Sequence record: MK047718.1
Reading direction: 5' to 3' (one strand)
DNA from: Escherichia phage p000y
Length of the DNA: 64,000 bases
In this document: positions 1 through 64,000 of the stretch, piece after piece
Layout of the letters: each line of letters starts with the position of its first letter
Numbering within the stretch: position 1 is the stretch's first letter
Notes under the pieces: generated by a model
The model's database searches: none
Seen by the model: the letters and a program-made list of their open reading frames with translations, nothing else
Told to the model about the DNA's origin: nothing
Position numbers and translations under genes: made by a program

Positions 1-84
1 TCTTCAATGTAGAATGGCTATTATTAACAGTAAACGACTACCAGGAAAAGCTTCTAAAGCAGTGATTAAAATCTAGAGGTAAAC

Positions 85-627
85 ATGAGAAAAGCACTAC
101 TCGCTGGTCTATTTGCTCTTTCGTTATCAGCACATAGCTCCGAGCATACTTTTAGTAATGTCCAACTCGATAACTTGAATTATGCTTATCAGTTTGGGGA
201 ACAGTTTTCTAAGGATGGAAAATTTAAAACGCATGAAAATATGCATAAGAAAGGACTTGGATACATAATGGCCGCAATACTATGGCAGGAATCATCTGCC
301 GGTATTAATCTTAAAGATAAGAAAGGTCACCATGCGTATGGAATGTTCCAAAATTATCTACCAACAATGAGGGCAAGAATTAACCAACTTGGTTATAATA
401 TGACTGATGCCCAAATTAAGAAAATGCTATCTAAGCGGTCTAATTCAGCCAGATGGGCTTATATCGAATTTTCTTATTGGTTAAATATACATAACGGGGA
501 TATAAGAAAAGCTATATCCTCATATAATGCGGGATGGAAGACAAGTGCCGGAAGTAAATATGCTTCTGAAGTCCTAGAAAAGGCTAATTACCTTAAATCA
601 AATAAACTACTGGAAATAAAAGAATGA
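85..627 (+). CDS. Secreted lytic transglycosylase-like (lysozyme-fold) protein, 180 aa
   Basis: N-terminal signal peptide (MRKALLAGLFALSLSAHS); SLT-type motifs QESS, GMFQ and YNAG in the translation. Confidence 0.5.
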   Translation: MRKALLAGLFALSLSAHSSEHTFSNVQLDNLNYAYQFGEQFSKDGKFKTHENMHKKGLGYIMAAILWQESSAGINLKDKKGHHAYGMFQNYLPTMRARINQLGYNMTDAQIKKMLSKRSNSARWAYIEFSYWLNIHNGDIRKAISSYNAGWKTSAGSKYASEVLEKANYLKSNKLLEIKE

Positions 628-971
628 CCAAAATGTTGGCTTTAATAGTTAGCTTGGTTTCATTTAACGCTCTTGCTAATACTACATATACTGATGTAAC
701 GGAGTATACAAACAGAACGGCGTCTGATTATTGTGGTAAAAGTCAAGAGTGTAAAGTAGATTTTTCACAAAAATTGTTATATGCGTATAAAGACGGAGAA
801 AAAGACGGGGCGTCTAGTAGGTTCAAGGCGTCTACCTTAATTAAAAGATACTATAAAAAATGGCAAATATTAGAATGCTCGGTGGCGGAACCTAAAGATA
901 AGGCAGCATGCAATTCTATGGTGGACCGTCTAGTTGACTCTTATAATAGAGGACTTGCAGCAAGTGATTAA
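624..971 (+). CDS. Small secreted Cys-containing protein, 115 aa
   Basis: Signal-peptide-like N-terminus; ATGA start/stop overlap with the upstream ORF. Confidence 0.4.
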   Translation: MTKMLALIVSLVSFNALANTTYTDVTEYTNRTASDYCGKSQECKVDFSQKLLYAYKDGEKDGASSRFKASTLIKRYYKKWQILECSVAEPKDKAACNSMVDRLVDSYNRGLAASD

Positions 972-1431
972 AAACTATATCAAGGGCGATATTGTCGCCC
1001 TGTTTTCTAAAGGTAATAATATTGCTCATGGGTGTAATTGTTTTCATACAATGGGCGCCGGTGTAGCAGGCCAATTAGCAAAGGCTTATCCAAAAATTTT
1101 AGAAGCCGATAAACTTCAAACCGAATTCGGAGACAAGTCTAAACTCGGGACTTATTCGGTTTATGAAAAATATTTTAAGACCCATAAAGCTTATTGCTTT
1201 AATCTTTATACACAGTTTGAGCCGGGACCTAATTTTGAGTACTCTGCTTTAATGAATTGTATAATAGAATTAAATGAATTCGGAAAGAATAAGATAATAA
1301 AGCCTGTAATTTATATGCCAAGAATTGGTGCAGGTATTGGTGGTGGAAACTGGGATGTCATCGAAGAGATTTTAGATACGTATTCTACTAAACTAGAAAT
1401 TGTGATTGTTGATTGGGAACCGTTATTATGA
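934..1431 (+). CDS. Macro-domain (ADP-ribose binding/processing) protein
   Basis: HGCNCF...MGAGVAGQL glycine-rich loop typical of macro domains; no in-frame ATG at the 5' end, so the start is uncertain (TTG 934 or GTG 964). Confidence 0.5.
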   Translation: MTLIIEDLQQVIKNYIKGDIVALFSKGNNIAHGCNCFHTMGAGVAGQLAKAYPKILEADKLQTEFGDKSKLGTYSVYEKYFKTHKAYCFNLYTQFEPGPNFEYSALMNCIIELNEFGKNKIIKPVIYMPRIGAGIGGGNWDVIEEILDTYSTKLEIVIVDWEPLL

Positions 1432-1640
1432 ATATACATTATCCACATCCATATGACCCAAAGAATAAGGCAGTAATTATTCGTCAATGGGAACGCATTT
1501 GTCGTACCAAATGTCCAATTAATAGTCAACATGATGTAGATAAAGACTACATCGGAACATTCGTTGAATATACCTTTATTGATAAGAAAGGCCATAAACA
1601 ACATGTAGAAGAATATTGCTTAAAGGTGACATGGCTATGA
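1428..1640 (+). CDS. Hypothetical protein, 70 aa
   Basis: ATG 1428 overlaps the upstream stop (ATGA); His/Cys-containing translation. Confidence 0.4.
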   Translation: MNIHYPHPYDPKNKAVIIRQWERICRTKCPINSQHDVDKDYIGTFVEYTFIDKKGHKQHVEEYCLKVTWL

Positions 1641-1843
1641 GTCAAACAAAAATTCTTACAGGTGCTAAATGCGAAAAATGCGAATGGCCTGTAGTTTTTG
1701 CTTTATGCAATGACGAAATGGCTTGTGATTTTGATTATTGGTGTTACTGTTCGAACAAAGGTTGTAGCAATCATAAAGGTGAAGGGTTTTACTCAGGGTT
1801 TTACCCTTACCCAGATTTCGTTAAAGAAGGTGAACCTAAATGA
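1637..1843 (+). CDS. Cys-rich small protein, 68 aa (probable metal-binding)
   Basis: ATGA coupling; multiple CxxC-type pairs (CEKCEW, CYCSNKGC). Confidence 0.4.
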   Translation: MSQTKILTGAKCEKCEWPVVFALCNDEMACDFDYWCYCSNKGCSNHKGEGFYSGFYPYPDFVKEGEPK

Positions 1844-2022
1844 AATTGACTAAAGAAGAGAAAACTAAACTGTTTGAACTTATCCATGACCTATTGGATG
1901 AGCAAGCAGCCACCAATGCGTATGATGAATATGCTCCTTTGACGGACGAAGAATATCAAGCATTGTTGGAATCATTTGACAGGAAAGAACAAGAACTCAT
2001 TGACTACGTGAATTCACTATAA
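1840..2022 (+). CDS. Acidic hypothetical protein, 60 aa
   Basis: ATGA-coupled ORF immediately upstream of tk. Confidence 0.35.
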   Translation: MKLTKEEKTKLFELIHDLLDEQAATNAYDEYAPLTDEEYQALLESFDRKEQELIDYVNSL

Positions 2023-2031
2023 GGGACTCTT

Positions 2032-2613
2032 ATGGCTAGTTTAATTTTTACCTATGCCGCTATGAACGCTGGTAAGTCTGCTTCATTACTTACTGCCGCA
2101 CATAACTATAAAGAACGTGGCATGGGTGTATTAGTTCTTAAACCGGCTATTGATACTCGCGATTCAAAAGGTGAAATAGTCTCTCGTATTGGTATTCGTC
2201 AGGACGCCAATATAATTACAAAAGACATGGATATCTTTGAATTTTATAAATGGGCTGCAGCACAAAAGGATATTCACTGCGTATTTGTTGACGAAGCTCA
2301 GTTCTTAACTACTGAAAAGGTGTATCAACTTAGTCGTATTGTTGACGTGTACAATGTGCCGGTAATGGCATATGGACTACGAACAGATTTTAAAGGTAAT
2401 CTATTTGAAGGTTCTCAAGCATTAATGGCTATTGCCGATAAGCTTGTTGAACTTAAAGGTGTCTGTCATTGTGGTAAAAAGGCCACAATGGTAGCTAGAG
2501 TCACGGAAGACGGACTTCCAATTACAGATGGCAGTCAAATTGAAATTGGTGATACCGATAGATATGTGTCATTATGCCGGAAGCATTGGAATGATTTGAC
2601 AGGGTTGTTATAA
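2032..2613 (+). CDS. tk: Thymidine kinase
   Basis: 193 aa, P-loop AAMNAGKSASLL, C-terminal zinc ribbon CHCGKKA...; T4 tk family. Confidence 0.92.
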   Translation: MASLIFTYAAMNAGKSASLLTAAHNYKERGMGVLVLKPAIDTRDSKGEIVSRIGIRQDANIITKDMDIFEFYKWAAAQKDIHCVFVDEAQFLTTEKVYQLSRIVDVYNVPVMAYGLRTDFKGNLFEGSQALMAIADKLVELKGVCHCGKKATMVARVTEDGLPITDGSQIEIGDTDRYVSLCRKHWNDLTGLL

Positions 2614-2640
2614 ATACTAATATCTAACCAAGAGGTATAT

Positions 2641-2853
2641 ATGCAGCAATTAAACGAAAGACAACTTCGTAATCTTACTGTAACCCAATTAGATGAAATC
2701 CGAAGAGAATTAGGACATTCTATTTCTCATTTAAACGAGGATATCCGTCAAACTGGTTCTAAAGCTGATTATACACGCAAGCGCAAGCTGGAAAAATACC
2801 TCACAGATGTTAAGGCCGTCCAAAGGCGAAAAATAAATACTGGCCAAAATTAA
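2641..2853 (+). CDS. Hypothetical protein, 70 aa
   Basis: ORF with RBS AAGAGG upstream; sits between tk and rI as T4 rI.1 does. Confidence 0.4.
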
Positions 2854-2865
2854 CAGGAGGCCTAT

Positions 2866-3168
2866 ATGGCCTTAAGAGCGATAGCTGTCATAGCGATGCT
2901 GGGGTTTTTTGCAGCAACAACTCCTATCGTTGGTACTGCACATATCGACCCATATTTTGATAACTTTATGGAATCAGGGATTAAAAACGTATATACTTTG
3001 TTTGAAATTCAAAATGTCGAGAATTCTGAAAAATTCTATAAGTATATGGCAAAGCATTACAAAAATAGCCCCTGTGATGATGCATTTGAATGTCATGAAC
3101 AAGGCATAAAAACTGCCAGACAATTTGCCGAGTTCATGAAAATAAAATTAGAGCCTACATCTATCTAA
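2866..3168 (+). CDS. rI: Lysis inhibition regulator rI (membrane-anchored periplasmic protein)
   Basis: 100 aa; N-terminal hydrophobic anchor then DPYFDNFMESGI...; reads as a T4 rI homologue; RBS AGGAGG. Confidence 0.8.
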   Translation: MALRAIAVIAMLGFFAATTPIVGTAHIDPYFDNFMESGIKNVYTLFEIQNVENSEKFYKYMAKHYKNSPCDDAFECHEQGIKTARQFAEFMKIKLEPTSI

Positions 3169-3174
3169 TTTACT

Positions 3175-3203
3175 AGCCCCTTCCGAAAGGTCGGGGCTTT
3201 TTG
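3175..3203 (+). terminator. Rho-independent terminator after rI
   Basis: AGCCCC...GGGGCT stem with inner CC-GAAA-GG, followed by TTTTT. Confidence 0.6.
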
Positions 3204-3213
3204 GCATCTATCA

Positions 3214-3242
3214 GTTTACTTCTCCTCAGGTTGTGTTATAGT
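3214..3242 (+). promoter_or_regulatory. Early sigma70-type promoter (GTTTAC -35, TATAGT -10)
   Basis: GTTTAC 3214-3219, 17-bp spacer, TATAGT 3237-3242. Confidence 0.55.
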
Positions 3243-3269
3243 AAACCTTACTTACTAGAGGAGAACGTT

Positions 3270-3449
3270 ATGTCACGTAAAGAAAAAATTTCTAAGTTAA
3301 TGTTTTTGATTGAAGAGTACGCTAATGCGGTATCTGATTGGGAAAATGCTCATGGTTGCGAAGATGGAGACATCGACATTAACAGAGCTATGAAAAAGAT
3401 GGCCGAAGCCCACACCGAATTGCAAATGTATGTTAACGAGATTATGTGA
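3270..3449 (+). CDS. Hypothetical protein, 59 aa
   Basis: RBS GAGGAG upstream of ATG 3270. Confidence 0.4.
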   Translation: MSRKEKISKLMFLIEEYANAVSDWENAHGCEDGDIDINRAMKKMAEAHTELQMYVNEIM

Positions 3450-3456
3450 GGATATT

Positions 3457-3663
3457 ATGCTTTACGATTATACTGGAAAATCTGAAGACGGTGTACTTGA
3501 ACTTTTACCTGAAAGCGCTGAAGATGATGATATGGTGGTGATGTTTTGTAAAAATGGCCCTGGGGATAAGGGATGGATTTATCTTCGTCAAGAAAATGAC
3601 TTAATTGTTTTGGACCCTAAACAAGTTGAAGAACTTTATCAACATTTAAAACACAATCGGTAG
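3457..3663 (+). CDS. Hypothetical acidic protein, 68 aa
   Basis: RBS GTGAGG upstream of ATG 3457. Confidence 0.4.
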   Translation: MLYDYTGKSEDGVLELLPESAEDDDMVVMFCKNGPGDKGWIYLRQENDLIVLDPKQVEELYQHLKHNR

Positions 3664-3698
3664 TTTACATCTTGGTAGGACTATGTTATAGTAGTCCT
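3663..3698 (+). promoter_or_regulatory. Early promoter with embedded stem-loop (PeSL-like cassette)
   Basis: GTTTAC 3663-3668, TATAGT 3687-3692; 8-bp inverted repeat TAGGACTA/TAGTCCTA spans the -10. Confidence 0.55.
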
Positions 3699-3827
3699 AT
3701 CAAAACAAACGGAGAACAAAATGAAACTTTTGCTTATCGCTTATGTTGTAGTACAATACAATTATCCGATGTTTACTTATAACATGGTAAACGGCATAGT
3801 GAATCTTATTGAAACGAGTATGGTAAA

Positions 3828-4007
3828 ATGACCCGTGAACAAGCTAATAAATTGATGGAACTTATCCGTAACTTACGTGAAGCCGATTCAGATTTGAATG
3901 ATGTAGCTTATCATGCAGTAAATGATAACGAAGACTTTTATGAAAATCAGGTTGATGCTTGTCTGAATGATTTGGTGAATTTTGTTGAAACTTTAATTGG
4001 TGAATAA
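3828..4007 (+). CDS. Hypothetical acidic protein, 59 aa
   Basis: ORF below the track threshold; ATGA-coupled to a preceding 36-aa ORF (3721-3831) that has a strong RBS AACGGAG. Confidence 0.35.
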   Translation: MTREQANKLMELIRNLREADSDLNDVAYHAVNDNEDFYENQVDACLNDLVNFVETLIGE

Positions 4008-4008
4008 T

Positions 4009-4539
4009 ATGAAAACTGTAATTGAAACAACCGAGTTGTTTGGCGATTTATGTATCGAAAAACGTGGTTATGCTTACGTTCTGACACAAGAAGATGATGC
4101 TGTTACTATTCTTCCTATGGAACTGGACAAGATTTTGAAACTCAATCCGCCCGGCCATGCATCTGTAATTAACATTGATGAAGACCTTCAAGTTCGTTTT
4201 TATCACGGTCTTTATAGTGGGGTTAATATCGAAACAGAAGATGAATGCCTTTCTATCAATAATTGGAAAACATTCGTCACTAAGGTGAAAGAATTAATGG
4301 AATCTGAAACAGCCAAAAAGGCCAAACTTCAATGGGCTAAATGCCGTAATGCTTTTATTACAAATCAGGACCGCCCTGACTATACAACAGTCCTAGGCGT
4401 TAATCCTTCTTATGAAGACGGTGATGTCGTAGTTATTCGCCAAATTGATGACCTTCGTCAACATATCATTACATTAGACAAAGATGAAGCAGTTGCTCTT
4501 AAAGCTTATCTTGATTCTATTATCCCAACCTTGAAATAA
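4009..4539 (+). CDS. Hypothetical protein, 176 aa
   Basis: ATG 4009 (the track ORF begins at an upstream TTG). Confidence 0.45.
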   Translation: MKTVIETTELFGDLCIEKRGYAYVLTQEDDAVTILPMELDKILKLNPPGHASVINIDEDLQVRFYHGLYSGVNIETEDECLSINNWKTFVTKVKELMESETAKKAKLQWAKCRNAFITNQDRPDYTTVLGVNPSYEDGDVVVIRQIDDLRQHIITLDKDEAVALKAYLDSIIPTLK

Positions 4540-4549
4540 GGAAATTATT

Positions 4550-5023
4550 ATGATTATCAATGAAAACTCTTGGCACTTTAAAATTTATGCCACGTTTAAT
4601 AGTACATGGAATCGTCCGAAAACGTTGTGTGCTTATTTTTGGAAAACGCTAATCCCGGTATTGGCTGCTTCAATTATTGGATTTGCGATTTTAGCAGCAG
4701 TCACAATCATTGGTCAGGAAATTTTAACTAAATTCTTTGTTTTTAGCAGTCTATGGACATTAGTTCCAGCTTCAATTGGTATAGGCATTTTAACAATATC
4801 AGTAATGGTTCTTATTGCTGTCGGGGCGGTAATTGGTCCATCTTGGTTATTAGACAAATATAACGACAGAAAATATTATAAAGAAATTGAGCTCATTGCA
4901 CAAAACCAAGAACGAATTAAAAATGGACTTGAGCCTATTGAACGTAAGAAATCATTAATAGGTGAATACATTAAAGCTCGTAAAGAAAAAGTCTGTCCTA
5001 CTCTTGAATATAAGGCTAAATGA
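4550..5023 (+). CDS. Integral membrane protein, 157 aa
   Basis: Several long hydrophobic segments (LIPVLAASIIGFAILAAVTIIG..., LVPASIGIGILTISVMVLIAVGAVIG). Confidence 0.5.
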   Translation: MIINENSWHFKIYATFNSTWNRPKTLCAYFWKTLIPVLAASIIGFAILAAVTIIGQEILTKFFVFSSLWTLVPASIGIGILTISVMVLIAVGAVIGPSWLLDKYNDRKYYKEIELIAQNQERIKNGLEPIERKKSLIGEYIKARKEKVCPTLEYKAK

Positions 5024-6009
5024 TGAAAACAATTATGAAAGGCTACTTTGGTAGCCACCTTTATGGAACGTCTACTCCTGAATCTGACGTCGATTTTAAA
5101 GAAATTTATGTCCCTCATGCTCGTGATATCTTGACCGGTAACGTTAAAGAACACATGAGCAAGAACACTAACAACACTGCTTCTAAGAACACAAAAGACG
5201 ACGTGGACCATGAGTTGTATAGTCTCAAATATTTCTTTAAACTAGCTGCAGATGGTGAAACCGTCGCATTAGATATGCTTCACACCCCACAAAGTCTAGT
5301 AGTTAAATCTGATTTGCCTGATGTATGGAAGTATATTCAAGATAACAGGTCTCGTTTCTATACCACTAACATGAAATCTTATTTAGGGTATGTCCGTAAG
5401 CAAGCTTCTAAATATGGTGTCAAGGGTTCTCGACTGGCTGTTCTTCGTCAAGCCCTTAAACGTTCTAATGAATGGGGACAATACTTTGATAATGGTGCAG
5501 TAATTCGTTTATCACATATGAAGAACGTTCTGCCTGTAGGTGAATTTGCTTCATGGGTTGAAACCGAAAACGAGAAAACAGGTAAGCAAACATTCTATAA
5601 TCTGTTGGACCGTAAATTCCAAGACACGTTAACCAATAAAGAGTTCAATGCCATCCTGGTTAAACTGGAAGAGAACTATGGTGAACGTGCTCGTAAGGCG
5701 GAAGCCAACGAAGGTATTGACTGGAAAGCATTGAGTCATGCATGTCGTGGTGGACTTCAACTATTGGAAATTTATAAAACCGGTGACTTGGTTTACCCAC
5801 TTCAGGATGCTCCATTTATTCTCGATGTTAAGCTTGGTAAACATACGTTTAAAACTGTACAAGAATTCCTAGAAGATATTGTTGACCAAGTTGAACATGC
5901 GTCAGAACAAGCTGCCAAGAATGGTATGCAACAAAAAGTAGATATGAGTTTCTGGGATGATTTCCTTGAGCAAGTCTATCTCGAAAATCATAATTCTTAC
6001 TATAAATAA
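5020..6009 (+). CDS. Pol-beta-superfamily nucleotidyltransferase-fold protein, 329 aa
   Basis: GS-x(n)-DhD motif GSHLYGTSTPESDVDF plus a downstream acidic ETVALDML, the hallmark of minimal NTases; ATGA-coupled to the membrane protein. Confidence 0.5.
   Translation: MMKTIMKGYFGSHLYGTSTPESDVDFKEIYVPHARDILTGNVKEHMSKNTNNTASKNTKDDVDHELYSLKYFFKLAADGETVALDMLHTPQSLVVKSDLPDVWKYIQDNRSRFYTTNMKSYLGYVRKQASKYGVKGSRLAVLRQALKRSNEWGQYFDNGAVIRLSHMKNVLPVGEFASWVETENEKTGKQTFYNLLDRKFQDTLTNKEFNAILVKLEENYGERARKAEANEGIDWKALSHACRGGLQLLEIYKTGDLVYPLQDAPFILDVKLGKHTFKTVQEFLEDIVDQVEHASEQAAKNGMQQKVDMSFWDDFLEQVYLENHNSYYK
6001..6008 (+). promoter_or_regulatory. Candidate late promoter (TATAAATA)
   Basis: Exact TATAAATA about 33 nt upstream of the 6041 start. 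Confidence 0.35.
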
Positions 6010-6040
6010 ATAGATAAATAACCATTCACTTGAGGTAAAT

Positions 6041-6307
6041 ATGAAAAAATTAGTAATTGGTTTATTCGCAGTAATGATGGCGTTCTCTGTTGGTGCTACC
6101 ACGGGTGCAGGAGCTGGTGGTAACCAGTCTTCTGGGCCTTCCAATGGTTCGGTAAATGCATCACATTCTCAGGGTATTGAGAATATCAAATCAAGCTATA
6201 TTAATAGCACGGCTGGACAAGCAACTGAAGCATGGTCAAAGGGCCGAGTAGTTACTCACTCTGTATTCTGTGATATGCCTAATTATGTTGCTAAGTGCGA
6301 TAAGTAA
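6041..6307 (+). CDS. Small secreted Gly/Ser-rich protein, 88 aa
   Basis: Signal peptide MKKLVIGLFAVMMAFSVGA; RBS TGAGG. Confidence 0.5.
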   Translation: MKKLVIGLFAVMMAFSVGATTGAGAGGNQSSGPSNGSVNASHSQGIENIKSSYINSTAGQATEAWSKGRVVTHSVFCDMPNYVAKCDK

Positions 6308-6311
6308 ATGT

Positions 6312-6333
6312 GGGGACCTTCGGGTCCCTTTAG
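6312..6333 (+). terminator. Rho-independent terminator (UUCG tetraloop hairpin)
   Basis: GGGACC-TTCG-GGTCCC followed by TTT. Confidence 0.6.
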
Positions 6334-6358
6334 GGGGTTAAAATATTTTAAAAAAGTA

Positions 6359-6387
6359 GTGTACATGCTTTTAGGATATGTTATTAT
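6359..6387 (+). promoter_or_regulatory. Early promoter (GTGTAC -35, TATTAT -10)
   Basis: 17-bp spacing; followed by the TATAGACCTATC element. Confidence 0.5.
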
Positions 6388-6425
6388 AGACCTATCGAAA
6401 CGAAATGAGTAAATTGGAGAATAAA

Positions 6426-7406
6426 ATGTTCAACGTTCAAATCAAAAAAGGTATCTATCGTAATAACGAAATCTCTGGATCTTATGTCGCCACAAAGACA
6501 TGGTTCCCAGCAAAGCTTAATCCTGAATGTTCCCACTTAGGTGATGGTAAAATTTTCGTTATGATTGATGGTTCTGAACGTGGAGTATGGGTCTTCAAAT
6601 CAGACATCGTAATGGAAGGAGTTGAGACATCACCAGTTGCAGTTGTTGAAAGCACTGAAGATATGAAAACTCGTATCAACAAACGCTTTAAAGTAATGAA
6701 CATGATGACGAATGGCATTATCGATGGCAAAATTCGTTCACTCATCATTTCAGGTGCAGCCGGTATTGGTAAGACGTATTCTCTGGATAAAGCACTTAAT
6801 AATGCTAATGATAATGGTTTCATCAAATACAAAAGCATTAATGGTAAAATCTCTGGTATCGGCCTTTACGAACAACTTTGGCTCAACCGTGATGCAGACA
6901 GCGTTCTCTTAATCGACGATGTTGATGTATTCTCTGATATGGATATCTTGAACCTTCTTAAAGCAGCATTAGATACCGGAGATAAACGCAAAGTTTGTTG
7001 GAGCACTGCGTCATCTTATCTTGATGATAAGGGTATTGATAAAGAATTTGAGTTTGAAGGTACTATCGTTTTCATTACAAACGTTGATATCGATAAAGAG
7101 TTAGAACGTGGTTCGAAACTTGCCCCACACCTTCAAGCTTTAGTATCTCGTTCAGTGTATCTCGACCTTGGAGTACACTCTAATGAAGAGATTATGGTTC
7201 GAGTTGAAGACGTAATATTATCTACTGACATGATGCAGAAACGTGGTCTGACTGATGCTGAAACGTACAAAGCATTGTCCTGGATGAAGGCTAACGTATC
7301 TCGTCTTCGCAATGTATCATTACGTACGGCTCTTTATGTAGCAGATTTTATTTCAACTGATAAAGATGGTTGGGAGGAAATCTCCGAAGTAACTTTACTG
7401 AAATAA
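6426..7406 (+). CDS. AAA+/P-loop ATPase, about 326 aa
   Basis: Walker A GAAGIGKT and Walker B LLIDDVD; start placed at ATG 6426 with RBS GGAG (the track ORF starts at 6405). Confidence 0.55.
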   Translation: MFNVQIKKGIYRNNEISGSYVATKTWFPAKLNPECSHLGDGKIFVMIDGSERGVWVFKSDIVMEGVETSPVAVVESTEDMKTRINKRFKVMNMMTNGIIDGKIRSLIISGAAGIGKTYSLDKALNNANDNGFIKYKSINGKISGIGLYEQLWLNRDADSVLLIDDVDVFSDMDILNLLKAALDTGDKRKVCWSTASSYLDDKGIDKEFEFEGTIVFITNVDIDKELERGSKLAPHLQALVSRSVYLDLGVHSNEEIMVRVEDVILSTDMMQKRGLTDAETYKALSWMKANVSRLRNVSLRTALYVADFISTDKDGWEEISEVTLLK

Positions 7407-7543
7407 GCTTATAGGAAGTTCTGAGGTAACAAAAGCCATAAAGATGAATAATCATATGGCTTACCTCAAAGAAGGACACCAGGAACCTACTGAGGGCATA
7501 GAAATATTTAAAATAATGATGTACAAATCAAAGAGGATATGTT

Positions 7544-7831
7544 ATGGATTTTATGCAAAAAATTAAAGCCGCAGTCGAACTCTATGCTCATCGTATAGTT
7601 AGTTCTACGATGCAATATAGCGAGGAGGTTCGCCAGGACTCTTCCTTGAAAGGAAAAACTAAAGCCTTAATTACCTTAGATCGTTTGCAAAAGAATGCCA
7701 TAGAGATGCTCCAGTACGACAAGGGTGTATATAAGAAAGAACAGGAAGAGAAACTTAAATCTGAAAAATTACAAAAAATCCCGAAGTCTGTTTGGTTCAG
7801 TGGAAAAAATACCGAAAAAAGTTTCTTTTAG
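7544..7831 (+). CDS. Hypothetical protein, 95 aa
   Basis: RBS AGAGGA upstream of ATG. Confidence 0.4.
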   Translation: MDFMQKIKAAVELYAHRIVSSTMQYSEEVRQDSSLKGKTKALITLDRLQKNAIEMLQYDKGVYKKEQEEKLKSEKLQKIPKSVWFSGKNTEKSFF

Positions 7832-7833
7832 TT

Positions 7834-7868
7834 GTTTACAAGGTCTATGGTTATGTTATTATAGACCT
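7834..7868 (+). promoter_or_regulatory. Early promoter with stem-loop (PeSL-like)
   Basis: GTTTAC 7834-7839, TATTAT 7857-7862; inverted repeat AGGTCTAT/ATAGACCT. Confidence 0.55.
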
Positions 7869-7889
7869 ATCAACTACTGGAGGTAAAAC

Positions 7890-8417
7890 ATGAACGCTAA
7901 AGATATTTTCAACCTGGTAAATTATAACGACGGTAAATTTAAATCTGAAGCACAAAGCAAGTTCTTTAACGATGTTGCTTATGGTAACGAGATTACCGTG
8001 GATGGAGGTCAGATTTTCAAATCTCGCTGGAATTGGATTGTTATCATCGATTCAGTTGGAATTGTGGAAGTCTACAAAAACACTAACAAAAAACGTACAT
8101 TATTCTGGTCTCGTGAAACTAACGAGCAGTACAAAAAGGATAAAGCATCTCGTTTATCCAAAGTAACCCAGGAAGATATCGACTTCATCAAGAAAGATAT
8201 CGAGATGTACGAAAATTTAATTGCTGAAGACCAGGCAGTACTCGATAAGTTTGATGAAATTAAAGCTTCTCGTGAAATCCCTGACTTCATGAAAGAAACA
8301 GTAAACGAACGATACGCTCTCACTTCAGAACGTATTGCAAACTACACAAAACAGAAAGCAGAACGTATTAGTACTCTTCGGAAATTTGAAGAACGTTTAA
8401 AGACGGTTCACGCATAA
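7890..8417 (+). CDS. Hypothetical protein, 175 aa
   Basis: RBS GGAGG upstream; C-terminal coiled-coil-like region. Confidence 0.45.
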   Translation: MNAKDIFNLVNYNDGKFKSEAQSKFFNDVAYGNEITVDGGQIFKSRWNWIVIIDSVGIVEVYKNTNKKRTLFWSRETNEQYKKDKASRLSKVTQEDIDFIKKDIEMYENLIAEDQAVLDKFDEIKASREIPDFMKETVNERYALTSERIANYTKQKAERISTLRKFEERLKTVHA

Positions 8418-8419
8418 AC

Positions 8420-8444
8420 GCTTTACCCAAGGACGGGTTATAAT
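8420..8444 (+). promoter_or_regulatory. Middle-type promoter (MotA-box-like GCTTTA plus TATAAT)
   Basis: GCTTTA 8420-8425, 13 nt, TATAAT 8439-8444; the spacer carries the CCAAGGACGG motif. Confidence 0.45.
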
Positions 8445-8479
8445 GGTTTTGAGTTCCAATTCAATCTGAGGAAATAGTT

Positions 8480-9475
8480 ATGAGCATTACATCTGATGCG
8501 ATAAAACATGAAATTAACGGTTTATGTGCTTCACAGATTAAAGTGTGGTTTAAAGACCATAATGATCGCAGAGCGCTTAATTATGAACGAATTGCTATCC
8601 AAGTTCATCAATTACTGGTTAGTAAATTTGATTTTCATATGCCGTCTGAAATCTATACTAATCTACCGCAAGCGCTTATTAAAGCGTGTAAAGGCTACGG
8701 AAAATCAATGGCTGATGGAATCTTCAGCGCGCTGAATAAACTTAACGTTCTGTCGATGATTAACTCTAACAATATCCTGCGTAATCTAGGACGTACTGAT
8801 TTGTTCGGTCGTGAACAGTGTAAAATGCCTTTGAAATGGATTGTTGCTCATCTTAACGAGAACCAAACACGTTTTATGGCCGTAACAGCACGTTTACAAA
8901 TGGGCCTAGATCGTCAGATGAACTTTAAAACTCATCCACGTTATTCAGGTTCAACTGACTTTTATAAATGTGAGCTTCAAAAGATTGCAGGCAAAACTGT
9001 CTTAGTAGTTCGTGTAACGTTTGAAGGACGTCGTCAAGGATATTTTGACCTAATCGGCTCTGGTCTCAAACATTGTGGATTTATCGACGAAGTTGATATC
9101 AAGCGAGACGGCACTGGATACCGTATTGGGTATGTTTGTACTCTTAAAGAAGAGATTTCAGGACCAGCACCAGGACTAAAAGACGTTAGATATAAAGACG
9201 AGCTAGTTGAAGAAATAAAAGAAGTTGAATACGATATCAACCAAGAAGATGCTCTTAAAGACCTTATTGACGAACTAAACCAAGACGTTATTCCGGTTCA
9301 GAAATTTGAATCAAAACATGCTGAGCAAATCAAATACTTTGAAGCTTTGATTAACGAACTTAATGTAACTATTCAACAGACTGACGATGAAATCTCACGA
9401 TTAGCAGGCTTAAATGGTAAAAATAAAACAGAACGAGCTAATCTTATTCAAGTAGTAAAACTTCTTAAGGAATGA
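8480..9475 (+). CDS. Hypothetical protein, 331 aa, with C-terminal coiled coil
   Basis: RBS GAGGAAA upstream; heptad-like C-terminus. Confidence 0.45.
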   Translation: MSITSDAIKHEINGLCASQIKVWFKDHNDRRALNYERIAIQVHQLLVSKFDFHMPSEIYTNLPQALIKACKGYGKSMADGIFSALNKLNVLSMINSNNILRNLGRTDLFGREQCKMPLKWIVAHLNENQTRFMAVTARLQMGLDRQMNFKTHPRYSGSTDFYKCELQKIAGKTVLVVRVTFEGRRQGYFDLIGSGLKHCGFIDEVDIKRDGTGYRIGYVCTLKEEISGPAPGLKDVRYKDELVEEIKEVEYDINQEDALKDLIDELNQDVIPVQKFESKHAEQIKYFEALINELNVTIQQTDDEISRLAGLNGKNKTERANLIQVVKLLKE

Positions 9476-9504
9476 TGTACAACCAAGGATGGTTGGAGTA
9501 TAAT
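9475..9504 (+). promoter_or_regulatory. Early promoter, copy of the repeated CAACCAAGGATGGTTGGAGTATAAT cassette
   Basis: ATGTAC -35, TATAAT 9499-9504; palindromic spacer CAACCA-AGGA-TGGTTG. Confidence 0.55.
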
Positions 9505-9530
9505 AAATTTTTCAACATGAGGAATATAAA

Positions 9531-10490
9531 ATGGCTTTTATTACACGTAGAGAACTTATCAAAGAATTTACCTCGAACGCATATACCCCAGGACCTAATC
9601 CTATCCGTATGCCTGTAAAGACTCCTGAAGAGATTGAGGAAATCTGTTCATATTATGGGATTACTTCTCGTAAGTTTACTCAATTTGAATGCGTTACTAA
9701 CACACCCGTTAAAGAGTTCATTAAAAATGGTGAGTTCAGCCGTTTATTAGCCAAACAGAAACTTCGTAATTTTTGTATCGGCGGTGAAGGACAATATTTC
9801 GCTAAACAGTTCCGAAATAACCTTAACAATCTGATGGCCATTGCTTCTCGTATTCGTCCTCAAGCAATTAACATGAAACATTTGAAATATACTTATGATA
9901 AGTTAGAAATCATGGTTATCAGTGAGAATGAGTTCACTCTTACATATAAACCTAAGAATGATAACGTTGCTCGTGTATTCCACCAAGCGTTGGAAGTTTT
10001 AGGTGATAATATCCACCAGATTAAAGCGATTTATTCTCGTGAGCTTAATATTATCAACCCTATCAAGAATAAGGGCCATATCGCTATCCAGGCTCGTGTA
10101 TCTATTGGTAAAAAGGTTCCTGCGCCGTGGTGGCACAAAGACTCTGAATACTATCAAAATCTTAAAAAGGAAAATGCAACGTTTGAAGCATCGCTTACTG
10201 GGACCCCAATTGAACAGGCCGAAGTCCTAAGTGCTTATTCTACTTCGGGTAAATCAATGTTTAAAGGTTTGCCAAATGTGTGCAAACTGTCTGCAGTAAA
10301 ACTAAATGTTTCTAATGACCTTCTTCCGGCCGAAGATTACCATTACAATCAAATCAAGGCCACTATGGACCAACTGTCTGTTGAACTTGACAAAGCACAA
10401 GCTAAGCTTCGTGATGCTCAACAAGTAGTTACCAATCTCCAGTTGCAGTACTCTAAACTTTTTAACGCAATGAATGCATTAAAATCATAA
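9531..10490 (+). CDS. Hypothetical protein, 319 aa, with C-terminal coiled coil
   Basis: RBS GAGGAA upstream; C-terminus ...QAKLRDAQQVVTNLQLQYSKL. Confidence 0.45.
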   Translation: MAFITRRELIKEFTSNAYTPGPNPIRMPVKTPEEIEEICSYYGITSRKFTQFECVTNTPVKEFIKNGEFSRLLAKQKLRNFCIGGEGQYFAKQFRNNLNNLMAIASRIRPQAINMKHLKYTYDKLEIMVISENEFTLTYKPKNDNVARVFHQALEVLGDNIHQIKAIYSRELNIINPIKNKGHIAIQARVSIGKKVPAPWWHKDSEYYQNLKKENATFEASLTGTPIEQAEVLSAYSTSGKSMFKGLPNVCKLSAVKLNVSNDLLPAEDYHYNQIKATMDQLSVELDKAQAKLRDAQQVVTNLQLQYSKLFNAMNALKS

Positions 10491-10494
10491 ATCA

Positions 10495-10524
10495 GTTTAC
10501 AACCAAGGATGGTTGGAGTATAAT
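10495..10524 (+). promoter_or_regulatory. Early promoter, second copy of the repeated cassette
   Basis: GTTTACAACCAAGGATGGTTGGAGTATAAT, identical to the 52491-52520 copy. Confidence 0.55.
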
Positions 10525-10552
10525 GAATCTATCTTAACGAGAGGAAAATATT

Positions 10553-11497
10553 ATGACACGTTCACATTACATTGATTATTTTGCAGGTCTTATCGCTAAT
10601 GTTCATGCCCAACGTGCTTCTGGTTCATTAGGATTTGATGTTCCACACCGAGATGTAGTAAGTGGTATTCTTCGCGATTTTGGTACATATACCGGCCAAG
10701 AAAATCATATCTGTAAAGATACTCAAAATGCGTATTCTCATTCATTAGGGACACTGCTTCAATGGTTCAAACGTTCTCGTTTATTATCTTCTACTGTAGC
10801 TCGCGATAACATTAAAAACTTTATGAAACCGAGCTTTATTAAATCTGTGACATCTAAAACCGATTTGGTTGAATTCACTATTGTTAATGATGTTAAAAAG
10901 ACTCATTTAGCTGATTGGTTATCTACCATTCCTGAAACTAAATTTGCTGATAAATTTGCTTGTGAATTCAATAACCAAGTGAATATGCTTTTTAAACATT
11001 CTCGTAAATTATTCACTGGCGGTGATGGTCGTACAAATAAAGTTCATGTTAAAGATTGGGTTACTGCAGTATTCAAACCAACCGGTAATGGTAACGCATC
11101 ATTATCAATTGATATCCAGGTTCCTTATTACTACTCACGTAATCTCGGTACCATGAAAGCCGAAGAAATTAAGAAGCACAATAAAACCGTTCGTTCGCTG
11201 TCTTATAAACTTCGTATGATGTTACAGACTATGGATGTTGTTGAAATGTTCGACGAAACCGAAGATAACGGTTCAATGTTATTCAGTTCTCGAATTAAAA
11301 TTAAACTGAAGAACCCTAATGTGTTTAAGCCTATTAAAGAACCTAAAGCAGAAAAGGTTGATATCATGGCTGAAGAACGTGAGTACCTCAAATCTCGTCT
11401 GAAAGAAGTCGAAGCCCAGATTGCAGAACAAACTAAATCGTTAAAAGCTCTGAATGCGAAAGCGGATGGTTTACGAAATGCCATTGAGGTGTTATAA
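10553..11497 (+). CDS. Hypothetical protein, 314 aa, with C-terminal coiled coil
   Basis: RBS GAGAGGAAA upstream; C-terminus ...LKEVEAQIAEQTKSLKALNAKADGLRNAIEVL. Confidence 0.45.
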   Translation: MTRSHYIDYFAGLIANVHAQRASGSLGFDVPHRDVVSGILRDFGTYTGQENHICKDTQNAYSHSLGTLLQWFKRSRLLSSTVARDNIKNFMKPSFIKSVTSKTDLVEFTIVNDVKKTHLADWLSTIPETKFADKFACEFNNQVNMLFKHSRKLFTGGDGRTNKVHVKDWVTAVFKPTGNGNASLSIDIQVPYYYSRNLGTMKAEEIKKHNKTVRSLSYKLRMMLQTMDVVEMFDETEDNGSMLFSSRIKIKLKNPNVFKPIKEPKAEKVDIMAEEREYLKSRLKEVEAQIAEQTKSLKALNAKADGLRNAIEVL

Positions 11498-11802
11498 TGA
11501 AACTACGTCTTCTAGAGGATATTGATATGAGCACTAATCATGGCTTGGTTAAGTTTATTGACGATAGTTCAAAGATTGAATTTGTTCAGCGAGATAAAAT
11601 CCACGGTGAAGAAGAGTTCGTTCCTCCGGCATGGAACGAAATAATGAAAATGGTTGAACGACGTGAAAATGCTGCCAAATCGGCAGCAAAACATCCATGC
11701 CCGGAATGTGGAACTATCCAAGTCCAACTGGTTAACTGGACCACTGATAACTTGAAATTGAAATGCCGTAAATGCTTCCACAAATTTGAGAGAACATTAT
11801 AA
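11497..11802 (+). CDS. Zinc-ribbon protein, 101 aa
   Basis: CPEC ... CRKC pairs in the C-terminal half. Confidence 0.45.
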   Translation: MKLRLLEDIDMSTNHGLVKFIDDSSKIEFVQRDKIHGEEEFVPPAWNEIMKMVERRENAAKSAAKHPCPECGTIQVQLVNWTTDNLKLKCRKCFHKFERTL

Positions 11803-12215
11803 TGAGATATAGCCTTCGTTGTTTTATCGCAGCTTTAGTTTTTGCTATTATTCCATTCATTTGGAACAGCCAGAATACTTACATGGAAACTAAAGTAATT
11901 CCTGTGGAGGTAGTGGAATTAATCTCAGGTCAATCTACAGGAAAATATTCTAAATTAGAATTTATTGCAGTCTATAAAGATGAGCAAGGACGAGTTTTTG
12001 ACAGGCATGTATCACCATCGTTTTATACGCTTCTGAATAAAGGTGATACGATAGCTATAGAAATTCGTGAGATGGATATCAAACAAACTACTAAAGATAA
12101 CTTGATTTGGTTCTTTGGTACGGTGTTGTTGGTTTCTATCTGTATCACAGGTTTTATTACATGTATTGTATTTGGCATTGCATATTTAATCGATGAAAGG
12201 AAAAATAATGTTTAA
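11802..12215 (+). CDS. Membrane protein, 137 aa
   Basis: N-terminal and C-terminal hydrophobic helices. Confidence 0.45.
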   Translation: MRYSLRCFIAALVFAIIPFIWNSQNTYMETKVIPVEVVELISGQSTGKYSKLEFIAVYKDEQGRVFDRHVSPSFYTLLNKGDTIAIEIREMDIKQTTKDNLIWFFGTVLLVSICITGFITCIVFGIAYLIDERKNNV

Positions 12216-12471
12216 AGTGTACGGGTACGACTCTACTATTCATAAATGCATTTATTGTGATAATGCGAAACGATTGCTGACTGTTAAGAAACAGCCATTT
12301 GAATTCATTAATGTTATGCCAGAAAAAGGTGTTTTTGATGATGAGAAAATTGCTGAGCTTCTGGTTAAGCTTGGACGTGAATCACAAGTCGGATTGACTA
12401 TGCCCCAAGTGTTTGCTCCTGATGGAACTTCGATTGGTGGCTTTGACCAACTACGAGAATATTTTAAATGA
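12208..12471 (+). CDS. nrdC: Thioredoxin/glutaredoxin NrdC
   Basis: 87 aa starting MFKVYGYDS..HKC.YCDNAKRLL, which reads as T4 NrdC; RBS AAGGAAA. Confidence 0.85.
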   Translation: MFKVYGYDSTIHKCIYCDNAKRLLTVKKQPFEFINVMPEKGVFDDEKIAELLVKLGRESQVGLTMPQVFAPDGTSIGGFDQLREYFK

Positions 12472-12824
12472 CATATTCATTAAATCTTAAAGATTTCCAA
12501 GATGTATACGAAGTTTGTGCCAATGAACTTGGTCCTGATGCTCCAACTATTATTGAAGTTTTAAATGTGCTCCCTTCGTCATTAGCTTACGAAGCCAAAT
12601 CATGGGGTTGGAACGACACTGTCGTTCGTGATGACCTTTACGTCCTGATGAACGATATGATGGTTAAAAAGGCAGAACCGGTTGCACCAATGGTTACCAT
12701 TACCGTTGAAGAATATAATCGCCTGCAAGCCATTGAAGAGCTTCTGTGGAACATTGAATGTGACCTGCCATCAGGGCTAGAATCCTGGATTGATTATGAA
12801 GAGCTCAATAAACTCCGGGGTTAA
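12468..12824 (+). CDS. Hypothetical protein, 118 aa
   Basis: ATGA-coupled to nrdC. Confidence 0.45.
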   Translation: MTYSLNLKDFQDVYEVCANELGPDAPTIIEVLNVLPSSLAYEAKSWGWNDTVVRDDLYVLMNDMMVKKAEPVAPMVTITVEEYNRLQAIEELLWNIECDLPSGLESWIDYEELNKLRG

Positions 12825-12873
12825 ACCGTGGTATTCTGCTCGATGGGAGACTGTCGAGCCAGACGTCGAAACA

Positions 12874-12903
12874 GTTTACAACGACGAAGAAACATGTTAT
12901 GAT
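12874..12903 (+). promoter_or_regulatory. Early promoter (GTTTAC, TATGAT)
   Basis: GTTTAC 12874-12879, 18-bp spacer, TATGAT 12898-12903. Confidence 0.45.
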
Positions 12904-12952
12904 GAACCTTCAATAAATGAATTAATTGATATGGAGATGGGAAGAGATTATT

Positions 12953-13123
12953 ATGCAAGTTAAATTATTGTACCGTTTATTAAAAAATGGCAAGCACGAT
13001 TGGTATTTGCTTATTAAAACCGATCCGAATTTTTTCTCTGGGCAACCATTTACAGTTCGTCCTACTAAACGTCAGCTTCGCAAAGCTAAACGTTCTCATC
13101 GTAACTTTTATAGAGAATATTGA
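12953..13123 (+). CDS. Small basic protein, 56 aa (paralogue of 13548-13727)
   Basis: C-terminus RPTKRQLRKAKRSHRNFYREY resembles RPTKKMIRQYKRFHRDFYNVY in the downstream ORF. Confidence 0.4.
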   Translation: MQVKLLYRLLKNGKHDWYLLIKTDPNFFSGQPFTVRPTKRQLRKAKRSHRNFYREY

Positions 13124-13124
13124 T

Positions 13125-13538
13125 ATGAATATTTCTGAAACTCGCGGTAAATGGTTCAAGATTGTTAAAGAAGATGAAGAACTACAAGTCAAGTTTCCTG
13201 AATTAAAGAAAGGAACAATCATCAAGGTAATTGGTACTACTACCGAAGATGGTTATGGCGACCATGGCATTATCGAAGTGATGTTGAACACAGGTGAGAA
13301 ACTTTGCATCTATGACCGTGATACTTGTCTTTGGTGCTTCTGGGAATCCCATTCAATAGATGAACTCGAAGAAATTGACCAAGTAGTTTGTGACAGTGAA
13401 CTTGGCAAATTTGAAGGTGAACGTATTTCTTATGCTTTAGCTAAATTAGCCGCCCAAGAAAATAATGACGGTTATGAAGGTAATCTGATGCAAGCCGCAG
13501 CGGAATACATTGAATATTTAGAAAGACGTTTAAGTTAA
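13125..13538 (+). CDS. Hypothetical acidic protein, 137 aa
   Basis: ATG 13125 immediately after the upstream stop. Confidence 0.45.
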   Translation: MNISETRGKWFKIVKEDEELQVKFPELKKGTIIKVIGTTTEDGYGDHGIIEVMLNTGEKLCIYDRDTCLWCFWESHSIDELEEIDQVVCDSELGKFEGERISYALAKLAAQENNDGYEGNLMQAAAEYIEYLERRLS

Positions 13539-13547
13539 AGGTTTATT

Positions 13548-13727
13548 ATGAAAACTGAATTATTTTATGGTGAAAGAAAAAATGGGCAAAAATCCTGGAA
13601 ATTTATTATGATTGGGGCCCCAAACAATCCAAATATGAGGACTTCAATTATTTCAGTAACACGTCCTACTAAGAAAATGATTCGTCAATATAAACGTTTT
13701 CATCGAGACTTTTATAACGTTTACTAA
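13548..13727 (+). CDS. Small basic protein, 59 aa (paralogue of 12953-13123)
   Basis: Below the track size cutoff; shared C-terminal basic motif. Confidence 0.4.
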   Translation: MKTELFYGERKNGQKSWKFIMIGAPNNPNMRTSIISVTRPTKKMIRQYKRFHRDFYNVY

Positions 13728-13729
13728 AT

Positions 13730-13760
13730 TATAAATACCCTTATCTATTTAAGGTAAGGG
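13730..13760 (+). promoter_or_regulatory. Late promoter TATAAATA plus RBS-sequestering hairpin upstream of gene 49
   Basis: TATAAATA 13730-13737; inverted repeat CCCTTA (13738-13743) / TAAGGG (13755-13760) covers the Shine-Dalgarno. Confidence 0.55.
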
Positions 13761-13766
13761 TTTATC

Positions 13767-14240
13767 ATGTTATTATCAGGCGCAAAATATAAAGAAGAAA
13801 AACAAAAATTTTATGATGCACAGAACGGTAAGTGTCCTATTTGCCACCGTGAATTAGACCCTGATGTTCAAGGTAACCATCTTGACCATGACCACGAATT
13901 AAATGGGCCAAAAGCCGGTAGAGTTCGTGGATTACTCTGTAATCTGTGCAACGCAGCAGAAGGTCAAATGAAGCATAAGTTCAACCGTTCCGGTTTGAAA
14001 GGTCAAAACGTTGACTACTTAGAATGGCTTGAAGCTCTTCTTGCTTATTTGAAACAAGATTATTCTGATAATAATATCCATCCTAATTTTGTTCCAGACA
14101 AAACTAAAGAGTTCTCAAGACTAGGTAAAGAGGAAATGATGGCCGAGATGCTTCAAAGAGGATTTGAATATAATGAATCTGATACTAAAACACAATTAAT
14201 AGCTTCATTCAAAAAGCAACTTAGAAAGAGTTTAAAATGA
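13767..14240 (+). CDS. 49: Endonuclease VII (Holliday junction resolvase)
   Basis: 157 aa; CPICHRELD...HLDHDHELNG...CNLCN reads as T4 gp49. Confidence 0.9.
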   Translation: MLLSGAKYKEEKQKFYDAQNGKCPICHRELDPDVQGNHLDHDHELNGPKAGRVRGLLCNLCNAAEGQMKHKFNRSGLKGQNVDYLEWLEALLAYLKQDYSDNNIHPNFVPDKTKEFSRLGKEEMMAEMLQRGFEYNESDTKTQLIASFKKQLRKSLK

Positions 14241-16054
14241 AAATTGAAAAAGAAATTGAAGGATTAATTCGTAAAACTAATAAAGATCTTTTGAACGAGA
14301 ATGCTAATAAAGATTCTCGTGTTTTTCCAACTCAACGGGACCTTATGGCTGGTATTGTGTCTAAGCACATTGCCAAAAATATGGTCCCGTCTTTTATTAT
14401 GAAAGCGCATGAAAGTGGAATTATCCATTTTCATGATATTGATTATTCCCCTGCTCTTCCATTTACTAATTGCTGTTTAGTAGATTTAAAAGGAATGCTT
14501 GAGAACGGGTTTAAGCTTGGTAATGCGCAGATTGAAACACCTAAATCAATCGGTGTTGCTACTGCAATTATGGCACAAATTACTGCGCAAGTTGCTTCTC
14601 ATCAATATGGCGGAACGACTTTTGCGAATGTAGATAAAGTACTTTCTCCTTATGTTAAACGCACCTATGCAAAACATATCGAGGACGCGGAAAAATGGCA
14701 AATCGCTGATGCACTGAATTATGCTCAATCTAAAACAGAAAAAGATGTATATGATGCATTCCAAGCTTATGAATATGAAGTAAATACTCTCTTTAGTTCA
14801 AACGGGCAAACGCCTTTTGTAACGATTACATTTGGTACAGGAACTGACTGGGCTGAGCGAATGATTCAGAAGGCAATTCTTAAAAACCGCATTAAAGGTC
14901 TCGGCCGTGATGGAATAACTCCTATTTTCCCTAAGCTTGTTATGTTCGTTGAAGAAGGCGTTAATCTTTACAAAGACGATCCGAACTATGATATTAAACA
15001 GCTTGCTCTAGAGTGCGCAAGCAAAAGGATGTATCCTGATATTATTTCAGCTAAGAATAATAAAGCTATCACCGGTTCATCTATTCCTGTTTCTCCGATG
15101 GGTTGCCGTAGTTTCTTGAGCGTATGGAAAGATTCGACTGGTAATGAAATTCTTGATGGACGTAATAATCTTGGTGTTGTAACGCTGAATCTTCCTCGCA
15201 TTGCGTTAGATTCTTATATTGGAACACAATTTAACGAACAGAAATTTGTTGAATTATTCAATGAACGAATGGATTTGTGTTTTGAAGCTTTGATGTGTAG
15301 AATTAGTTCTTTAAAAGGAGTTAAAGCAACTGTTGCTCCTATTCTTTACCAAGAAGGTGCATTCGGGGTTCGTCTTAAACCGGATGATGATATAATTGAG
15401 TTATTTAAAAACGGTAGAAGTTCAGTGTCCCTAGGATACATTGGTATTCACGAATTGAATATTCTTGTTGGTCGTGATATTGGACAAGAAATTTTATCTA
15501 AAATGAATGCTCGTCTTAAGCAGTGGACTGAAAGAACCGGATTTGCTTTTAGCTTGTATTCTACTCCTGCTGAAAACTTGTGTTATCGCTTCTGTAAACT
15601 TGATACCGAAAAATATGGAAGTGTAAAGGATGTTACTGATAAAGGCTGGTACACTAACAGTTTCCATGTTTCAGTAGAAGAAAATATTACTCCGTTTGAA
15701 AAGATTTCCCGCGAAGCCCCATATCATTTCATTGCGACAGGTGGTCACATTTCTTATGTTGAACTTCCTGATATGAAAAATAACCTAAAAGGTCTTGAGG
15801 CTGTATGGGATTATGCTGCACAACATTTAGATTATTTTGGTGTTAATATGCCAGTAGATAAATGTTTTACATGTGGAAGTACCCATGAAATGACTCCGAC
15901 TGAAAACGGATTTGTTTGTTCAGTTTGTGGAGAAACTGATCCTAAAAAGATGAACACAATAAGAAGAACATGCGGCTACCTGGGAAATCCGAACGAACGC
16001 GGATTTAATCTCGGTAAAAATAAAGAAATAATGCATAGGGTTAAACACCAATGA
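14237..16054 (+). CDS. nrdD: Anaerobic ribonucleoside-triphosphate reductase NrdD
   Basis: 605 aa; glycyl-radical motif RTCGYLG and C-terminal zinc ribbon CFTCGS...CSVCG; no intron interruption. Confidence 0.92.
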   Translation: MKIEKEIEGLIRKTNKDLLNENANKDSRVFPTQRDLMAGIVSKHIAKNMVPSFIMKAHESGIIHFHDIDYSPALPFTNCCLVDLKGMLENGFKLGNAQIETPKSIGVATAIMAQITAQVASHQYGGTTFANVDKVLSPYVKRTYAKHIEDAEKWQIADALNYAQSKTEKDVYDAFQAYEYEVNTLFSSNGQTPFVTITFGTGTDWAERMIQKAILKNRIKGLGRDGITPIFPKLVMFVEEGVNLYKDDPNYDIKQLALECASKRMYPDIISAKNNKAITGSSIPVSPMGCRSFLSVWKDSTGNEILDGRNNLGVVTLNLPRIALDSYIGTQFNEQKFVELFNERMDLCFEALMCRISSLKGVKATVAPILYQEGAFGVRLKPDDDIIELFKNGRSSVSLGYIGIHELNILVGRDIGQEILSKMNARLKQWTERTGFAFSLYSTPAENLCYRFCKLDTEKYGSVKDVTDKGWYTNSFHVSVEENITPFEKISREAPYHFIATGGHISYVELPDMKNNLKGLEAVWDYAAQHLDYFGVNMPVDKCFTCGSTHEMTPTENGFVCSVCGETDPKKMNTIRRTCGYLGNPNERGFNLGKNKEIMHRVKHQ

Positions 16055-16521
16055 ATTATGATAGATTTTATCCTTGCGATTTTGTGAATGGCCCTGGTTG
16101 CAGGGTCGTTCTTTTCGTTACAGGTTGTTTGCATAAATGCGAAGGGTGTTATAATAAATCAACATGGAATGCTAGAAATGGTATTCAATTCACTGGTGAA
16201 ACACTAGAACAATTAATTGAATGTTTGAATAATGATTATATAGAAGGATTAACTATAACTGGAGGTGACCCTCTTTATCCTGATAACAGAGACGTGATTC
16301 ACTCTGTGGTACAAACTATTAAAAATCTTTATCCCAATAAAAGCATTTGGTTGTGGACAGGATATAAGTTTGAAGATATTAAACAACTAGAAATGCTTAA
16401 ATATGTTGATGTTATTATTGATGGTAAGTATGAGAAAAATCTTCCGACCAAAAAGTTGTGGCGAGGATCAGATAATCAGCGACTTTGGTCAAATACCAAC
16501 GGGGTGTGGAAACATGATTAA
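16051..16521 (+). CDS. nrdG: Anaerobic RNR activating enzyme NrdG (radical SAM)
   Basis: 156 aa; CLHKCEGC (Cx3Cx2C); ATGA-coupled to nrdD. Confidence 0.88.
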   Translation: MNYDRFYPCDFVNGPGCRVVLFVTGCLHKCEGCYNKSTWNARNGIQFTGETLEQLIECLNNDYIEGLTITGGDPLYPDNRDVIHSVVQTIKNLYPNKSIWLWTGYKFEDIKQLEMLKYVDVIIDGKYEKNLPTKKLWRGSDNQRLWSNTNGVWKHD

Positions 16522-16635
16522 ATTGAATTATATTATGGATACTATAAATGATATGATTTTTCATTTTGGTCCAGAATTTTATTCACAGTGTAGTTTAGTG
16601 CTTATCAATGCTTGGTTAACCAATTAAGGGTAAAT

Positions 16636-16851
16636 ATGTATAAATTTCGTAAAGGTTTAGCTGATTTTCTTACAACTGTAACGTTCTTTTTGTTTATGGC
16701 AGTTGGAGCTATTTTTCTTATTCCTTTTACTGTTGTATTTTTCTTGATTAGTTTAATTTCTCCGGAAAAGGGTTTATCCTCCAGCGAATTCAATGAACGT
16801 TTGGACAAAATTACTAATAAACTGAATTCTGTTCTTGATAAAAAGGCTTAA
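16636..16851 (+). CDS. Small membrane protein, 71 aa
   Basis: ATG 16636 with RBS AAGGG; hydrophobic stretch TVTFFLFMAVGAIFLIPFTVVFFLI. Confidence 0.45.
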   Translation: MYKFRKGLADFLTTVTFFLFMAVGAIFLIPFTVVFFLISLISPEKGLSSSEFNERLDKITNKLNSVLDKKA

Positions 16852-16853
16852 TT

Positions 16854-17171
16854 ATGATTAGTTTTGAGCGGTATGTGGTAGAGAGTTGGAAGGGGTTTGA
16901 TATGTTCGGTAATGACTATTATTTTTACGAATGTAGTCTAAATCCTAGTTTTTGGGCTGGACGTGAACGAGATCTCGAAGAAATTAATGCTCGTGCCGAA
17001 TTGTTAGGTGAACTGCCTACGGTTTATTTTACCTTTGATGCATCTGGATTTGTTATCCAGGTTTATTTTCCTGAAGAAAACTCTGGTGAGGATTCTGTTA
17101 ATCCTCCTTATTGGGCTTATCAAGGAATTATTTCTCGTGGAACAAAACTCGAACTTAAAGAACAAGATTGA
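16854..17171 (+). CDS. Hypothetical protein, 105 aa
   Basis: ORF in frame 0; its 3' end overlaps the glutaredoxin-domain frame. Confidence 0.45.
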   Translation: MISFERYVVESWKGFDMFGNDYYFYECSLNPSFWAGRERDLEEINARAELLGELPTVYFTFDASGFVIQVYFPEENSGEDSVNPPYWAYQGIISRGTKLELKEQD

Positions 17172-17460
17172 AATCTATGGCATCCCTGAAGAAGTTGGAC
17201 GTTGTCCAGGATGTTATACTGTTACAAAACTTTTAAAGGAGCTCAATGCTCCTTATACATTTTATAAAGTCCTCACTAATAATGGTAAGATTGAATATGA
17301 CCGTCCTTTAATCGTATCTCTTGCTAAACGTGCAGGATTCACTTCACTTAATATTCGTTATCCTGTCATATTTTTAAATGGTAAGAAACAAAAGAATATT
17401 GCAGAGTTTAAAAAGTCCTTGATTTCATTAGGATACGACTCTGATATCATAGAAGATTGA
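17167..17460 (+). CDS. nrdH: Glutaredoxin-like NrdH domain; start codon unresolved
   Basis: ...IEIYGIPEEVGRCPGCYTVTKLL... (CPGC redox site); no in-frame ATG near the domain start (only ATT 17167 or the distant ATG 17008); see findings. Confidence 0.5.
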   Translation: MEIYGIPEEVGRCPGCYTVTKLLKELNAPYTFYKVLTNNGKIEYDRPLIVSLAKRAGFTSLNIRYPVIFLNGKKQKNIAEFKKSLISLGYDSDIIED

Positions 17461-17485
17461 CCAGGTGCCGCCTGGTCTTCTTTAT
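17459..17485 (+). terminator. Rho-independent terminator
   Basis: GACCAGG-TGCCG-CCTGGTC followed by a T-rich tract. Confidence 0.6.
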
Positions 17486-17568
17486 CCCATTTCTAATATA
17501 ATCTATTGGAACCCTCACTTCACTATCTCCTTGTGCCCCTCTCAAATCAAAAATATTTTCATAAAACA

Positions 17569-17597
17569 GTTTACATCCTCAATAGATGTGTTAAGAT
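17569..17597 (+). promoter_or_regulatory. Early promoter (GTTTAC, TAAGAT)
   Basis: GTTTAC 17569-17574, 17-bp spacer, TAAGAT 17592-17597. Confidence 0.45.
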
Positions 17598-17625
17598 TAA
17601 ACCATCTACTATAGAGGAAAATAAA

Positions 17626-17807
17626 ATGACAATTGAAGATAAAGAATTAAGGTCGACCAGTACTATTCTGTCAACGGTAATGCAGTACAGATAACCAGAG
17701 TTTCAAGCCTGGATGTTTGGTACCGTTCAATCAAATATCCAGAAATTGGTGAAATGCTTTGTGACCGTGGTATCTTCTGTTCAATTGCGAAGGAAATTAA
17801 GCCATGA
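17626..17807 (+). pseudogene. Small gene apparently split by a frameshift (ATG 17626 in one frame, 55-codon open continuation in another)
   Basis: RBS GAGGAAA upstream of ATG 17626, which stops after 22 codons at 17692; the frame starting at 17643 is open to TGA 17805-17807 and ATGA-coupled to the next gene but has no start codon. Confidence 0.35.
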
Positions 17808-18052
17808 TTAGTTTAGACTCAAAGAAAGTTGTTCTAACCCTTAAAGTTAATGACGAGCGACTGGTATTCATTACCATTTCCGATTTACATGTTGAAATTG
17901 CTAATGGCGTCCGTACTTATCAAACGACTAAAACACAATGGGATTATATCCCGATGTTGACGCTTACTCAGCGTTTAGAATCAATCGGTCTTAAAGACCT
18001 TTCAGTAAGTGAAGTGAATTTTATCAAACGTGTCGTATCAATCAACCTCTGA
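17804..18052 (+). CDS. Hypothetical protein, 82 aa
   Basis: ATGA-coupled ORF. Confidence 0.45.
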   Translation: MISLDSKKVVLTLKVNDERLVFITISDLHVEIANGVRTYQTTKTQWDYIPMLTLTQRLESIGLKDLSVSEVNFIKRVVSINL

Positions 18053-18059
18053 GGTACTT

Positions 18060-18353
18060 ATGGGTAAAACATATCGTCGTAAAGATTTGAAAGTTCGCGA
18101 TTACGACTATTTTGGTAAGCGTAAAGCTCCTGACGGTGTTAGCCACAAAGACATGGTTGAAAACATTTTCCGCTCAGATAAATGGAAACGTATGAAAGGC
18201 GTTGATTCTGAAGTCAAGAATGAAATGAATCGACAACTCCGCAAAGAAGTTCGTAAGTTGAAAAAAGATGTTTACAGTAAAGAAGAGTATGATTATAATA
18301 CTTCTCATACTGAAGCCAAACGTAAAGCTAACGAATGTTATCGTTACAGTTGA
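18060..18353 (+). CDS. Highly basic small protein, 97 aa
   Basis: RBS GAGG upstream of ATG 18060; Lys/Arg-rich. Confidence 0.45.
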   Translation: MGKTYRRKDLKVRDYDYFGKRKAPDGVSHKDMVENIFRSDKWKRMKGVDSEVKNEMNRQLRKEVRKLKKDVYSKEEYDYNTSHTEAKRKANECYRYS

Positions 18354-18360
18354 GGAAATT

Positions 18361-18495
18361 ATGAATATCAAACGAATGCTTTTTAAGCAGGGATTATATA
18401 CTTTAAATGTTAATCCAAAGGGTGATACAACTAAATGGTCTGTAAATGACTGGATTAAGTTCATCGATGAAAATGGGGCGTGGAACACAAAATGA
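18361..18495 (+). CDS. Small protein, 44 aa
   Basis: RBS GAGGAAA upstream of ATG 18361. Confidence 0.3.
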   Translation: MNIKRMLFKQGLYTLNVNPKGDTTKWSVNDWIKFIDENGAWNTK

Positions 18496-18692
18496 ATCCT
18501 GAAAATATTGTGTCATGGCAACTTCGTGAAGAACGTGCCGAATTCTTTGCCAATATGAAACTCAACGGTGTTGAGGATGAAGACTTTTTACGCTGGTTCT
18601 GGATTTACAAATACAAAGAATGTCAACATGCTGTGCTATTGACTTGTGCAGCTATGTACGAAGGCTGGAAAGGCGCTAAAAAGTTCGGTTAA
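18492..18692 (+). CDS. Hypothetical protein, 66 aa
   Basis: ATGA-coupled. Confidence 0.4.
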   Translation: MNPENIVSWQLREERAEFFANMKLNGVEDEDFLRWFWIYKYKECQHAVLLTCAAMYEGWKGAKKFG

Positions 18693-18755
18693 TAGTTTAC
18701 AATGGTAGGAAGATAATAACATGTCTTCCTATCGTCTTAAAATGAGGAAAATATC

Positions 18756-18995
18756 GTGGCCCAAGAATTAGATTTTATCAAATTCAAAAAACACCTCGAC
18801 GTTAAAATTGGGGATTCAATTGTTAGGATTGAGTATGACATTTTAACAGATGCTATTACTGTTAGATGTGATGGAAATAGTTTCAGCTTCGATACAACCG
18901 AAAACAAATACCCAATCTATAAAGGCATCTTTGATATGGGTGTTGATATTACTCCGCGTGATACAAATTACTTACTTTTCATGCTTAAAAAATAG
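18756..18995 (+). CDS. Hypothetical protein, 79 aa (GTG start)
   Basis: RBS GAGGAAA upstream of GTG 18756. Confidence 0.4.
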   Translation: MAQELDFIKFKKHLDVKIGDSIVRIEYDILTDAITVRCDGNSFSFDTTENKYPIYKGIFDMGVDITPRDTNYLLFMLKK

Positions 18996-19030
18996 TATAC
19001 AAACTCTTGAGAGATGAGTATAATTCTCTC
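18995..19030 (+). promoter_or_regulatory. Early promoter with stem-loop (PeSL-like), near-duplicate of 63962-63996
   Basis: GTATAC -35, TATAAT 19019-19024; GAGAGA/TCTCTC inverted repeat. Confidence 0.55.
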
Positions 19031-19061
19031 GTTGGATAATAAAATAACCGAGGAAAATAAT

Positions 19062-19394
19062 ATGTCTACTAAAATCAAAAACGTAGTTAATTCTTTCGCT
19101 TTCGATAAAGTTGTTACTCTTCTGGAATCCGGCAATATTGTTACTCCTCAAGTTCTTGACGCGTGGGAATTCCGTCTTTATGAAATCATGCAAAAACACG
19201 ACCAGAAAATTGGACGTAATTCTATTCGTGAAATTCTAGTACAATATATTCTTTCCGAATTTGACGTTGCTGCATTTGGTGTTGAATCTAAAGCTTATCA
19301 GAAACATGAAATCTCTGAAAAAACTATCCGTCGTATGAAAAATCAACGTAAGAAAAAATTCGCTGACTTGAAAATTGTTAAGGCGGTAAAATGA
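19062..19394 (+). CDS. Hypothetical protein, 110 aa
   Basis: RBS GAGGAAA upstream of ATG 19062. Confidence 0.45.
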   Translation: MSTKIKNVVNSFAFDKVVTLLESGNIVTPQVLDAWEFRLYEIMQKHDQKIGRNSIREILVQYILSEFDVAAFGVESKAYQKHEISEKTIRRMKNQRKKKFADLKIVKAVK

Positions 19395-19618
19395 GCGTAT
19401 TAACAGAAACTTTGATTAATGACCTGCGTCTAGCTGGTTACGAAGTTGGTACAAATAGTCTAGGTCTTCCTCAGATTGAAGGTCCTGGATTTATTCTAGA
19501 ATACGAATTCAAACAATGGTGGTTATATGCTACGGTTGACGATGCGTTGAATATTGATTTCGTTGACCAATTTGATTCGCTGGATGCTGCTCTTGAAGCG
19601 GCAAAGGAACTAGAATGA
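19391..19618 (+). CDS. Hypothetical acidic protein, 75 aa
   Basis: ATGA-coupled. Confidence 0.4.
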   Translation: MSVLTETLINDLRLAGYEVGTNSLGLPQIEGPGFILEYEFKQWWLYATVDDALNIDFVDQFDSLDAALEAAKELE

Positions 19619-19884
19619 AATTAACTCGAATCAGTATAACTGAAGAAAAGCTGGGCGAATTTTATGTTGACGAATACATGAAAGTCACGTATTTTCCATT
19701 CGTTAAAGGTGTTGGTTTTTGGGAAACTCATGTATCTCAATTAAACGAAGGCGACTATAACGAAACGCATGAGAACTTTTTAGATTTTCTTTATAATGCC
19801 GGTCTTACTGAGCTTTATATCGATATCCATGAGTTCAAACGTTTAATGGAAAAAGTATTCCAGGCTTATTGTTTGCTCCGATAG
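19615..19884 (+). CDS. Hypothetical protein, 89 aa
   Basis: ATGA-coupled. Confidence 0.4.
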   Translation: MKLTRISITEEKLGEFYVDEYMKVTYFPFVKGVGFWETHVSQLNEGDYNETHENFLDFLYNAGLTELYIDIHEFKRLMEKVFQAYCLLR

Positions 19885-19891
19885 TATCTCG

Positions 19892-19935
19892 TGCTTTAAG
19901 ATAGGTCTCTAAATATTATGATATAATAGACCTAT
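19892..19935 (+). promoter_or_regulatory. MotA-box (TGCTTTA) with downstream stem-loop and TATAAT, upstream of gene 55
   Basis: TGCTTTA 19892-19898; inverted repeat ATAGGTCT/AGACCTAT 19901-19935; TATAAT 19922-19927. Confidence 0.4.
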
Positions 19936-19956
19936 GAATTGAGCCAAGAGGTACTT

Positions 19957-20514
19957 ATGACTGAACAAAAACCTAAAAATAACTATGTGAATAATAAAGA
20001 GCTTCTCGCCGCTATAATCGAGTGGAAAAAGGAGCTCTTAAATAATAAAGACCCAAACAAAATTATTCGTCAGAATGATACCATCGGTTTAGCAATTATG
20101 CTTATCGCCGAAGGCCTGTCCAAACGTTTCAACTTTTCAGGATATACCCAGTCTTGGAAGCAGGAGATGATTGCAGATGGGATTGAAGCCTCTATTAAGG
20201 GACTTCATAATTTCGACGAAACTAAGTACAATAACCCACATGCATACATAACTCGAGCTTGTTTTAATGCTTTTGTCCAACGTATCAAAAAAGAACGTAA
20301 GGAAGTTGCAAAGAAATATAGTTACTTCGTTCATAATGTCTACGACAGTCATGACGATGATATGGTAGCGTTGGTAGATGAAACGTTTATTCAAGACATC
20401 TACGATAAAATGACGCATTATGAAGAATCCGCTTATAAAGCTCCTGGGGCTGAAAAGAAGGAAGTTGTTAGCGATTCGCCTAGTTTGGATTTTTTATATG
20501 AGGATGACAATTGA
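19957..20514 (+). CDS. 55: Late-transcription sigma factor gp55
   Basis: 185 aa from ATG 19957 (RBS GAGG); ...[13 protein letters not shown]...[50 protein letters not shown]... reads as T4 gp55. Confidence 0.9.
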
Positions 20515-20713
20515 CATCTCTAACTACTTAGAAGAACCTTTTGACGAAGCAATCCCTTATTTGGTAAAACTGTTGGGTCGAGAATTTAAAATTAATTTTG
20601 ACATCGACCCTTTGAACCCGCATGACGTGTCATTTTCGATAAATGGGACTCCAGTTGAGTACGAGTTCTGTATTGAAGAGGACGGACGTTTTTATTTTAA
20701 TTTAATGAGATAA
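20498..20713 (+). CDS. Hypothetical protein, 71 aa
   Basis: ATG overlapping the gene 55 3' end. Confidence 0.4.
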
Positions 20714-20714
20714 T

Positions 20715-21038
20715 ATGACTACCGAGATTATTGAAAATAAAGAAGCAGAAGATGCAGTAGCTAAAATGCTACAAGAAATCCAAAAGAAAAATGAAGCTGA
20801 AGCACGTAAAAAATCCGAAAAGATTCTTAAAAAGAATCGTTTTGAACTAAACCGTCTTTATGCACATGCTCAAGAAGCAGCAATTCAAAACAACTTCGAA
20901 GCTTACGAATATGCTATTAAGAAATCTCGGGATATTCTACGACAACCGTATAATGACAAGTTAATTAAAATACAGTGGGTTACTACTCGTCAGGCTATTG
21001 AGGACATCATTAATGGCGCTAGTTCAAACAAAGTTTAA
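20715..21038 (+). CDS. Hypothetical protein, 107 aa
   Basis: ORF directly after the previous stop; charged helical translation. Confidence 0.4.
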   Translation: MTTEIIENKEAEDAVAKMLQEIQKKNEAEARKKSEKILKKNRFELNRLYAHAQEAAIQNNFEAYEYAIKKSRDILRQPYNDKLIKIQWVTTRQAIEDIINGASSNKV

Positions 21039-21219
21039 ACGTCTGAAGCTGAACGCAGGGTTCACCGTTAAATTGGGTGGTCCTCTTTGTGTTAAAATTT
21101 CTGAAAAGGAATATCACGACGGTTCTATTACAGAAATTTGTCCGCCTATTGTAAAGGCAGACCCAAAACAACTCGTGTGGGTTGATTCATTTCAAGTTAA
21201 GAAATGGTGGAAACGATGA
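21013..21219 (+). CDS. Hypothetical protein, 68 aa
   Basis: ATG 21013 overlapping the upstream ORF. Confidence 0.3.
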   Translation: MALVQTKFKRLKLNAGFTVKLGGPLCVKISEKEYHDGSITEICPPIVKADPKQLVWVDSFQVKKWWKR

Positions 21220-21258
21220 GAGAAATCGATTTAGGCATTTTCTGAGAGGTGCTTATGC

Positions 21259-21432
21259 ATGACGAACATCCCGACTTCTGAAAATTTCGATAAAATCCGT
21301 AAAGGCAAAGCAGAAAGAATGAGACGTTTTAAAGAGTCTTATGATAAAGCTAAAGCCGAAGGAACTATTACGTACAAGCCCATTCGATTTAAAAGTTCAA
21401 ATGAGCCTCTGTACGGTGTACTATGTGGATAG
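21259..21432 (+). CDS. Small basic protein, 57 aa
   Basis: Below the track cutoff; RBS GAGAGG; stop abuts the terminator hairpin. Confidence 0.4.
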   Translation: MTNIPTSENFDKIRKGKAERMRRFKESYDKAKAEGTITYKPIRFKSSNEPLYGVLCG

Positions 21433-21456
21433 GAACTCTTCGGAGTTCCTTTTTTG
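21431..21456 (+). terminator. Rho-independent terminator (UUCG tetraloop)
   Basis: AGGAACTC-TTCG-GAGTTCCT followed by TTTTT. Confidence 0.75.
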
Positions 21457-21478
21457 CTTTATAAACGGATGATAGAAT
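21456..21478 (+). promoter_or_regulatory. Middle promoter (MotA box GCTTTA plus TAGAAT) for gene 47
   Basis: GCTTTA 21456-21461, 11 nt, TAGAAT 21473-21478; same ...GGATGATAGAAT arrangement as the gene 39 promoter. Confidence 0.5.
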
Positions 21479-21501
21479 GAATTAACTAATGAGGAAATAA
21501 T

Positions 21502-22521
21502 ATGAAAATTTTGCACTTAGGCGACTTCCATATCGGAGTCAAACAAGACGACCCATGGGTTCAAGATATTCAACGTGATGGTATTCGACAAGCAATTGAA
21601 TACTCTAAGAAACACGGGATTAAAACTTGGATTCAGTACGGTGATTGGTTTGACGTTCGTAAAGCAATAACACATCGTACAATGGAATTCAATCGTGAAA
21701 TCGTTGATATGATTTCTAAAGCAGGCATTCACGTTCATGTCACGATAGGAAACCATGACATGGCGTTTAAGAATACAATAACACCTAACACTGTTTCTGA
21801 ATTGTTAACTCAATTTGAAAACTTTACTATTTACGAGCATCCAACTACTGTAGATTTTGACGGATGTCTGATTGATATCGTTCCATGGATGTGTGAAGAA
21901 AATACAGGTGAAATCTTAGAGCACATCAAGACTTCTTCTGCTGCGTATTGTGTTGGTCACTGGGAACTGAACGGCTTTTATTTCTATAAAGGAATGAAGT
22001 CCCATGGGCTTGAACCTGATTTCTTAAAGACCTATAAACAAGTCTGGTCCGGCCACTTCCACACAATCTCTGAAGCTGCTAACGTCAAATATATTGGGAC
22101 ACCATGGACCCTTACTGCAGGTGACGAGAACGACCCACGTGGATTCTGGGTATTTGACACTGATGTTGAACGTATGGAATTTATTCCTAATGAAACAACA
22201 TGGCATCGACGAATCACTTATCCATTTAAAGGCAAAATCAATTATTCTGATTATACTAATCTAGCCGTACGTGTTATAGTATCAGAAATTGATTCAGAGT
22301 TGACTAAGTTTGAATCTGAACTTGAAAAAGTAGTTCACTCTCTTCGTATGGTTTCTAAAGTTGATAACAGTGTTGAATCTGATGACGACCAGGAAATCGA
22401 GATTAAATCACTTCAAGATATCATTAAAGAATATATTGACGCGATTCCAGATATCTCAGACGAAGACAGAGAAGCGCTGGTCAAATATTCCAACGAACTT
22501 TATATTGAGGCAACACAATGA
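21502..22521 (+). CDS. 47: Recombination endonuclease subunit gp47 (Mre11-like)
   Basis: 339 aa; phosphoesterase motifs LGDFHIG, GDWFD, GNHD. Confidence 0.9.
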   Translation: MKILHLGDFHIGVKQDDPWVQDIQRDGIRQAIEYSKKHGIKTWIQYGDWFDVRKAITHRTMEFNREIVDMISKAGIHVHVTIGNHDMAFKNTITPNTVSELLTQFENFTIYEHPTTVDFDGCLIDIVPWMCEENTGEILEHIKTSSAAYCVGHWELNGFYFYKGMKSHGLEPDFLKTYKQVWSGHFHTISEAANVKYIGTPWTLTAGDENDPRGFWVFDTDVERMEFIPNETTWHRRITYPFKGKINYSDYTNLAVRVIVSEIDSELTKFESELEKVVHSLRMVSKVDNSVESDDDQEIEIKSLQDIIKEYIDAIPDISDEDREALVKYSNELYIEATQ

Positions 22522-22775
22522 CTTTAGATGAATTTAATAATGCTGGGCTCGGGCTTGAAGTTGAAATAGACGTTAAAGATGATGATGGATTCGAGAACAC
22601 TATCAAGTATTGGATTGAGCCATTACGCGTTGAAGGCAATGAAGTTAAAGCCGTTCATGTCTGTACCGACTGGGCTATTGAATTTAGCTTTAATATAATG
22701 GACAACGATACTCCTAGCTCTATTCTTAAAATGGCTGAAGCGTGTATTGAGGATGCGTATAATGACGAAGACTGA
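22518..22775 (+). CDS. Hypothetical acidic protein, 85 aa
   Basis: ATGA-coupled to gene 47. Confidence 0.4.
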   Translation: MTLDEFNNAGLGLEVEIDVKDDDGFENTIKYWIEPLRVEGNEVKAVHVCTDWAIEFSFNIMDNDTPSSILKMAEACIEDAYNDED

Positions 22776-23001
22776 CTATGAAATCCATCGTCACGAATTT
22801 AGTATTGGCGACGGTTATATTGGTATCGTTGAATGGACTGAGAATTACGAGGAATCAACTCCTCGTTTCTTTGGAACAATGTATGTTACCTGTGAGTACG
22901 CACCAGGTGTTGTTATGTATGCAGAACTAGATGAATATTTTGCTGATAGAGATGACATGTTAAAATATGTAGAGGACTTCATTCGAAGAGAATACATATG
23001 A
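22747..23001 (+). CDS. Hypothetical protein, 84 aa
   Basis: Overlaps its neighbours at both ends. Confidence 0.4.
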   Translation: MRMRIMTKTDYEIHRHEFSIGDGYIGIVEWTENYEESTPRFFGTMYVTCEYAPGVVMYAELDEYFADRDDMLKYVEDFIRREYI

Positions 23002-24686
23002 AATCATTTAAATTAAATCGTGTTCGTTATCAAAACATCATGTCGGTAGGTGGGAATCCTATTGATATCCAATTAGATAAAGTCCAAAAGACATTAATCA
23101 CTGGTAAAAATGGCGGTGGTAAATCTACGATGTTAGAAGCCATTACTTTCGGACTTTTCGGTAAACCATTTCGTGATGTTAAGAAAGGACAAATCATTAA
23201 TAGCACGAACAAGAAAGAGCTCTTAGTTGAGCTTTGGATGGAATTCGATGATAAAAAATACTTCATTAAACGTGGCCAAAAGCCCAATATTTTCGAAATC
23301 TCCGTTGACGGTGTTCGTCTTGATGAATCTGCCAGCAGTCGCGACTTCCAAGAAGAATTTGAACGTAGCATCGGAATGTCATACGCGTCTTTTAAACAGA
23401 TCGTTGTGCTTGGGACGGCAGGGTATACCCCTTTCATGGCTCTTAGCACCCCTGCTCGCAGAAAGCTTGTTGAAGACTTATTAGAAGTTGGAACACTCGC
23501 TGAAATGGATAAAATCAATAAGTCTCAAGTTCGAGAACTTAATTCCCAGGGGCAAGTTCTCGATGCCAAGAAAGATGGTATTATCCAACAAATTAAGATT
23601 TATAACGAGAATATCGAACGTCAAAAGAAATTATCTGGCGATAATGTAGCGCGTCTACAGAATATGTATGACGACCTAGCCAAAGAAGCTCGTTCATTAA
23701 AAGCAGAAATCGAAGAAGCTAATGAGCGACTACTTAATATCGTTCTTGATGAAGACCCTACTGAGGCATTCAATAAGATAGGACAAGAAGCATTCTTGAT
23801 TAAATCTAAAATTGACTCATATAACAAAGTTATTAAGATGTATCATGATGGCGGTACATGTCCTACTTGCGCATCACAGTTGCACCAGGGTGATCCTATT
23901 GTCTCTAAGATTACCGATAAGCTTCATGAATGTAATCACTCATTCGAGCAACTTACCTGCCACAGAGATAATCTGAGTGTCCTAGTGGACGAATATAGAG
24001 CTAATGTTAAGACTAAGCAGGACCTTGCATCTGATATTCGTACCAAGAAACAAGCAATGATTGCCACTATTGATAAAGCTAAGAAAGTTAAAGCTGCAAT
24101 AGAGCAAGCCTCGGCAGAATTTATCGACCATGCCGATGAGATAGCTTTGCTTCAAAAAGAACTTGATAAAATCATTAAAACAAAATCAGATATCGTTCTT
24201 GAAAAATACCATCGTGGTATTATCACAGATATGTTAAAAGATTCTGGTATTAAAGGTGCTATCATTAAAAAATATGTGCCTCTGTTCAACAAGCAGATTA
24301 ACCATTACCTTAAAATCATGGAAGCTGATTACGTGTTTTCTATTGATGAAGAATTCAATGAATCTATAAAATCACGTGGCCGTGAAGAGTTCAGTTATGC
24401 TTCATTTAGTCAAGGTGAAAAGGCACGTATCGATATCGCATTGTTGTTTACATGGCGAGATATTGCTGAAAAAGTTTCCGGTGTTAAAATCAACACGTTG
24501 ATTCTTGATGAGGTTTTTGATGGGGCAGTTGATTCTGAAGCTGTTAAGGCTATAGATACCATTCTTGGAAGTTTACAAAATACTAACGTGTTCATTATCT
24601 CTCATCGAGACCATGACCCTCAACGTTATGGACAACATCTTCAGATGAGTAAAGTTGGACGATTTACTGTGATGACTGTTTCATAA
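22998..24686 (+). CDS. 46: Recombination endonuclease subunit gp46 (Rad50/SbcC-like ATPase)
   Basis: 562 aa; Walker A GKNGGGKST, central coiled coil with CxxC zinc hook (CPTC), C-terminal LILDEVFDG. Confidence 0.92.
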   Translation: MKSFKLNRVRYQNIMSVGGNPIDIQLDKVQKTLITGKNGGGKSTMLEAITFGLFGKPFRDVKKGQIINSTNKKELLVELWMEFDDKKYFIKRGQKPNIFEISVDGVRLDESASSRDFQEEFERSIGMSYASFKQIVVLGTAGYTPFMALSTPARRKLVEDLLEVGTLAEMDKINKSQVRELNSQGQVLDAKKDGIIQQIKIYNENIERQKKLSGDNVARLQNMYDDLAKEARSLKAEIEEANERLLNIVLDEDPTEAFNKIGQEAFLIKSKIDSYNKVIKMYHDGGTCPTCASQLHQGDPIVSKITDKLHECNHSFEQLTCHRDNLSVLVDEYRANVKTKQDLASDIRTKKQAMIATIDKAKKVKAAIEQASAEFIDHADEIALLQKELDKIIKTKSDIVLEKYHRGIITDMLKDSGIKGAIIKKYVPLFNKQINHYLKIMEADYVFSIDEEFNESIKSRGREEFSYASFSQGEKARIDIALLFTWRDIAEKVSGVKINTLILDEVFDGAVDSEAVKAIDTILGSLQNTNVFIISHRDHDPQRYGQHLQMSKVGRFTVMTVS

Positions 24687-24688
24687 AC

Positions 24689-24721
24689 GCTTTAACACGA
24701 TGTGGTTATAATGACCACATC
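24689..24721 (+). promoter_or_regulatory. Middle promoter (GCTTTA, TATAAT) with stem-loop
   Basis: GCTTTA 24689-24694, 12 nt, TATAAT 24707-24712; inverted repeat GATGTGGT/ACCACATC. Confidence 0.5.
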
Positions 24722-24740
24722 AAATTAAATGGAGAACAAC

Positions 24741-24929
24741 ATGGAGTATTCAACCGGACAACATCTTCTTGTTGTCCCTGAAATTAAAAAATATGTTTTG
24801 ACCAATACGTTTTCAGGTGAAGAACATATTGTTACTGAACAAATGCTCAAATCTGCTTTTAAAGATGAGTATAATAAAATAATGTCTAATCGCAATTCCG
24901 CATGGACAGTTACTGACTTCTACGAATAA
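24741..24929 (+). CDS. gp45.2-like small protein, 62 aa
   Basis: RBS GGAG upstream of ATG 24741; size and position match T4 45.2. Confidence 0.45.
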   Translation: MEYSTGQHLLVVPEIKKYVLTNTFSGEEHIVTEQMLKSAFKDEYNKIMSNRNSAWTVTDFYE

Positions 24930-24941
24930 GAGAGAAATAAT

Positions 24942-25358
24942 ATGTTTACTACTGCTAAAGGTTTCACTGCTGCTGATCTGAAAGTTACTTCTATCCGTAC
25001 TGACGCTAACCCGCATAACCATAATCGTGTTCGTAAAGCATGGGTCCTGCATTGTGATGACGCAAGTGCTAAAAAGCTTCAATCTTTGCCACAAGAAACT
25101 CGTTTTATGATTTATGGTTTTATTGATAACGATGTATCTGATATGTGGATTCATCTGATGCGTAAGCACTATAAAGATTCTATTGAAGCCGGTGGAAAAA
25201 TCGTTCTTGATAAAGATGGTTCTGAGCGTCTGGAAGATTTCTACTGTGTTGATGCCGACGAACAATTAATTGCAGCTGGCGAAATTGTTGCTTCTAAAAT
25301 TCCAGAATATATTGAATCACTGCCTGAAGCTATTAAAAAGCAGATGGTTGCTGCATAA
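24942..25358 (+). CDS. rpbA: RNA polymerase-binding protein RpbA-like
   Basis: 138 aa; sits between 46 and 45 as T4 rpbA does. Confidence 0.5.
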   Translation: MFTTAKGFTAADLKVTSIRTDANPHNHNRVRKAWVLHCDDASAKKLQSLPQETRFMIYGFIDNDVSDMWIHLMRKHYKDSIEAGGKIVLDKDGSERLEDFYCVDADEQLIAAGEIVASKIPEYIESLPEAIKKQMVAA

Positions 25359-25400
25359 TAAATTTGTTATAAACTTTGAATTGTCTTGAAAGGAAATAAA

Positions 25401-26087
25401 ATGAAACTGTCTAAAGATACTATCGCTATTCTGAAAAACTTTGCCTCTATTAACTCCGGTATTCTGCTGAGTCAAGGTAAATTTATTATGACCCGTGCAG
25501 TTAATGGCACCACTTATGCGGAAGCAAATATCTCTGATGAAATTGATTTTGACGTAGCACTTTATGATTTGAATAGCTTCTTAAGCATTTTGAGTCTAGT
25601 GTCTGACGATGCTGAAATTTCAATGCACACTGATGGCAATATTAAAATTGCAGATACACGTTCCACAGTTTATTGGCCTGCTGCCGACAAGAGCACTATT
25701 GTTTTTCCTAATAAGCCAATTCAATTCCCGGTGGCTTCTGTGATTACTGAAATTAAAGCTGAAGACCTTCAACAATTGCTTCGAGTTTCACGTGGTCTCC
25801 AAATTGATACAATTGCTATTACAAATAAAGATGGTAAAATTGTTATCAATGGTTACAATAAAGTTGAAGATTCTGGCTTGACTCGTCCTAAGTATTCTTT
25901 GACTCTTACCGATTATGATGGTTCTAACAACTTTAACTTCGTAATCAATATGGCTAATATGAAAATCCAGCCAGGTAACTATAAAGTAATGCTGTGGGGA
26001 GCTGGTGATAAAGTTGCAGCCAAGTTTGAAAGCTCTCAAGTAAGTTATGTTATTGCAATGGAAGCCGATTCTACTCACGACTTCTAA
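25401..26087 (+). CDS. 45: Sliding clamp gp45
   Basis: 228 aa from ATG 25401; MKLSKDT.A.LKNFA.INSGI... reads as T4 gp45. Confidence 0.92.
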   Translation: MKLSKDTIAILKNFASINSGILLSQGKFIMTRAVNGTTYAEANISDEIDFDVALYDLNSFLSILSLVSDDAEISMHTDGNIKIADTRSTVYWPAADKSTIVFPNKPIQFPVASVITEIKAEDLQQLLRVSRGLQIDTIAITNKDGKIVINGYNKVEDSGLTRPKYSLTLTDYDGSNNFNFVINMANMKIQPGNYKVMLWGAGDKVAAKFESSQVSYVIAMEADSTHDF

Positions 26088-26120
26088 GTCAAAGCTTTAA
26101 GTTTATTGTGATACGATTAC

Positions 26121-26136
26121 GGAGGAGAAATCCTCC
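26121..26136 (+). promoter_or_regulatory. RNA hairpin between genes 45 and 44
   Basis: GGAGGA-GAAA-TCCTCC perfect stem-loop with no following T-tract. Confidence 0.35.
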
Positions 26137-26162
26137 AGTTTAATGATAATGAGGAAAATTAC

Positions 26163-27125
26163 ATGATTACTATCAATTCCAAAGAACACATTCTAGAACA
26201 GAAATATCGTCCTTCTTCCATTGACGAATGTATTCTGCCTGCGTATGACCATGAAACATTCAAGTCTTTAGTATCTAAAGGAAAACTTCCTCATATTATT
26301 TTACACTCTCCTTCTCCTGGTACAGGTAAAACAACCGTAGCAAAAGCATTATGTAATGATATCAATGCCGAAATGATGTTCGTCAACGGTTCTGATTGTA
26401 AGATTGATTTTGTGCGTGGTCCGTTAACTGCATTCGCTCGTTCAGTCTCAATGGAAGGCAAGCCGAAAGTTATTGTTATTGATGAATTTGACCGTAGTGG
26501 CCTTGCTGAATCACAACGGCACCTTCGTACATTCATGGAAGAATTCTCTAGTAACTGTTCTATTATTATTACTGCTAACAACATCGATGGAATTATTGAA
26601 CCATTACGTAGTCGTTGTCGAGTTATCGAATTCGGACGTCCAACCGAAGAAGATAAAATCTCGATGATGAAGAAAATGATTCATCGTATGGTTGAAATCT
26701 GTAAGAATGAAAATATCGAAATCGCTGATATGAAAGTTGTTGCAGCTCTGGTTAAAAAGAATTTCCCGGACTTTCGACGTACAATTGGCCAATTAGACCA
26801 GTACTCGTCTAAAGGTGTTCTTGATGCAGGTATTCTGTCTATCGTAACTAATGACCGTGGCACAGTCTCTGATGTTATCGAAGCAATGAAGAACAAAGAT
26901 ATCAAACAACTTCGTGCATTAGCTCCAAAATATGCTGCAGATTATTCATGGTTCATCGATAAATTAGTTTCAGAATGTTATGACCAAGTTGCACCTGGTA
27001 AAAGTATTATTTCGCTTTACGAAATTGCAGGCGAAAATAATAAGTTTCATGGACTAGCAAGTAATATTGAATTACATGTTATGTATATGCTTCTTCAACT
27101 GACCTGCGAACTGACTTGGAAATAA
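26163..27125 (+). CDS. 44: Clamp loader large subunit gp44 (AAA+)
   Basis: 320 aa; Walker [11 protein letters not shown], Walker B VIDEFD. Confidence 0.92.
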
Positions 27126-27126
27126 T

Positions 27127-27690
27127 ATGAACTTATTCGATGATGACGTCCAGCTTAACGAGCACCAAATTGCATGGAAGTCTAATGACGCTGATGCGAT
27201 TCAAAAATGTGCTGATATGTTTAAAGAAAAACCTGAGAATGAATTCTTTAAAATCATTAATGCTATTAATGAAAAGAAATCTATGTCAATTGCTCAGGTC
27301 GACTACTCAAAATTTATGGTTGAGAACTCATTATCCCAGTTCCCGGAATGTATGCCAGCCGTTTACATGATGAACTTAGTCGGTTCTGAATTAAGCGATG
27401 AAGCGCACTTCAACTATATGATGGCGGCAATTCCACGTGGCCGACGATTCTCTAAATGGGCTAAACTAGTCGAAGACACTTCAGAGTTACTAGTTATCAA
27501 ACTGTTGATGAAACATTACACAATCAACATGAATGATGCTACCGAGTATAAGCGGCTCCTTGAAAAAAATAACAAGTTGCCAATAGTCCTTAAAGAACTG
27601 AAGGCCATGGTCACTGATGAGTTTCTCAAAGAAGTTACAAAAAATGTGAAAGAACAAAAACAATTTAAAAAATTAGCATTGGAATGGTAA
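27127..27690 (+). CDS. 62: Clamp loader small subunit gp62
   Basis: 187 aa, immediately downstream of 44. Confidence 0.85.
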
Positions 27691-27692
27691 AA

Positions 27693-28061
27693 ATGATTGA
27701 AATTAAATTGAAGAACCCTGAAGATTTTCTGAAAGTCAAAGAGACTTTGACCCGTATGGGCATCGCTAATAACAAGGATAAAGTCCTTTACCAGTCTTGT
27801 CATATCCTCCAAAAGCAGGGTAAATATTACATCGTCCACTTTAAAGAAATGTTGCGTATGGACGGACGTCAGGTTGATATTGACGGTGAAGACTATCAGC
27901 GACGTGATTCGATTGCCCAGTTGCTTGAAGACTGGGGATTGATTGTTATTGAAGACTCTGCTCGTGAAGATCTGTTTGGCCTGACTAATAACTTCCGTGT
28001 TATCTCTTTTAAACAGAAAGATGACTGGACTTTGAAAGCAAAATACACAATTGGTAATTAA
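27693..28061 (+). CDS. regA: Translational repressor RegA
   Basis: 122 aa from ATG 27693; MIEI.LK.PEDFLKVKETLTRMGIANNKDKVLYQSCHILQK... reads as T4 RegA. Confidence 0.9.
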   Translation: MIEIKLKNPEDFLKVKETLTRMGIANNKDKVLYQSCHILQKQGKYYIVHFKEMLRMDGRQVDIDGEDYQRRDSIAQLLEDWGLIVIEDSAREDLFGLTNNFRVISFKQKDDWTLKAKYTIGN

Positions 28062-28064
28062 AGC

Positions 28065-28084
28065 AATGGGACTTCGGTCCCATT
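28065..28084 (+). terminator. UUCG-tetraloop hairpin after regA (weak T-tract)
   Basis: AATGGGAC-TTCG-GTCCCATT followed only by TGG; may act as a partial terminator or stability element. Confidence 0.4.
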
Positions 28085-28142
28085 TGGAGTATAATAAGTT
28101 CATCAACAAACAAAAGACAATAACTCGTCTAAAGGAAATTAA

Positions 28143-30854
28143 ATGAAAGAATTTTACTTAACGGTTGAACAGATTGGTGATTCAATTTTTGAACGTTACA
28201 TCGATTCTAATGGCCGTGAACGTACTCGTGAAGTAGAATATAAACCATCACTGTTTGCTCATTGTCCAGAAAGTCAGGCTACGAAATATTTCGATATCTA
28301 CGGTAAGCCGTGTACTCGTAAGTTGTTCGCTAATATGCGTGATGCCTCCCAATGGATTAAACGCATGGAAGATATCGGACTTGAAGCACTTGGCATGGAC
28401 GATTTCAAATTGGCGTATTTGTCTGACACTTATAACTATGAAATCAAATACGACCATACAAAAATTCGTGTGGCTAACTTCGACATCGAAGTAACATCTC
28501 CGGACGGGTTCCCTGAGCCGGCACAAGCAAAGCATCCGATTGATGCTATCACCCATTATGACTCAATTGACGACAGGTTCTATGTATTTGATCTATTGAA
28601 TTCTCCATACGGCAATGTGGAAGAATGGTCTATCGAAATTGCGGCTAAGCTTCAAGAACAAGGTGGTGATGAAGTTCCATCCGAAATTATCGACAAAATT
28701 GTTTATATGCCGTTTGATAATGAAAAAGAATTATTGATGGAATATCTCAACTTCTGGCAACAGAAAACTCCTGTCATTTTGACTGGATGGAACGTTGAGT
28801 CATTTGATATTCCATATGTGTATAACCGAATCAAGAATATTTTTGGCGAATCTACTGCGAAACGTTTATCACCACATCGTAAAACTCGTGTTAAAGTTAT
28901 CGAAAACATGTATGGTTCTCGTGAAATCATTACATTGTTCGGTATCTCTGTTCTTGATTACATTGACCTTTACAAAAAGTTCTCTTTCACGAACCAACCG
29001 TCGTATTCTCTGGATTACATTTCAGAATTTGAATTGAACGTTGGTAAACTGAAATATGACGGCCCTATTTCTAAACTTCGTGAAAGCAATCACCAACGAT
29101 ATATTTCTTATAACATTATCGATGTGTATCGTGTATTGCAAATTGATGCTAAGCGTCAGTTCATCAACTTGAGTTTGGACATGGGTTATTATGCTAAAAT
29201 TCAGATTCAATCTGTGTTCAGTCCAATTAAAACATGGGATGCTATTATTTTTAATAGCCTTAAAGAGCAGAACAAGGTGATTCCACAAGGTCGTTCTCAC
29301 CCGGTTCAACCTTATCCTGGCGCTTTTGTTAAGGAACCTATTCCAAATCGATACAAATATGTAATGAGTTTCGACCTTACATCTCTGTATCCAAGTATTA
29401 TTCGCCAAGTGAATATTAGCCCTGAAACAATAGCAGGAACGTTTAAAGTAGCTCCACTGCATGATTATATTAACGCAATCGCTGAACGTCCTTCAGATGT
29501 GTACAGTTGCTCTCCTAACGGCATGATGTATTATAAAGACCGTGATGGTGTAGTTCCAACTGAAATCACTAAGGTCTTTAATCAACGTAAAGAACATAAA
29601 GGTTACATGCTTGCAGCTCAACGTAATGGTGAAATAATTAAAGAGGCATTGCATAATCCTAATCTTTCTGTTGACGAACCATTAGATGTTGATTATCGTT
29701 TTGACTTCACTGACGAGATTAAAGAAAAGATTAAAAAGTTGTCTGCTAAATCTCTTAATGAAATGTTGTTTAGAGCTCAACGTACTGAAGTTGCAGGTAT
29801 GACTGCACAAATTAACCGTAAATTGCTTATCAACTCACTTTATGGTGCACTTGGCAACGTTTGGTTCCGTTATTATGATTTGCGTAATGCTACTGCAATC
29901 ACAACATTTGGTCAAATGGCTTTACAGTGGATTGAACGTAAAGTTAATGAATATCTGAATGAAGTTTGTGGTACAGAAGGTGAAGCTTTCGTTCTTTATG
30001 GTGATACAGACTCTATTTACGTATCTGCTGATAAAATTATCGATAAGGTTGGTGAATCTAAATTCCGTGATACCAACCATTGGGTAGACTTCTTAGATAA
30101 GTTTGCTCGTGAACGTATGGAACCTGCTATTGATAGAGGTTTCCGTGAAATGTGTGAATACATGAACAATAAACAACACTTAATGTTCATGGACCGAGAA
30201 GCTATCGCTGGGCCTCCGCTTGGTTCTAAAGGTATTGGCGGATTTTGGACTGGTAAGAAACGTTATGCATTAAACGTGTGGGATATGGAAGGTACTCGTT
30301 ACGCTGAGCCTAAACTCAAAATCATGGGTCTCGAAACACAGAAATCTTCGACTCCTAAAGCAGTACAGAAAGCTCTTAAAGAATGTATTCGTCGTATGCT
30401 TCAAGAAGGTGAAGAATCATTACAAGAATATTTTAAAGAGTTTGAAAAAGAATTCCGTCAATTGAATTATATTAGCATCGCGTCGGTATCTTCTGCGAAT
30501 AACATTGCTAAATATGATGTAGGTGGATTCCCGGGTCCTAAATGCCCGTTCCATATTCGTGGAATTCTGACATATAACCGAGCTATCAAAGGTAATATTG
30601 ATGCACCACAAGTTGTAGAAGGTGAAAAAGTATATGTTCTGCCTTTACGTGAAGGAAACCCATTCGGTGATAAATGTATCGCATGGCCTTCTGGTACTGA
30701 AATCACAGATTTAATTAAAGACGATGTACTTCATTGGATGGACTACACTGTTCTCCTTGAGAAGACATTTATTAAACCACTTGAAGGATTCACATCAGCA
30801 GCTAAACTCGATTACGAGAAGAAAGCATCTCTGTTCGATATGTTTGATTTTTGA
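28143..30854 (+). CDS. 43: DNA polymerase gp43 (family B)
   Basis: 903 aa; exo motif FDIEV, pol motifs DLTSLYPSII, KLLINSLYG, YGDTDS; length and N-terminus read as RB69-type gp43. Confidence 0.95.
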   Translation: MKEFYLTVEQIGDSIFERYIDSNGRERTREVEYKPSLFAHCPESQATKYFDIYGKPCTRKLFANMRDASQWIKRMEDIGLEALGMDDFKLAYLSDTYNYEIKYDHTKIRVANFDIEVTSPDGFPEPAQAKHPIDAITHYDSIDDRFYVFDLLNSPYGNVEEWSIEIAAKLQEQGGDEVPSEIIDKIVYMPFDNEKELLMEYLNFWQQKTPVILTGWNVESFDIPYVYNRIKNIFGESTAKRLSPHRKTRVKVIENMYGSREIITLFGISVLDYIDLYKKFSFTNQPSYSLDYISEFELNVGKLKYDGPISKLRESNHQRYISYNIIDVYRVLQIDAKRQFINLSLDMGYYAKIQIQSVFSPIKTWDAIIFNSLKEQNKVIPQGRSHPVQPYPGAFVKEPIPNRYKYVMSFDLTSLYPSIIRQVNISPETIAGTFKVAPLHDYINAIAERPSDVYSCSPNGMMYYKDRDGVVPTEITKVFNQRKEHKGYMLAAQRNGEIIKEALHNPNLSVDEPLDVDYRFDFTDEIKEKIKKLSAKSLNEMLFRAQRTEVAGMTAQINRKLLINSLYGALGNVWFRYYDLRNATAITTFGQMALQWIERKVNEYLNEVCGTEGEAFVLYGDTDSIYVSADKIIDKVGESKFRDTNHWVDFLDKFARERMEPAIDRGFREMCEYMNNKQHLMFMDREAIAGPPLGSKGIGGFWTGKKRYALNVWDMEGTRYAEPKLKIMGLETQKSSTPKAVQKALKECIRRMLQEGEESLQEYFKEFEKEFRQLNYISIASVSSANNIAKYDVGGFPGPKCPFHIRGILTYNRAIKGNIDAPQVVEGEKVYVLPLREGNPFGDKCIAWPSGTEITDLIKDDVLHWMDYTVLLEKTFIKPLEGFTSAAKLDYEKKASLFDMFDF

Positions 30855-30894
30855 TATAATGCCAAGGACGGCCAACTAATTAAATGAGAGAAAT

Positions 30895-31530
30895 ATGAAA
30901 ACTACACCAATCACTATCGCTATTGACGCAATCGTAAAACAAGCTTCATCTCTTGCCACTATGGCTAAAGTAATTAGTCAAAACCCTGCTCGTTATAATG
31001 CTATTCTAGAAACTCTTCGACGCCCGGGACTTAGTAATTATGAAAGCCGAGTAATTATTACAGGTGTTGGTAAGAACGCTAATATCGCAACTAAAGCTTC
31101 CGAGACTTTTGCTTCACTCGGTATCCCAAGTATGTACTTGAACACTGGGCATTATTCTCATGGTGACGCAGGATTTATTGCACCTAATGATGTATTAGTT
31201 CACATCAGTCGTTCTGGTAAGACTGAAGAAATGATAGGTGTTGCTAAACATCTTCGTATGATTCGTCCTCAGGTTAAACAGATTCTGTTACATTGTAACC
31301 CTGACATTCCACAAGAATACGAAGCTCTTTTTGATTATACGTTCTGTACCGGTATCGCGGTAGAAGTTGACGAGAACTCTTTAGCTCCGACAATGTCTAC
31401 TACATTGTTGTTAGCGCTTATCGATACGTTCGCTATCAACCTTTCGTCTGAACGTGGATTTACCTCTAATGACTTCCTTAAGTTCCATCCAGGCGGTGCA
31501 CTAGGTGCCATGTTACGAGGCGAACAATGA
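30895..31530 (+). CDS. SIS-domain sugar-phosphate isomerase (KdsD/arabinose-5-phosphate isomerase-like)
   Basis: 211 aa; ITGVGKNANIATKASETFASLGIPS...HGDAG...HISRSGKTEE follows the KdsD/GutQ SIS pattern (GxGKS, ATFASxG, HGDxG, SxSGxTxE). Confidence 0.6.
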   Translation: MKTTPITIAIDAIVKQASSLATMAKVISQNPARYNAILETLRRPGLSNYESRVIITGVGKNANIATKASETFASLGIPSMYLNTGHYSHGDAGFIAPNDVLVHISRSGKTEEMIGVAKHLRMIRPQVKQILLHCNPDIPQEYEALFDYTFCTGIAVEVDENSLAPTMSTTLLLALIDTFAINLSSERGFTSNDFLKFHPGGALGAMLRGEQ

Positions 31531-31670
31531 AAGCAATAACAATAGGACTTTTACTATTGATGCTTGTCATGACTATCTACTGGAGCTTAACGGCTCCAGT
31601 AATGATTCCAACACTTGTAATTGGATGGATTATGATTGGACTACAAGCAAAGTATGAATGCTTTAACTAG
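31527..31670 (+). CDS. Small hydrophobic membrane peptide, 47 aa
   Basis: ATGA-coupled to the SIS gene; MKAITIGLLLLMLVMTIYWSLTAPVMIPTLVIGWIMIGL...; below the track cutoff. Confidence 0.4.
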   Translation: MKAITIGLLLLMLVMTIYWSLTAPVMIPTLVIGWIMIGLQAKYECFN

Positions 31671-31711
31671 AATAGTGTACAATACTCCTACTTACCAATG
31701 AGGACTTCAAC

Positions 31712-33397
31712 ATGAAAAAAGCTGTTATTCTTGGTGCTGGATTGGCAACTCGTTTATATCCAATAACGCATCATATTCCTAAGGTGCTTGTTAACTATAA
31801 ACAAGACACTATTCTGAGCAATTTGTATACAATTTATTCTGACCTTGGCGCAGATGAAATTATTGTAGTAGTTCATTCAAAATTTGCTGAAACTGTTCGA
31901 GCTTATTGTGAGCAAGAAGGGTTCAATGTGACTATTCGTACAGTTGATGAAGCATACGGTTCTGCTTATGCTCTTGCTAAATTACACAAAGATTTAGACG
32001 GCCATAACGTAATTGTTAACTGGTGTGATATTATTCCTGACTTTGGTTCATGGTCTTGGAATGTTAACGCAATCTATGTTAAGGGTGATGAATGTCGATA
32101 TAATTTCGATGGTGAAAATATCACTAACGTAGGTTCAACAGGTGGTAATGTTGTAGGAATTTATCAGTTCAAAGACTGGGAATTCTACATGGGTTCTACT
32201 GATGAGGAAATTCACGAATACTGCAAAGGTCGTGATTTCGTAGAATTCCTTTACGGCAGTGCATTCAATAAATCAGAGCTTATGAATCTAATTGATTTAG
32301 GTGATATGCCTAAACTTGAAAAGGCTCATGAAGTTCGTGAACTGAATCGTAGTTTTAATGCAGTTGAAATTGGCGAAGAAACTGTAACTAAATTCGCGTT
32401 AACCGAACAAGGTCGAGCTCTTCAAAAAGATGAGATTTCATGGTATTTGAAAGTGAAATCAGATTCAGTTCCTCAGTTAGTTTCGGTAAATGAAAATAAT
32501 TTTGAAATGGAACGTATTAAAGGTAAGCCGGCATTTGAATATATTAAATCCAAATCAAGTCTTGCTCGTCCACAAATTGTTGATGCAATTTTAGATGCAC
32601 TGAAATTCAGCACGGACACTTATTTTGTAAGTCCTGAAACTGTTCGCCGTGATTTCACTAAAGAGTTCTATACGAAAGTTATTGATCGTTGTGAAAGCAT
32701 TCAGCCATTGATTGATTCATTTGGTAAAATCACACACGTGAACTACACTAAAATTGGACGTCTGAAGCCAATGTTGAAACAAGCTTTAGAACATCTTATT
32801 CGTTATCATAACCGTTCTCAGGGACAGTACTCTGTTATTCATGGTGACCCGAACTTCAGTAATACTATGATTACCGATAACGGCGAAGTCAAGTTTATCG
32901 ACCCTCGTGGATATTTTGGTGAAACCAAGATTTACGGGCCAAAATTATATGATGAAGCTAAAGTGCTTTATGCTGTTTCAGGTTATGATGAATTCAATGC
33001 TAATCCGACCTGGGGACAGTTTACTATTGATGAAACAACTTGTAATGTGACTATTAACATCAATCCATTAGTTTACAAATATGGAAAGATGAGTTCGTTT
33101 AACGAGTATCATCATTTGGCTGTAGCAATTATCTGGATTGCATTAGGTGGTTATTTCAAGAATAATCCACTTAAAGCGGTTGCCGCATATTATAAAGGTA
33201 TGGAACTTCTGACTAAGCAATTACGTAACATGGGCCGTGTACTTCAAGACGGCTCTATTAGTTATGACGTAGCAGAACCTGTAACGGCTACTCTGATTAC
33301 AAAAAATCCTGGTAAATGGGTACTAACTGATAAAGAAACTGGTGTTTCCTATCGTCCAATCGGCGGCGATATCACTCATCAATGGGAACGAATCTAA
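31712..33397 (+). CDS. Bifunctional sugar-1-phosphate nucleotidyltransferase / APH-fold anomeric sugar kinase (MurU-AmgK-like fusion)
   Basis: 561 aa; N-terminal NTase motif AVILGAGLATRL; C-terminal kinase motifs HGDPNFSNTMI and FIDPRGYFG; RBS TGAGGA. Confidence 0.6.
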   Translation: MKKAVILGAGLATRLYPITHHIPKVLVNYKQDTILSNLYTIYSDLGADEIIVVVHSKFAETVRAYCEQEGFNVTIRTVDEAYGSAYALAKLHKDLDGHNVIVNWCDIIPDFGSWSWNVNAIYVKGDECRYNFDGENITNVGSTGGNVVGIYQFKDWEFYMGSTDEEIHEYCKGRDFVEFLYGSAFNKSELMNLIDLGDMPKLEKAHEVRELNRSFNAVEIGEETVTKFALTEQGRALQKDEISWYLKVKSDSVPQLVSVNENNFEMERIKGKPAFEYIKSKSSLARPQIVDAILDALKFSTDTYFVSPETVRRDFTKEFYTKVIDRCESIQPLIDSFGKITHVNYTKIGRLKPMLKQALEHLIRYHNRSQGQYSVIHGDPNFSNTMITDNGEVKFIDPRGYFGETKIYGPKLYDEAKVLYAVSGYDEFNANPTWGQFTIDETTCNVTININPLVYKYGKMSSFNEYHHLAVAIIWIALGGYFKNNPLKAVAAYYKGMELLTKQLRNMGRVLQDGSISYDVAEPVTATLITKNPGKWVLTDKETGVSYRPIGGDITHQWERI

Positions 33398-33783
33398 TGC
33401 ACCGTGTAGAAAACATGCTTAATCTTTGTTTTGATGTCGATGATTGTATAACAGAGTGGAATAACAATCGTGATTACGTGAACTTCAAACCAGACGTCGA
33501 AATGGTGTCTGCCATTAATGCCCTGTATGATGCAGGGCATACCATAACGCTTTACACTGCCCGTGGTATGAAGTCGGTAGGTCCTGGTCGTATAGCAATT
33601 GACATTCTCCCAAGTCTGATTCAGAACTTGGAAAACATTGGTTTGAAGTACCATAATTTGCTAACACATAAACCAGTATATGATTGGATTATCGACGACA
33701 AAGCTATGCGTCCTGACGAATTCAAAGCTCTTATGAATAAAGGCGAATTCGAAACATTTAAATCATATAAACCAAATCTATAA
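33397..33783 (+). CDS. HAD-superfamily phosphatase (KdsC-like), about 128 aa
   Basis: HAD motif I FDVDDCIT, motif II LYTARG, motif IV WIIDDKA; TAATG overlap with the upstream gene. Confidence 0.55.
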   Translation: MHRVENMLNLCFDVDDCITEWNNNRDYVNFKPDVEMVSAINALYDAGHTITLYTARGMKSVGPGRIAIDILPSLIQNLENIGLKYHNLLTHKPVYDWIIDDKAMRPDEFKALMNKGEFETFKSYKPNL

Positions 33784-33829
33784 TAATTTAAGTAAGACCT
33801 GCAAAAACCATCGCATCAATTAACGCGAG

Positions 33830-34999
33830 ATGCAAAAAATGAATACTTTTAAAATCGGAACGAATTTTGATTTAGCTCTTCTTGATAAAATCGTAGAGCT
33901 CAATAAAACCTATCCTAATAGCTTGATAAACGAAGTATATGGCTCTACAAGAGAAATGGCTTTTGTAGCAGCCAGACCTGATTTTAGGCTTCCTGACGTT
34001 GACAAAAAGATGTTAGAAGACTACGTTAAACGTTGTAACGAATTAGGTATTTGCTTTAACTATACACTCAACACGATAAATCCTGGTTCAAAAAGAGAAC
34101 TAGTTGAGTGGAAGAAGAAAGCTATTCAGGATTATGTTCAGTATCTTTGGTCAATAGGCGTATGGCGTATTACTATCGCTAACCCTGTTGTTATGGAAAT
34201 TGTTCGTGAAGTCAATAAAGATATTGAGATTGAAGTTTCAACAATTCTACATGTCGATGCGGTAACTCAAATCAAATACTTACATGACCAATATAACATC
34301 AAAAAGGTCTGTTGCGGAATTCATAAGAACCGTTCAGTTTCTTTCCTGAAGCGTGCAGCAGAGTTTTGCAATAAGAACAATATAATATTTGAAGTTCTTG
34401 TAAATGAGTTCTGTTCTAATGCTGGTAAAGGGTATACAACACATTGTAGTTATCGTGACTCTTGCTATATTTTCCATAGTACTGATGTTACCGCTGATGA
34501 TGCTAAATCCTTAAATGGATATCCTATGCAGCACTGTATTAAAGCTCGTGATACAGACCCATTTAACTGGTTGAGAACTCGTTTTGTTCGTCCTCAAGAT
34601 TTGAAACTTTATAATGATATTGGTATCACTCAATTCAAAGTTTCAGGACGTACAGGTAGCACAGACTACATTTTGAAAGTTCTTGAAGCATACGCTTCTG
34701 AAAAGTTTGAAGGTAATTTGTTAGAACTGTGGAAGCCTTTAGAGACTATTTTCACTCTTGAAAATGAGACTGAGTTTTCACATACAGTAAATATTGAAAC
34801 CTCTTTGTTAGATGGCTTTTTAGAAAAAAGGTGGTTCAGACATCCAGATTTTGATTGTGCTAATGAAATCTGTGGGTCAACGTGTACATATTGTGAAAGG
34901 TATTATAAACGTCAATTATCTAAAAACGGGTTAGCAGAAAACTCCATATCTATTATTGATATAACTAACTCTGATGACGCTTTGAGGTACCCGGAATGA
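33830..34999 (+). CDS. Cys-rich enzyme of unknown function, 389 aa (possibly peptidase-U32-like/Fe-S)
   Basis: Clustered cysteines (VCCGIH, FCSNAGKGYTTHCSYRDSCY, C-terminal CANEICGSTCTYC); family assignment is tentative. Confidence 0.35.
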   Translation: MQKMNTFKIGTNFDLALLDKIVELNKTYPNSLINEVYGSTREMAFVAARPDFRLPDVDKKMLEDYVKRCNELGICFNYTLNTINPGSKRELVEWKKKAIQDYVQYLWSIGVWRITIANPVVMEIVREVNKDIEIEVSTILHVDAVTQIKYLHDQYNIKKVCCGIHKNRSVSFLKRAAEFCNKNNIIFEVLVNEFCSNAGKGYTTHCSYRDSCYIFHSTDVTADDAKSLNGYPMQHCIKARDTDPFNWLRTRFVRPQDLKLYNDIGITQFKVSGRTGSTDYILKVLEAYASEKFEGNLLELWKPLETIFTLENETEFSHTVNIETSLLDGFLEKRWFRHPDFDCANEICGSTCTYCERYYKRQLSKNGLAENSISIIDITNSDDALRYPE

Positions 35000-35235
35000 T
35001 TTCTAGAAAAAGTTTTAATTATAAACTTAACGAAGAGATTTTGACTATGAAACTGAACACTAACGAACAAATTCTTAAAAAGGCCCTTATGGGCCTGTTT
35101 GAAACCAAAGCGGCTAAAGTGATTAAAGAACCTGTTCAATTGGAATACTACACTGATGCATTCCTTCATAGTGTTCTTGGAAGTATAGATTCTGAAGCTT
35201 TACGTTATATCAACATTGTCAAGAAATTCAAATAA
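34996..35235 (+). CDS. Hypothetical protein, 79 aa
   Basis: ATGA-coupled ORF. Confidence 0.35.
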   Translation: MISRKSFNYKLNEEILTMKLNTNEQILKKALMGLFETKAAKVIKEPVQLEYYTDAFLHSVLGSIDSEALRYINIVKKFK

Positions 35236-35258
35236 GCTTTACGAATTGAGTATATAAT
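35236..35258 (+). promoter_or_regulatory. Middle promoter (GCTTTA plus TATAAT) upstream of the hydroxymethylase gene
   Basis: GCTTTA 35236-35241, 11 nt, TATAAT 35253-35258; RBS GAGG before ATG 35278. Confidence 0.5.
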
Positions 35259-35277
35259 AAATTGTATTGAGGTAAAC

Positions 35278-35994
35278 ATGGGAAAACATAACACAATGAA
35301 ATATATCAAAGCCGCAGATTTTCAAACCGCATTTAAAGCAGTCAATCGTGAAATTTTAGAAAACCCGGAATTCGTAACTGATTCTCGTATTGGACGTTGT
35401 AATGAAATTGGGTCTATGACAGTAGTTGTTGACACTCCATCATCATTCAAAATGACCGACCCACGTATTAACCGCATCTCTTATGAATATGCCGAAGACT
35501 TCTGGAAGTTTATGATTTCTGGTGGTACCAACGCAGAAGAAGCGTTTAAGGCATATCCTAATGTCGCTAAATTTATTTCTAAACCAAAATCAGATGTTTT
35601 GCCGGCGAACTTCAACACTTTCTATGGTCCTCGCATTGCGGCCCAATTACCAACTCTTCTAAAAGAACTTAAAGAAAAACCTAACTCTCGAAGAGTTGTG
35701 TTCCAAATTCTAGAAAGTTCTGATCAGGCTTTGCTTGATTCGGACGAAACACTTGAATATCCATGTACTGACTCAGTAACTTATTATATTCGTGATGGTA
35801 AGCTTTATACCCACTGTCATATGCGTTCTCAGAACTGTGCTGTTGTTATGCAGTTGGATTTTTATCTCCAAGGAAAATTACTTCATTATATCGCTAACGA
35901 ATGCGGTGTAGAAGTTGGTGATTATACTCATACCATGGTAAGTGCCCATGTGTTTGAACGTGATTTTGATTATGTTAAAGGATTCCTTGACTAA
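35278..35994 (+). CDS. 42: Thymidylate-synthase-fold pyrimidine hydroxymethylase (gp42 dCMP hydroxymethylase-like, divergent)
   Basis: 238 aa; nucleophile-Cys context YPCTDSVTYYIRD and HMRSQN typical of the TS / dCMP-hydroxymethylase fold; same position as T4 gene 42. Confidence 0.6.
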   Translation: MGKHNTMKYIKAADFQTAFKAVNREILENPEFVTDSRIGRCNEIGSMTVVVDTPSSFKMTDPRINRISYEYAEDFWKFMISGGTNAEEAFKAYPNVAKFISKPKSDVLPANFNTFYGPRIAAQLPTLLKELKEKPNSRRVVFQILESSDQALLDSDETLEYPCTDSVTYYIRDGKLYTHCHMRSQNCAVVMQLDFYLQGKLLHYIANECGVEVGDYTHTMVSAHVFERDFDYVKGFLD

Positions 35995-36893
35995 TGGCTA
36001 TTTTCCGCGTACCAATCTTGAGTATGCGGTCTTATGAAACTGGACAGTATGCTATCCTTAAGGATGGCAACTTCCAACTTCATTTGCACCGTGCTAATCC
36101 GGGTGATGTGATTACATATCCACGTAATGCATCTGATATTAAAGAATGCGAACGTCTTTTCCCAGAATTTAAGTTTGTTCCATTATGGTATAAAGATAAC
36201 GCGTATAACACTCGTAAATATTTCTGGACTGAAAATGAATTTGTGGTTGATTCATTAATTGATTATTATGATTGTGATTTTCTAATCACAGATATCACTG
36301 GTTATGGCGGCGCTTTTGATGTGGAATTCAATTTCAATATCACTGCAGACCCTAATAAACCACGTTTTTATATTGATGAATTCTTAAAAACCGACATGTT
36401 GTCTGTTAATCGTTCACTTCAAACTACTGTGTTGAATGAACGTCAAAAAGAAGTGCTGGTTAACGCAGGTGCAGATGGTAATAAGATTATCGTAACGCAG
36501 AAAGTTATACGTCCTTCCATCATGCAGCGTCTTGTAGGTGATTTGGCTCCTATTCATCTAGATGGTATTTTTCATCCATTTCGAATTAGTGACCCATGTT
36601 ATCGTTTTGAACAAGTGGTTGAATGTGCAATTCAATTAGGTCAACCGCTTTATATAACCGATCCAAATAATAGCTTCGACAGAAATAAGTATCCTGAAGA
36701 AGCGCTGATTCGAATTTTTAAACCAACTAAAACTGAGTACTATCAAATTCTTAAAGGACGTCCGAAAATTCAATATTTCGAAAATCCTGAAGAAGTATTC
36801 CATCCAGGTCTTGGTGAGTTCATCTACTTTAATGCTTTAATTTCTTCGCCGTATAATATACCTAAATACGAAGATGTCGTAATCGAGGAATAA
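35994..36893 (+). CDS. Hypothetical protein, 299 aa, at the position of T4 beta-glucosyltransferase
   Basis: ATGA-coupled to the hydroxymethylase gene; no recognisable motif. Confidence 0.4.
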   Translation: MAIFRVPILSMRSYETGQYAILKDGNFQLHLHRANPGDVITYPRNASDIKECERLFPEFKFVPLWYKDNAYNTRKYFWTENEFVVDSLIDYYDCDFLITDITGYGGAFDVEFNFNITADPNKPRFYIDEFLKTDMLSVNRSLQTTVLNERQKEVLVNAGADGNKIIVTQKVIRPSIMQRLVGDLAPIHLDGIFHPFRISDPCYRFEQVVECAIQLGQPLYITDPNNSFDRNKYPEEALIRIFKPTKTEYYQILKGRPKIQYFENPEEVFHPGLGEFIYFNALISSPYNIPKYEDVVIEE

Positions 36894-36894
36894 A

Positions 36895-37443
36895 ATGGCT
36901 AAAATTATTTTAGTAGATGGCCCGGATAATGCTGGTAAAACAACTTTCATTAATGACATAATGGAAATTAGTGAAAGATATGTAAAGATTGATTTCCCTA
37001 AACGAACAGTTGATGGACGTTTCGATGTTAAGTCTCGAAATGAAGTTGGCTGTTTCGAAACGATGTTGAATTATTTAGACCCTACTAAGATTTATCTGTT
37101 AGACCGTGGATATATTAGTAACTGGGTTTATGGACGTATTCGACAAGATGCGGACTCGATTCTTGACGTTTATGAACAGGACTATGTTCGTCTTTGCCAA
37201 AACCATGATGTGTTCACAATTATTTTAACACGTAACGAAATGACTGAAAGTTTTGAAGACGACCTTATTACTTTGTCTTCATTCGGTTTTAATACAGTCA
37301 TTTCACATTTTGAAGAGTTTGCAATTCATAACAAAATCCAAACGTATCAATTACTTAATCATGATGGTGCTAACAAAGTTATAGGATTTAATGCAAGCGA
37401 ACGTAATTATTTGATTACAGAAATTATCAAATGGGCTCGTTAA
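36895..37443 (+). CDS. P-loop nucleoside/nucleotide kinase-like protein, 182 aa
   Basis: Walker A ILVDGPDNAGKTT, then LLDRGYISNWVYG resembling the dNK/TMPK fold. Confidence 0.5.
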   Translation: MAKIILVDGPDNAGKTTFINDIMEISERYVKIDFPKRTVDGRFDVKSRNEVGCFETMLNYLDPTKIYLLDRGYISNWVYGRIRQDADSILDVYEQDYVRLCQNHDVFTIILTRNEMTESFEDDLITLSSFGFNTVISHFEEFAIHNKIQTYQLLNHDGANKVIGFNASERNYLITEIIKWAR

Positions 37444-37541
37444 GAGCCATTTAAAGTTTTAAATGCTGTATAACCCTTAGTATATAATCATCTTATCTTT
37501 TAAACATGAGTAAAATATAATGATGCCTATGGAAAAATACA

Positions 37542-38714
37542 ATGTCTGATTTAAAATCTCGTCTGATTAAAGCTTCTACTTCTAAAATGACTGCAGACTT
37601 GACTAAGTCTAAGCTGTTTAATAATCGTGATGAAGTCCCTACTCGTATTCCGATGTTGAATATTGCATTAGGTGGTGCACTGAATGCCGGGTTGCAATCA
37701 GGCTTAACTATTTTTGCTGCTCCTTCTAAACACTTTAAAACGTTGTTTGGGCTGACCATGGTTGCAGCATATATGAAGAAATATAAAGATGCAATCTGTT
37801 TGTTTTATGACTCAGAATTCGGTGCTTCAGAATCTTATTTTCGTTCAATGGGTGTTGATTTAGACCGTGTAGTTCATACTCCGATTCAATCTGTCGAACA
37901 ACTTAAAGTTGATATGACTAATCAGCTTGACGCGATTGAACGCGGTGATAAAGTTATTATCTTTATCGATTCAATCGGTAATACTGCATCTAAGAAAGAA
38001 ACCGAAGATGCGTTGAACGAGAAAGTTGTAGGTGATATGTCTCGTGCTAAGGCACTTAAATCTCTGTTTCGCATTGTGACCCCGTATCTGACTATTAAAG
38101 ATATTCCGTGTGTTGCAATTAACCATACCGCAATGGAAATCGGCGGACTATATCCTAAAGAGATTATGGGTGGTGGTACAGGTATTCTTTACTCTGCTAA
38201 CACTGTATTCTTTATCTCTAAACGTCAGGTTAAAGAAGGTACAGAATTGACCGGTTATGACTTCACGTTGAAAGCAGAAAAATCTCGTACAGTTAAAGAG
38301 AAATCTACTTTCCCAATCACAGTTAATTTTGATGGTGGTATCGACCCATTCAGTGGCTTGTTAGAAATGGCAACTGAAATTGGTTTTGTAGTTAAGCCTA
38401 AAGCCGGGTGGTATGCTCGTGAATTCCTTGACGAAGAAACAGGTGAAATGATTCGTGAAGAGAAATCATGGCGTGCTAAAGCTACTGATTGTGTAGAATT
38501 CTGGGGACCGTTGTTTAAACACAAACCTTTCCGTGACGCAATTGAAACTAAATATAAACTAGGTGCTATCTCTTCTATTAAAGAAGTTGATGACGCTGTT
38601 AATGACCTTATTAATTGCAAAGCAACAACTAAAGTTCCGGTTAAAACTTCTGATGCTCCGTCTGCAGCAGATATAGAAAACGACCTTGATGAAATGGAAG
38701 ATTTCGATGAATAA
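37542..38714 (+). CDS. uvsX: Recombinase UvsX (RecA-like)
   Basis: 390 aa; ...MLNIALGGALNAGLQSGLTIFAAPSKHFKT... RecA-fold Walker A; reads as T4 UvsX. Confidence 0.92.
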   Translation: MSDLKSRLIKASTSKMTADLTKSKLFNNRDEVPTRIPMLNIALGGALNAGLQSGLTIFAAPSKHFKTLFGLTMVAAYMKKYKDAICLFYDSEFGASESYFRSMGVDLDRVVHTPIQSVEQLKVDMTNQLDAIERGDKVIIFIDSIGNTASKKETEDALNEKVVGDMSRAKALKSLFRIVTPYLTIKDIPCVAINHTAMEIGGLYPKEIMGGGTGILYSANTVFFISKRQVKEGTELTGYDFTLKAEKSRTVKEKSTFPITVNFDGGIDPFSGLLEMATEIGFVVKPKAGWYAREFLDEETGEMIREEKSWRAKATDCVEFWGPLFKHKPFRDAIETKYKLGAISSIKEVDDAVNDLINCKATTKVPVKTSDAPSAADIENDLDEMEDFDE

Positions 38715-39048
38715 TCTCGATGATTTAAATCTAGAAATCGTTGATGAATCCCCTTCTTCGGAAGGGGAAGACATTCGCAAAGAACGAGTGTTTAATGAAT
38801 CTCTTAAAATTGTCCGTTCAGCAATGGAAAATGTCATTCAAGAGATTCTGATTACGCTTGAAGATGGTTCTCATCATATAGTCTATATTACAAAACTAGA
38901 CTGGGTTGGTGGTAAAATCGTAATGGACTTTGCAGTTCTTGACCAGGGCAGAAAAGCAGAACTTGCACCACATGTTGAAAAATGTGTTACAATGCAAGTA
39001 CAACAAGCTTTTAATGAACGGACCAAGAAAAAATTTAAATTCTTTTAA
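38707..39048 (+). CDS. 40: gp40-like protein (head vertex assembly factor)
   Basis: 113 aa; sits between uvsX and 41 as T4 gene 40 does; overlaps the uvsX stop. Confidence 0.5.
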   Translation: MNNLDDLNLEIVDESPSSEGEDIRKERVFNESLKIVRSAMENVIQEILITLEDGSHHIVYITKLDWVGGKIVMDFAVLDQGRKAELAPHVEKCVTMQVQQAFNERTKKKFKFF

Positions 39049-39057
39049 GGAGTTATC

Positions 39058-40500
39058 GTGGTAGAAATTATTTTGTCTCATCTAGTATACGACCAGGCTT
39101 ATTTTTCTAAGGTCTGGCCTTATATGGATTCTGAGTATTTTGAGCGTGGACCGGCAAAAAATGTCTTTAAAATTATAAAGAGCCACGTTAACGAATATAA
39201 TGCAATGCCATCTATCAATGCGTTAAAGGTGGCTTTAGATAACAGTTCTTTAACTGAAGCCGAATATAAAGGAACTTCAGACCTAATTGAAAAATTGGCT
39301 GATACTCCTGAAGACCATGAGTGGTTGGTTAAAGAAACTGAGAAATATGTCCAGCAAAAAGCGATGTATAATGCTACATCCAAAATCATTGAGATTCAGT
39401 CTAATGCTGAACTACCTCCAGAACAACGTAACAAGAAAATGCCTGACGTAGGAGCTATTCCTGATATTATGCGTCAAGCACTTTCAATTTCGTTCGATAG
39501 TTATGTTGGACATGACTGGATGGAAGACTATGAAGCACGCTGGCTTTCTTATCTAAATAAAGCACGTAAGGTCCCGTTCAAATTAAACATTCTTAATAAA
39601 ATCACCAAAGGTGGCGCAGAAACAGGTACACTGAACGTTTTAATGGCCGGTGTTAACGTTGGTAAATCTTTAGGCCTTTGTTCACTTGCTGCAGATTATC
39701 TTCAAACAGGACATAATGTTCTTTATATTTCCATGGAAATGGCTGAAGAAGTTTGTGCTAAGCGTATAGATGCAAACATGCTTGACGTATCACTCGATGA
39801 TATCGATGATGGTAACGTATCTTATGCTGAATATAAAGCCAAGATGGAAAAATGGCGTTCAAAAACAACATTAGGACGTTTAGTAGTTAAACAGTATCCT
39901 ACTGGTGGAGCTAATGCTAATACATTTCGTGCATTGCTTAATGAGTTAAAACTTAAGAAGAACTTTGTGCCATCTGTAATCATGGTTGATTACTTAGGTA
40001 TTTGTGGGTCTTGTCGTATCAGAGTTTACACTGAAAATAGCTACACATTAGTTAAAGCTATCGCAGAAGAACTTCGTGCATTAGCAGTAGAATCTGAAAC
40101 AGTTCTATGGACTGCAGCTCAAGTAGGACGTGCAGCATGGGATGCTTCAGACATGAACATGAGTGATATCGCAGAATCGGCAGGTTTACCAGCAACGGCA
40201 GATTTCATGTTGGCTGTAATTGAAACCGAAGAACTTGCACAAGCTGAACAACAACTTATCAAACAAATCAAATCACGATACGGCGATAAGAATAAGTGGA
40301 ATAAATTCCTGATGGGTGTACGTAAAGGCAATCAGAAATGGGTTGAGATTGAGCAAGAAGGCATGAACACACCTAACACAGTAAATGAAAACGCAGGTGC
40401 TCAGATGCGTCAGGCAGAGGTGAATCGTACGGAACGCGTAGGTAAAGCCAAAGCAACACGTGCTGACCTAGATAGCTTAGCCAATGAGTTAAAATTTTAA
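39058..40500 (+). CDS. 41: Replicative helicase gp41 (DnaB-like)
   Basis: 480 aa, GTG start; MVEIILSHL..DQAYFSKVWPYMDSEYFE, Walker A GVNVGKS. Confidence 0.92.
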   Translation: MVEIILSHLVYDQAYFSKVWPYMDSEYFERGPAKNVFKIIKSHVNEYNAMPSINALKVALDNSSLTEAEYKGTSDLIEKLADTPEDHEWLVKETEKYVQQKAMYNATSKIIEIQSNAELPPEQRNKKMPDVGAIPDIMRQALSISFDSYVGHDWMEDYEARWLSYLNKARKVPFKLNILNKITKGGAETGTLNVLMAGVNVGKSLGLCSLAADYLQTGHNVLYISMEMAEEVCAKRIDANMLDVSLDDIDDGNVSYAEYKAKMEKWRSKTTLGRLVVKQYPTGGANANTFRALLNELKLKKNFVPSVIMVDYLGICGSCRIRVYTENSYTLVKAIAEELRALAVESETVLWTAAQVGRAAWDASDMNMSDIAESAGLPATADFMLAVIETEELAQAEQQLIKQIKSRYGDKNKWNKFLMGVRKGNQKWVEIEQEGMNTPNTVNENAGAQMRQAEVNRTERVGKAKATRADLDSLANELKF

Positions 40501-40505
40501 TAAAA

Positions 40506-40523
40506 AGGAGACTTCGGTCTCCT
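40506..40523 (+). terminator. UUCG-tetraloop hairpin after gene 41
   Basis: AGGAGAC-TTCG-GTCTCCT followed by TT. Confidence 0.5.
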
Positions 40524-40529
40524 TTCGGG

Positions 40530-40558
40530 GTTTACATCTTCCTCTAGGCATGATATGA
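40530..40558 (+). promoter_or_regulatory. Early promoter (GTTTAC, TATGAT)
   Basis: GTTTAC 40530-40535, 17-bp spacer, TATGAT 40553-40558. Confidence 0.5.
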
Positions 40559-40588
40559 TGAACTTACACCAACCAAGAGGAAAACATT

Positions 40589-40963
40589 ATGAATATGTCT
40601 CAAGCAATTTTTACTGCAATCACCGAAAACACAACTGTTGAAGTAGTTTCTCCACTGGCAACCTACGTTATTCTTGCTCCTAAAACTATTGTATCTCGTA
40701 TGGAAAACATGGGCAAACGTATCGTACAAATAGTTGGAGCTGGAAATCAAAAACTTGATTATCTACGAACCATCAAAGCTTATGAACATTTCCAACTCGA
40801 AAAAGGTTCTCCTATCCAGGTAGAACTCGTAAATGGTGATATCGTTCGAGCAATGTTCCATCATTTCTATGCATTGAATGACCCATCTAAAGCGGTTCGT
40901 TTAATTGCATACGACGCAAACCAAAAAGAAATCAACGCAGATGTATCTAAATTACGTTTTTAA
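40589..40963 (+). CDS. Hypothetical protein, 124 aa
   Basis: RBS AAGAGGAAA upstream. Confidence 0.45.
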   Translation: MNMSQAIFTAITENTTVEVVSPLATYVILAPKTIVSRMENMGKRIVQIVGAGNQKLDYLRTIKAYEHFQLEKGSPIQVELVNGDIVRAMFHHFYALNDPSKAVRLIAYDANQKEINADVSKLRF

Positions 40964-41010
40964 GTTTACTTCTCCAGTAGTTGTGTTATTATAGACCTAT
41001 CAACTACTGG
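40964..41010 (+). promoter_or_regulatory. Early promoter inside a 10-bp inverted repeat (PeSL-like)
   Basis: GTTTAC 40964-40969, TATTAT 40987-40992; CCAGTAGTTG ... CAACTACTGG flank the -10. Confidence 0.55.
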
Positions 41011-41018
41011 AGAACAAA

Positions 41019-41336
41019 ATGAAAACCATCGATTGTAAAGCAGAATTTAAGATTTTTTATCACGGTTCAAGTAGTTCAGCTAACATCGAAAACATGCTTT
41101 GTCCTCCTGAGGAAACAGGAGTTCTGTCTGAAACTGGACGTAAGAAAAACTTGGATCGTGTATTCTTTACTGAAGATATCGGTTTAGCAAAGATTTATGC
41201 AGGACGAGCGGCACGCTCTTATGGAGGTGAACCACGTCTCTATCGAGTAATTTCTCCGGTAGACGTAGTTCAAATGAATAATACTAAAGGTGCTACAGTT
41301 TATCACGCTGAATGGGCATTTTGCGAGGAAATATGA
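41019..41336 (+). CDS. Hypothetical protein, 105 aa
   Basis: RBS GGAGAA upstream. Confidence 0.4.
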   Translation: MKTIDCKAEFKIFYHGSSSSANIENMLCPPEETGVLSETGRKKNLDRVFFTEDIGLAKIYAGRAARSYGGEPRLYRVISPVDVVQMNNTKGATVYHAEWAFCEEI

Positions 41337-41521
41337 GCAAATTAACTAAAATTACTTTTATTGGCTGGTTTAAAAGCGGTGAGATGTTCACTAAAGATAT
41401 CATGTTATCAGGTGATCGTGAAGAAATCGAGTGGGTTGCGGTACAACTTGCTGAAGTAAACAATGCATTAGTTAAAGCATTTATTAATGACGAGAAAGTT
41501 TTTGAAGCAGATTTTCGATAA
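41333..41521 (+). CDS. dmd: Dmd-like antitoxin (discriminator of mRNA degradation; anti-RnlA/LsoA)
   Basis: About 62 aa; ...FIGWFKSGEMFTKDIML...VAVQLAEVNNALVKAFINDEKV... reads as T4 Dmd; located just downstream of gene 41 as in T4. Confidence 0.65.
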   Translation: MSKLTKITFIGWFKSGEMFTKDIMLSGDREEIEWVAVQLAEVNNALVKAFINDEKVFEADFR

Positions 41522-41534
41522 TTTTAAAATAACT

Positions 41535-41564
41535 GTTTACAAGCACCGCATACTGTGTTACTAT
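41535..41564 (+). promoter_or_regulatory. Early promoter (GTTTAC, TACTAT)
   Basis: 18-bp spacing. Confidence 0.45.
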
Positions 41565-41592
41565 CTTTCTATCAACTACAGAGGAAATTGAA

Positions 41593-41961
41593 ATGAAAAA
41601 ATTAATCGCTTTAGCAATGGTATTTGGATTAACCGGATGTGGTGCCCACGGCTTTATCCCTAATAACGTTGGCCAACTGATTTACAATCCGAATGTTAAA
41701 CAGTACGACCAACCTAAAGTTGAAGTGGAAGATCCGGTTACTGTAGGTAATCGAATGATTCAAGCTGATGCTCATGCTCAACGTTATCGTGATTCTGATA
41801 CTGTAGCATTGTCAAAAGAACAACGCGTTAAAGAACATTGTCTACAGGCTACTGAAATCGCATTCATTCGCTATGTTGAAACAACTGGTAAAGAGCCTAC
41901 CCAGAAACAAATCGCGAATAACTACGTCCAGTGTATTGAACGTTTAAACAAATTTAATTAA
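41593..41961 (+). CDS. Lipoprotein, 122 aa
   Basis: Signal peptide with lipobox LTGC (MKKLIALAMVFGLTGCGAHG). Confidence 0.55.
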   Translation: MKKLIALAMVFGLTGCGAHGFIPNNVGQLIYNPNVKQYDQPKVEVEDPVTVGNRMIQADAHAQRYRDSDTVALSKEQRVKEHCLQATEIAFIRYVETTGKEPTQKQIANNYVQCIERLNKFN

Positions 41962-42022
41962 TTGGTTTACGCAAAAGTTAAAACAAGATACTATAAACAT
42001 AACAAATCAAGAGGAAATTAAC

Positions 42023-42271
42023 ATGGAATTATTCGTAGCTAGTTCAGTAGCAGTTTTAATCGCAGGTATTGGTTCAATCATCATTTACATGTTGCCTTGG
42101 GTAATCGCACTTATTCGTGGCACAAAAAGCACAACAGCAATCTTCTTTGTATCTTTACTCTTTAACTGGACGATGATTGGTTGGATTGGAACTTTAATTT
42201 GGTCTATCGTTGCCGAAAAGAAATCTGCTCAGCAGCCTCAACAAGTAATTATTATTCGCGAAAAAGAATAA
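42023..42271 (+). CDS. Small membrane protein, 82 aa
   Basis: Two hydrophobic helices. Confidence 0.45.
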   Translation: MELFVASSVAVLIAGIGSIIIYMLPWVIALIRGTKSTTAIFFVSLLFNWTMIGWIGTLIWSIVAEKKSAQQPQQVIIIREKE

Positions 42272-42275
42272 ACTT

Positions 42276-42310
42276 GTTTACATTATAGATGGACTATAGT
42301 ATAGTAGTCC
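42276..42310 (+). promoter_or_regulatory. Early promoter with stem-loop (PeSL-like)
   Basis: GTTTAC 42276-42281, TATAGT 42300-42305; GGACTA/TAGTCC inverted repeat. Confidence 0.5.
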
Positions 42311-42334
42311 TATCAAATCAACTAAGGAGTTAAA

Positions 42335-42628
42335 ATGAAAAAGTTATCATTGGCAGCAATCTTACTTGCAGTATCATGTGCACCGGCTCCAGTTACGGCA
42401 GGTTATGATAAAGACCTCTGTGAGTGGTCAATGACTGCAAATCAAGAAGATGTTGAACAACAAATCTTCTCTGATATCATGAACATCACTAAACGAGACC
42501 GTCCTAATATGGTTAATAAAGTTGTTGAACAACTTAAGTCTGGTGGTATCATGCAGTACAACTATGTTTTGTATTGTGACCCTAATTTCGATAACAAAGA
42601 TATCGTAACCGAAATCACAGGTGAATAA
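42335..42628 (+). CDS. sp: Periplasmic protein, 97 aa; candidate Spackle (sp) superinfection-exclusion protein
   Basis: Signal peptide MKKLSLAAILLAVSCAPA; size and position relative to 41/61 match T4 sp. Confidence 0.4.
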   Translation: MKKLSLAAILLAVSCAPAPVTAGYDKDLCEWSMTANQEDVEQQIFSDIMNITKRDRPNMVNKVVEQLKSGGIMQYNYVLYCDPNFDNKDIVTEITGE

Positions 42629-42629
42629 T

Positions 42630-43280
42630 ATGATTTATTATATGCACAAAAACGCACCATTTAAATATGGTAAATTTCCTAATGCACAATGTTATAATAT
42701 AACGCCGAACGAAAATAATAACGGATATCATATTGGTGTAATTTTTGTAATTGTTAAAGATAACGAAATCATTGCCTGGGCCGATTTTAAAGGTACAACA
42801 TATGATGTTAATCCTGTGCCTTTCACATATTACAATATAATGGATTTGGCATATGATTATAATTGGTTTAATCATGACACGTTGGCTCATATTGAAGGTG
42901 TAGGATTTGACATCTCTTATTCTAGCTATTCATTATGTCCTATGAGCCGAGCTCACGGTAAAGATGTATCATATCTTTCAATTCGGAAACGTGTAAACTT
43001 CAAACGTAGTACAGAGTATGTTGGTGGACTCTTTGTTAAAGATAATAAAATAACCCGTATTAGTTATCCTTTAAGTGTAGGTCAAAAAGATGTTGACGTT
43101 GATTTGGACTTAACTGAAAATAACATTAATCGTATTGCTTCTGTATATTTTGATATCGATGAAAAAATTGTAGTGTGTGGATACGAATTACCACCTGAAG
43201 AAAAGGCTGAAGCAATTGAAGTCGAATTAGAAATTTCTGTTGATGACCAAATATTTAATGCATTTATGAATCGAGGTTAA
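42630..43280 (+). CDS. Hypothetical protein, 216 aa
   Basis: ATG 42630 (the track ORF starts at GTG 42621). Confidence 0.4.
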   Translation: MIYYMHKNAPFKYGKFPNAQCYNITPNENNNGYHIGVIFVIVKDNEIIAWADFKGTTYDVNPVPFTYYNIMDLAYDYNWFNHDTLAHIEGVGFDISYSSYSLCPMSRAHGKDVSYLSIRKRVNFKRSTEYVGGLFVKDNKITRISYPLSVGQKDVDVDLDLTENNINRIASVYFDIDEKIVVCGYELPPEEKAEAIEVELEISVDDQIFNAFMNRG

Positions 43281-43281
43281 A

Positions 43282-43479
43282 ATGACTACTGCAATTTGCA
43301 CTGGTTCTAAAATTAGTGTTTTTACAAGTTTTGAAGATTATGAAGTTGTTTCAAAACACCAATGCCATATTAGCGTAAAAGCTAATGACGGTGTAATTTG
43401 GAATATTCCACAGTATGAAGGCACTACATATGAAGTCACAGATATAAATGGTAACAAAGCAATCTTTGTAATTGATTAA
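43282..43479 (+). CDS. Hypothetical protein, 65 aa
   Basis: ORF directly after the previous stop. Confidence 0.35.
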   Translation: MTTAICTGSKISVFTSFEDYEVVSKHQCHISVKANDGVIWNIPQYEGTTYEVTDINGNKAIFVID

Positions 43480-43498
43480 ATATACTCAGGAGGTACCT

Positions 43499-43966
43499 AT
43501 GGGTATTATTAACACTGCAATAGATTCTGTTTACGCATATAAGTTTATTCGACTAATGCAAAAACCTTTTACCGAATGGAAAGCATACGAAGCCAAAATC
43601 ATCGATGAACGTGGAAGTGTTCTTAAACGCCCTTCCACTCCTGAAGAGAAAGCGGCTTATACACCTTTTCATGCTTCAGTTCGTTCAATGAAGCGAATGA
43701 TGAACACTGTTCCAGGTCTTAATGGAATGGCATCAATGATGTCTGCCTGGAGTGCTGTAGCATCCCGCTATAACATTACAGAAGAACAGCAGAAAGAAAT
43801 ATTTAAAGAACTCCCTTTATTTGAGGATATGGTGGCTGGTGATTCAGGTGGCAGCCCTCAAGCTATTGCATCAGGAACAACCACAGGTGCAGTCGTAAAT
43901 AAAGGTCCAGAACAAATTCCTTCCAAGAAAAGAAAGCGAATTAAAGTAAATATTAATAAGTTGTGA
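43499..43966 (+). CDS. Hypothetical protein, 155 aa
   Basis: RBS AGGAGG upstream of ATG 43499. Confidence 0.45.
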   Translation: MGIINTAIDSVYAYKFIRLMQKPFTEWKAYEAKIIDERGSVLKRPSTPEEKAAYTPFHASVRSMKRMMNTVPGLNGMASMMSAWSAVASRYNITEEQQKEIFKELPLFEDMVAGDSGGSPQAIASGTTTGAVVNKGPEQIPSKKRKRIKVNINKL

Positions 43967-44005
43967 TATGATGGCCTTATTAATTTAAGGCCTCTGGAGA
44001 ATACT

Positions 44006-45028
44006 ATGGCTGAATGGATAGATAATGAATTTGCTTATCGTGCGTTTTCTCACCTCCCTCGTTTTAGACAAATCAATAATTCAAGCACATTTAAATTAAC
44101 GTTTCGTTGTCCAGTTTGTGGCGACTCCCAGACAGATGCAATGAAAGCTCGCGGATGGTATTATGGCGGTACTCCTGGTAATGTACATTGCTATAACTGC
44201 CAATACCACAATACAATTTCCGGATACTTAAAAGAGTATGATGAAGAGCTTTATCGCGAATATCTAATGGAAGTTCGTAAAGAAAAAGCTAGAATGGAAC
44301 CGAAGATTGAAAAGGTTCCTGAACATAAACCAGAACCGGAGAAAAAGACTATAAATTCTTTGCCGTCTTGTTCTCGTCTGGACAAACTGCCTGAAGAGCA
44401 TCCTATTGTGAAATATGTTAAGTCTCGGTGTATTCCTAAAGAATCGTGGAATAGATTATGGTTCACATTAGAATGGCCTAAATTGGTCAACAAGATTCAA
44501 CCTGGTACGTATAAGAAAGAGATTCCCGAGCCACGTTTAGTGATTCCTATTTTTAATAAAGACGGGAAGGCCGAGTCATTCCAAGGACGTGCACTTCGTA
44601 AAGATGCTCCTCAGAAATATATCACTATTAAAGCGTTTGAGTCTGCAACAAAAATTTATGGTGTTGAACGTGTTAAGGAAGGAGACGTCTGGGTAATGGA
44701 AGGCCCTATTGATAGTTTATTCATACCCAATGCAATCGCTATTACAGGCGGCTCAATAGATTTAGATGTGGTACCATTTAAAGAACGTCGGGTATGGGTA
44801 ATGGATAATGAACCTAGGCATCCAGATACTATAGCTCGCATGAAGCGATTAGTTGATGCAGGCGAACGTGTCATGTTCTGGGACCGAGCTCCATGGAGAT
44901 CAAAGGATGTGAATGATATGGTAATGAAAGAAAATGCAACACCACAAGAAATTTTAGAATATATGAAACAGAATATTTCAAGTGGGTTGCATGCTAAAAT
45001 GAGATTATCTCGTTATTCGAAGATTTAA
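44006..45028 (+). CDS. 61: DNA primase gp61
   Basis: 340 aa; zinc ribbon CPVCGDS...CYNC and TOPRIM region. Confidence 0.9.
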   Translation: MAEWIDNEFAYRAFSHLPRFRQINNSSTFKLTFRCPVCGDSQTDAMKARGWYYGGTPGNVHCYNCQYHNTISGYLKEYDEELYREYLMEVRKEKARMEPKIEKVPEHKPEPEKKTINSLPSCSRLDKLPEEHPIVKYVKSRCIPKESWNRLWFTLEWPKLVNKIQPGTYKKEIPEPRLVIPIFNKDGKAESFQGRALRKDAPQKYITIKAFESATKIYGVERVKEGDVWVMEGPIDSLFIPNAIAITGGSIDLDVVPFKERRVWVMDNEPRHPDTIARMKRLVDAGERVMFWDRAPWRSKDVNDMVMKENATPQEILEYMKQNISSGLHAKMRLSRYSKI

Positions 45029-45222
45029 ACAAGCCCTATAATAGCAAAGGCCAAATCAACTACAGTATCCAATGGAACAGAAGGAACTATAATACCATGG
45101 GCAACTAACAATGGTGCAATCCCGAAGTTCCATGAAATAATGCCACCTACAACTATTGCAGCGATAGCAGTTTTCTTTTTATTGCCTTTAATAGCGTTGA
45201 TTAACGATGGAAGTTTAAACAT
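45025..45222 (-). CDS. Small membrane protein, 65 aa, on the reverse strand
   Basis: Only ORF in the 61-56 intergenic gap; strong RBS TAAGGAG 8 nt upstream of ATG on the minus strand; two hydrophobic helices; convergent stop overlap with gene 61. Confidence 0.5.
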   Translation of the reverse strand: MFKLPSLINAIKGNKKKTAIAAIVVGGIISWNFGIAPLLVAHGIIVPSVPLDTVVDLAFAIIGLV

Positions 45223-45310
45223 AATATCTCCTTAGTTACCTATTATTTATTACGCTTTATAAAATTAATGTTAGAATTAACTCTCTTATATTGAATTGAA
45301 AGGAAAAATA

Positions 45311-45832
45311 ATGGCACACTTTAACGAATGTTCACAACTTATTTCCGGTGTTGATAAAGCAGAAGAAGCTTATTTTAATGCTCTGATTCACGAAGATAAA
45401 GACCCACTGCAGGTAATGCTTGATATGCAGAAATCTTTACAGGTTCGTCTGGCAAATGACAAGCCTGAACATAACAAACATCCTGATGAATTGGCCACTG
45501 CTGGTGATGTTGTTGATTGGCTGCGTAATCAGAAAGATTATATTGATGATGAATTTCGTGAACTGCTGACTTCACTTGGTGGTATGAGCAACGGTGAAAA
45601 AGCCGCCAGCAGTGTATGGAAGCCGTGGAAGGCACAACATGCTGAATATCGTAATCGTCGTATTGATGAACTGTCTCCTGAAGACCAGCTCGAAATTAAA
45701 TTCGAAATGATTGATATTCTGCACTTCGTTCTGAACATGTTCCAAGGTCTGGGTCTTTCTGCTGAAGAAATCTTTAAACTGTATTATCTGAAGAATGCTG
45801 AAAACTTTGCTCGTCAAGACCGAGGTTATTAA
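45311..45832 (+). CDS. 56: dCTPase/dCTP pyrophosphatase gp56 (MazG-like)
   Basis: 173 aa from ATG 45311 (RBS AAGGAAA); MAHFNEC...DPLQVMLDMQ...LANDKPE...LSPEDQLEIKFE...AEEIFKLYYLKNAENFARQDRGY reads as T4 gp56. Confidence 0.9.
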   Translation: MAHFNECSQLISGVDKAEEAYFNALIHEDKDPLQVMLDMQKSLQVRLANDKPEHNKHPDELATAGDVVDWLRNQKDYIDDEFRELLTSLGGMSNGEKAASSVWKPWKAQHAEYRNRRIDELSPEDQLEIKFEMIDILHFVLNMFQGLGLSAEEIFKLYYLKNAENFARQDRGY

Positions 45833-46005
45833 TGGCTCGTTTAAATAAACGTCAGCTTAAGAAAGCTCATAAGAAACGTATTGACCAACTATTTAAAAAT
45901 GATAACAGTGAGCTTATTTGTAAGCTCCTGTCTAATCAACTTCAGCATGTTAGTCAATTATCAGACCATCTACATATGGTTGATTGGGTTGCAAATGAAA
46001 CTTGA
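45832..46005 (+). CDS. Small basic protein, 57 aa
   Basis: ATG overlaps the gene 56 stop; below the track cutoff. Confidence 0.3.
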   Translation: MARLNKRQLKKAHKKRIDQLFKNDNSELICKLLSNQLQHVSQLSDHLHMVDWVANET

Positions 46006-46219
46006 TTTTTATGCATGGCAAAAAGCCGGGAGACCGGCTAATAAAGCATTCGGCTCTGATGGATATAATACTAGACTCCACTGGAAATTTAATACTCCAG
46101 ATGATTATTCTCCGGTAATAATTAACGGTGATGTTGTTATATTAGCTAAATTCGGATATTTTATTGTCCCGAAGAAATTCATTATAAATACACCTGTAAT
46201 TAAACAACAAAGGAGTTAA
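45995..46219 (+). CDS. Hypothetical protein, 74 aa
   Basis: ATG 45995 within the track ORF 45881-46219. Confidence 0.35.
   Translation: MKLDFYAWQKAGRPANKAFGSDGYNTRLHWKFNTPDDYSPVIINGDVVILAKFGYFIVPKKFIINTPVIKQQRS
46183..46190 (+). promoter_or_regulatory. Late promoter TATAAATA upstream of soc
   Basis: Exact TATAAATA 32 nt before the soc ATG, with RBS AAAGGAG; consistent with soc being a late capsid gene. Confidence 0.55.
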
Positions 46220-46221
46220 TT

Positions 46222-46458
46222 ATGGGTGGTTATGTAAACATCAAAACCTTTACGCATCCTGCTGGTGAAGGTAAAGAAGTTAAAGGTATGGAAGTTTCTG
46301 TTCCGTTTGAAATCTATTCTAACGAGCATCGTATTGCAGATTCTCATTACCAAATCTTTCCATCAGAAAAGGCAGCTTATTCTACTGTAGTTTCTGATGC
46401 AGCTGACTGGAAAACTAAGAACGCTGCAATGTTTACCCCTACACCAGTAAGTGGTTAA
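46222..46458 (+). CDS. soc: Small outer capsid protein Soc
   Basis: 78 aa; ...GYVNIKTF...YQIFPSEKAAYSTV... reads as T4 Soc. Confidence 0.85.
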   Translation: MGGYVNIKTFTHPAGEGKEVKGMEVSVPFEIYSNEHRIADSHYQIFPSEKAAYSTVVSDAADWKTKNAAMFTPTPVSG

Positions 46459-46466
46459 ATAATTTA

Positions 46467-46492
46467 AGGAATCCTTCGGGATTCCTTTTTTT
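46467..46492 (+). terminator. Rho-independent terminator after soc
   Basis: AGGAATCC-TTCG-GGATTCCT followed by TTTTTT. Confidence 0.8.
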
Positions 46493-46502
46493 GTTTCTAC
46501 AG

Positions 46503-46531
46503 TTTACAACCACTAAAAACTGTGTTAAGAT
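46503..46531 (+). promoter_or_regulatory. Early promoter (GTTTAC, TAAGAT)
   Basis: 17-bp spacing. Confidence 0.45.
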
Positions 46532-46559
46532 ATTCTTACTTACTCAAGAGGAGAACAAT

Positions 46560-46787
46560 ATGTTAAATCGTTGGATTAAACCTAATAACACATTAGGTGC
46601 TTTGATTGCTCAAGAAGTTTCGTTGAAATACGGTCTTGGATATTACGATGATGTAGTCGTACACTCATTCATGATGGATGGTGAAGACGTCAAATTTAAT
46701 GCCGAAATCCGTTGGGATGACGGTGGTGTTCGTTTTGTTCGAGGAACAATTAATGCTTACGATGCTGAAGAAGTTGTTTGCTGTTAA
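46560..46787 (+). CDS. Hypothetical protein, 75 aa
   Basis: RBS AGAGGAG upstream of ATG 46560. Confidence 0.45.
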   Translation: MLNRWIKPNNTLGALIAQEVSLKYGLGYYDDVVVHSFMMDGEDVKFNAEIRWDDGGVRFVRGTINAYDAEEVVCC

Positions 46788-46800
46788 ACCAGGCGAAGGT

Positions 46801-46989
46801 ATGATGCCTATTCCTGATACACACGAAAAAAGTTGGGAATACATTGGTGACGGCATGATGGAAGAAGTTATTCGTCCTAAGTCTGCTTCAAACTCTTCAA
46901 GTTATAATCATTCATACGTATCGTCTTGGCCTGGTGATTCCGGGTCAAGTTATTCTGATTGTGGTTCAAGCTCAGGGAGCTGCGAATGA
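46801..46989 (+). CDS. Ser-rich small protein, 62 aa
   Basis: RBS GAAGG upstream of ATG 46801. Confidence 0.35.
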   Translation: MMPIPDTHEKSWEYIGDGMMEEVIRPKSASNSSSYNHSYVSSWPGDSGSSYSDCGSSSGSCE

Positions 46990-47165
46990 ACAAGATAGTT
47001 AAATGGTTTAAAAGCTGGGACGATGGTGTCGGTCCAGAAGATTGGCTGGATGTTCTTGAAGAGAATATGGCTAAAGAATTCCAGAAACATGAAGAAAAGC
47101 TCGTCGAAGATGAAGGCGAACGTATTGTAAAACTTTATATGGGTGAACCATCGAGGAAATTATAA
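46986..47165 (+). CDS. Hypothetical protein, 59 aa
   Basis: RBS GGAG upstream; ATGA overlap. Confidence 0.35.
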   Translation: MNKIVKWFKSWDDGVGPEDWLDVLEENMAKEFQKHEEKLVEDEGERIVKLYMGEPSRKL

Positions 47166-47629
47166 TGGATGCTATGCTATTTAAAATGTATTTGCTTGAA
47201 GCCAAGTCATTTAAACATATACCAGTAGAAGATAAGACTCCACTAGAAATAGCTATTCTCATTAACAAAAGTCTAAATAATCCGCAATATATCGTAGAAG
47301 AATTCTGCAAATTGCAGATTCCTAAAGGTTACAAAATTCGTGTAGAGCGAGTTGGAGCTATTACTCGTTCTAAAAATTCTCCGTTTAGTCTTGAAGAAGG
47401 CATAAAGGACTTAGGTTATGAATCTACGGAAAATGCAGTTTATGTGAATCCTGAAAAGCGTTTAGACCTGTTTGAAAAGCGAGACCATAAGTATTTTGCC
47501 AAAAAATACTTTATTACATCATTAGCAGATTTAATCCATTTGCAACGAGCTATTTGGAAATTTTTTAAGACAAAAGGTGTAGCACTAGAAACGTTCTCTG
47601 AACCTGCTAGTTTTTATCTCGGTGAATAA
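47165..47629 (+). CDS. Hypothetical protein, 154 aa
   Basis: ORF overlapping the upstream stop. Confidence 0.45.
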   Translation: MDAMLFKMYLLEAKSFKHIPVEDKTPLEIAILINKSLNNPQYIVEEFCKLQIPKGYKIRVERVGAITRSKNSPFSLEEGIKDLGYESTENAVYVNPEKRLDLFEKRDHKYFAKKYFITSLADLIHLQRAIWKFFKTKGVALETFSEPASFYLGE

Positions 47630-47630
47630 T

Positions 47631-47810
47631 ATGGACCTTATGAGTATGTTTGATGAGCCTGAAGTTGAGGCTCCTAAAGTGCATCGTAGTGAACTTGTTG
47701 ATGAACTAGATAGTATTATACAGCGTCATGGCTTTAGTTTACCATTAGATGTCCTGAAAGACCTCGCCTCTTATTATGATGACCCTCCACCATGGAGTCC
47801 ATGGAAATGA
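47631..47810 (+). CDS. Acidic small protein, 59 aa
   Basis: ATG 47631. Confidence 0.35.
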   Translation: MDLMSMFDEPEVEAPKVHRSELVDELDSIIQRHGFSLPLDVLKDLASYYDDPPPWSPWK

Positions 47811-47970
47811 AAGAGAAATTGAAAGAGAAATTCTTACTAGAAATCAAGGAAAAAGACTTTGAGACATGGTATCGAATGGTGAAAGGGTTGACATTGCTTT
47901 TTAAAGCATCCTTATTCATGTTAGAACAACCTGGTCCTGATGGACCTTTAGTAGGAAAGCTTAAAAAGTA

Positions 47971-47999
47971 GTTTACATTCCCTCCTCTCGTGTTATGAT
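47971..47999 (+). promoter_or_regulatory. Early promoter (GTTTAC, TATGAT)
   Basis: 17-bp spacing. Confidence 0.5.
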
Positions 48000-48026
48000 A
48001 GGCTTATCTTTAAATGGAGGTCTATC

Positions 48027-48608
48027 ATGACATGTCAATCTGAACTTCAAGAACGTGAATACCTAACAAATCTGATTGATAGCAAATTCACCCGCCAAGA
48101 ACAAAACATTCTCTGGGCTTGCACCGATTCTAAGGAAGACCCAGATTTCCACTATGAATTAGACCATCTTGTTCGTAAGCATATGACTTCTACAGTACCA
48201 GTAGAACTCTACCGTGGTGTAACTCCAGAAGAAGTAGAACGTCTTTCCCTTCTTTCTGTTGGATGCCATTGGTCTCCTGGACGAGTAACATCGTTCACAA
48301 CTGATTTCGGTACGGCTCGTCAATTCTCCGGGAGATGGGAATATCAGACGTACACTATTCTTAGTCTCAGGAATGCTCCATTCATTTTTGATTACTACCA
48401 AAACATGGTTAACATTGTACTCGCCGGAAAGAACCCTAAACATGTTATGGAAGAAACGCGTGTTGACGTCTTAGATATGATTGAATCTGAACAAGAGTAC
48501 ATGGTCTCAAGTATCTCTAGATTTGAGATTGTGGAAATTGAAGACTTAGAATATGACCCTTTATCTCGATTATACAAAATCATTCATTTGAAAATGTTGA
48601 ATTTTTAG
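48027..48608 (+). CDS. modB: ADP-ribosyltransferase, ModB-like
   Basis: 193 aa; R ... S-x-S ... E-x-E arrangement (YRG, SFT, ESEQE); paralogue of the next gene; position upstream of srd/dda as in T4. Confidence 0.5.
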   Translation: MTCQSELQEREYLTNLIDSKFTRQEQNILWACTDSKEDPDFHYELDHLVRKHMTSTVPVELYRGVTPEEVERLSLLSVGCHWSPGRVTSFTTDFGTARQFSGRWEYQTYTILSLRNAPFIFDYYQNMVNIVLAGKNPKHVMEETRVDVLDMIESEQEYMVSSISRFEIVEIEDLEYDPLSRLYKIIHLKMLNF

Positions 48609-48637
48609 TGTACAAACTCTTCCGATGATGATACTAT
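48608..48637 (+). promoter_or_regulatory. Early promoter (GTGTAC, TACTAT)
   Basis: 18-bp spacing; followed by TATAGACCTATC. Confidence 0.45.
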
Positions 48638-48665
48638 AGACCTATCAACCACAGGAGAAACCTAA

Positions 48666-49274
48666 ATGTTTATGCCGTATAACGAGTGTGAAATTGAAGA
48701 AATGGTTCGTCGTGCTCAAAACCCTGAATATCAAGATGAATTGCAGTATGAAATTGATAGTCAATTCAGTGACATTGAACAAAGTGTACTGTGGCGGTGT
48801 ATGGAAAACAAGCCAGACTGTATTCAACAGGAGTTAAGTTCAATCGTTCGTAGAAATTGGACGTCTTCTGTTCCTGAGACAATGTATCGTGGAATCTCTA
48901 AGAAAACTATGGCCGCACTCGATGATAAAGGCATTGGTAGTATTATTAAATTTGACAGAGTAATGAGCTTCAGCCCAGTGTTCGGTGTAGCACGTAACTT
49001 TGCTTCGTATAATTTTTACGGAACATTTAATATGTTCTGCATCAAAGATGCACCATTTGCTTTCAACTTCCGTGAACATATGCTTAACATGATTCTGGCT
49101 GCGCCATCTTGTGAGTTCAATGGAGCTTTCCCTGAAGCGACAAGACGGTCTAATGCTAGACTTATATCCGACGAATGTGAATTTATGCTCCCTATAGGGA
49201 CTACACTGCGTGTAGATTCTATTATTCAAGATGGACGTTATACAATCTGGAATCTGTCTATTGTCAGTTACTGA
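48666..49274 (+). CDS. modA: ADP-ribosyltransferase, ModA-like
   Basis: 202 aa; YRG, SFS and ECEF motif elements; shared architecture with 48027-48608. Confidence 0.5.
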   Translation: MFMPYNECEIEEMVRRAQNPEYQDELQYEIDSQFSDIEQSVLWRCMENKPDCIQQELSSIVRRNWTSSVPETMYRGISKKTMAALDDKGIGSIIKFDRVMSFSPVFGVARNFASYNFYGTFNMFCIKDAPFAFNFREHMLNMILAAPSCEFNGAFPEATRRSNARLISDECEFMLPIGTTLRVDSIIQDGRYTIWNLSIVSY

Positions 49275-49348
49275 CTGAATTGGAATAACCGGATGGAACT
49301 CAGAACCATTATAACACATAAAAAATTAAAGCATTTTACGAAAAAAGA

Positions 49349-49377
49349 GTGTACACTACCTGAGGGCATGATATTAT
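49349..49377 (+). promoter_or_regulatory. Early promoter (GTGTAC, TATTAT)
   Basis: 17-bp spacing. Confidence 0.45.
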
Positions 49378-49427
49378 AGACTTATCAGCTAAATGACCTT
49401 AACGTCCGTAAGACAGAGGAAAATATT

Positions 49428-50174
49428 ATGTTATCAAATAATAAAATTAACAAAATCAATCGTCGTCTTGACCACACCAGAGCTTCTGCGAAGAGACGCT
49501 CTAAGGATTTTAACTTAGACTTTAATTACCTTAAAAACATTCTTGATCAAAAGGTCTGCGCTTACTCAGGCGAATCTTTCAATAACTCTGTTGAAGGTGA
49601 GAAATTATCCTTAGAACGTTTTAATAACGATATCGGCTACATTAAAGGTAATGTTATCCCAGTTAAGAAAAAATATAACACGGCTCGTTCTGATTTAACA
49701 TTAGAAGAACTTATTGAGAAACGTGACGCTGTTGCAAGACGTATTGCTAATCCTTCTGCCCGTAAAGTAGAGAAACTTAATCTCGACGAGAAGAAATGGG
49801 CCCAAATTAAAAAGGTTTATGATACTATTTTAAAAATACGAGCAAAACGTGAAAATCGTGTTAAGCATATGGCGAACATGATGAAAAATCAACCTTTATC
49901 TAACGAATCTAAACTTAGAATTGTTGCTTTGAAAGCACGCATTAATGGCTCACATCAAGCAGAAGGCCATGAACTTACTAAACTCAACGTTCTTCTTAAA
50001 GGCTCTGACTGGAAAACTAAAACTAAATTAACTGACGCTGAATCGCTTTTCGATACATATGATAAAGTTATCCAAGGTCTGCAACGTTTTGAAAAGATTG
50101 GTTTCATTGGTAAATTAAAATTGAAACGTGGCTTACCACTTAGCGCATCATTATTCCAACTGATTAAAGGTTAA
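49428..50174 (+). CDS. srd: Srd-like basic protein
   Basis: 248 aa, basic; position between modA and dda as in T4. Confidence 0.4.
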   Translation: MLSNNKINKINRRLDHTRASAKRRSKDFNLDFNYLKNILDQKVCAYSGESFNNSVEGEKLSLERFNNDIGYIKGNVIPVKKKYNTARSDLTLEELIEKRDAVARRIANPSARKVEKLNLDEKKWAQIKKVYDTILKIRAKRENRVKHMANMMKNQPLSNESKLRIVALKARINGSHQAEGHELTKLNVLLKGSDWKTKTKLTDAESLFDTYDKVIQGLQRFEKIGFIGKLKLKRGLPLSASLFQLIKG

Positions 50175-50176
50175 TT

Positions 50177-50488
50177 ATGGTTTATGTATATGCAATAGTT
50201 TATCGAGATATGGAAGGATTTACTGTCCCGGTTCCACTTGATGAGCATCGTCCTGCAGTATTTTTTAGAAAGGATATTGCAGATAAAGTTTTCGATACTT
50301 TGAAAACACAGTATAAAACAGATTTAAAAATGGGAGTTCTAAGAATGGTCGAAACTCCGCGTAAGTTTTGGTTTAATAAGCTTGAAATGAAACACGTTAA
50401 ACTAGATGCGGAGACGCAAAGATTGTATCAACGAATTCTGGACACAGGCCGTATTGTTAGTATTCCAATTGCAGGGACTTTACGATGA
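50177..50488 (+). CDS. Hypothetical protein, 103 aa (dda.1 position)
   Basis: Tightly packed upstream of dda. Confidence 0.4.
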   Translation: MVYVYAIVYRDMEGFTVPVPLDEHRPAVFFRKDIADKVFDTLKTQYKTDLKMGVLRMVETPRKFWFNKLEMKHVKLDAETQRLYQRILDTGRIVSIPIAGTLR

Positions 50489-51798
50489 CATTTGATGATT
50501 TGACTGAAGGTCAGAAAAACGCCTTCAACGTTGTTATGAACGCTATTAAAGAAAAGAAACATCACGTAACTATTAATGGGCCCGCTGGTACAGGTAAAAC
50601 AACCCTTACTAGATTCATCGTTGAAGCTCTTATTTCTGCCGGAGAATCAGGTATTATTTTAGCAGCCCCTACACATGCTGCTAAAAAGGTTCTAAGCAAA
50701 CTTGCTGGTCAAGAAGCATCGACTATTCATAGCATTCTTAAAATCAACCCAACTACATACGAAGAAAACGTATTGTTTGAACAGAAAAAGGTTCCCGACT
50801 TAGCCTTGTGTCGTGTACTGTTATTTGATGAAGCGTCAATGTGCGACCGTTCTCTGTTTAAAATAATGTTAGCTAGTATCCCTAAATGGTGTACAGTAAT
50901 TGGAATCGGCGACCGATGCCAGATTCGTCCGGTAGACCCAGGCGAATCAACTGCGTATCTAAGTCCTTTCTTCACTCACAAAGACTTCGTGCAATGCAAC
51001 CTTACAGAAGTTAAACGTAGCAATGCACCAATTATTGATGTTGCGACTGATATTCGTAATGGCAAATGGATTTACGATAAAGTAGTTGATGGACACGGTG
51101 TTCATGGATATACAGACCTTAAATCCTATATGATGAACTATTTTAACGTCGTTAAAACTCCTGAAGACCTTTTCGAAAATCGAATGATGGCATTCACAAA
51201 TAAGTCGGTGGACAAGTTGAATTCAATTATTCGCCGAAAACTTCTTGAAACAGAAAAACCGTTTATTAAAGACGAAGTCATTGTTCTACAAGAGCCATTT
51301 ACTAAGACATATAAACTAGATGGCAAAAATATGACCGAAATGCTTTTCAATAACGGGCAATTCGTTCGTATTCGAGATGCTGTAGAAACGTCTACATTCG
51401 TTAAAGCACGTGGTGTTTCAGGCGAATATATGATACGATACTGGAATCTTACAGTAGAAACATATGGGGATGATGAAGAATACATCCGCGAAGATATAAA
51501 GGTTATTTCTTCTGAAGAAGAGCTTTATAAATTCAATTTGTTTTTGGCTAAGACCGCAGAAACATACAAATTCTGGAATAAAGGCGGTAAAGCTCCATGG
51601 AGCGAATTCTGGGATGCTAAACGTATGTTCACTAAGGTGAAGGCACTACCAGTATCAACCTTCCATAAGGCCCAGGGCATGTCCGTCAATACAGCCTTTG
51701 TTTATACTCCGTGTATCCATTACGCTGATTCAGAATTAGCTAAACAGTTATTGTATGTCGGCACAACTCGTGGTCGTTTTGACGTCCATTTTATTTGA
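50485..51798 (+). CDS. dda: DNA helicase Dda (SF1B)
   Basis: 437 aa; Walker A GPAGTGKTT, Walker B LFDEASM. Confidence 0.9.
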   Translation: MTFDDLTEGQKNAFNVVMNAIKEKKHHVTINGPAGTGKTTLTRFIVEALISAGESGIILAAPTHAAKKVLSKLAGQEASTIHSILKINPTTYEENVLFEQKKVPDLALCRVLLFDEASMCDRSLFKIMLASIPKWCTVIGIGDRCQIRPVDPGESTAYLSPFFTHKDFVQCNLTEVKRSNAPIIDVATDIRNGKWIYDKVVDGHGVHGYTDLKSYMMNYFNVVKTPEDLFENRMMAFTNKSVDKLNSIIRRKLLETEKPFIKDEVIVLQEPFTKTYKLDGKNMTEMLFNNGQFVRIRDAVETSTFVKARGVSGEYMIRYWNLTVETYGDDEEYIREDIKVISSEEELYKFNLFLAKTAETYKFWNKGGKAPWSEFWDAKRMFTKVKALPVSTFHKAQGMSVNTAFVYTPCIHYADSELAKQLLYVGTTRGRFDVHFI

Positions 51799-51807
51799 GA
51801 GAAAATT

Positions 51808-52485
51808 ATGAGCACTGATGTTATTATAGATTTTGAAACATTCGGCAATACATCAAAAGCGGCTGTTATTGACCTTGCGGTTATTGCATATAATTCCGAC
51901 CCTGAAGTTGTTGAATCATTTGAAGAACTTGTTCAACGAGGTAAGCGAATTAAATTTAATTTAGCTTCTCAGAAAGGGAAGCGAGTTTTCGCTAAATCCA
52001 CTATGAAATGGTGGAAAGAACAATCAGCAGAAGCACGTAAAAACCTGGCTCCGTCTGAAGACGATGTCACTACGCTTGAAGGTATTAAAATCTTTTTAGA
52101 TTATTGTCGAGCTAATAAAGTTGACCAATGGAAATCACAGATGTGGTGCCGTGGTATGAGCTTTGACTTCCCGATCTTGGTCGATTTGATTCGTGATCTC
52201 TATCGTGATGAAGGTGTTCTTGAACCAGATATTGATACTGATAAATTAGAACCTGTTAAATTCTGGGCTCAACGTGATATTCGTACGGCAATCGAAGCTT
52301 ACTCGTTGACACGAGGATTAAGTATGTGTCCATTACCGATGGGTACGCTAAAAGGATTCGTTGCCCATGATAGTATTCACGATTGTGCTAAAGATATTTT
52401 GATGTTAAAATATGCTCAGCGTTATGCGCTTGGCCTTGAAGATGTCCCTGAGAATCCTGACCCGTTAAGTGTAAAACAGCGATAA
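51808..52485 (+). CDS. dexA: Exonuclease A (DEDDh 3'-5' exonuclease)
   Basis: 225 aa; motif I IIDFETFG. Confidence 0.85.
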   Translation: MSTDVIIDFETFGNTSKAAVIDLAVIAYNSDPEVVESFEELVQRGKRIKFNLASQKGKRVFAKSTMKWWKEQSAEARKNLAPSEDDVTTLEGIKIFLDYCRANKVDQWKSQMWCRGMSFDFPILVDLIRDLYRDEGVLEPDIDTDKLEPVKFWAQRDIRTAIEAYSLTRGLSMCPLPMGTLKGFVAHDSIHDCAKDILMLKYAQRYALGLEDVPENPDPLSVKQR

Positions 52486-52490
52486 AACCA

Positions 52491-52520
52491 GTTTACAACC
52501 AAGGATGGTTGGAGTATAAT
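52491..52520 (+). promoter_or_regulatory. Early promoter, third copy of the repeated cassette
   Basis: GTTTACAACCAAGGATGGTTGGAGTATAAT, identical to the 10495-10524 copy. Confidence 0.55.
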
Positions 52521-52550
52521 CTTTCTATCTTAACCAAACAGGAAAACATT

Positions 52551-53045
52551 ATGAATATCAATACCACGGCTACTTACATCCTGAAAGATGAAAAACAAAT
52601 CAACTGGTACGGTGCTTCAGTGCGAGCTTATGAAAAGTTTTGTGAAATTTTAGGTGCCACTCAAGGTAATAGTTTCACTATTGTTAACTTCATCAAACAA
52701 GTTGAAGGCCCTTGGTTATTCTTAGAAATTAAAAATTCATATGGTATAATTTCTACTACCGCCCTTCCAAGCACCGACTTTGAACTGTTGATTGAAGAAG
52801 TAGAACCCGTTAAAGATATCTGTATTGATATGGATATCGCTTGTATGTACGGTACTCTGATTAAGCCTATTGAGCCTACTGATTTGTTGTGTAAATATGT
52901 TTCAATTCGACGCCCATTCGCTGGTCCAGTAAATGGATGGGTAACTGACCAATGGATTGAAGACGGTGTTGAACTTCTGAACGTTGTTCATGCAGGTGAT
53001 TTTAGTGTAGTTCCACGTAGTGCTGTGGTTAATATCCTTAATTAA
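52551..53045 (+). CDS. Paralogue family member 1 (C-terminal VTDQWIEDG motif), 164 aa
   Basis: ATG 52551 with RBS AGGAAA; shares its C-terminal motif with the two following ORFs. Confidence 0.45.
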   Translation: MNINTTATYILKDEKQINWYGASVRAYEKFCEILGATQGNSFTIVNFIKQVEGPWLFLEIKNSYGIISTTALPSTDFELLIEEVEPVKDICIDMDIACMYGTLIKPIEPTDLLCKYVSIRRPFAGPVNGWVTDQWIEDGVELLNVVHAGDFSVVPRSAVVNILN

Positions 53046-53047
53046 TG

Positions 53048-53077
53048 TTGTACATCCAAGGACGGATGGAGTATAAT
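53048..53077 (+). promoter_or_regulatory. Early promoter, variant of the repeated cassette
   Basis: TTGTAC ... CCAAGGACGGATGGAG TATAAT. Confidence 0.5.
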
Positions 53078-53107
53078 GAATTCAACTTAAACAAAGAGAG
53101 AGAAATT

Positions 53108-53563
53108 ATGATTACTATTGGTGAAATTAAGCGTGTATCGTCTGCATCTCGTTCTAAAGCTGCAGGTCGTCTAGTTGAAGTGGTAGGACTTCGTACTAAT
53201 GGTACTGGTCGTGTTAAAGAAGTTAAAGTTCGAATCATTCCTAGTTCTGGAAAAACTGAAACTCAGTACGCTTACGTAAGTCCTAAATTCTTGGAAACTC
53301 ATGTGAGCGCTCATTTTGCTTCTACTGAACCTAATGTACAGTTCAAATGGGCCTTGTGTAAAGGTGTTGAATTCCAGACTGATAAAGAATTTGACTTCAT
53401 CGATGAATACGGTTATCCAAGCAAAACTGATACTATGTGTGGCTTCATTAGTGACCAATGGGTTGAAGATGGTGAAAAGTTATACAATATCGTATTCTTA
53501 GGTGACTTCCGAGTTGTTAAAGAATCTGAAATCACTCGCTATGTGTCTCCTCGTAAAGCTTAA
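53108..53563 (+). CDS. Paralogue family member 2 (FISDQWVEDG motif), 151 aa
   Basis: ATG 53108 with RBS AGAGAGAGAAA. Confidence 0.45.
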   Translation: MITIGEIKRVSSASRSKAAGRLVEVVGLRTNGTGRVKEVKVRIIPSSGKTETQYAYVSPKFLETHVSAHFASTEPNVQFKWALCKGVEFQTDKEFDFIDEYGYPSKTDTMCGFISDQWVEDGEKLYNIVFLGDFRVVKESEITRYVSPRKA

Positions 53564-53572
53564 GGAATTATT

Positions 53573-53992
53573 ATGAATATTGTAAATCTCTCTACAGGTG
53601 ATTACGTATATGTATCTGTTGCTTCTCGCTCTAAAGTTGCCGGGAAGTTGGTTGAAGTTCTTTCTGTGAGTGATCCGGTTTTTGGTCGTAACCAAGTTAA
53701 AGTTCGTGATGCTAATGGTAATATTGGCTACATCTCAAGCCAGTTCATTGAGCCAGAAGAACGTGCGTTCAAATGGAAACTGTGCAGGTCAGTTTTAGTT
53801 GTAAAAGACCATGAATTTACTATTGCTGCCGCAACTGATGGGTCTCCATGGACAACGAATCAAGTCGCTGGTTTTATTTCAGACCAATGGGTTGAAGATG
53901 GTGTTAAGCTTTATAACATCGTTTTCGCCGGACAGTTCATGGTAGTTCCTGAATTCCAAATCAAAGGATATAGCCAAGCATCTTTTGCATAA
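53573..53992 (+). CDS. Paralogue family member 3 (FISDQWVEDG motif), 139 aa
   Basis: N-terminal SRSK(A/V)AGKLVEV and C-terminal GFISDQWVEDGVKLYNIVF shared with member 2. Confidence 0.45.
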   Translation: MNIVNLSTGDYVYVSVASRSKVAGKLVEVLSVSDPVFGRNQVKVRDANGNIGYISSQFIEPEERAFKWKLCRSVLVVKDHEFTIAAATDGSPWTTNQVAGFISDQWVEDGVKLYNIVFAGQFMVVPEFQIKGYSQASFA

Positions 53993-53996
53993 AGTT

Positions 53997-54025
53997 GTTT
54001 ACTTCTCCTCCGGTTTTGATATTAT
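53997..54025 (+). promoter_or_regulatory. Early promoter (GTTTAC, TATTAT) with flanking inverted repeat
   Basis: 17-bp spacing; CTCCTCCGGTT ... AACCAGAGGAG. Confidence 0.5.
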
Positions 54026-54051
54026 AACCATATCAACCAGAGGAGAATAAT

Positions 54052-54576
54052 ATGTTAGTTTACCGCGTAGAACGTAGTTTTTGTACTCAACGTGAATCAT
54101 TACCAGGAATTGCTATCGAAGACGGTAAAGCCGTCAGAATTTGGGAAACCTCTTGGAATAAAGAACCTCGCTCGCCATACGGTTGGTCGGGCACCGACAA
54201 CTCTGAAGAAACATGGGAGTTCCTTGATAAGCATGGAATACTCTCAGGTAACTTCTACCATCACGGCGACAACTATAATGTCCCTAATCGTCCTACAGTA
54301 AATGAAGACAAACTCCTTGAACAAAATATCTTAAGATACCATAGAATTGAGTACACATTTGAATTGAGTGAAGATTGGGCTCAAGGGTTCTATTTTGGAT
54401 TTGAAAGCGTTGACGCGGTTTATGCATGGTTTGATGACCAGGTGGATGTTGAACTCTTGAAAGCTAAAGGATACTACATCGCGGTCTATGAAGCACCTGA
54501 TTTCATCCTCGGAAGTTGTCAATTAATGTTCAGACGTTCATTGGCAGAACAAGTTGATTTTATTTTGCTAAAATGA
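54052..54576 (+). CDS. Hypothetical protein, 174 aa
   Basis: RBS AGAGGAG upstream. Confidence 0.45.
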   Translation: MLVYRVERSFCTQRESLPGIAIEDGKAVRIWETSWNKEPRSPYGWSGTDNSEETWEFLDKHGILSGNFYHHGDNYNVPNRPTVNEDKLLEQNILRYHRIEYTFELSEDWAQGFYFGFESVDAVYAWFDDQVDVELLKAKGYYIAVYEAPDFILGSCQLMFRRSLAEQVDFILLK

Positions 54577-54605
54577 TGTACAACAACTATGGTTTATGAT
54601 ACTAT
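54576..54605 (+). promoter_or_regulatory. Early promoter (ATGTAC, TACTAT)
   Basis: 18-bp spacing; followed by TATAGACCTATC. Confidence 0.45.
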
Positions 54606-54633
54606 AGACCTATCAAATCAAGAGGAGAATATT

Positions 54634-54861
54634 ATGAAATGTCAAATCATTAAAAACGTAACTACTGATTCAAACATCGATGAGTTTGAAGATGTTCTGT
54701 TTAATCCTGATTTAGTTGTTGTACAGAAAAACTGGACCGGATTTTTATGCTACACCGAAGTGGTTTACGTTTACGAAAAACTCGGCGATGAAATGCCTAT
54801 CTATGGTATCTTCCGTGAAATCACTGAAAACGGTACAACTTATTGGAAGGAAACTTACTAA
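54634..54861 (+). CDS. Hypothetical protein, 75 aa
   Basis: RBS AGAGGAG upstream of ATG 54634. Confidence 0.4.
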
Positions 54862-55271
54862 TGGCTAATAAATTCCGCGTTAACTCATGGTACCAATTTA
54901 AAGATAAACGTGCCCAAGAAGAGTTTATTAAGGACCACACCGATAATGGTATTTATGCACGACGTCTTGGCATGGAACCATTTAAAGTATTAGATGTTGA
55001 CCATCTTGGTCGTCCTACTAAAATTGTGACATCTACTGGCATGGTTGGATACGCGACAGGTGGTGATATCCTTGATGAAAACTTTATCTGGCTCTCCACG
55101 AATGAAGCAGAGTTTTTTGATGAAGTGGGAAATCCGTATCAAGCGTCCGAAGAGCAAGATTCTGGTGAACTTGACGAATTGTCTGAATTTCCGGTGATGA
55201 CAATTACTATCGAAAATAACGACCAGGCATGGTCTTTGTATCAAATGTTGAAAGCACATTTTAAGGAATAA
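54861..55271 (+). CDS. Hypothetical acidic protein, 136 aa
   Basis: TAATG overlap start. Confidence 0.4.
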
Positions 55272-55273
55272 TA

Positions 55274-55453
55274 ATGCCGTTATACGACTATAAATGCCAA
55301 TCTGAAGATTGCGGACATGAATATGAAAAAATTAAAAGGATTTCTGAACGAGAAAACGATGTTTGCCCTGAATGTCATCGTCTGTCTACTCGTCGGGTTT
55401 CTGCTCCTAAACATGTGAACGGTGGTTTTTACGACTTACTTAAGAAGGGTTAA
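55274..55453 (+). CDS. FmdB-type zinc-ribbon protein, 59 aa
   Basis: MPLYDYKCQSEDCGHEYE...CPECH; below the track cutoff. Confidence 0.45.
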   Translation: MPLYDYKCQSEDCGHEYEKIKRISERENDVCPECHRLSTRRVSAPKHVNGGFYDLLKKG

Positions 55454-55455
55454 TT

Positions 55456-55878
55456 ATGGCTTTTAAAGGTTTTGAAGTTGGTAAGAAATATCGTATTATC
55501 AAAGGACAGGAAGATAATTTCTTGAGAATTCTTAATACGACTGGTAAACGTCTTAACACTACTCTGCATACAGTTTTATTATCAAGAGATTTTATTGTAG
55601 AAGAGATGATTGGTTATGGTGTTTCAATGATTGCCGCTGAAACCGATGGACCTGGACGTACAATCATTAGTATGCAAGGTGATATTCTGATTTATGGTGC
55701 AGAATTTAAATTCTTTGAAGAAGTTCCGGAACAAGATACAGCTGTCGATTTCAAAAAAGGCTCTATAGAATTTGTTGATGGTTCGGTGATCGTATCAGGC
55801 GATGTGGTCATTACAGTTAAAAGTGAACAAGGGCGTTTGGCTGCAATTGATGCACTTCAGAAAATTAAATTTAAATAA
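55456..55878 (+). CDS. Hypothetical protein, 140 aa
   Basis: ORF ending at the terminator. Confidence 0.45.
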   Translation: MAFKGFEVGKKYRIIKGQEDNFLRILNTTGKRLNTTLHTVLLSRDFIVEEMIGYGVSMIAAETDGPGRTIISMQGDILIYGAEFKFFEEVPEQDTAVDFKKGSIEFVDGSVIVSGDVVITVKSEQGRLAAIDALQKIKFK

Positions 55879-55895
55879 GGGCTTCGGCCCTTTTT
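55878..55895 (+). terminator. Rho-independent terminator
   Basis: AGGGC-TTCG-GCCCT followed by TTTTT. Confidence 0.65.
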
Positions 55896-55919
55896 GCTTT
55901 AGATTTCGGATGATAGAAT
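55896..55919 (+). promoter_or_regulatory. Middle promoter (MotA box GCTTTA plus TAGAAT) for gene 39
   Basis: GCTTTA 55896-55901, 12 nt, TAGAAT 55914-55919. Confidence 0.5.
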
Positions 55920-55941
55920 ACCTTCATAACGAGGAGACAAC

Positions 55942-57759
55942 ATGATTAAAAATGAAATTAAGGTATTGTCAGATGTAGAACATATTAAGAAACGTAGTGG
56001 TATGTATATTGGTTCTTCTGCTAAAGAAGCACATGAGCGTTTTTTGTTTGGTAAATATCAACAAGTTGAATATGTTCCAGGTCTGGTTAAATTAATCGAT
56101 GAGATTATTGACAACTCGGTTGATGAAGCTATTCGTACATCATTTAAGTTTGCAAATAAAATTGATGTGCAAATTAAAAATAATCAAGTTTCGGTGGAAG
56201 ATAACGGACGTGGTATTCCTCAAGGTTTAGTTACCGACCAAACAGGTGAACAAATTCCTGGTCCTGTAGCAGCCTGGACTATTCCAAAGGCCGGTGGTAA
56301 CTTTGGTGATGACTCTGAACGCAAGACTGGTGGTATGAACGGCGTCGGGAGTAGTTTAACTAATATCTTCTCTACGTTGTTTACAGGCATCACGTCAGAT
56401 GGCGAAAATGAAATCACTGTTAACTGTTCAAACGGAATGGAAAACAAATCATGGTCTTCTAAGAAATCTAAAGGTAAAGGCACTAAAGTAATCTTCACTC
56501 CTGATTTCTCTTCATTTGAAGAGCATAATTTATCTCAAATTTATTTAGATATTACTTTAGACAGACTTCAAACATTGGCAGTCGTTTATCCTGATATCAA
56601 GTTCACATTTAATGGTAAAAAGGTTGATGGTAATTTTAAACGATTTGCTAAACAATTTGGTGAAGATAACATCATTCAAGAAAATGATAAAGTCTCTATA
56701 GCATTCACAACATCACCAGATGGCTTCCGTCATTTAACTTATGTGAATAACATCCATACTAAAAATGGTGGTCATCATGTTGAATGTGTAATGGATGATA
56801 TCTGCGAACATCTTTTGCCTGGTATTAAAAAGAAATATAAGGGTATTGAAGTCACTAAAGCTCGTGTTAAAGAATGCCTCACAATGTTGATGTTTATTAG
56901 AGACATGAGCAATATGCGTTTTGATTCTCAGACTAAAGAACGTTTAACGTCAACGTATGGTGATATTCGTAATCATATCCAATTAGATGCTAAGAAAATT
57001 GCTCAGGCACTTCTTAAAAACGAAGCCTTGATTATGCCTATTGTTGAAGCAGCATTAGCTCGTAAATTGGCGGCAGAAAAGGCTGCAGAAACTAAAGCAG
57101 CTAAAAAGGCAACTAAAGCTAAGGTTCATAAGCATATTAAAGCTAACCAATGTGGTAAAGACGCAGATACGACATTGTTCTTAACAGAAGGTGATTCTGC
57201 AATTGGTTATCTCATTGATGTTCGTGACCGTGAACTACACGGCGGATTCCCATTACGTGGTAAGGTGATGAATAGCTGGGGTATGTCATATGCGGATATG
57301 ATGAAGAACAAAGAGCTCTTTGATATCTGTGCTATCACAGGTCTTATTCTTGGTGAAAAGGCCGAGAATACGAACTATCGTAATATTGCAATTATGACTG
57401 ACGCAGATCACGACGGTCTTGGAAGTATCTATCCGGCTTTGCTTGCTTTCTTTAGTAATTGGCCTGAATTGTTTGAACAAGGACGTATTCGCTTTGTTAA
57501 AACACCTGTAATTATTGCACAAATTGGCAAAACTCAAAAATGGTTTTATACTGTAGCTGAGTATGAAGAAGTTAAAGATACACTGCCTAAGCATAGTATT
57601 CGATACATCAAGGGATTAGGCTCCCTTGAAAAGTCAGAGTATCGTGAAATGATTCAGAACCCTGTGTACGACGTAGTTAAACTTCCTGAAAATTGGAAAG
57701 AACTCTTTGAAATGTTGATGGGTGATGATTCAGAACTTCGTAAAGAATGGATGTCCTAA
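55942..57759 (+). CDS. 39: DNA topoisomerase II large subunit gp39 (uninterrupted 39+60-type)
   Basis: 605 aa; GHKL ATPase region plus TOPRIM motif LTEGDSAIGY; single ORF rather than the split 39/60 arrangement of T4. Confidence 0.88.
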   Translation: MIKNEIKVLSDVEHIKKRSGMYIGSSAKEAHERFLFGKYQQVEYVPGLVKLIDEIIDNSVDEAIRTSFKFANKIDVQIKNNQVSVEDNGRGIPQGLVTDQTGEQIPGPVAAWTIPKAGGNFGDDSERKTGGMNGVGSSLTNIFSTLFTGITSDGENEITVNCSNGMENKSWSSKKSKGKGTKVIFTPDFSSFEEHNLSQIYLDITLDRLQTLAVVYPDIKFTFNGKKVDGNFKRFAKQFGEDNIIQENDKVSIAFTTSPDGFRHLTYVNNIHTKNGGHHVECVMDDICEHLLPGIKKKYKGIEVTKARVKECLTMLMFIRDMSNMRFDSQTKERLTSTYGDIRNHIQLDAKKIAQALLKNEALIMPIVEAALARKLAAEKAAETKAAKKATKAKVHKHIKANQCGKDADTTLFLTEGDSAIGYLIDVRDRELHGGFPLRGKVMNSWGMSYADMMKNKELFDICAITGLILGEKAENTNYRNIAIMTDADHDGLGSIYPALLAFFSNWPELFEQGRIRFVKTPVIIAQIGKTQKWFYTVAEYEEVKDTLPKHSIRYIKGLGSLEKSEYREMIQNPVYDVVKLPENWKELFEMLMGDDSELRKEWMS

Positions 57760-57782
57760 GCTCCTTCGGGAGCTTCATTTTA
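57759..57782 (+). terminator. Rho-independent terminator after gene 39
   Basis: AGCTCC-TTCG-GGAGCT followed by a T-rich tract. Confidence 0.6.
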
Positions 57783-57801
57783 ATTTTAATAAGGCTTAAT
57801 T

Positions 57802-58902
57802 ATGAAAGTTATGTTTATCCCATCTCGCGCAGTCCCATTTAACCCAGAACGTGTACAAGGTGGTCTTGAAGCAGTACATTTAAATGTGTTGAAATATTTA
57901 GTTTCTATCTGTGCTGATATTGATTATATCGGTTTTGATAATGACACATTTGGTGATTGGAAGGTTAATCATCATCCTGTTGGTCATCTGACAAAATTCA
58001 GTCTAGGTATGAGTTATACTATGGCTCGTAAGATTGTTGAACTAGCCGGCATCCATGAATACGATTTCGTTGTTACTATGGAACCGACTAAACTAACCGT
58101 TCAGGCAATTAAAGACGCAGGCCTCTCTAAAGTTCATAAGAATTTTATGGCAACACCATTTGAACCGGTATCTCGTGGCATTGTTCAAATTTGGGACCAG
58201 ACTATTCAAATTCATAAGAATGGTGGTAAGAGTTATGCTCCTACTAAAGCCTTCCGTGAATTTGAACGCAAATATTGTTATATGACTTCAGGTCTGACTG
58301 ACAAAATTGATTATGATTATTGGCGAGCAAATCCGTTGTTTGAAGCCGAAGATTATCCGGTTATTTGTTTGAATGAGAAACCTGAAGTTCTTCCGGCGAC
58401 GGATCTGATTATTAGTGCACAACGTTATGACACTAAAATGCGTCGTACTGATGTTGCTCTTGAAGCGATTAAAGCACTAGGCGAAAATGGTGCAGGATAC
58501 TGTCCTAGTAAATGGGCACCACCAGCTAAATATCCTGTTATTATTGATGCTCCACACAGTGAAATCATGGAACGCCTTAAAACAGCTAAAGCACTTATTA
58601 ATACGTGTCCTGACACAGGTACGGTAGAGAATAGTTCTATTGAAGCCATCTCTAAAGGTGTCCCTGTAATCCAGTTAGTTTTTAAGGATTATCCTCATGC
58701 GACATTTGAATACGACCCAGATACTGTGCGTGTAGAAATTGATTCCTCTACTCCTAAGAAAGAAGTAGTTGCGCTTTACACAAAAGCTGTATTAGAATTC
58801 ACTGACACATACGAAGCTCGAGTTAAACGTGCTGAAGCAGTATGGAAGAAGTATAACCGAGATGCAGTTGTTGCGATGTGGGATAAAATCTTCACAGCGT
58901 AA
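57802..58902 (+). CDS. GT-B fold glycosyltransferase (GT4-like), 366 aa; candidate DNA sugar transferase
   Basis: N-terminal MKVMFIP...GGLEAVHLNVLKYL and C-terminal TGTVENSSIEAISKGVPVI resemble GT4 donor-binding motifs; RBS AAGG. Confidence 0.55.
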   Translation: MKVMFIPSRAVPFNPERVQGGLEAVHLNVLKYLVSICADIDYIGFDNDTFGDWKVNHHPVGHLTKFSLGMSYTMARKIVELAGIHEYDFVVTMEPTKLTVQAIKDAGLSKVHKNFMATPFEPVSRGIVQIWDQTIQIHKNGGKSYAPTKAFREFERKYCYMTSGLTDKIDYDYWRANPLFEAEDYPVICLNEKPEVLPATDLIISAQRYDTKMRRTDVALEAIKALGENGAGYCPSKWAPPAKYPVIIDAPHSEIMERLKTAKALINTCPDTGTVENSSIEAISKGVPVIQLVFKDYPHATFEYDPDTVRVEIDSSTPKKEVVALYTKAVLEFTDTYEARVKRAEAVWKKYNRDAVVAMWDKIFTA

Positions 58903-58917
58903 ATCCTGAATAGCCTG

Positions 58918-58969
58918 AGGCACTATTACACATAAGATGATAGATTATATGGTCTTTAGTAATAGTGCC
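58918..58969 (+). promoter_or_regulatory. Large stem-loop with promoter-like -10 in the loop
   Basis: 11-bp inverted repeat GGCACTATTAC (58919-58929) / GTAATAGTGCC (58959-58969); loop contains GATGATAGATTAT. Confidence 0.4.
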
Positions 58970-58994
58970 CTAGGAATCTACTGAAGAGAATATT

Positions 58995-59195
58995 ATGAGA
59001 ACATATAACGTGGACTTGGAACTTTTTGATAAAGCAGTGCTCCGGGAATTCCGGCTTATCCAAAGATTTTTTGATATTGAGTCAGCAGAGTCCTTTAAAG
59101 AACGCTTTAAAGAAATTCGATATAAAATACAAACTGATACAGCTACTAAAGAAGAACTTCTCGAAGTGGCAGAAATTTTTAAACGTAACTTGTGA
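58995..59195 (+). CDS. Hypothetical protein, 66 aa (rIIA.1 position)
   Basis: RBS GAAGAG upstream. Confidence 0.4.
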   Translation: MRTYNVDLELFDKAVLREFRLIQRFFDIESAESFKERFKEIRYKIQTDTATKEELLEVAEIFKRNL

Positions 59196-59207
59196 TGAGA
59201 GAAAAAT

Positions 59208-61421
59208 ATGATTATTGAAACGGCTAAAGAAACAATTATTGGTTCAGGCGGTAAGAGCACAGCATTTACTATTCAAGGCAATAGCAAAGTTTATAAGATT
59301 TTGTCTAATGACCTTTATACAAACAAAGAATTGGCTTGTGTACGTGAATTAATCACAAACTGTATCGATGGACAAATTCTTAATGGTTGCACCGACAAGT
59401 TTATTGTTCAGGCTCCAGGTCGTTTAGACCCACGTTTTGTAGTTCGAGACTTTGGTCCTGGTATGAGTGATTTCACCATTCGAGGTAATGATGAAGAGCC
59501 AGGAATCTATAACTCATATTTTGCTTCAACTAAAACATCGAGTAACGATTTCATTGGTGGTTTCGGTCTCGGTTCTAAAGCTCCATTAGCATATACTGAT
59601 ACGTTTAACCTTACGTCTTATCACAACGGTGAAGTTCGTGGTTACGTAATTTACCAAGATGACACGGGTCCACAAATTAAGCCAACCTTTGTAGATAAGA
59701 TGGGCCCTGATGACAGTACGGGTGTAGAAGTAGTTGTACCGGTTAACCCAGAAGATTTTGAAAAGTTCGCATCCGAAATTGCTTATGTTATGCGTCCTCT
59801 CGGCGATATTGCAGAAGTTCGTGGTGTTAAAGATATTAAATACTTTCCTGAATTTGACGATGTATATTTGGCCAAGGAAGCTCCATGGGGTGAACGTGGT
59901 AATATCATGGCTGTTTATGGTGGTATTGTATATCCAATCGGAAGTGTTATTAAAGAACAAACATGGATGATGACACGATGCACTACAGCTTATATTAAAT
60001 TCCCTATGGGTGAACTAGATGTAGCCCCGTCTCGTGAAGCATTGTCATTTGATAAACGTACAGTAGCAAATATCCATAAACGCGTTGCAGAAATCGATGC
60101 AAAATTATTTGCTGAAGATTCTAAGAAATGGATTGATTGTGAATATCCACGTCATGTATTCCGTGAAATCGATTCTCTTGGTTACTCTGCTCGTAAATAT
60201 ATGGAAAAGGCCGGGTCTAATATTGAATCACTGAAATACTCTAAAGAACAACTAACTTATTCTGAGTTGTACAAACGTTTTAAAATGGGGCCTGAGTGGT
60301 GTAATCTTGGTGTCGTATACGATATCGTTGAATCCCCTCGTCTTCGTCGTATTCGTGAAAGCGGTAGCTCAACGGCAACCATTTCAATTAACAGTCTGAT
60401 TGGCATTAACATTAAAAACGTTGAAATTGTTATTGACGACGTTAAGGGACGCGTTCCATTAATGCGAGCTCTTAATTCAATTGAAATGTCTAAAGACGAG
60501 GTTAAATTAACCGGTAAAGTTCCACGCGGTTTTGGTAAAAGCGTACTATTCGTTGACCCTACAGACGAAGATGCAATGAAACTTCTGGAACGCCTTAAAG
60601 TTATCTTTGATGGCGACAACATTAACATGTACAAGACTTCAGAGCTTTTACAAATCGTTAAGCCATGGATTGAAGTCAAGACTCGTTCTAATGGGCCTCG
60701 TCCTAAATCCCCAAGTGCTCATCGGTTCTTTAAGAATGAAAACGATGTTTGGGTATCAGAAGACCTCTTTATTCCGGCAAGTGAAGCAGATGAAATCCAA
60801 GGTTATGCTATAGTTCGTAATCGTTCTAATGCTGAATGTCTTGACTCAGATAAAGGTTGGTTGAACTATGACTCCAATTTCTTGACCCGTATTGCTGATT
60901 TGTCAGGTATTAAAGAGTTCACTGTAGTTCGTCCACAGATTGCTAAGAAAGTTCGTAAACTTGGTGAAGTAGAATGCTTGTTCGAAAAATCAATTAATGA
61001 CTATATTACGCTAATCGATAAAGTAGATTATGATGAGTATGTATCACCAAGTCGTAGAGCACAGCCCTATCTAAACCATATTACTCGTAATGAAGAGCTT
61101 AACTTCCTTAGTAAGTATTTTAGCTCTAAGAACAAAGAAATCAGTAAAGACTTTGCAAAACTCTCCACAGTAAATAATCGCTGGGGATGGAATCGATTCG
61201 CAGGTGCTACTAATACAGACCTGAATAAGAAGTTAGAATTGTGTGCTAAAATTTTCGATAAGCTTAAAGATAATGCTTACGATAATGATGATAAAATGGT
61301 TATTGAATTCGAAACCAATTATCATATTGTGTCAGACTACATGGGACGACGTGGTACTCTTTCCAAAGAACAGGTCGCTCAAATCGTTAAATTCATGAAG
61401 GCCGTGGAAGCGGCCAAATAA
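59208..61421 (+). CDS. rIIA: Rapid-lysis protein rIIA
   Basis: 737 aa; N-terminal GHKL-type motifs ELITNCIDG and DFGPGMS. Confidence 0.85.
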   Translation: MIIETAKETIIGSGGKSTAFTIQGNSKVYKILSNDLYTNKELACVRELITNCIDGQILNGCTDKFIVQAPGRLDPRFVVRDFGPGMSDFTIRGNDEEPGIYNSYFASTKTSSNDFIGGFGLGSKAPLAYTDTFNLTSYHNGEVRGYVIYQDDTGPQIKPTFVDKMGPDDSTGVEVVVPVNPEDFEKFASEIAYVMRPLGDIAEVRGVKDIKYFPEFDDVYLAKEAPWGERGNIMAVYGGIVYPIGSVIKEQTWMMTRCTTAYIKFPMGELDVAPSREALSFDKRTVANIHKRVAEIDAKLFAEDSKKWIDCEYPRHVFREIDSLGYSARKYMEKAGSNIESLKYSKEQLTYSELYKRFKMGPEWCNLGVVYDIVESPRLRRIRESGSSTATISINSLIGINIKNVEIVIDDVKGRVPLMRALNSIEMSKDEVKLTGKVPRGFGKSVLFVDPTDEDAMKLLERLKVIFDGDNINMYKTSELLQIVKPWIEVKTRSNGPRPKSPSAHRFFKNENDVWVSEDLFIPASEADEIQGYAIVRNRSNAECLDSDKGWLNYDSNFLTRIADLSGIKEFTVVRPQIAKKVRKLGEVECLFEKSINDYITLIDKVDYDEYVSPSRRAQPYLNHITRNEELNFLSKYFSSKNKEISKDFAKLSTVNNRWGWNRFAGATNTDLNKKLELCAKIFDKLKDNAYDNDDKMVIEFETNYHIVSDYMGRRGTLSKEQVAQIVKFMKAVEAAK

Positions 61422-61430
61422 GGAAACATT

Positions 61431-62357
61431 ATGTACAATATCAAATGCTTGTCCCAAGAAGAACAGTTAGAAGCTTACAGACTGGTTGAATCAGGTCAAT
61501 GGACCCGTCGGGAAATTGCTGATTACTTCGACATTTCAACAGATACTCTTCGTAAGATTGTTAAGAATTTTAAAGCCGAAGATGAGACTTCGAAAGTTGA
61601 AGAAGTTCCAGAAAATGATGAACCTATTATCGGCGGCCATCGTCCTGAAATCGTATGGAACGCGTCATCTAAATTTATTTCAATTATTGAAGGACGCGTA
61701 GCATATAATGCGACTCCATCAAGTCATGCAAATTTTGAAGAAATTAAAGCTAATCTGGTCGCAGGAAACCTTAGTAAAGCTGTCGAACTTATTAACATCA
61801 AGAAAGCTATTAGTAAGTTTGTTGACGGTAATGTTGTTATTGAAGGTGGTAGTTTATTTTATCAAGGTATAGAGATTCGTTCAGGGCTGGTTAACCGTAT
61901 TATTGATTCCATGGAAAAAGGCGAAGACTTTAAATTCTATCTGCCATTCCTTGAAAACCTGTTAGAAAACCCAAGTGAAAAAGCTGTACAACGTTTATTC
62001 GACTTCTTGGTTGCAAACGATATTGAAATCACTGAAGATGGTCATTTCTATGCGTGGAAAGTAGTTCGTAAGGACTATTTAGACTGCTATAGTGGTACAT
62101 TCGATAACTCACCAGGTAAAGTTGTTTCAATGCCTCGTACTCGTGTTAACGATGATGATACTCAAACCTGCTCCCGTGGTCTACATGTTTGTGCTAAATC
62201 TTATATTCGCCACTTTGGTTCAAGCTCAGATAAAGTTGTTAAGGTTAAAGTTCATCCACGTGATGTTGTATCTATCCCAGTTGACTACGGCGATGCTAAG
62301 ATGCGTACTTGTCGTTACGAAGTAATTTCAGACGTTACTGAATTATTTGCAGAATAA
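61431..62357 (+). CDS. rIIB: Rapid-lysis protein rIIB
   Basis: 308 aa; MYNIKCL..., ...HFYAWKVVR..., ...KVVKVKVHPRDVV... read as T4 rIIB. Confidence 0.85.
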   Translation: MYNIKCLSQEEQLEAYRLVESGQWTRREIADYFDISTDTLRKIVKNFKAEDETSKVEEVPENDEPIIGGHRPEIVWNASSKFISIIEGRVAYNATPSSHANFEEIKANLVAGNLSKAVELINIKKAISKFVDGNVVIEGGSLFYQGIEIRSGLVNRIIDSMEKGEDFKFYLPFLENLLENPSEKAVQRLFDFLVANDIEITEDGHFYAWKVVRKDYLDCYSGTFDNSPGKVVSMPRTRVNDDDTQTCSRGLHVCAKSYIRHFGSSSDKVVKVKVHPRDVVSIPVDYGDAKMRTCRYEVISDVTELFAE

Positions 62358-62362
62358 TAATT

Positions 62363-62385
62363 GGGGACTTCGGTCCCCTTTTTTC
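62363..62385 (+). terminator. Rho-independent terminator after rIIB
   Basis: GGGGAC-TTCG-GTCCCC followed by TTTTTT. Confidence 0.8.
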
Positions 62386-62398
62386 TTTAGGGGTAATT

Positions 62399-62686
62399 AT
62401 GATTCATCCATTTGACGTATCAGAATCCAAAATTGCTAATCTTCGTGGTCATCATAAGTGTAAATCGGTTTATTGTGCTAAATTGGTAAAACACCCAGGT
62501 GATGCACACTATGGCTGGTTAGAATGCGACGAAGTTGTTAATGAAATTCCACCTGTAGATGCTGAATATCTTGAAGAAGGTGACCGCATTTATTTTGGCG
62601 AACTACACATCAGAGGTATCTATGGTAAAGACGAACTTGGGATTGTTGAGACTGAAGAGTCTTCCGACATTTATTCTGTCGAATGA
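62399..62686 (+). CDS. Hypothetical protein, 95 aa
   Basis: ORF after the rIIB terminator. Confidence 0.4.
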   Translation: MIHPFDVSESKIANLRGHHKCKSVYCAKLVKHPGDAHYGWLECDEVVNEIPPVDAEYLEEGDRIYFGELHIRGIYGKDELGIVETEESSDIYSVE

Positions 62687-62702
62687 GTTTTTGACTAGTG
62701 AA

Positions 62703-63179
62703 ATGAAGGTGAAGATTGCTGACACTGCTCGATATTCGTTGAGCCAAAATCCAGGTCAAATAAAAGAAGACGTTGTTCGACGTTGTAAGGTTGCAGTCTT
62801 TGCAGAGTATGTAGTAGCAAATTGGCTAGACGGATATGTTAATAAAGGTAATGAAGACGTAGAAGACCCGTACACGTATGCATGGGACGTTTTAGCTCAT
62901 CCTAAGTACTGTGGTCTACGCGTAGAAGTAAAGACCCATCAGATGGATTCGAAATGGATTTCGGTTACCACAGGATACGGTGGTGATTATCCGGGTGGTA
63001 ATGGAATCAATATAGGGCCCTTCTTGAATCATCGAGTCGCAGATTGTATTATTATATTAGATGTCAAAGAAACCTCACCTGACGTCTTCTCTTATTCTAT
63101 AAAGTTCGTGGGAGACCATGAAGACCTAAAGAAAATCGTCCGTAAGAGCAACTACAACGGATGGTATCTTCATCTTTAA
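62703..63179 (+). CDS. Hypothetical protein, 158 aa (position of T4 denB/ndd block)
   Basis: ATG 62703 just after the upstream stop; the 5' part of the track ORF is an out-of-frame overlap. Confidence 0.35.
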   Translation: MKVKIADTARYSLSQNPGQIKEDVVRRCKVAVFAEYVVANWLDGYVNKGNEDVEDPYTYAWDVLAHPKYCGLRVEVKTHQMDSKWISVTTGYGGDYPGGNGINIGPFLNHRVADCIIILDVKETSPDVFSYSIKFVGDHEDLKKIVRKSNYNGWYLHL

Positions 63180-63191
63180 TTTCATAAAAGT

Positions 63192-63226
63192 GTTTACAAC
63201 TAAGTAGGACTATGATATAGTAGTCC
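63192..63226 (+). promoter_or_regulatory. Early promoter with stem-loop (PeSL-like)
   Basis: GTTTAC 63192-63197, TATAGT 63216-63221; TAGGACTA/TAGTCCTA inverted repeat, as at 3663. Confidence 0.55.
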
Positions 63227-63247
63227 TATCTAAAAGAGGATAACATC

Positions 63248-63511
63248 ATGAAATTTAAATTTTTCTACGCAAAACATAAAGTAACAGGCGAATTTGTTTC
63301 AATGTACAACACTGCAGATGACGAAGGGATGATTTATACCCATTTGGGTCTATCTCATTGGGACTCAGACGTGCCTTATATGTCATCTGAAGCCGAAATA
63401 ACTCGTTTAGTTAACGGACATATGAACGACCATTTTAGTGTTATTCTTTCTAAAGACCTTAAAGAGGTTATCAACAAAGGATATATGGAACTTGCGGAAG
63501 TTGAGATATGA
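63248..63511 (+). CDS. Hypothetical protein, 87 aa
   Basis: RBS AGAGGA upstream. Confidence 0.4.
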   Translation: MKFKFFYAKHKVTGEFVSMYNTADDEGMIYTHLGLSHWDSDVPYMSSEAEITRLVNGHMNDHFSVILSKDLKEVINKGYMELAEVEI

Positions 63512-63700
63512 GCTCTAAAATGTGGATCGGAATATGGTTGCTTAGTATCCCTATGATTTGTATAATATTTTCAATTGCATTGAGGTACTTATGAAAAATG
63601 CACTTATTGTATTAAGAACAATTTGTGATACGGGTTTTTACATTGCATGTTCGTTCACTGGAACATGGTTGGCTTTAACATATTTTAATGTAATTTAATT

Positions 63701-63735
63701 GTTTACAACAAGGTAGGATTATGGTATAGTAGTCC
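63701..63735 (+). promoter_or_regulatory. Early promoter with stem-loop (PeSL-like)
   Basis: GTTTAC 63701-63706, TATAGT 63725-63730; TAGGA(T/C)TAT / ATAGTAGTCCTA. Confidence 0.5.
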
Positions 63736-63758
63736 TACTGAAACATGAGGAACACAAA

Positions 63759-63959
63759 ATGGCTAAGCTTTTTAAAGATGTTGAAATTGGTGAAAAATTT
63801 GTTCTGAATAACGGTCAGCAGCTTATTCGTGTAGCTTCTATCGCCGGACAAACTCATAACTGTATCGCCCCAACGTGTTGGACTCGATTCTTTATTGAAG
63901 ATGACACTGAATGTTTAACTGTTGAAGAGCTTTTTGAACGTTCCGATATAGCCGAATAA
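63759..63959 (+). CDS. Hypothetical protein, 66 aa
   Basis: RBS TGAGGAA upstream. Confidence 0.4.
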   Translation: MAKLFKDVEIGEKFVLNNGQQLIRVASIAGQTHNCIAPTCWTRFFIEDDTECLTVEELFERSDIAE

Positions 63960-63961
63960 AA

Positions 63962-63996
63962 TTGTACAAACTCTTGAGAGCAGAGTATAATGCTCT
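63962..63996 (+). promoter_or_regulatory. Early promoter with stem-loop, near-duplicate of 18995-19030
   Basis: TTGTAC -35, TATAAT 63986-63991; GAGAGC/GCTCTC inverted repeat. Confidence 0.5.
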
Positions 63997-64000
63997 CATG

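Follow-up and report, generated by a model that had tools for sequence, protein, structure and literature searches.

A repeated promoter module with a conserved spacer hairpin in an RB69-like phage: a probable early promoter and substrate for gene-cassette exchange

A module of about 30 bp recurs in near-identical form between accessory genes in a 64,000-nucleotide stretch of Escherichia phage p000y DNA (MK047718.1; hereafter the window), which comes from an RB69-like phage (Mosigvirus) of the T4 type. We consider it very probable that the repeats are both promoters and recombination substrates. Their spacer holds a hairpin with an invariant core and a covarying stem, which may play a part of its own in RNA.

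Results

Copies of the repeat and their distribution

The 30-mer GTTTACAACCAAGGATGGTTGGAGTATAAT occurs exactly at 10495-10524 and 52491-52520 and with two mismatches (ATGTAC for GTTTAC) at 9475-9504, while none was expected by chance (none in 100 shuffles). An earlier note on this DNA had reported the first two copies as identical and the third as differing only in the -35 element, and had described the spacer as palindromic; both descriptions agree with what we found, the inverted repeat CAACCA-AGGA-TGGTTG lying inside the 30-mer. A variant of the 30-mer is located at 53048. The shorter motif CCAAGGAYGG was found six times, on the + strand only (8427, 9483, 10503, 30862, 52499 and 53056), for an expected number of 0.03. 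This strand of the window is the counterpart of the T4 early strand. The copies are intergenic and oriented in the same direction as the genes, each with a + strand stop codon directly 5' and, 26-35 nt 3', an ATG with a ribosome-binding site in front of it; in copy 1, the -35 shares bases with the TGA that ends the nrdC.6-like gene. Positions are collected in Table 1.

Homology among the copies is confined to 27-50 bp, and the genes flanking different copies are unrelated and not paralogues. Tandem gene duplication was rejected as the source of the repeat, nrdC.6, nrdC.5 and nrdC.3 being mutually unrelated by BLASTP; the weak similarity between T4 nrdC.4 and nrdC.3 was the sole case among the genes compared. 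The genome-wide search that had been proposed as a check located the motif in related genomes, with the 30-mer present in 215 phage records and in two to four copies per Mosigvirus genome. Two other features were set aside: the 'direct repeat ... StbAB' annotated in phage ATK48 is a separate 11-bp repeat within nrdC.6, and a length difference of ~315 bp between the window and ST0-type phages maps after nrdC, away from any repeat. The window holds no tRNAs.

Table 1. Repeat copies, related sites and the gene cassettes between them
Feature	Coordinates	Strand	Parts	Counterpart or remark
Copy 1, predicted early promoter 5' of nrdC.5-like gene	9475..9504	+	-35 TGTACA 9476-9481; hairpin CAACCA-AGGA-TGGTTG 9480-9495; GGAG 9495-9498; -10 TATAAT 9499-9504	RB69 Pe:52042
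nrdC.5-like gene, DUF7235, 319 aa; cassette between copies 1 and 2	9531..10490	+		
Copy 2, predicted early promoter 5' of nrdC.3-like gene	10495..10524	+	-35 TTTACA 10496-10501; hairpin 10500-10515; -10 10519-10524	RB69 Pe:51019
Copy 3, predicted early promoter between dexA and motB.1-like gene	52491..52520	+	-35 52492-52497; hairpin 52496-52511; -10 52515-52520	RB69 Pe:8947; 'promoter' annotation in phage NBG1
motB.1-like gene, 164 aa; cassette between copies 3 and 4	52551..53045	+		
Copy 4 (variant), 5' of MotB-like gene (53108-53563)	53048..53077	+	TGTACA 53049-53054; hairpin CATCC-AAGGAC-GGATG 53053-53068; -10 53072-53077	RB69 Pe:8387
Putative middle-promoter-type member, 5' of nrdC.6-like gene	8417..8444	+	aaaCGCTTTAc (GCTTTA 8420-8425); hairpin ACCC-AAGGAC-GGGT 8425-8438; -10 TATAAT 8439-8444	T4 GCTTTATACCAAGGATGGTATAAT = PnrdC.7
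CCAAGGACGG, directly 3' of gene 43 stop codon	30862..30871	+		Probably a chance or degenerate match

The variants listed originally fared differently. The one at 53054-53077 proved to be part of an early-type copy; that at 8426-8444 stands as a relative of the repeat, but its layout is a MotA box plus -10 and not a -35/-10 pair; that at 30861-30875 was dropped from the family. Since its stem is 3 bp long, it lies downstream (3') of a TATAAT and it is not conserved in RB69 and G2469, which carry TCATGGACGG at the same position, the 30862 site is probably a chance match.

Probable promoter character of the copies

Early-promoter hexamers (TTTACA or TGTACA, 17 bp, TATAAT) were identified at 9476-9504, 10496-10524, 52492-52520 and 53049-53077. 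The copies, whose spacer is 17 bp long, reached scores of 11/12 and 10/12 for the sigma-70 consensus in a promoter scan and were the best matches in their regions, with predicted transcription starts at ~9511, ~10531 and ~52527 for copies 1, 2 and 3, respectively. The same scan found no TGn extended -10 in the copies, which have GAG before TATAAT; this element is typical of T4 early promoters and is present in most other early promoters of the window and of RB69. The RB69 counterparts of the four copies were predicted as early promoters in 2006 (Table 1; Nolan et al. 2006, PMC1524935), in a paper where the spacer hairpin and the near-identity of the copies are both unmentioned. The copies resemble T4 Pe promoters and these RB69 predictions in their GTTTAC-type -35, 17-bp spacer, TATAAT, A-rich upstream region and location 5' of early genes, and differ from them in the GAG that replaces the TGn extended -10. 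One GenBank record (phage NBG1) labels the dexA copy 'promoter'; the T4 records NC_000866 and AF158101 hold no promoter features.

The idea that the repeat is a promoter cassette is supported by the regional sigma-70 matches, the RB69 Pe predictions and the GenBank label. From the sequence, the earlier predictions and the T4 counterparts, we read the copies as strong sigma-70 early promoters. They would form one sequence sub-family of T4-type early promoters using host sigma-70, each early copy lying in a gap of 55-62 bp between accessory early genes and driving the downstream gene (nrdC.5, nrdC.3, motB.1 or the MotB paralogue). In JS98 the copy-4 variant stands 5' of nrdC.4; a literature search on nrdC.4 promoters and T4 transcription-start mapping retrieved nothing relevant.

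The relative at 8427 was compared with the MotA box, taken as (a/t)(a/t)(a/t)TGCTTtA centred near -30 and 11-13 bp before the -10, and was found to hold aaaCGCTTTAc, 13 bp and TATAAT. It appears to be of the MotA-dependent middle type, matching T4 PnrdC.7, a MotA-dependent middle promoter whose start site was mapped at 53325 (Hinton 2010, PMC2988021). The 8427 site and its JS98 and VR26 counterparts have in common with PnrdC.7 the MotA box, the spacing, the -10 and a hairpin core, CCAAGGAYGG or CAAGGATG. The gene context differs, as nrdC.7 has been relocated in RB69-like phages and the promoter there stands 5' of nrdC.6. The counterpart of the 8427 site is absent from the RB69 list of middle promoters (Nolan et al. 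2006, PMC1524935). We propose that this site would be a member of the sub-family re-tooled into a MotA-dependent middle promoter.

Gene gain and loss at the repeats

Phage G2469 has the gene order nrdC.6, hybrid promoter, nrdC.3 and lacks nrdC.5. The left flank and TGTACA of its hybrid promoter are those of the copy at 9475, and everything past TATAAT is that of the copy at 10495. Among the matches listed, F2 and JM10 showed 67% coverage in two pieces spanning 2004 bp and bear the same deletion, the nrdC.5-like gene being missing in all three phages with the hybrid promoter as the junction. In 131 of ~153 Mosigvirus records a single match extends over 80% or more of window positions 8480-11497, and nrdC.5 is therefore taken to be kept in these records. 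A second deletion was found in PTE-Eco05, which is without motB.1: its junction lies between the copies at 52491 and 53048, within the shared TGGAGTATAAT, where the common stretch is only ~11 bp long. The gene 3' of the promoter varies by genus, with nrdC.4 and nrdC.3 in T4, nrdC.3 only in RB69 and nrdC.4 only in JS98. The nrdC.3 and dexA copies of RB69 are identical over 48 bp, as compared to 32 bp for their equivalents in the window, and the RB69 nrdC.3 copy appears to have been converted by the dexA copy, 42 kb away.

Two natural precise deletions with junctions in the repeat, together with this conversion signature, lend support to the earlier suggestion that such repeats mediate the exchange of gene cassettes. 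The deletions locate the exchange and not its enzymes, and the mechanism that we infer is the following. The phage's own homologous recombination would use the module as portable homology, because the same 27-50 bp recurs in direct orientation. Unequal exchange between neighbouring copies would lead to the loss or gain of the intervening gene and one promoter, and conversion among distant copies would maintain their near-identity. It is extremely improbable that the identity arose by convergence alone, under selection for the strongest possible promoter and without any exchange. Such an origin would agree with -35 and -10 hexamers close to consensus. However, three copies are identical also in the 17-bp spacer, whose individual bases sigma-70 does not read; identity reaches 10-15 bp past the hexamers in some pairs, with RB69 and the window differing; hybrid junctions were found; and the majority of the other early promoters in this genome carry different spacers.

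Conservation and covariation of the spacer hairpin

The hairpin is composed of an invariant CAAGGAYG (loop and inner pairs) and an outer stem that covaries. Sites with this 8-mer were collected by a core search of the genomes examined. Four genera hold them (Tequatrovirus, Mosigvirus, Dhakavirus and Gaprivervirus), the promoter contexts being early, middle or late-like, and the proteins flanking the conserved motif have diverged to 25-57% identity. The stem extends by 2-6 bp in the 16 distinct promoter-context sites from the four genera (with 0 in one of them) and by 0-2 bp in 20 sites elsewhere (Mann-Whitney p = 5e-7). Paired cells make up 85% of the alignment, compared to 60% in shuffles (0/500), and the covariation score is 0.57, compared to 0.14 in shuffles (0/500) and at most 0.20 in slid controls, statistics that overstate independence because the aligned sequences are related; one stem pair takes AU, UA, CG and GC. 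In a scan of IMG/VR, the 17-bp spacer and a stem of 4-7 bp were found together in T4-like contigs only.

With -5 to -8 kcal/mol the hairpin is a weak one, and 91-nt contexts folded no better than shuffles, with z-scores near 0, so that thermodynamics alone is uninformative. The pairs give a mixed strand signal, with three G.U pairs pointing to the top strand and five A.C closing pairs that correspond to G.U on the opposite strand. Rfam returned no family at gathering score over the whole window. A mini-ORF on AUGGUUGGAGUAUAA was considered and dropped, because its AUG is ACG in several members.

An invariant core with covarying stems, across genera and promoter contexts, speaks for an element that works as a single strand, probably in the RNA of read-through transcripts. 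For this RNA-level role taken by itself, we see the chances as evenly balanced. The hairpin would act on read-through RNA coming from upstream promoters, a few nucleotides past the upstream stop codon, in processing, stability or protein binding.

It could instead be functionless, its form being due to shared descent, to homogenisation by gene conversion and to templated quasi-palindrome mutation that preserves the complementarity of the arms. T4 is where templated mutation of imperfect palindromes was first described, and the conversion signature between copies and the unremarkable folding energies fit such an origin. However, CAAGGAYG is invariant over four genera despite the divergence of the flanking proteins (25-57% identity), the hairpin survives a change of promoter class and shifts relative to the -10, and in coding DNA the same motif occurs without stems. 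We judge a functionless hairpin unlikely.

That the hairpin is a classic PeSL (promoter-early stem-loop) structure, a terminator or attenuator that shields the cassette from upstream transcription, seems distinctly unlikely. It does lie 4-13 nt past the upstream stop codon, PeSL stem-loops terminate transcription in RB49, and hairpins are embedded in RB69-type early promoters generally; but there is no U-run 3' of the stem, the stems have 4-8 bp and -5 to -8 kcal/mol, and PeSL stem-loops are reported upstream of the promoter. A real terminator-plus-promoter at 40507-40560 in the window looks unlike the copies, and a terminator scan detected no + strand terminator-like site at or upstream of any copy.

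The earlier note had also proposed that the palindrome may be the binding site of a regulator. In its dimeric form, with a phage or host DNA-binding protein co-switching these promoters from an operator, this proposal lost ground and now looks highly improbable. The spacer is a classic place for an operator to hold a 6-4-6 inverted repeat, co-located accessory genes have the motif in common, and T4 early-promoter shut-off is incompletely understood. Yet the half-sites differ while remaining complementary (CAACCA, CATCC, CCACA, AGCCA, CACCA, CTTCCA, TATACCA, TATCA) and the asymmetric centre AGGA is invariant, which is the reverse of the pattern of dimeric operators. AGGA lies 3 to 10 nt from the -10, depending on the member (a shift of up to 7 nt), and the motif is found in early, middle and late-like contexts. 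A dimeric operator is thus disfavoured because of covarying stems, an invariant core and several promoter contexts.

Discussion

The closest known system is that of the PeSL cassettes of RB49/phi1, T4/PST and KVP40/nt-1 (Arbiol 2010, PMC2839356; Comeau 2014, PMC4122927), described in analyses made without RB69-like phages. The resemblance lies in a short repeated module that joins a stem-loop to a strong early promoter of sigma-70-like type and includes a ribosome-binding site and start codon (ATG), in clustering within hyperplastic early regions around nonessential genes, and in indel junctions that fall within the module between close relatives (nrdC.5 in G2469, motB.1 in PTE-Eco05). PeSL cassettes exist in middle-promoter versions too (PmSL), and exchange between neighbouring PeSL copies gives rise to mini-circles (Arbiol 2010). 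In our case, the stem-loop is within the -35/-10 spacer and not upstream of the promoter, has a sequence-specific AGGA loop and no U-run, and termination is unlikely. The genes flanking the modules are MotB-like or of unknown function. By analogy, we propose that the repeats work like PeSL promoter cassettes with a differently placed stem-loop. The PeSL model would then extend to a previously unexamined genus, an upstream terminator stem-loop would be unnecessary for cassette exchange, and the RB69 group would provide natural examples, at the base-pair level, of accessory-gene gain and loss via tiny repeated promoter modules. The repeats would also mark the places where therapeutic RB69-like phages are most prone to deletions.

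The CAAGGAYG hairpin has been kept over four genera and three promoter classes despite neighbouring proteins that have become nearly unrecognisable, and it is a candidate post-transcriptional signal, as yet undescribed, of a much-studied phage family. A more specific proposal, to which we give a low probability, is that the AGGA-loop hairpin is a distinct Tevenvirinae RNA element placed in the promoter spacer, either recruiting a GGA-loop factor, with host CsrA as the best sequence match, or acting with RegB/S1 cleavage at GGAG. The spacer would be the sole free sequence in very short intergenic gaps. Such an element would be carried by read-through transcripts only and not by the transcripts of its own promoter, and the read-through mRNA of a gene would be handled differently from its promoter-proximal mRNA.

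RegB is encoded in this phage family, and the consensus for RegB/S1 cleavage is GG*AGRAYARAA (PMC3014915). Early-type copies carry GGAG right after the hairpin (GGAGUAUAAU), whereas the extended consensus is matched in part only and middle-type members are without GGAG. If RegB/S1 cleaved at the adjacent GGAG, the upstream mRNA would end in the hairpin, and this would fix both its 3' terminus and its stability.

In the CsrA/RsmA SELEX consensus RUACARGGAUGU, the GGA is in a hairpin loop and ACA is 100% conserved (PMC4347634). Our search of the literature retrieved no paper tying CsrA to T4 intergenic hairpins. As in CsrA sites, all members have GGA in a short hairpin loop, and a second GGA often follows 35-40 nt further on, within the ribosome-binding site; the copies of the window differ in having CCA and not ACA, and the ribosome-binding site of the gene 3' of copy 4 lacks GGA. 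The T4 early members CCACAAGGAUGUGG, in contrast to the copies of the window, hold ACARGGAUGU exactly.

A conserved promoter-like module repeated between unrelated genes

By megablast the window belongs to the RB69 group (Mosigvirus), with about 97% identity to ST0, O157 typing phages 3, 6 and 13 and others; T4 aligned only in pieces, at 66-94%. In T4 terms its + strand is the minus strand, the main strand of early transcription, and the gene order is regB/vs region, nrdC cluster, 55, 47-43, uvsX, 41, 61, dda, dexA, motB, 39, rIIA, then rIIB/denB. Searches of the whole window for tRNAs and Rfam families returned no match.

The promoter-like 30-mer reported in an earlier note was recovered exactly at 10495-10524 and 52491-52520 and with 2 mismatches at 9475-9504, none being expected by chance. 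CCAAGGAYGG occurs 6 times, always on the + strand (0.03 expected). Every copy starts 0-5 nt after the upstream stop codon and is followed by a ribosome-binding site and ATG 26-35 nt beyond TATAAT. Similarity between copies is limited to 27-50 bp and the flanking proteins are mutually unrelated, so the repeat consists of the regulatory module alone and does not extend to the genes. Among the variant sites also listed in that note, 53048 proved to be an early-type copy and 8427 a member with a MotA-box layout. The match at 30862 is probably due to chance: it lies 3' of a TATAAT overlapping the gene 43 stop codon, its stem measures 3 bp, and neither RB69 nor the related phage G2469 conserves it.

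Copies of the module in the window and spacer-hairpin promoters of T4 and Gaprivervirus phages
Phage	Position	Strand	Location or type	Spacer hairpin
p000y	8427	+	upstream of nrdC.6-like gene	
p000y	9475	+	upstream of nrdC.5-like gene (DUF7235)	
p000y	10495	+	upstream of nrdC.3-like gene	
p000y	52491	+	between dexA and motB.1-like gene	
p000y	53048	+	upstream of MotB-like gene	
T4			upstream of rIIA.1	TACCACA-AGGA-TGTGGTA
T4			upstream of nrdC.4	CCACA-AGGA-TGTGG
T4			upstream of nrdC.3; late-like TATAAAT	AGCCA-AGGA-TGGCT
T4			PnrdC.7, middle promoter	
VR26, VR25				CTTCCA-AGGA-TGGAGG
VR26			middle-type	TATCA-AGGA-TGATA

The four early-type copies (TTTACA or TGTACA, 17 bp, TATAAT) are the top sigma-70 matches of their regions (11/12 and 10/12). 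Their RB69 counterparts are Pe:52042, Pe:51019, Pe:8947 and Pe:8387, among the 58 early promoters already predicted for that phage (Nolan et al. 2006, PMC1524935). The GenBank record of phage NBG1 annotates a 'promoter' on exactly this element. Together these matches argue for the promoter function first proposed. Where early promoters of the window, RB69 and T4 mostly have a TGn extended -10, this sub-family has GAG. The 8427 copy combines aaaCGCTTTAc, 13 bp and TATAAT; the equivalent site in T4 and JS98 reads GCTTTATACCAAGGATGGTATAAT. Its T4 counterpart, PnrdC.7, is a middle promoter with a mapped start at 53325 (Hinton 2010, PMC2988021), which we counted as 7 nt past its TATAAT.

Allowing a few mismatches, the 30-mer is present in 215 phage records, including Mosigvirus genomes (2-4 copies each) and Dhakavirus phages such as JS98, JS10 and IME08 (one copy, 90-93% identity). 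A census of the whole RB69 genome gave three exact-core copies, a variant at 8371 and spacer-hairpin promoters at 72544 and 139239; T4 has four.

Probable exchange of gene cassettes at the repeats

The idea that such repeats drive exchange of gene cassettes gained support from hybrid junctions at two precise natural indels. G2469 lacks nrdC.5 and has the order nrdC.6, promoter, nrdC.3. Its sole promoter is a hybrid, with the upstream flank and TGTACA -35 of copy 9475 and everything past TATAAT (gaatttatcttaacgagaggaaaatattATGacacg...) from copy 10495, which places the exchange point within the shared ACAACCAAGGATGGTTGGAGTATAAT. Of about 153 Mosigvirus records, 131 keep nrdC.5, as one match spans 80% or more of window 8480-11497 in each; among the matches listed, F2 and JM10 share the G2469 deletion, with two matching pieces that span 2004 bp and cover 67%. 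The presence of a distant nrdC.5 in T4 (25% identity) makes deletion likelier than gain. Similarly, PTE-Eco05 lacks motB.1 and has a promoter of 52491 type up to and including TATAAT and of 53048 type from there on.

The nrdC.3 and dexA copies of RB69 share 48 identical bp, including ctttctatctta past the -10, where the nrdC.3 copy of the window and G2469 reads gaat(c/t)tatctta. Such a pattern bears the mark of gene conversion between two sites separated by 42 kb. The gene behind the promoter (P) also varies by genus: nrdC.5-P-nrdC.4-P-nrdC.3 in T4, nrdC.5-P-nrdC.3 in RB69 and the window, orf86-P-nrdC.4 in JS98. A CATCC...GGATG variant precedes nrdC.4 in JS98 and the motB paralogue in the window.

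In these indels, conversion signature and differing downstream genes, the element behaves like the promoter-early stem-loop (PeSL) cassettes of T4-type phages and fits their modular shuffling (PMC2839356, PMC4122927), but it lacks one of their defining features, an upstream terminator stem-loop. Its chief value is as clean natural evidence of cassette exchange in RB69-like phages. A 124-aa ORF is preceded at 40507-40560 by a true PeSL layout, terminator plus promoter (GGAGACttcgGTCTCC and a T-run, followed by TTTACA...TATGAT).

Two further observations concern the nrdC region. In ST0-type phages an additional gene of about 300 bp directly follows nrdC (ST0 6469-6765); the window lacks it (~12470), and this indel adjoins no repeat copy. 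The nrdC.3 and nrdC.4 products resemble distant paralogues, both starting MTR... (window 10553-11497 against T4 nrdC.4 and nrdC.3 and JS98 nrdC.4; T4 nrdC.4 versus window nrdC.3, E = 8.5e-5), and alternate or occur together by genus, always behind an AGGA-hairpin promoter.

The spacer hairpin covaries around an invariant core

All CAAGGAYG sites in the genome set were collected and sorted by context alone. Beyond the fixed C-G, the stem was longer by 2-6 bp (0 in one case) at 16 distinct promoter-context sites, compared to 0-2 bp at 20 distinct sites elsewhere (Mann-Whitney p = 4.6e-7). In the 16-sequence alignment, 85.4% of the cells of the six-pair helix were paired versus 60.2% in shuffles, and the covariation score was 0.568 versus 0.142 (0/500 shuffles in both cases; slid controls ≤0.20), a score to be read with two caveats in mind, the kinship among these sequences and templated mutation of quasi-palindromes. 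In four pairs both sides had changed, including one that occurs as AU, UA, CG and GC. As an outside control, IMG/VR was scanned for TTTAC..CAAGGATG..TATAAT: a 17-bp spacer and a 4-7 bp stem came together only in T4-like contigs, and nearly all other matches had the 2-3 bp stem expected by chance.

The palindrome had also been viewed as a possible regulator-binding site. Its combination of variable arms and a fixed asymmetric centre speaks against RNA polymerase contact and a dimeric operator alike. Both traits suit a single-strand hairpin whose loop is sequence-specific. The hairpin is kept in early, middle and late-like settings, with AGGA 3 to 10 nt from the -10. Its stability is modest (-5 to -8 kcal/mol); the minimum-energy fold contains it in most contexts, these contexts folded no better than shuffles, and strand evidence from the pairs was mixed. 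Nolan et al. 2006 (PMC1524935) mention no hairpin, palindrome or inverted repeat. Small and deeply conserved, it is worth an experiment, which is the second value of this work.

Just past gene 43 of JS98 (~27240-27190, minus strand), an early-type promoter has the spacer TACCAC-ATGGAAC-GTGGTA, with GGA in an otherwise different loop. This site gives a hint of a possibly more general rule, namely GGA in the loop of a spacer hairpin.

Proposed mechanism

Host RNA polymerase with sigma-70 would start about 7 nt past each TATAAT early in infection. The phage recombination machinery may exploit the 27-50 bp of identity, unequal exchange producing cassette loss or gain and conversion homogenising the copies. 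The hairpin would act on read-through RNA from upstream promoters, as transcripts of the module's own promoter should start 3' of it and hence not contain it. The hairpin and the GGAG that follows it resemble a RegB/S1 site (GG*AGRAYARAA, PMC3014915), at which cleavage would leave the upstream mRNA with a protective 3' hairpin. The loop is also similar to the CsrA consensus RUACARGGAUGU with its looped GGA (PMC4347634), which T4 early members match exactly and the window copies partially. We found no literature on a RegB/S1 or CsrA reading of the hairpin.

Other hairpin-bearing early promoters

The initial transcribed regions of copies 10495 and 52491 (10525-10538, 52521-52534) both carry TCTATCTTAAC, and (C/T)CTATC occupies the same place in many other early promoters; in the 52491 copy, pairing of this segment with AAGGAUGG could replace the spacer hairpin. 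Across the RB69 genome and in the window, most RB69-type early promoters lie within strong inverted repeats centred on the -10, such as GATAGGACTATgttataGTAGTCCTATC; in the window their -10 hexamers lie at 3687, 6382, 7857, 40987, 42300, 63216 and 63725. None of the papers examined mentions such repeats for RB69. Folding of RB69-type early promoters between spacer and +14 gave a mean z-score of -2.9 versus 0.06 in random windows (p = 8e-9), with a weaker form in T4 (p = 0.008). A second near-identical family, T(A/G)TACA-aactcttgagag(at/ca)gag-TATAAT-(t/g)ctctc, occurs at window 18995-19031 and 63962-63998 and at RB69 164984, 136649, 72031 and 42477. Like the 30-mer family it has GAG and no TGn before the -10, which lies between the arms of a stem that covaries from copy to copy (GAGAGA...TCTCTC versus GAGAGC...GCTCTC).

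Follow-up and report, generated by a model that had tools for sequence, protein, structure and literature searches.

The sequence ahead of gene 49 in Escherichia phage p000y raises the question of whether this phage times its recombination endonuclease VII as T4 does, that is, by hiding the ribosome-binding site (RBS) in an RNA hairpin that the late transcript no longer contains. We addressed it in a window of 64,000 nucleotides, the whole stretch of record MK047718.1 that was analysed (features in Table 1). In T4, translational control of gene 49 was described by Barth, Powell, Trupin and Mosig (1988, Genetics 120:329). Two reviews that cite this work, PMC3014915 and PMC2988022, place gene 49, together with e, soc and I-TevI, among the genes in which an RNA helix on upstream-initiated transcripts sequesters the Shine-Dalgarno sequence (SD) or the AUG; the '39' in the list of PMC2988022 is evidently 49, because Barth 1988 is cited there. 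According to the same papers, the upstream-initiated RNA folds and is silent, and the late RNA lacks the 5' arm. A first-pass annotation of the window had described this T4 mechanism and proposed the same layout here. Our analysis supports that interpretation: the hairpin and promoter of gene 49 very probably form the RB69-type counterpart of the switch that times gene 49 expression in T4. With the T4 mechanism known since 1988 and the RB69 promoter predicted in 2006, the finding in this window is already known and adds no new principle.

Table 1. Features of the gene 49 region, and the late sigma factor gene, with positions in the 64,000-nt window
Feature	Position	Strand	Basis or remark
Candidate early sigma-70 type promoter, TTTACA-17-TATGAT with TG	12875-12903	+	10/12 match; weak evidence
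pin	about 13125-13538	+	Pfam Inhibitor_I24
59-aa ORF, DUF7279, RB69ORF087c homologue	13548-13727	+	long transcripts would enter the hairpin through this ORF
Late promoter motif TATAAATA	13730-13737	+	exact match
Hairpin 5' arm ACCCUUAUCU, anti-SD mimic	13737-13746	+	folding, covariation; first 6 nt upstream of predicted late start
Predicted late transcription start, A	13743	+	6 nt after the motif; geometry from PMC1524935
Hairpin loop AUUUA	13747-13751	+	folding; sequence and length vary freely among relatives
Hairpin 3' arm AGGUAAGGGU	13752-13761	+	sequence, folding; contains SD UAAGGG (13755-13760)
Gene 49, recombination endonuclease VII, 157 aa	13767-14240	+	ORF; Pfam Endonuclease_7 PF02945 and Endonuc-dimeris PF09124
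Middle-promoter-like MotA-box site, TGCTTCA-N13-TATAAT	14149-14174	+	inside gene 49, 63 nt before nrdD start
nrdD	14237-16054	+	local gene order, after gene 49
gp55 homologue, late sigma factor that would read TATAAATA	19939-20514	+	phrog_234 'late sigma transcription factor', E = 3.9e-68

The promoter is the first element to consider. PMC1524935 gives TATAAATA as the late promoter consensus at positions -13 to -6 relative to the start, with the T at -13 weakly conserved among T4-like phages (Nolan et al.), and the motif ahead of gene 49 reproduces this octamer, including the ATAAATA core, letter for letter and with no -35 element, just as had been reported for it. It lies on the coding strand, with the gene 49 ATG 30 nt past its last A, and at the homologous site in RB69 (47750-47792) Nolan et al. 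2006 predicted a late promoter, Pl:47792. The late sigma factor is encoded by the phage itself; its gene was matched in the PHROGs search and had no matching Pfam model. The number of octamers does not exceed chance (4 observed in 64 kb vs 7.4 expected), and what is non-random about them is their promoter-like placement: all four are on the coding strand, an ORF starts 25-33 nt past the last A of each, and they are therefore placed like promoters. The shorter core ATAAATA is strongly depleted in the window, with 9 copies (7 of them on the + strand) vs 30 +/- 5.9 expected, an avoidance compatible with stray late promoters being selected against. Two of the other octamers precede small ORFs of unknown function, one at 2609 (2609-2643; phrog_1826, 70 aa) and one at 6001 (6001-6043; phrog_2243, 88 aa, with a signal-like N-terminus), the latter within a run of three overlapping tandem ATAAATA cores (6001-6020).

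The hairpin begins at the last A of the motif. CCCTTA (13738-13743) and TAAGGG (13755-13760), the two arms named in the first-pass annotation, are both present and complementary, but the full helix is longer than was described there: it has 10 bp, pairing A13737-U13746 with A13752-U13761, and includes one U.G wobble, U13744.G13754. The SD, UAAGG(G), is buried in the 3' arm 6 nt before the ATG, and hence the hairpin does cover the RBS of a gene that both Pfam domains identify as endonuclease VII; another UAAGG, at 13750-13754, is paired in part. The minimum free energy (MFE) of the hairpin is -12.9 kcal/mol (13730-13775), as compared with -6.1 +/- 2.2 for dinucleotide shuffles (z = -3.1, with 2/200 as good), and a refold of 13730-13772 gave z = -3.4, with 0/200 shuffles as good. 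In an Rfam search of the whole window, no family reached the gathering threshold.

The two proposed forms of the transcript differ strongly in predicted structure. Initiation at A13743 would drop 6 of the 10 nt of the 5' arm and leave 4, such that, by prediction, the late start falls inside the 5' arm and the helix is unformable in late RNA. The predicted +1 is an A in 26 of 28 distinct relatives, and A13743 and the T that follows it are invariant alignment columns. Folding of the two forms, which had been suggested as a check, gave the expected difference: RNAs starting at 13743 or 13744 have an open centroid structure (MFE -1.5), whereas longer RNAs retain the hairpin at its full -12.9 kcal/mol. 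To open the region around the ATG (-18 to +5), the ensemble cost amounts to 15.3 kcal/mol for an RNA spanning -150 to +40 vs 3.4 for the late RNA; across the 28 versions the mean cost of opening the RBS is 15.8 (long) vs 4.4 (late) kcal/mol, and across 17 more distant versions it is 10-23 (long) vs 2-5.5 (late). The late RNA is thus predicted to be unfolded and to lack the hairpin.

Late promoters inside RBS-sequestering hairpins are also found at T4 soc, e (lysozyme), I-TevI, I-TevII as well as I-TevIII, and at Aeh1 mobE, with sequences unrelated to that of gene 49. In the window, soc (46222-46458, + strand, Pfam Soc) is preceded by TATAAATA at 46183-46190, and a hairpin spanning 46191-46228 follows immediately 3' of it, with 13 bp (46191-46203 paired with 46216-46228), a free energy of -12.4 kcal/mol and z = -3.6. 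The two hairpins differ in what they hide: that of soc buries the AUG and has the SD AAGGAG in its loop, whereas that of gene 49 buries the SD. At the octamers at 2609 and 6001 no significant RBS-masking structure was found (-2.9 and -1.0 kcal/mol, z about 0), and among the four octamers in the window the hairpin therefore occurs only at gene 49 and soc, both known users of the device in T4.

Relatives of the locus were collected in two IMG/VR scans with gp49, which provided 44 loci and then more distant ones, at protein identities from 99% to 41%. The first set holds 46 loci (the window, T4 and the 44 from IMG/VR) with 28 distinct sequences, and 17 further distinct sequences bring the collection to 45 versions. 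In each of the 45 distinct T4-like versions, xxTAAATA abuts or sits in a hairpin whose 3' arm carries the SD or the AUG, and in each, as in the window, a stable helix sequesters the RBS (SD and/or start codon). Within the first set, the motif directly 5' of the hairpin is xATAAATA, ATTAAATA or CTAAATA (46/46 loci), the last being the reported Aeh1 late consensus (PMC1524935), and in 45 of 46 loci it is precisely the motif's last A that forms the first pair of the stem. First-set stems have 8-12 bp and free energies of -8.5 to -13.9 kcal/mol, their predicted late RNAs are almost unstructured, and in 28/28 versions the end of the 3' arm is either separated from the start codon by 0-6 nt or reaches at most 2 nt into it. 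The design is retained in the 17 further distinct lineages. One locus (L106; IMGVR_UViG_2974770551_000001, 562-603) has TATAAATA in the loop and the whole 5' arm, AUUCCUCCAAUA, upstream of the promoter, and its hairpin pairs with a strong GGAGG SD; this layout, too, agrees with the mechanism, and another explanation for it is hard to find. With the covariance model R1, the gene 49 site was the sole match in every source, including the 64-kb window.

Covariation indicates that the helix is under selection as a structure. In an alignment made from sequence only with MAFFT (A1, 28 distinct sequences), 89.6% of the cells at paired positions are paired, vs 69.0 +/- 1.8% in shuffles (0/500 as high) and 39-52% in slid controls, and double changes occur in 6/9 pairs. 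Alignment with R1 gave 91.0% paired for 30 distinct sequences (A2; shuffles 70.5 +/- 1.7%, 0/500; slid controls 38-48%; double changes in 7/9 pairs) and 91.8% for the extended set of 37 (A5; shuffles 67.8 +/- 1.6%, 0/500; slid controls 39-47%; double changes in 8/9 pairs). Alignments made with a covariance model are biased towards pairing because the structure is what they are fitted to, but the sequence-only MAFFT alignment gave nearly the same numbers; conversely, in a few divergent versions (L038-L040, L047) MAFFT placed the 3' arms wrongly, and realignment with R1 left the conclusion unchanged. The three outer pairs in A1 show all of CG, GC, AU and UA, with 55 compensated cells vs 16.5 +/- 4.4 in shuffles, and A5 has 81 vs 23.8 +/- 4.0. 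The inner pairs are less variable because their 3' side is the SD (AGGU[A/G]A). The U.G wobble is retained in 22-26 sequences, as would be expected if the pairing takes place in RNA and not in DNA.

The closest counterpart of the locus is that of RB69 (Mosigvirus): from pin to nrdD (13300-14400) the window has 97.9% nucleotide identity to it, with 750 phage records matching, and 13690-13790 is identical. T4 gene 49 is orthologous and in the same position, with the same SD masking and with the late promoter fused to the 5' arm alike, and its late start is predicted at 46,879 (- strand); in RB69, A13743 corresponds to about 47,755 (- strand). The annotated likeness to T4 in layout is therefore borne out, with the motif fused to the 5' arm, the SD in the 3' arm and the predicted start inside the 5' arm. 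As to conservation of the letters themselves, the claim stands for the 35-nt block ATAAATACCCTTATCTATTTAAGGTAAGGGTTTAT, from ATAAATA through the hairpin, which is nucleotide-identical between T4 and the window amid diverging flanks, and for the relatives in the form of compensatory changes; it does not stand for the full octamer, which in T4 is AATAAATA (first base A) and in the window the canonical TATAAATA (first base T).

T4 and the window also differ around this block. Upstream of gene 49 lies a separate DUF7279 ORF in the window and the end of pin in T4. The last 17 amino acids of T4 Pin, DRMIQQYKRLHQMFYNT (T4 locus L003, pin 4898-5383), resemble the C-terminus of the DUF7279 ORF, KKMIRQYKRFHRDFYNVY, which suggests that T4 pin is a fusion product of a deletion in which the control region of gene 49 was left intact. 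The ORF itself (phrog_3272) has a paralogue about 600 nt upstream (about 12953-13123; 37% identity, E = 8e-12). Inside the gene, T4 has a demonstrated internal start, the GUG at codon 53 from which the nested 12-kDa gp49' is made, whereas the window has GTT there (13923-13925). Most relatives, among them close kin of T4 and some that are 90% identical to the window's gp49, have GTA, GTT, GTC or ATT as codon 53, and GTG occurs only in T4, L008 and three Aeh1-like loci. Judging from these codons, the nested product is not expected in the window and, with GTG so rare among relatives, would therefore lie outside the conserved design.

Time-course data from T4 agree with a delay between RNA and protein. 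In the T4 transcriptome and proteome time course (Table S2), the gene 49 transcript is classed as early. The END7 protein has zero label-free quantification (LFQ) signal at 0, 1, 3, 5 and 8 min, and first appears at 12 min in 2/3 replicates; its signals at 20 and 30 min are strong, a profile that resembles those of the baseplate proteins gp48 and gp54. Early gene 49 RNA together with protein from 12 min is the outcome expected from the switch.

Where long transcripts would come from in p000y is less clear-cut. A site homologous to the candidate early promoter of Table 1 is annotated as a T4-early-like promoter in OL960576. On the other hand, the upstream sigma-70 promoter scan found 14 sites vs 14.7 expected, which is chance level and makes early promoter candidates weak, and we therefore infer the source of the long transcripts. 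A MotA-box search of the + strand from 1271 to 14148 found no middle-promoter-like site; the single nearby one lies inside gene 49, and nrdD may thus have its own middle promoter and need not depend on read-through. Across the window the MotA-box middle-promoter pattern is enriched (19 vs 6.0 expected).

In the switch as we envisage it, where we infer the start site, the read-through of early transcripts in the phage and the effect on translation, early and middle transcripts started upstream would cross the DUF7279 ORF and carry both arms of the hairpin. In such long RNA the SD UAAGGG would pair with the anti-SD-like 5' arm, 30S subunits would bind poorly, and endonuclease VII would not be made early despite the presence of its mRNA. 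After the onset of replication, RNA polymerase with gp55 would use the late promoter and start at about A13743, and the resulting RNA, with 6 of the 10 nt of the 5' arm missing and no hairpin, would be translated. Transcripts that start upstream of the hairpin at late times, which the first-pass annotation had regarded as a refutation, are compatible with this model; what matters is late 5' ends at about 13743.

The alternative that survives best, although we consider it unlikely, is that the hairpin is mainly an intrinsic (rho-independent) terminator of the early nrdC-pin-ORF087c unit, with gene 49 silent early for lack of transcription. It resembles one in being a stem-loop right behind a stop codon with UUUAUC 3' of the stem; TransTerm called a terminator in RB69 (47738-47760, '49<--RB69ORF087c', confidence 98; Nolan 2006 supplement), the hairpin carries an ARNOLD terminator label in MK373778, and the middle-promoter-like site ahead of nrdD would spare that gene the need for transcription from upstream. 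However, the U-tract is short in the window (tail UUAUCAUG) and is not conserved, as the stem abuts the ATG in most clades, no more than 0-2 U occur among the 4 nt next to the stem in 23/28 versions, and Aeh1-type and L047 versions have 1-4 U in the 8 nt that follow. The stem is AU-rich, with 4 G-C pairs in 10, and our local terminator scan did not call the hairpin or any other terminator-like site on the + strand from 12904 to 13767. Furthermore, the stem is tied to SD and promoter: the SD is always in the 3' arm and the 5' arm always in promoter register, neither of which a terminator requires. Since T4 gene 49 RNA is classed as early by RNA-seq, transcription does pass the hairpin in T4. 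If termination were efficient, gene 49 would be reached by few long transcripts, and blocking their translation would be less important; in the T4 and RB69 clade the hairpin may have a partial, secondary role as terminator or attenuator.

Stable 3' hairpins shield mRNAs from exonucleases, and Barth et al. reportedly also discussed cleavage near the gene 49 hairpin. It could accordingly be asked whether the hairpin serves above all in the processing or stability of mRNA, as a 3'-end protector of the upstream message or as an RNase target, with SD masking incidental to it. This strikes us as very improbable, as a stability role leaves the fixed late-promoter register and the constant inclusion of SD or AUG unexplained. 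A RegB site was rejected, since the hairpin contains no GGAG.

An inverted repeat with 10-bp arms and a loop of 5 nt is on the short side for extrusion as a cruciform. We give hardly any credence to the idea that the inverted repeat acts as DNA, be it as such a small cruciform or as a repressor operator overlapping the late promoter, and rejected it: while the repeat directly abuts the promoter and I-TevI sets a precedent by autorepression at its own late promoter (PMC2988022), the stem changes freely in sequence with pairing kept and with four pair types at the outer positions, which marks a structure rather than a site that a protein binds in a sequence-specific way, the loop is variable in both sequence and length, and the wobble that is kept would be a T.G mismatch in DNA.

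The reading of the hairpin as part of a translational timing switch has implications beyond this phage. With at least 45 versions, down to 41% gp49 identity, and no Rfam family, the element may be described as a family-wide cis-regulatory RNA of gene 49 in Straboviridae that in the T4 and RB69 clade doubles as a leaky terminator or 3'-end protector, a combined proposal that we put forward tentatively and regard as somewhat doubtful. If it is true, one 25-nt element sets read-through, upstream mRNA stability and the timing of gp49 translation together. The 'terminator' labels in RB69 and several GenBank records would, we argue, miss the main role of the hairpin, which, with its clear covariation, belongs to those non-coding features around gene 49 that T4-like phages conserve most strictly. 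Endonuclease VII cleaves branched DNA, and made early it would destroy recombination and replication intermediates that the phage needs; a delay until packaging is therefore sensible.

What the first reader, a model, noticed from the sequence alone, without database searches (positions are those of the whole stretch)
30895..34999. Sugar-nucleotide biosynthesis cassette inserted between DNA polymerase gene 43 and hydroxymethylase gene 42
Five co-oriented, tightly coupled ORFs sit where T4 has only imm: a KdsD-like SIS isomerase (30895-31530), a 47-aa membrane peptide, a fused nucleotidyltransferase/APH-fold kinase (31712-33397), a HAD phosphatase (33397-33783) and a Cys-rich enzyme (33830-34999). 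Together they spell a plausible route ribulose-5-P -> arabinose-5-P -> free arabinose -> arabinose-1-P -> NDP-arabinose, the donor needed to arabinosylate hydroxymethylcytosine. Arabinosyl-hmC has been reported for RB69-type phages, but I am assigning a pathway role to each ORF from motifs alone.
Basis: partly seen in the sequence, partly recalled or inferred. Interest (0 to 1): 0.85.

Follow-up and report, generated by a model that had tools for sequence, protein, structure and literature searches.

The report
Phage arabinosyl-hydroxycytosine DNA modification cassette
This stretch of an RB69-type phage is the already published gene set that makes UDP-arabinose to decorate the phage's 5-hydroxycytosine DNA, but its "Cys-rich" gene is not a sugar enzyme and may be an unrecognised oxygen-independent way of making the hydroxylated base.

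Summary
The five ORFs are real, co-oriented and tightly coupled. They are 97% identical to RB69 genes p055 to p050. The block continues downstream through four more modification genes to uvsX.

The sugar-nucleotide reading is right in outline but already published (Thomas 2018; Lee 2026, which cites He 2026 and Mahler 2025). Three details need correcting:
- The acceptor base is 5-hydroxycytosine, not hydroxymethylcytosine. The neighbouring "gene 42" is an FMN/O2-dependent 5-hydroxy-dCMP synthase.
- The reported route is Ru5P, then Ara5P, then Ara-1,5-bisphosphate, then Ara-1-P, then UDP-arabinofuranose. There is no free arabinose.
- The Cys-rich protein is a U32-family Fe-S protein, and the one paper I could read assigns it no role.

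My own comparison suggests a role for it. Relatives 47-58% identical sit in uncultured phages, in cassettes of kinase, gp46:47-like glycosyltransferase and U32. No ThyA-like hydroxylase lies within the 8 kb held on each side. These cassettes often include DAHP synthase/chorismate mutase, and one includes a whole shikimate pathway.

U32 enzymes (RlhA, TrhP, UbiU/V) hydroxylate without O2 in prephenate-dependent pathways. I therefore propose that gp50 is an O2-independent second route to 5-hydroxycytosine. This is inferred, not shown.

The parts
30895..31530 (+). Arabinose-5-phosphate isomerase (RB69 gp55 homologue). SIS domain only, without the CBS pair of KdsD. Converts Ru5P to Ara5P.
   Evidence: Pfam SIS E 8e-10. 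NCBIfam KpsF/GutQ 9e-32 and KdsD 4e-30, both below the curated cut-offs. PDB 3etn 1e-24, 5uqi 2e-22, and E. coli KdsD SIS domain 2xhz 2e-18. PHROG 5670 'arabinose 5-phosphate isomerase' 2e-116. Maps to RB69p055.
31527..31670 (+). 47-aa hydrophobic peptide (RB69 gp54 homologue), function unknown. Translationally coupled to the isomerase by an ATGA overlap.
   Evidence: ORF and overlap seen. PHROG 3610, unknown function, 7e-27. Conserved at 47-100% identity in most T4-like loci that carry the isomerase, and in JS98. RB69 annotates a shorter 36-aa version, 'similar to T4 42-imm intercistronic region'.
31712..33397 (+). Bifunctional AfhE-type enzyme (RB69 gp52:53). The N-terminal domain is a sugar-1-phosphate uridylyltransferase and the C-terminal domain is an APH-fold kinase. 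Reported activities: Ara5P to Ara-1,5-P2, and Ara-1-P + UTP to UDP-arabinofuranose.
   Evidence: Pfam NTP_transferase 8.5e-10, with weak kinase hits. Invariant GxGxR...K, HGDxxxSN and DPRGYFG motifs in 11 and 26 homologues. The orthologue P0296 passes the Pfam APH threshold. AF2 model pLDDT 92; Foldseek hits MurU 4y7u at 1e-8 and APH(2'')-IIa 3ham at 2e-7. 99.6% identical to RB69 ORF052+053. Activities taken from PMC13326640, section 27.
33382..33783 (+). AfhF-type small HAD phosphatase (RB69 gp51). The start is either 33382 or 33397. Reported to remove the 5-phosphate of Ara-1,5-P2 to give Ara-1-P.
   Evidence: No Pfam hit. NCBIfam TIGR01689 capsule biosynthesis phosphatase scores 1.6e-13. 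HAD motifs DxD..T, T, K and DD are invariant. PDB 9iqw is near-identical at 3e-72, and 1xpj scores 3e-14. Public annotation as 'phosphoheptose isomerase' is wrong.
33830..34999 (+). U32-family TIM-barrel Fe-S protein (RB69 gp50); likely start 33839. It is not needed for the sugar route. Proposed here to be a prephenate-dependent, O2-independent pyrimidine C5 hydroxylase.
34996..35235 (+). 79-aa ORF (RB69 gp49), function unknown. Coupled to the U32 gene by a 4-nt overlap.
   Evidence: PHROG 8601, unknown function, 2e-50. Only patchily conserved among T4-like loci. Contains no Cys.
35278..35994 (+). ThyA-superfamily 5-hydroxy-dCMP synthase (RB69 gp48).
   Evidence: 98.7% identical to RB69p048, which was shown experimentally to make 5hodCMP using O from 18O2 and a bound flavin. 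PDB 9iqc/9ir2 score 3e-160. Invariant EYPCT and MRSQN (D169N) motifs.
35994..36893 (+). DNA arabinosyltransferase 1 (RB69 gp46:47), a putative GT-B enzyme that puts the first arabinose on 5hoC in DNA.
   Evidence: No Pfam or NCBIfam hit. PHROG 3891 2e-155. Maps to RB69p047+p046, which are split in the old record by a sequencing error. It always directly follows the ThyA-like gene in related phages. Role taken from the structure comparison in PMC13326640.
36895..37443 (+). Thymidylate-kinase-like P-loop nucleotide kinase (RB69 gp45).
   Evidence: PHROG 761 thymidylate kinase 4e-45. Weak NCBIfam dTMP kinase hit. RB69p045 is annotated as thymidylate kinase. Labelled 'nucleotide kinase' in Table 1 of PMC13326640.
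57802..58899 (+). Second arabinosyltransferase (RB69 gp3 homologue), 23 kb away from the cassette.
   Evidence: tblastn with RB69p003: 99.2% identity over 366 aa. Labelled beta-arabinosyltransferase 2 in PMC13326640.

Best explanation
The window comes from a Mosigvirus (RB69-type T-even phage). Coordinates 30895-34999 are the sugar-donor half of its arabosyl-5-hydroxycytosine DNA hypermodification cluster, plus one gene with a different job.

Sugar arm. The gene identities are shown here; the activities are reported for near-identical homologues.
- The SIS isomerase turns host ribulose-5-P into D-arabinose-5-P.
- The APH-fold kinase domain of the 561-aa fusion phosphorylates C1 to give arabinose-1,5-bisphosphate.
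- The small HAD phosphatase removes the 5-phosphate.
- The N-terminal nucleotidyltransferase domain of the same fusion makes UDP-arabinofuranose.

The logic copies the ADP-heptose pathway: a SIS isomerase (GmhA), a bifunctional kinase/nucleotidyltransferase (HldE) and a HAD phosphatase (GmhB). The kinase and transferase folds, however, are unrelated to those of HldE.

Base arm (downstream, 35278-37443). A ThyA-like FMN/O2-dependent enzyme makes 5-hydroxy-dCMP. A kinase helps take it to the triphosphate. After replication, the gp46:47-type and gp3-type glycosyltransferases attach arabinose to the 5-OH in DNA.

The U32 gene (33830-34999). This part is inferred, at about 0.45-0.5. It is not a sugar enzyme. 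I think it is an Fe-S, prephenate-dependent hydroxylase that makes the same 5-hydroxypyrimidine without O2. The phage would then have two routes to the base, as E. coli has TrhO/TrhP for ho5U and UbiI,H,F/UbiU,V for ubiquinone.
For: Identity of the cassette. The region is 97.3% identical to RB69 and maps gene for gene to RB69p055-p045. It is conserved in more than 150 Mosigvirus records. PMC13326640 assigns these genes to the pathway, with experimental proof for gp48.

My own domain evidence. SIS/KdsD-like isomerase. NTase plus APH-fold kinase with invariant catalytic motifs and a confident model. HAD motifs and a near-identical solved structure, 9iqw. Single-polypeptide HAD-SIS-NTase-kinase fusions.

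Evidence on the U32 gene:
- It belongs to the U32 family by Pfam, and 5d88 is its top fold match.
- The three U32-motif residues whose mutation abolished or nearly abolished RlhA activity align to invariant phage residues, and a conserved C-terminal Cys cluster is present, as in RlhA.
- It is the most conserved gene of the cluster across genera: 82-89% identity, against 41-73% for AfhE.
- It occurs in 221 phage records, all from Enterobacterales or Shewanella hosts. It is absent from the 57 Acinetobacter and 20 Rhizobium phage records that carry the O2-dependent hydroxylase.
- About 30 uncultured non-T4 phage loci carry homologues 47-58% identical. These sit in cassettes of TMP-kinase-like gene, gp46:47-like GT and U32, or of GT, API, AfhE, HAD and U32. 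Most of these 26+ loci show no ThyA-type protein within +-8 kb; the exception is L027, which carries an ordinary D169/N177 ThyA-type protein rather than the D169N hydroxylase form.
- DAHP synthase, usually fused to chorismate mutase, lies beside U32 in 5 distinct loci. All 4 further contigs chosen through that gene also carry U32 next to it.
- One terminase-bearing contig has AroB, U32, DAHPS/CM, GT, kinase, API, AfhE, HAD, AroK, AroQ, AroA, AroC and AroE in a single block.
- RlhA, TrhP and UbiU/V are U32 proteins that need prephenate for O2-independent hydroxylation.
Against: The step order (bisphosphate route) and the UDP specificity come second-hand, from PMC13326640 quoting He et al. 2026. 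I could not read He et al. Table 1 of PMC13326640 still words the steps as Ara5P, then Ara, then Ara1P.

For the U32 proposal:
- There is no biochemical evidence.
- JS98-type Dhakaviruses infect E. coli and Salmonella, have the ThyA-like hydroxylase, and lack U32. An anaerobic back-up is therefore not obligatory in enteric hosts.
- The host-lifestyle correlation rests on few independent phage lineages.
- I hold only +-8 kb of the uncultured contigs, so a ThyA-like gene could lie elsewhere. The pattern scan is not exhaustive.
- The Cys spacing (C-x5-C-x23-C) differs from the canonical U32 spacing seen in RlhA, CX6CX15CX3C.
- Alignments to UbiU, UbiV and TrhP are weak.
- In cassettes that also hold API and AfhE, U32 could equally be linked to the sugar.
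- PMC13326640 labels it 'sugar or heterocycle reductase'.
- He et al. or Mahler et al. may already have tested it.
Confidence: 0.85

Rival explanations
1. Ara5P is dephosphorylated by the HAD enzyme to free arabinose, which the kinase re-phosphorylates at C1. The resulting NDP-arabinose is then used to arabinosylate hydroxymethylcytosine.
For: The same enzyme set could support this order on paper. Table 1 of PMC13326640 still words gp51 as 'dephosphorylates Araf5p to Ara' and the kinase domain as 'phosphorylates Ara to Araf1p'. Thomas et al. 2018 described the base as arabinosyl-hmC.
Against: The text of PMC13326640 follows the HY126 biochemistry: AfhE is an Ara5P kinase and AfhF dephosphorylates Ara-1,5-P2. 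NMR and MS show arabose joined directly to the ring through an ether oxygen on 5-hydroxycytosine. The flanking ThyA-like protein is a confirmed 5hodCMP synthase, not a hydroxymethylase. PMC13326640 reports that the gp51/gp81 models resemble bisphosphate phosphatases such as GmhB.
Confidence: 0.08
2. The U32 protein belongs to the sugar arm. It would be a reductase or other redox enzyme acting on the pentose or the sugar nucleotide, as the label 'sugar or heterocycle reductase' in the published table implies.
For: It sits between the phosphatase and the base genes. In at least 13 uncultured-phage loci it lies within a few genes of API and AfhE homologues. Foldseek gives methylenetetrahydrofolate reductase TIM barrels at E about 1e-6, just behind 5d88.
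Confidence: 0.15
3. The U32 protein is an RNA hydroxylase like TrhP or RlhA. It would make ho5U or ho5C in phage or host tRNA or rRNA, and would be unrelated to DNA modification.
For: The only U32 enzymes known to act on pyrimidines act on RNA. The best profile alignment is to RlhA. Prephenate-supply genes nearby would fit this reading equally well.
Against: It is a compact 360-390 aa protein whose only Pfam domain is U32; no hit covers the C-terminal regions that TrhP and RlhA have, such as DUF3656. It always sits inside DNA-modification cassettes and is often translationally coupled to the kinase, GT or dCMP deaminase. The host already has TrhP, TrhO and RlhA.
Confidence: 0.1
4. The U32 protein is a peptidase, as public records annotate it ('peptidase', 'collagenase-like protease').
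For: The Pfam family name and GenBank/PHROG labels.
Against: In the characterised members discussed here, U32 proteins work in Fe-S and prephenate-dependent hydroxylation, and the peptidase mechanism was never established. The phage family has ten invariant cysteines. A protease has no reason to be conserved inside nucleotide and sugar cassettes next to chorismate mutase.
Confidence: 0.03
5. The cassette makes a sugar for the host cell surface (a KDO, capsule or LPS precursor) rather than for DNA.
For: The isomerase resembles KdsD/KpsF. The phosphatase's best curated family is a 'capsule biosynthesis phosphatase', and PDB 9iqw is named 'Capsule biosynthesis protein'.
Against: The window has no KdsA or KdsB homologue beside these genes. 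The genes are embedded between DNA polymerase and the 5hodCMP synthase, GT and kinase genes. RB69 DNA carries arabinose on every cytosine. The same module always travels with the hydroxylase and DNA glycosyltransferase genes.
Confidence: 0.02

Closest known systems
RB69 gp45-gp55 / phage HY126 Afh system (arabinosyl-5-hydroxycytosine pathway; Thomas 2018, Mahler 2025, He 2026, Lee 2026)
   Same: Same genes in the same order, 97% nucleotide identity to RB69. The phosphatase and the hydroxylase are near-identical to the solved structures 9iqw and 9iqc. This is the same system.
   Different: In this window the kinase/NTase gene and the GT gene are intact. The old RB69 record splits each in two through sequencing errors. 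The literature I could read gives no function to gp50 (U32), gp49 or gp54.
ADP-heptose pathway: GmhA (SIS isomerase), HldE (bifunctional kinase/adenylyltransferase), GmhB (HAD phosphatase). Comparison from established knowledge of that pathway.
   Same: Identical logic: ketose-phosphate isomerisation by a SIS enzyme, anomeric phosphorylation to a bisphosphate, removal of the distal phosphate by a HAD enzyme, then nucleotidyl transfer. Kinase and transferase sit on one polypeptide. PMC13326640 reports a GmhB structural match for the homologous DLP3 phosphatase gp81 and argues by analogy for gp51.
   Different: The substrate is a pentose, not a heptose, and the nucleotide is UDP, not ADP. The kinase has an APH/choline-kinase fold and the transferase is RmlA/MurU-like, not the ribokinase-like and cytidylyltransferase-like domains of HldE. 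The resemblance is therefore convergent, not membership. The public label 'phosphoheptose isomerase' on the HAD gene is an error.
   Same: MurU is among the top structural matches of the N-terminal domain (4y7u, E 1e-8). The isomerase is a KdsD-type SIS domain.
   Different: The two activities are fused here. The kinase substrate is reported to be a sugar 5-phosphate, not a free sugar. The isomerase lacks the CBS domains and falls far below the KdsD and GutQ curated cut-offs. The window's phosphatase is of the 1xpj/EcbF type, not KdsC-like. KdsC-like phosphatases do take this position in the uncultured-phage cassettes.
U32-family O2-independent hydroxylases: RlhA (ho5C2501 of 23S rRNA), TrhP (ho5U34 of tRNA), UbiU/UbiV (ubiquinone)
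   Same: Same Pfam family and fold. The U32-motif Glu and two Cys shown by mutation to matter in RlhA are conserved, and there are extra C-terminal Cys. RlhA hydroxylates C5 of cytosine, the same chemistry that 5hoC needs. In each known case the U32 route parallels an O2-dependent enzyme. Prephenate-pathway genes lie next to the phage homologues.
   Different: It is only distantly related: hhalign E is 1e-5 to RlhA and weaker to the others. The Cys spacing differs. Pfam finds no domain besides U32, so no RNA-binding C-terminal domain is detected, and there is no UbiT-like partner. The presumed substrate would be a deoxynucleotide or DNA. Activity is untested.
T4 gp42 / alpha- and beta-glucosyltransferase hmC-glucose system
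   Same: Same genomic neighbourhood (gene 43 to uvsX). Same strategy: a ThyA-superfamily enzyme modifies dCMP, and sugars are added to DNA after replication.
   Different: The base is hydroxylated rather than hydroxymethylated, using a flavin and O2 rather than folate. The sugar is arabinofuranose from a phage-made donor, not host UDP-glucose.

Membership tests
KdsD/GutQ arabinose-5-phosphate isomerase | SIS domain homologous to that of KdsD | tested here: met
   Pfam SIS E 8e-10. PDB 2xhz (E. coli KdsD SIS domain) 2e-18, 3etn 1e-24.
KdsD/GutQ arabinose-5-phosphate isomerase | Full-length architecture (SIS plus tandem CBS domains) and a score above the curated equivalog cut-off | tested here: not met
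   The protein is 211 aa with matches only to the SIS part. It scores 105 bits against a cut-off of 505 for KdsD, and 79 against 481 for GutQ. It is a SIS-only relative, not a KdsD equivalog.
KdsD/GutQ arabinose-5-phosphate isomerase | Catalyses Ru5P <-> Ara5P | not testable with these tools
   Assigned by structure comparison in PMC13326640. I saw no assay for this protein.
AfhE-type bifunctional Ara5P kinase / UDP-arabinose pyrophosphorylase | N-terminal sugar-1-P nucleotidyltransferase domain with the G-x-G-x-R ... K signature | tested here: met
   Pfam NTP_transferase 8.5e-10. G10, R14 and K24 are invariant in 26 homologues. Foldseek hits MurU, RmlA and GalU at about 1e-8.
AfhE-type bifunctional Ara5P kinase / UDP-arabinose pyrophosphorylase | C-terminal APH/choline-kinase-fold domain with catalytic H-G-D-x-x-x-x-N and a downstream metal-binding Asp | tested here: met
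   H377, G378, D379, N384 and D397 are invariant. Foldseek hits 3ham APH(2'')-IIa at 2e-7 over 335 columns. The orthologue P0296 passes the Pfam APH cut-off. The window protein itself gives only sub-threshold kinase hits.
AfhE-type bifunctional Ara5P kinase / UDP-arabinose pyrophosphorylase | Kinase acts on Ara5P (not free arabinose); the transferase uses UTP | not testable with these tools
   Reported for HY126 AfhE by He et al. 2026, as quoted in PMC13326640. The primary paper is not held.
HAD-superfamily phosphatase (AfhF type) | HAD motifs I (DxDxT), II (T/S), III (K) and IV (DD) | tested here: met
   D15 (with D13), T19, T51/T54, K92 and D100-D101 are invariant in 8 homologues. The profile hits 1xpj at 3e-14 and near-identical 9iqw at 3e-72. 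There is no Pfam hit. NCBIfam TIGR01689 scores 1.6e-13, below its cut-off.
Peptidase U32 family (Fe-S, prephenate-dependent hydroxylases RlhA/TrhP/UbiU-V) | Pfam PF01136 above the gathering score, and the U32 TIM-barrel fold | tested here: met
Peptidase U32 family (Fe-S, prephenate-dependent hydroxylases RlhA/TrhP/UbiU-V) | U32-motif residues tested by mutation in RlhA (C169 and C176 essential; E161A almost inactive), plus conserved C-terminal cysteines | tested here: met
   hhalign aligns them with E193, C206 and C212. All three are invariant in 24 homologues, as is the C-terminal C343/C348/C352/C355 cluster. The RlhA mutagenesis is in PMC5727448.
Peptidase U32 family (Fe-S, prephenate-dependent hydroxylases RlhA/TrhP/UbiU-V) | Canonical Cys spacing of the U32 Fe-S motif (CX6CX15CX3C, as read in RlhA) | tested here: not met
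   The phage family has C195-x10-C206-x5-C212-x23-C236. It is a divergent subfamily, not an orthologue of RlhA, TrhP or UbiU/V. Alignments to UbiU, UbiV and TrhP are weak.
Peptidase U32 family (Fe-S, prephenate-dependent hydroxylases RlhA/TrhP/UbiU-V) | Binds a [4Fe-4S] cluster, needs prephenate and hydroxylates without O2 | not testable with these tools
   Only indirect support: DAHP synthase/chorismate mutase, or a complete shikimate pathway, lies next to phage homologues.
   The protein has MRSQN, the D169N signature that PMC13326640 uses to predict 5hodCMP synthases. It is 98.7% identical to RB69 gp48, which was shown to make 5-hydroxy-dCMP with O from 18O2 and a bound flavin.

The most novel reading that the evidence does not exclude
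RB69 gp50 and its relatives would be a new subfamily of U32 Fe-S enzymes that hydroxylate C5 of a deoxypyrimidine, probably dCMP, using prephenate instead of O2. Enteric RB69-type phages would then have two routes to 5-hydroxycytosine: a flavin/O2 route through the ThyA-like gp48 and a prephenate route through gp50. That would let them replace cytosine in the anoxic gut.

A large group of uncultured phages would rely on the U32 route alone. The nearest cellular homologues of their DAHP synthase/chorismate mutase are from Bacteroidota. Some of these phages go as far as encoding chorismate mutase, or the whole shikimate pathway, to supply the oxygen donor.

I found no statement of this idea in the searchable literature. 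The 2026 NAR paper lists gp50 only as 'sugar or heterocycle reductase'. It cites the RlhA and tRNA hydroxylation work as unrelated pathways, without noting that gp50 is a U32 homologue. I could not read He et al. 2026 or Mahler et al. 2025, so prior assignment is not excluded.
Probability: 0.45. Interest if true: 0.8.

Novelty: already known. Interest (0 to 1): 0.45.

Why it matters
It explains how RB69-type phages, widely used in phage therapy collections, coat every cytosine with arabinose to escape restriction and CRISPR.

The leftover U32 gene is what remains worth following. The only demonstrated source of the 5-hydroxyl group needs molecular oxygen, yet these phages live on gut bacteria. 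If gp50 is a prephenate-dependent hydroxylase, three things would follow:
- It would be the first U32 enzyme acting in DNA precursor metabolism.
- It would be a third example of paired O2-dependent and O2-independent hydroxylation routes.
- It would give a reason why some uncultured phages carry a complete shikimate pathway.

It would also provide a sequence marker for predicting 5-hydroxypyrimidine DNA in phages that lack the ThyA-like enzyme.

Tried and rejected
- **Papers not held.** I tried to read He et al. 2026 (Nat Chem Biol) and Mahler et al. 2025 (Cell Host Microbe). Neither is held. Searches for AfhE/HY126, Aat and arabinofuranosylation found only papers citing them.
- **U32 against E. 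coli paralogues.** hhalign against UbiU, UbiV and TrhP as single sequences gave weak or meaningless alignments. Only RlhA aligned usefully.
- **Promoters and terminators.** The scan gave no more sites than shuffled sequence, so it says nothing about operon structure.
- **DAHP_synth_1 neighbour as KdsA.** I considered that this neighbour of U32 might be KdsA, which would have implied a KDO pathway together with the API and the KdsC-like HAD. I rejected it: NCBIfam scores DAHP synthase at 1e-47 to 3e-70 against KDO8P synthase at 1e-14 to 1e-17, and most copies carry a chorismate mutase domain.
- **Strict 'U32 only where hosts are facultative anaerobes' rule.** It holds for Acinetobacter, Rhizobium/Agrobacterium and one Pseudomonas phage (all without U32) and for 11 or more enterobacterial and Shewanella phage genera (with U32). 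It fails for Dhakavirus.
- **ThyA-like genes in the U32-only loci.** HMM and six-frame searches found only one ordinary D169/N177 ThyA-type protein, in L027.
- **gp49.** It is not a conserved partner of U32: it is patchily conserved and has no Cys.
- **First structure job for the fusion enzyme.** I repeated it with database homologues.

Full report
**What is there**

The window is a T-even phage of the RB69 type. The gene upstream of the finding is the RB69-type DNA polymerase, gene 43. The whole 11 kb around the finding is 97.3% identical to RB69.

They map one to one onto RB69p055, p054, p053+p052, p051 and p050. An ATGA overlap links the first two. A TAATG overlap links the third and fourth. 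The other gaps are 41 and 46 nt.

Two starts are uncertain:
- The phosphatase may begin at 33382 rather than 33397. The near-identical crystallised protein 9iqw has 134 residues.
- The U32 gene more probably begins at 33839, because homologues start MNTFK and a GAG lies 9 nt upstream.

The 4.5 kb is found at 95-99% identity in 152 phage records. Base composition is flat across it, so nothing marks it as a recent insertion.

The co-oriented, overlapping run does not stop at 34999. It continues through:
- a 79-aa ORF;
- a ThyA-like gene (35278-35994);
- a 299-aa glycosyltransferase (35994-36893);
- a P-loop kinase (36895-37443), followed by uvsX.

**The sugar-nucleotide genes**

*Isomerase.* The first protein is a SIS-only relative of KdsD/GutQ. 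Pfam gives E 8e-10, the KdsD SIS structure 2xhz gives 2e-18, and NCBIfam KpsF/GutQ gives 9e-32. It lacks the CBS domains and falls far below the equivalog cut-offs.

*Kinase/nucleotidyltransferase fusion.* The 561-aa protein has an N-terminal sugar-1-phosphate nucleotidyltransferase domain with invariant GxGxR...K. Its C-terminal domain has invariant HGDxxxSN and DPRGYFG motifs, the catalytic loop and metal site of APH/choline-kinase-type kinases. A confident AlphaFold model (pLDDT 92) matches MurU and RmlA-type transferases at about 1e-8, and APH(2'')-IIa at 2e-7. An orthologue passes the Pfam APH threshold.

*Phosphatase.* The small protein has all four HAD motifs. It is nearly identical to PDB 9iqw and related to 1xpj.

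*Fusion evidence.* Proteins of about 900 aa exist elsewhere that fuse HAD, SIS, nucleotidyltransferase and kinase in one chain. This independently shows that the activities work together.

**What is already known**

This cassette is published.
- Thomas et al. 2018 proposed ORF53_52c and ORF055c for UDP-arabinose synthesis and showed that the split gene was a sequencing error.
- Lee et al. 2026 (PMC13326640) showed that RB69 DNA carries mono- and di-arabosylated 5-hydroxycytosine, with the sugar linked through an ether oxygen directly on C5.
- The same paper showed that the ThyA homologue gp48 makes 5-hydroxy-dCMP, takes its oxygen from 18O2 and binds a flavin.
- Quoting He et al. 2026 on phage HY126, it describes AfhE as an Ara5P kinase plus UDP-arabinose pyrophosphorylase. 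It describes AfhF as the Mg-dependent phosphatase that converts Ara-1,5-bisphosphate to Ara-1-P.

The window's ThyA-like protein is 98.7% identical to RB69 gp48. It has the RSQN (D169N) signature and matches PDB 9iqc at 3e-160.

1. The base is 5-hydroxycytosine, not hydroxymethylcytosine.
2. The neighbouring gene is not a hydroxymethylase.
3. Free arabinose is not an intermediate.

The third correction is second-hand, because I could not read He et al..

The route mirrors ADP-heptose synthesis (GmhA, HldE, GmhB) but uses unrelated kinase and transferase folds. This comparison rests on established knowledge of that pathway, not on a test done here.

**The gene that does not fit**

The 'Cys-rich enzyme' is a U32-family protein:
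- Pfam E 7e-11.
- AlphaFold model with pLDDT 87.

The sugar route does not need it. Acinetobacter phage DLP1 and JS98-type phages keep the AfhE, HAD, ThyA-like, GT and kinase genes without it; DLP1 also keeps the isomerase, which I did not detect in JS98. A Pseudomonas-phage-like contig (L079) has the complete gene set, isomerase included, and also lacks U32. Lee et al. report that DLP3, a relative of DLP1, makes tri-arabinosylated 5hoC with a gene set that lists no U32. They list gp50 only in a table, as 'sugar or heterocycle reductase', and never discuss it.

It is nevertheless the most conserved gene of the cluster across phage genera, at 82-89% identity. The kinase/transferase fusion is only 41-73% identical.

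An alignment of 24 homologues shows ten invariant cysteines, including a C-terminal CX4CX3CX2C. Profile alignment to E. coli RlhA (E 1e-5) places phage E193, C206 and C212 on RlhA E161, C169 and C176. In RlhA, C169 and C176 are essential for making 5-hydroxycytidine and the E161A mutant is almost inactive. RlhA also needs C-terminal cysteines.

**Where else the U32 gene occurs**

*In sequenced phages.* The U32 gene is in 221 records, all from Enterobacterales or Shewanella hosts. The ThyA-like hydroxylase and the fusion enzyme are each in 373 records. The ThyA-like set includes 57 Acinetobacter and 20 Rhizobium phages.

*In metagenomes and IMG/VR.* Homologues 47-58% identical occur in about 30 phage loci that are not T4-like. 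Their neighbourhoods fall into recurrent cassettes:
- Cassette 1: GT, API, AfhE, sometimes DAHP synthase/chorismate mutase, a KdsC-like HAD, then U32.
- Cassette 2: a thymidylate-kinase-like gene, a GT homologous to gp46:47, then U32, followed by DnaE, RecA and dCMP deaminase. These genes often overlap one another.
- Large-contig loci: in L001 (466 kb) and L002 (60 kb), U32 directly follows a dCMP deaminase.

*Absence of a ThyA-type hydroxylase.* No D169N ThyA-like gene lies within +-8 kb in any of these loci. The only ThyA-superfamily hit, in L027, is an ordinary D169/N177 type. A separate scan of IMG/VR with a ThyA-like profile returned 47 loci. The contigs that also carry U32 are all T4-like, and none of the U32-only contigs appeared.

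*A mirrored trio.* In every phage with the ThyA-like hydroxylase, the order is hydroxylase, then gp46:47-type GT, then kinase. In the U32-only phages the trio is kinase, gp46:47-type GT and U32. This looks like non-orthologous replacement of the hydroxylase.

**The prephenate link**

The gene family next to U32 in five distinct loci scores as DAHP synthase, at 1e-47 to 3e-70. KDO8P synthase scores only about 1e-14. In most copies the protein carries a C-terminal chorismate mutase domain.

I then picked four further phage contigs through that protein. All four carry U32 one or two genes away.

One of them is a 114.7 kb contig with a terminase. It has, in a single co-oriented block: AroB, U32, DAHPS/chorismate mutase, GT, kinase, API, AfhE, HAD, AroK, type II dehydroquinase, EPSP synthase, chorismate synthase and shikimate dehydrogenase. 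That is every step to chorismate and on to prephenate.

Prephenate is established as the oxygen donor for UbiU/V. It is genetically required for ho5C formation by RlhA and for the TrhP route to ho5U. In E. coli each of these U32 routes runs beside an O2-dependent one.

**Proposal and its limits**

I propose that gp50 is a prephenate-dependent, O2-independent hydroxylase that makes the 5-hydroxypyrimidine. In RB69-type phages it would work alongside the O2-dependent gp48. In the uncultured phages it would work alone.

Nothing here shows activity, and several points weigh against the proposal:
- Dhakaviruses infect E. coli without the gene.
- The host-lifestyle pattern rests on few lineages.
- I hold only parts of the uncultured contigs.
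- The Cys spacing is not the canonical U32 one.
- In cassettes with API and AfhE, a sugar-linked role cannot be excluded.
- An RNA target is also possible.
- In some loci a methyltransferase lies nearby, so prephenate could feed other chemistry.

I put the proposal at about 0.45.

**Verdict**

The cassette itself scores as already known. The residual interest lies in the unassigned U32 gene and in the testable idea that it supplies an anaerobic route to 5-hydroxycytosine.

Noticed in passing
window 57802-58899 (+): Homologue of RB69 gp3, 99% identical. This is the second (beta) arabinosyltransferase of the same modification system and lies 23 kb from the cassette.
   Followed up: partly
L057 7909-19702 (ENA ERZ28633460 scaffold_16, 114.7 kb): An uncultured phage contig with a terminase encodes the complete shikimate pathway plus chorismate mutase. 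These genes are interleaved with U32, a GT, a kinase, and API, AfhE and HAD homologues, and end with a Fer4_12 radical-SAM-activase-like gene.
   Followed up: partly
L053 8997-10842 and L056 8897-10766: A cytidylyltransferase-like gene and a class I methyltransferase-like gene lie 1-3 kb downstream of the U32 cassette in two uncultured phages. They could mean further elaboration of the hydroxylated base, for instance chemistry like CmoA/CmoB, which also uses prephenate.
   Followed up: no
L005 5062-5940 (phage JS98) and L007 (Klebsiella Marfavirus): JS98 has imm, a gp54-like peptide and an unknown 166-aa protein (PHROG 1754) where RB69 has the isomerase, and it lacks U32. Marfaviruses keep U32 but lack the isomerase, and place the kinase between the phosphatase and U32.
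   Followed up: partly
window 33811-33828: An inverted repeat (TCGCATCAATTAACGCGA) lies immediately upstream of the U32 start codon. A TATAAT-like hexamer lies at 33779-33784, in the 46-nt gap after the phosphatase gene. The scan found no more such sites than in shuffled sequence.
   Followed up: no
window 33397-33783, 33830-34999, 35278-35994 (public annotations): Public records and PHROGs mislabel three genes: the HAD phosphatase as 'phosphoheptose isomerase', the U32 protein as 'peptidase/collagenase', and the 5hodCMP synthase as 'thymidylate synthase' or 'dCMP hydroxymethylase'.
   Followed up: yes
P0324, P0328, P0329, P0332, P0331: Proteins of about 900-955 aa fuse HAD, SIS, nucleotidyltransferase and kinase in one chain. 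They occur in metagenomes, and one is in a eukaryotic transcriptome. This suggests the pentose-activation module is widespread outside phages.
   Followed up: partly
L001 7447-9086, L002 7504-9083, L045 7540-9110: In L001 and L045 the U32 gene overlaps the stop of a dCMP/cytidine deaminase-family gene; in L002 it follows one after a 71-nt gap. L001 and L002 come from 466 kb and 60 kb contigs that also carry DnaE-type polymerase, UDG and thymidylate kinase genes. This hints that the substrate there might be a uracil nucleotide.
   Followed up: no
L028 9090-10160: In one kinase-GT-U32 cassette, the gene directly after U32 has a weak GT47 (exostosin) glycosyltransferase match. This suggests a second sugar transfer.
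   Followed up: no
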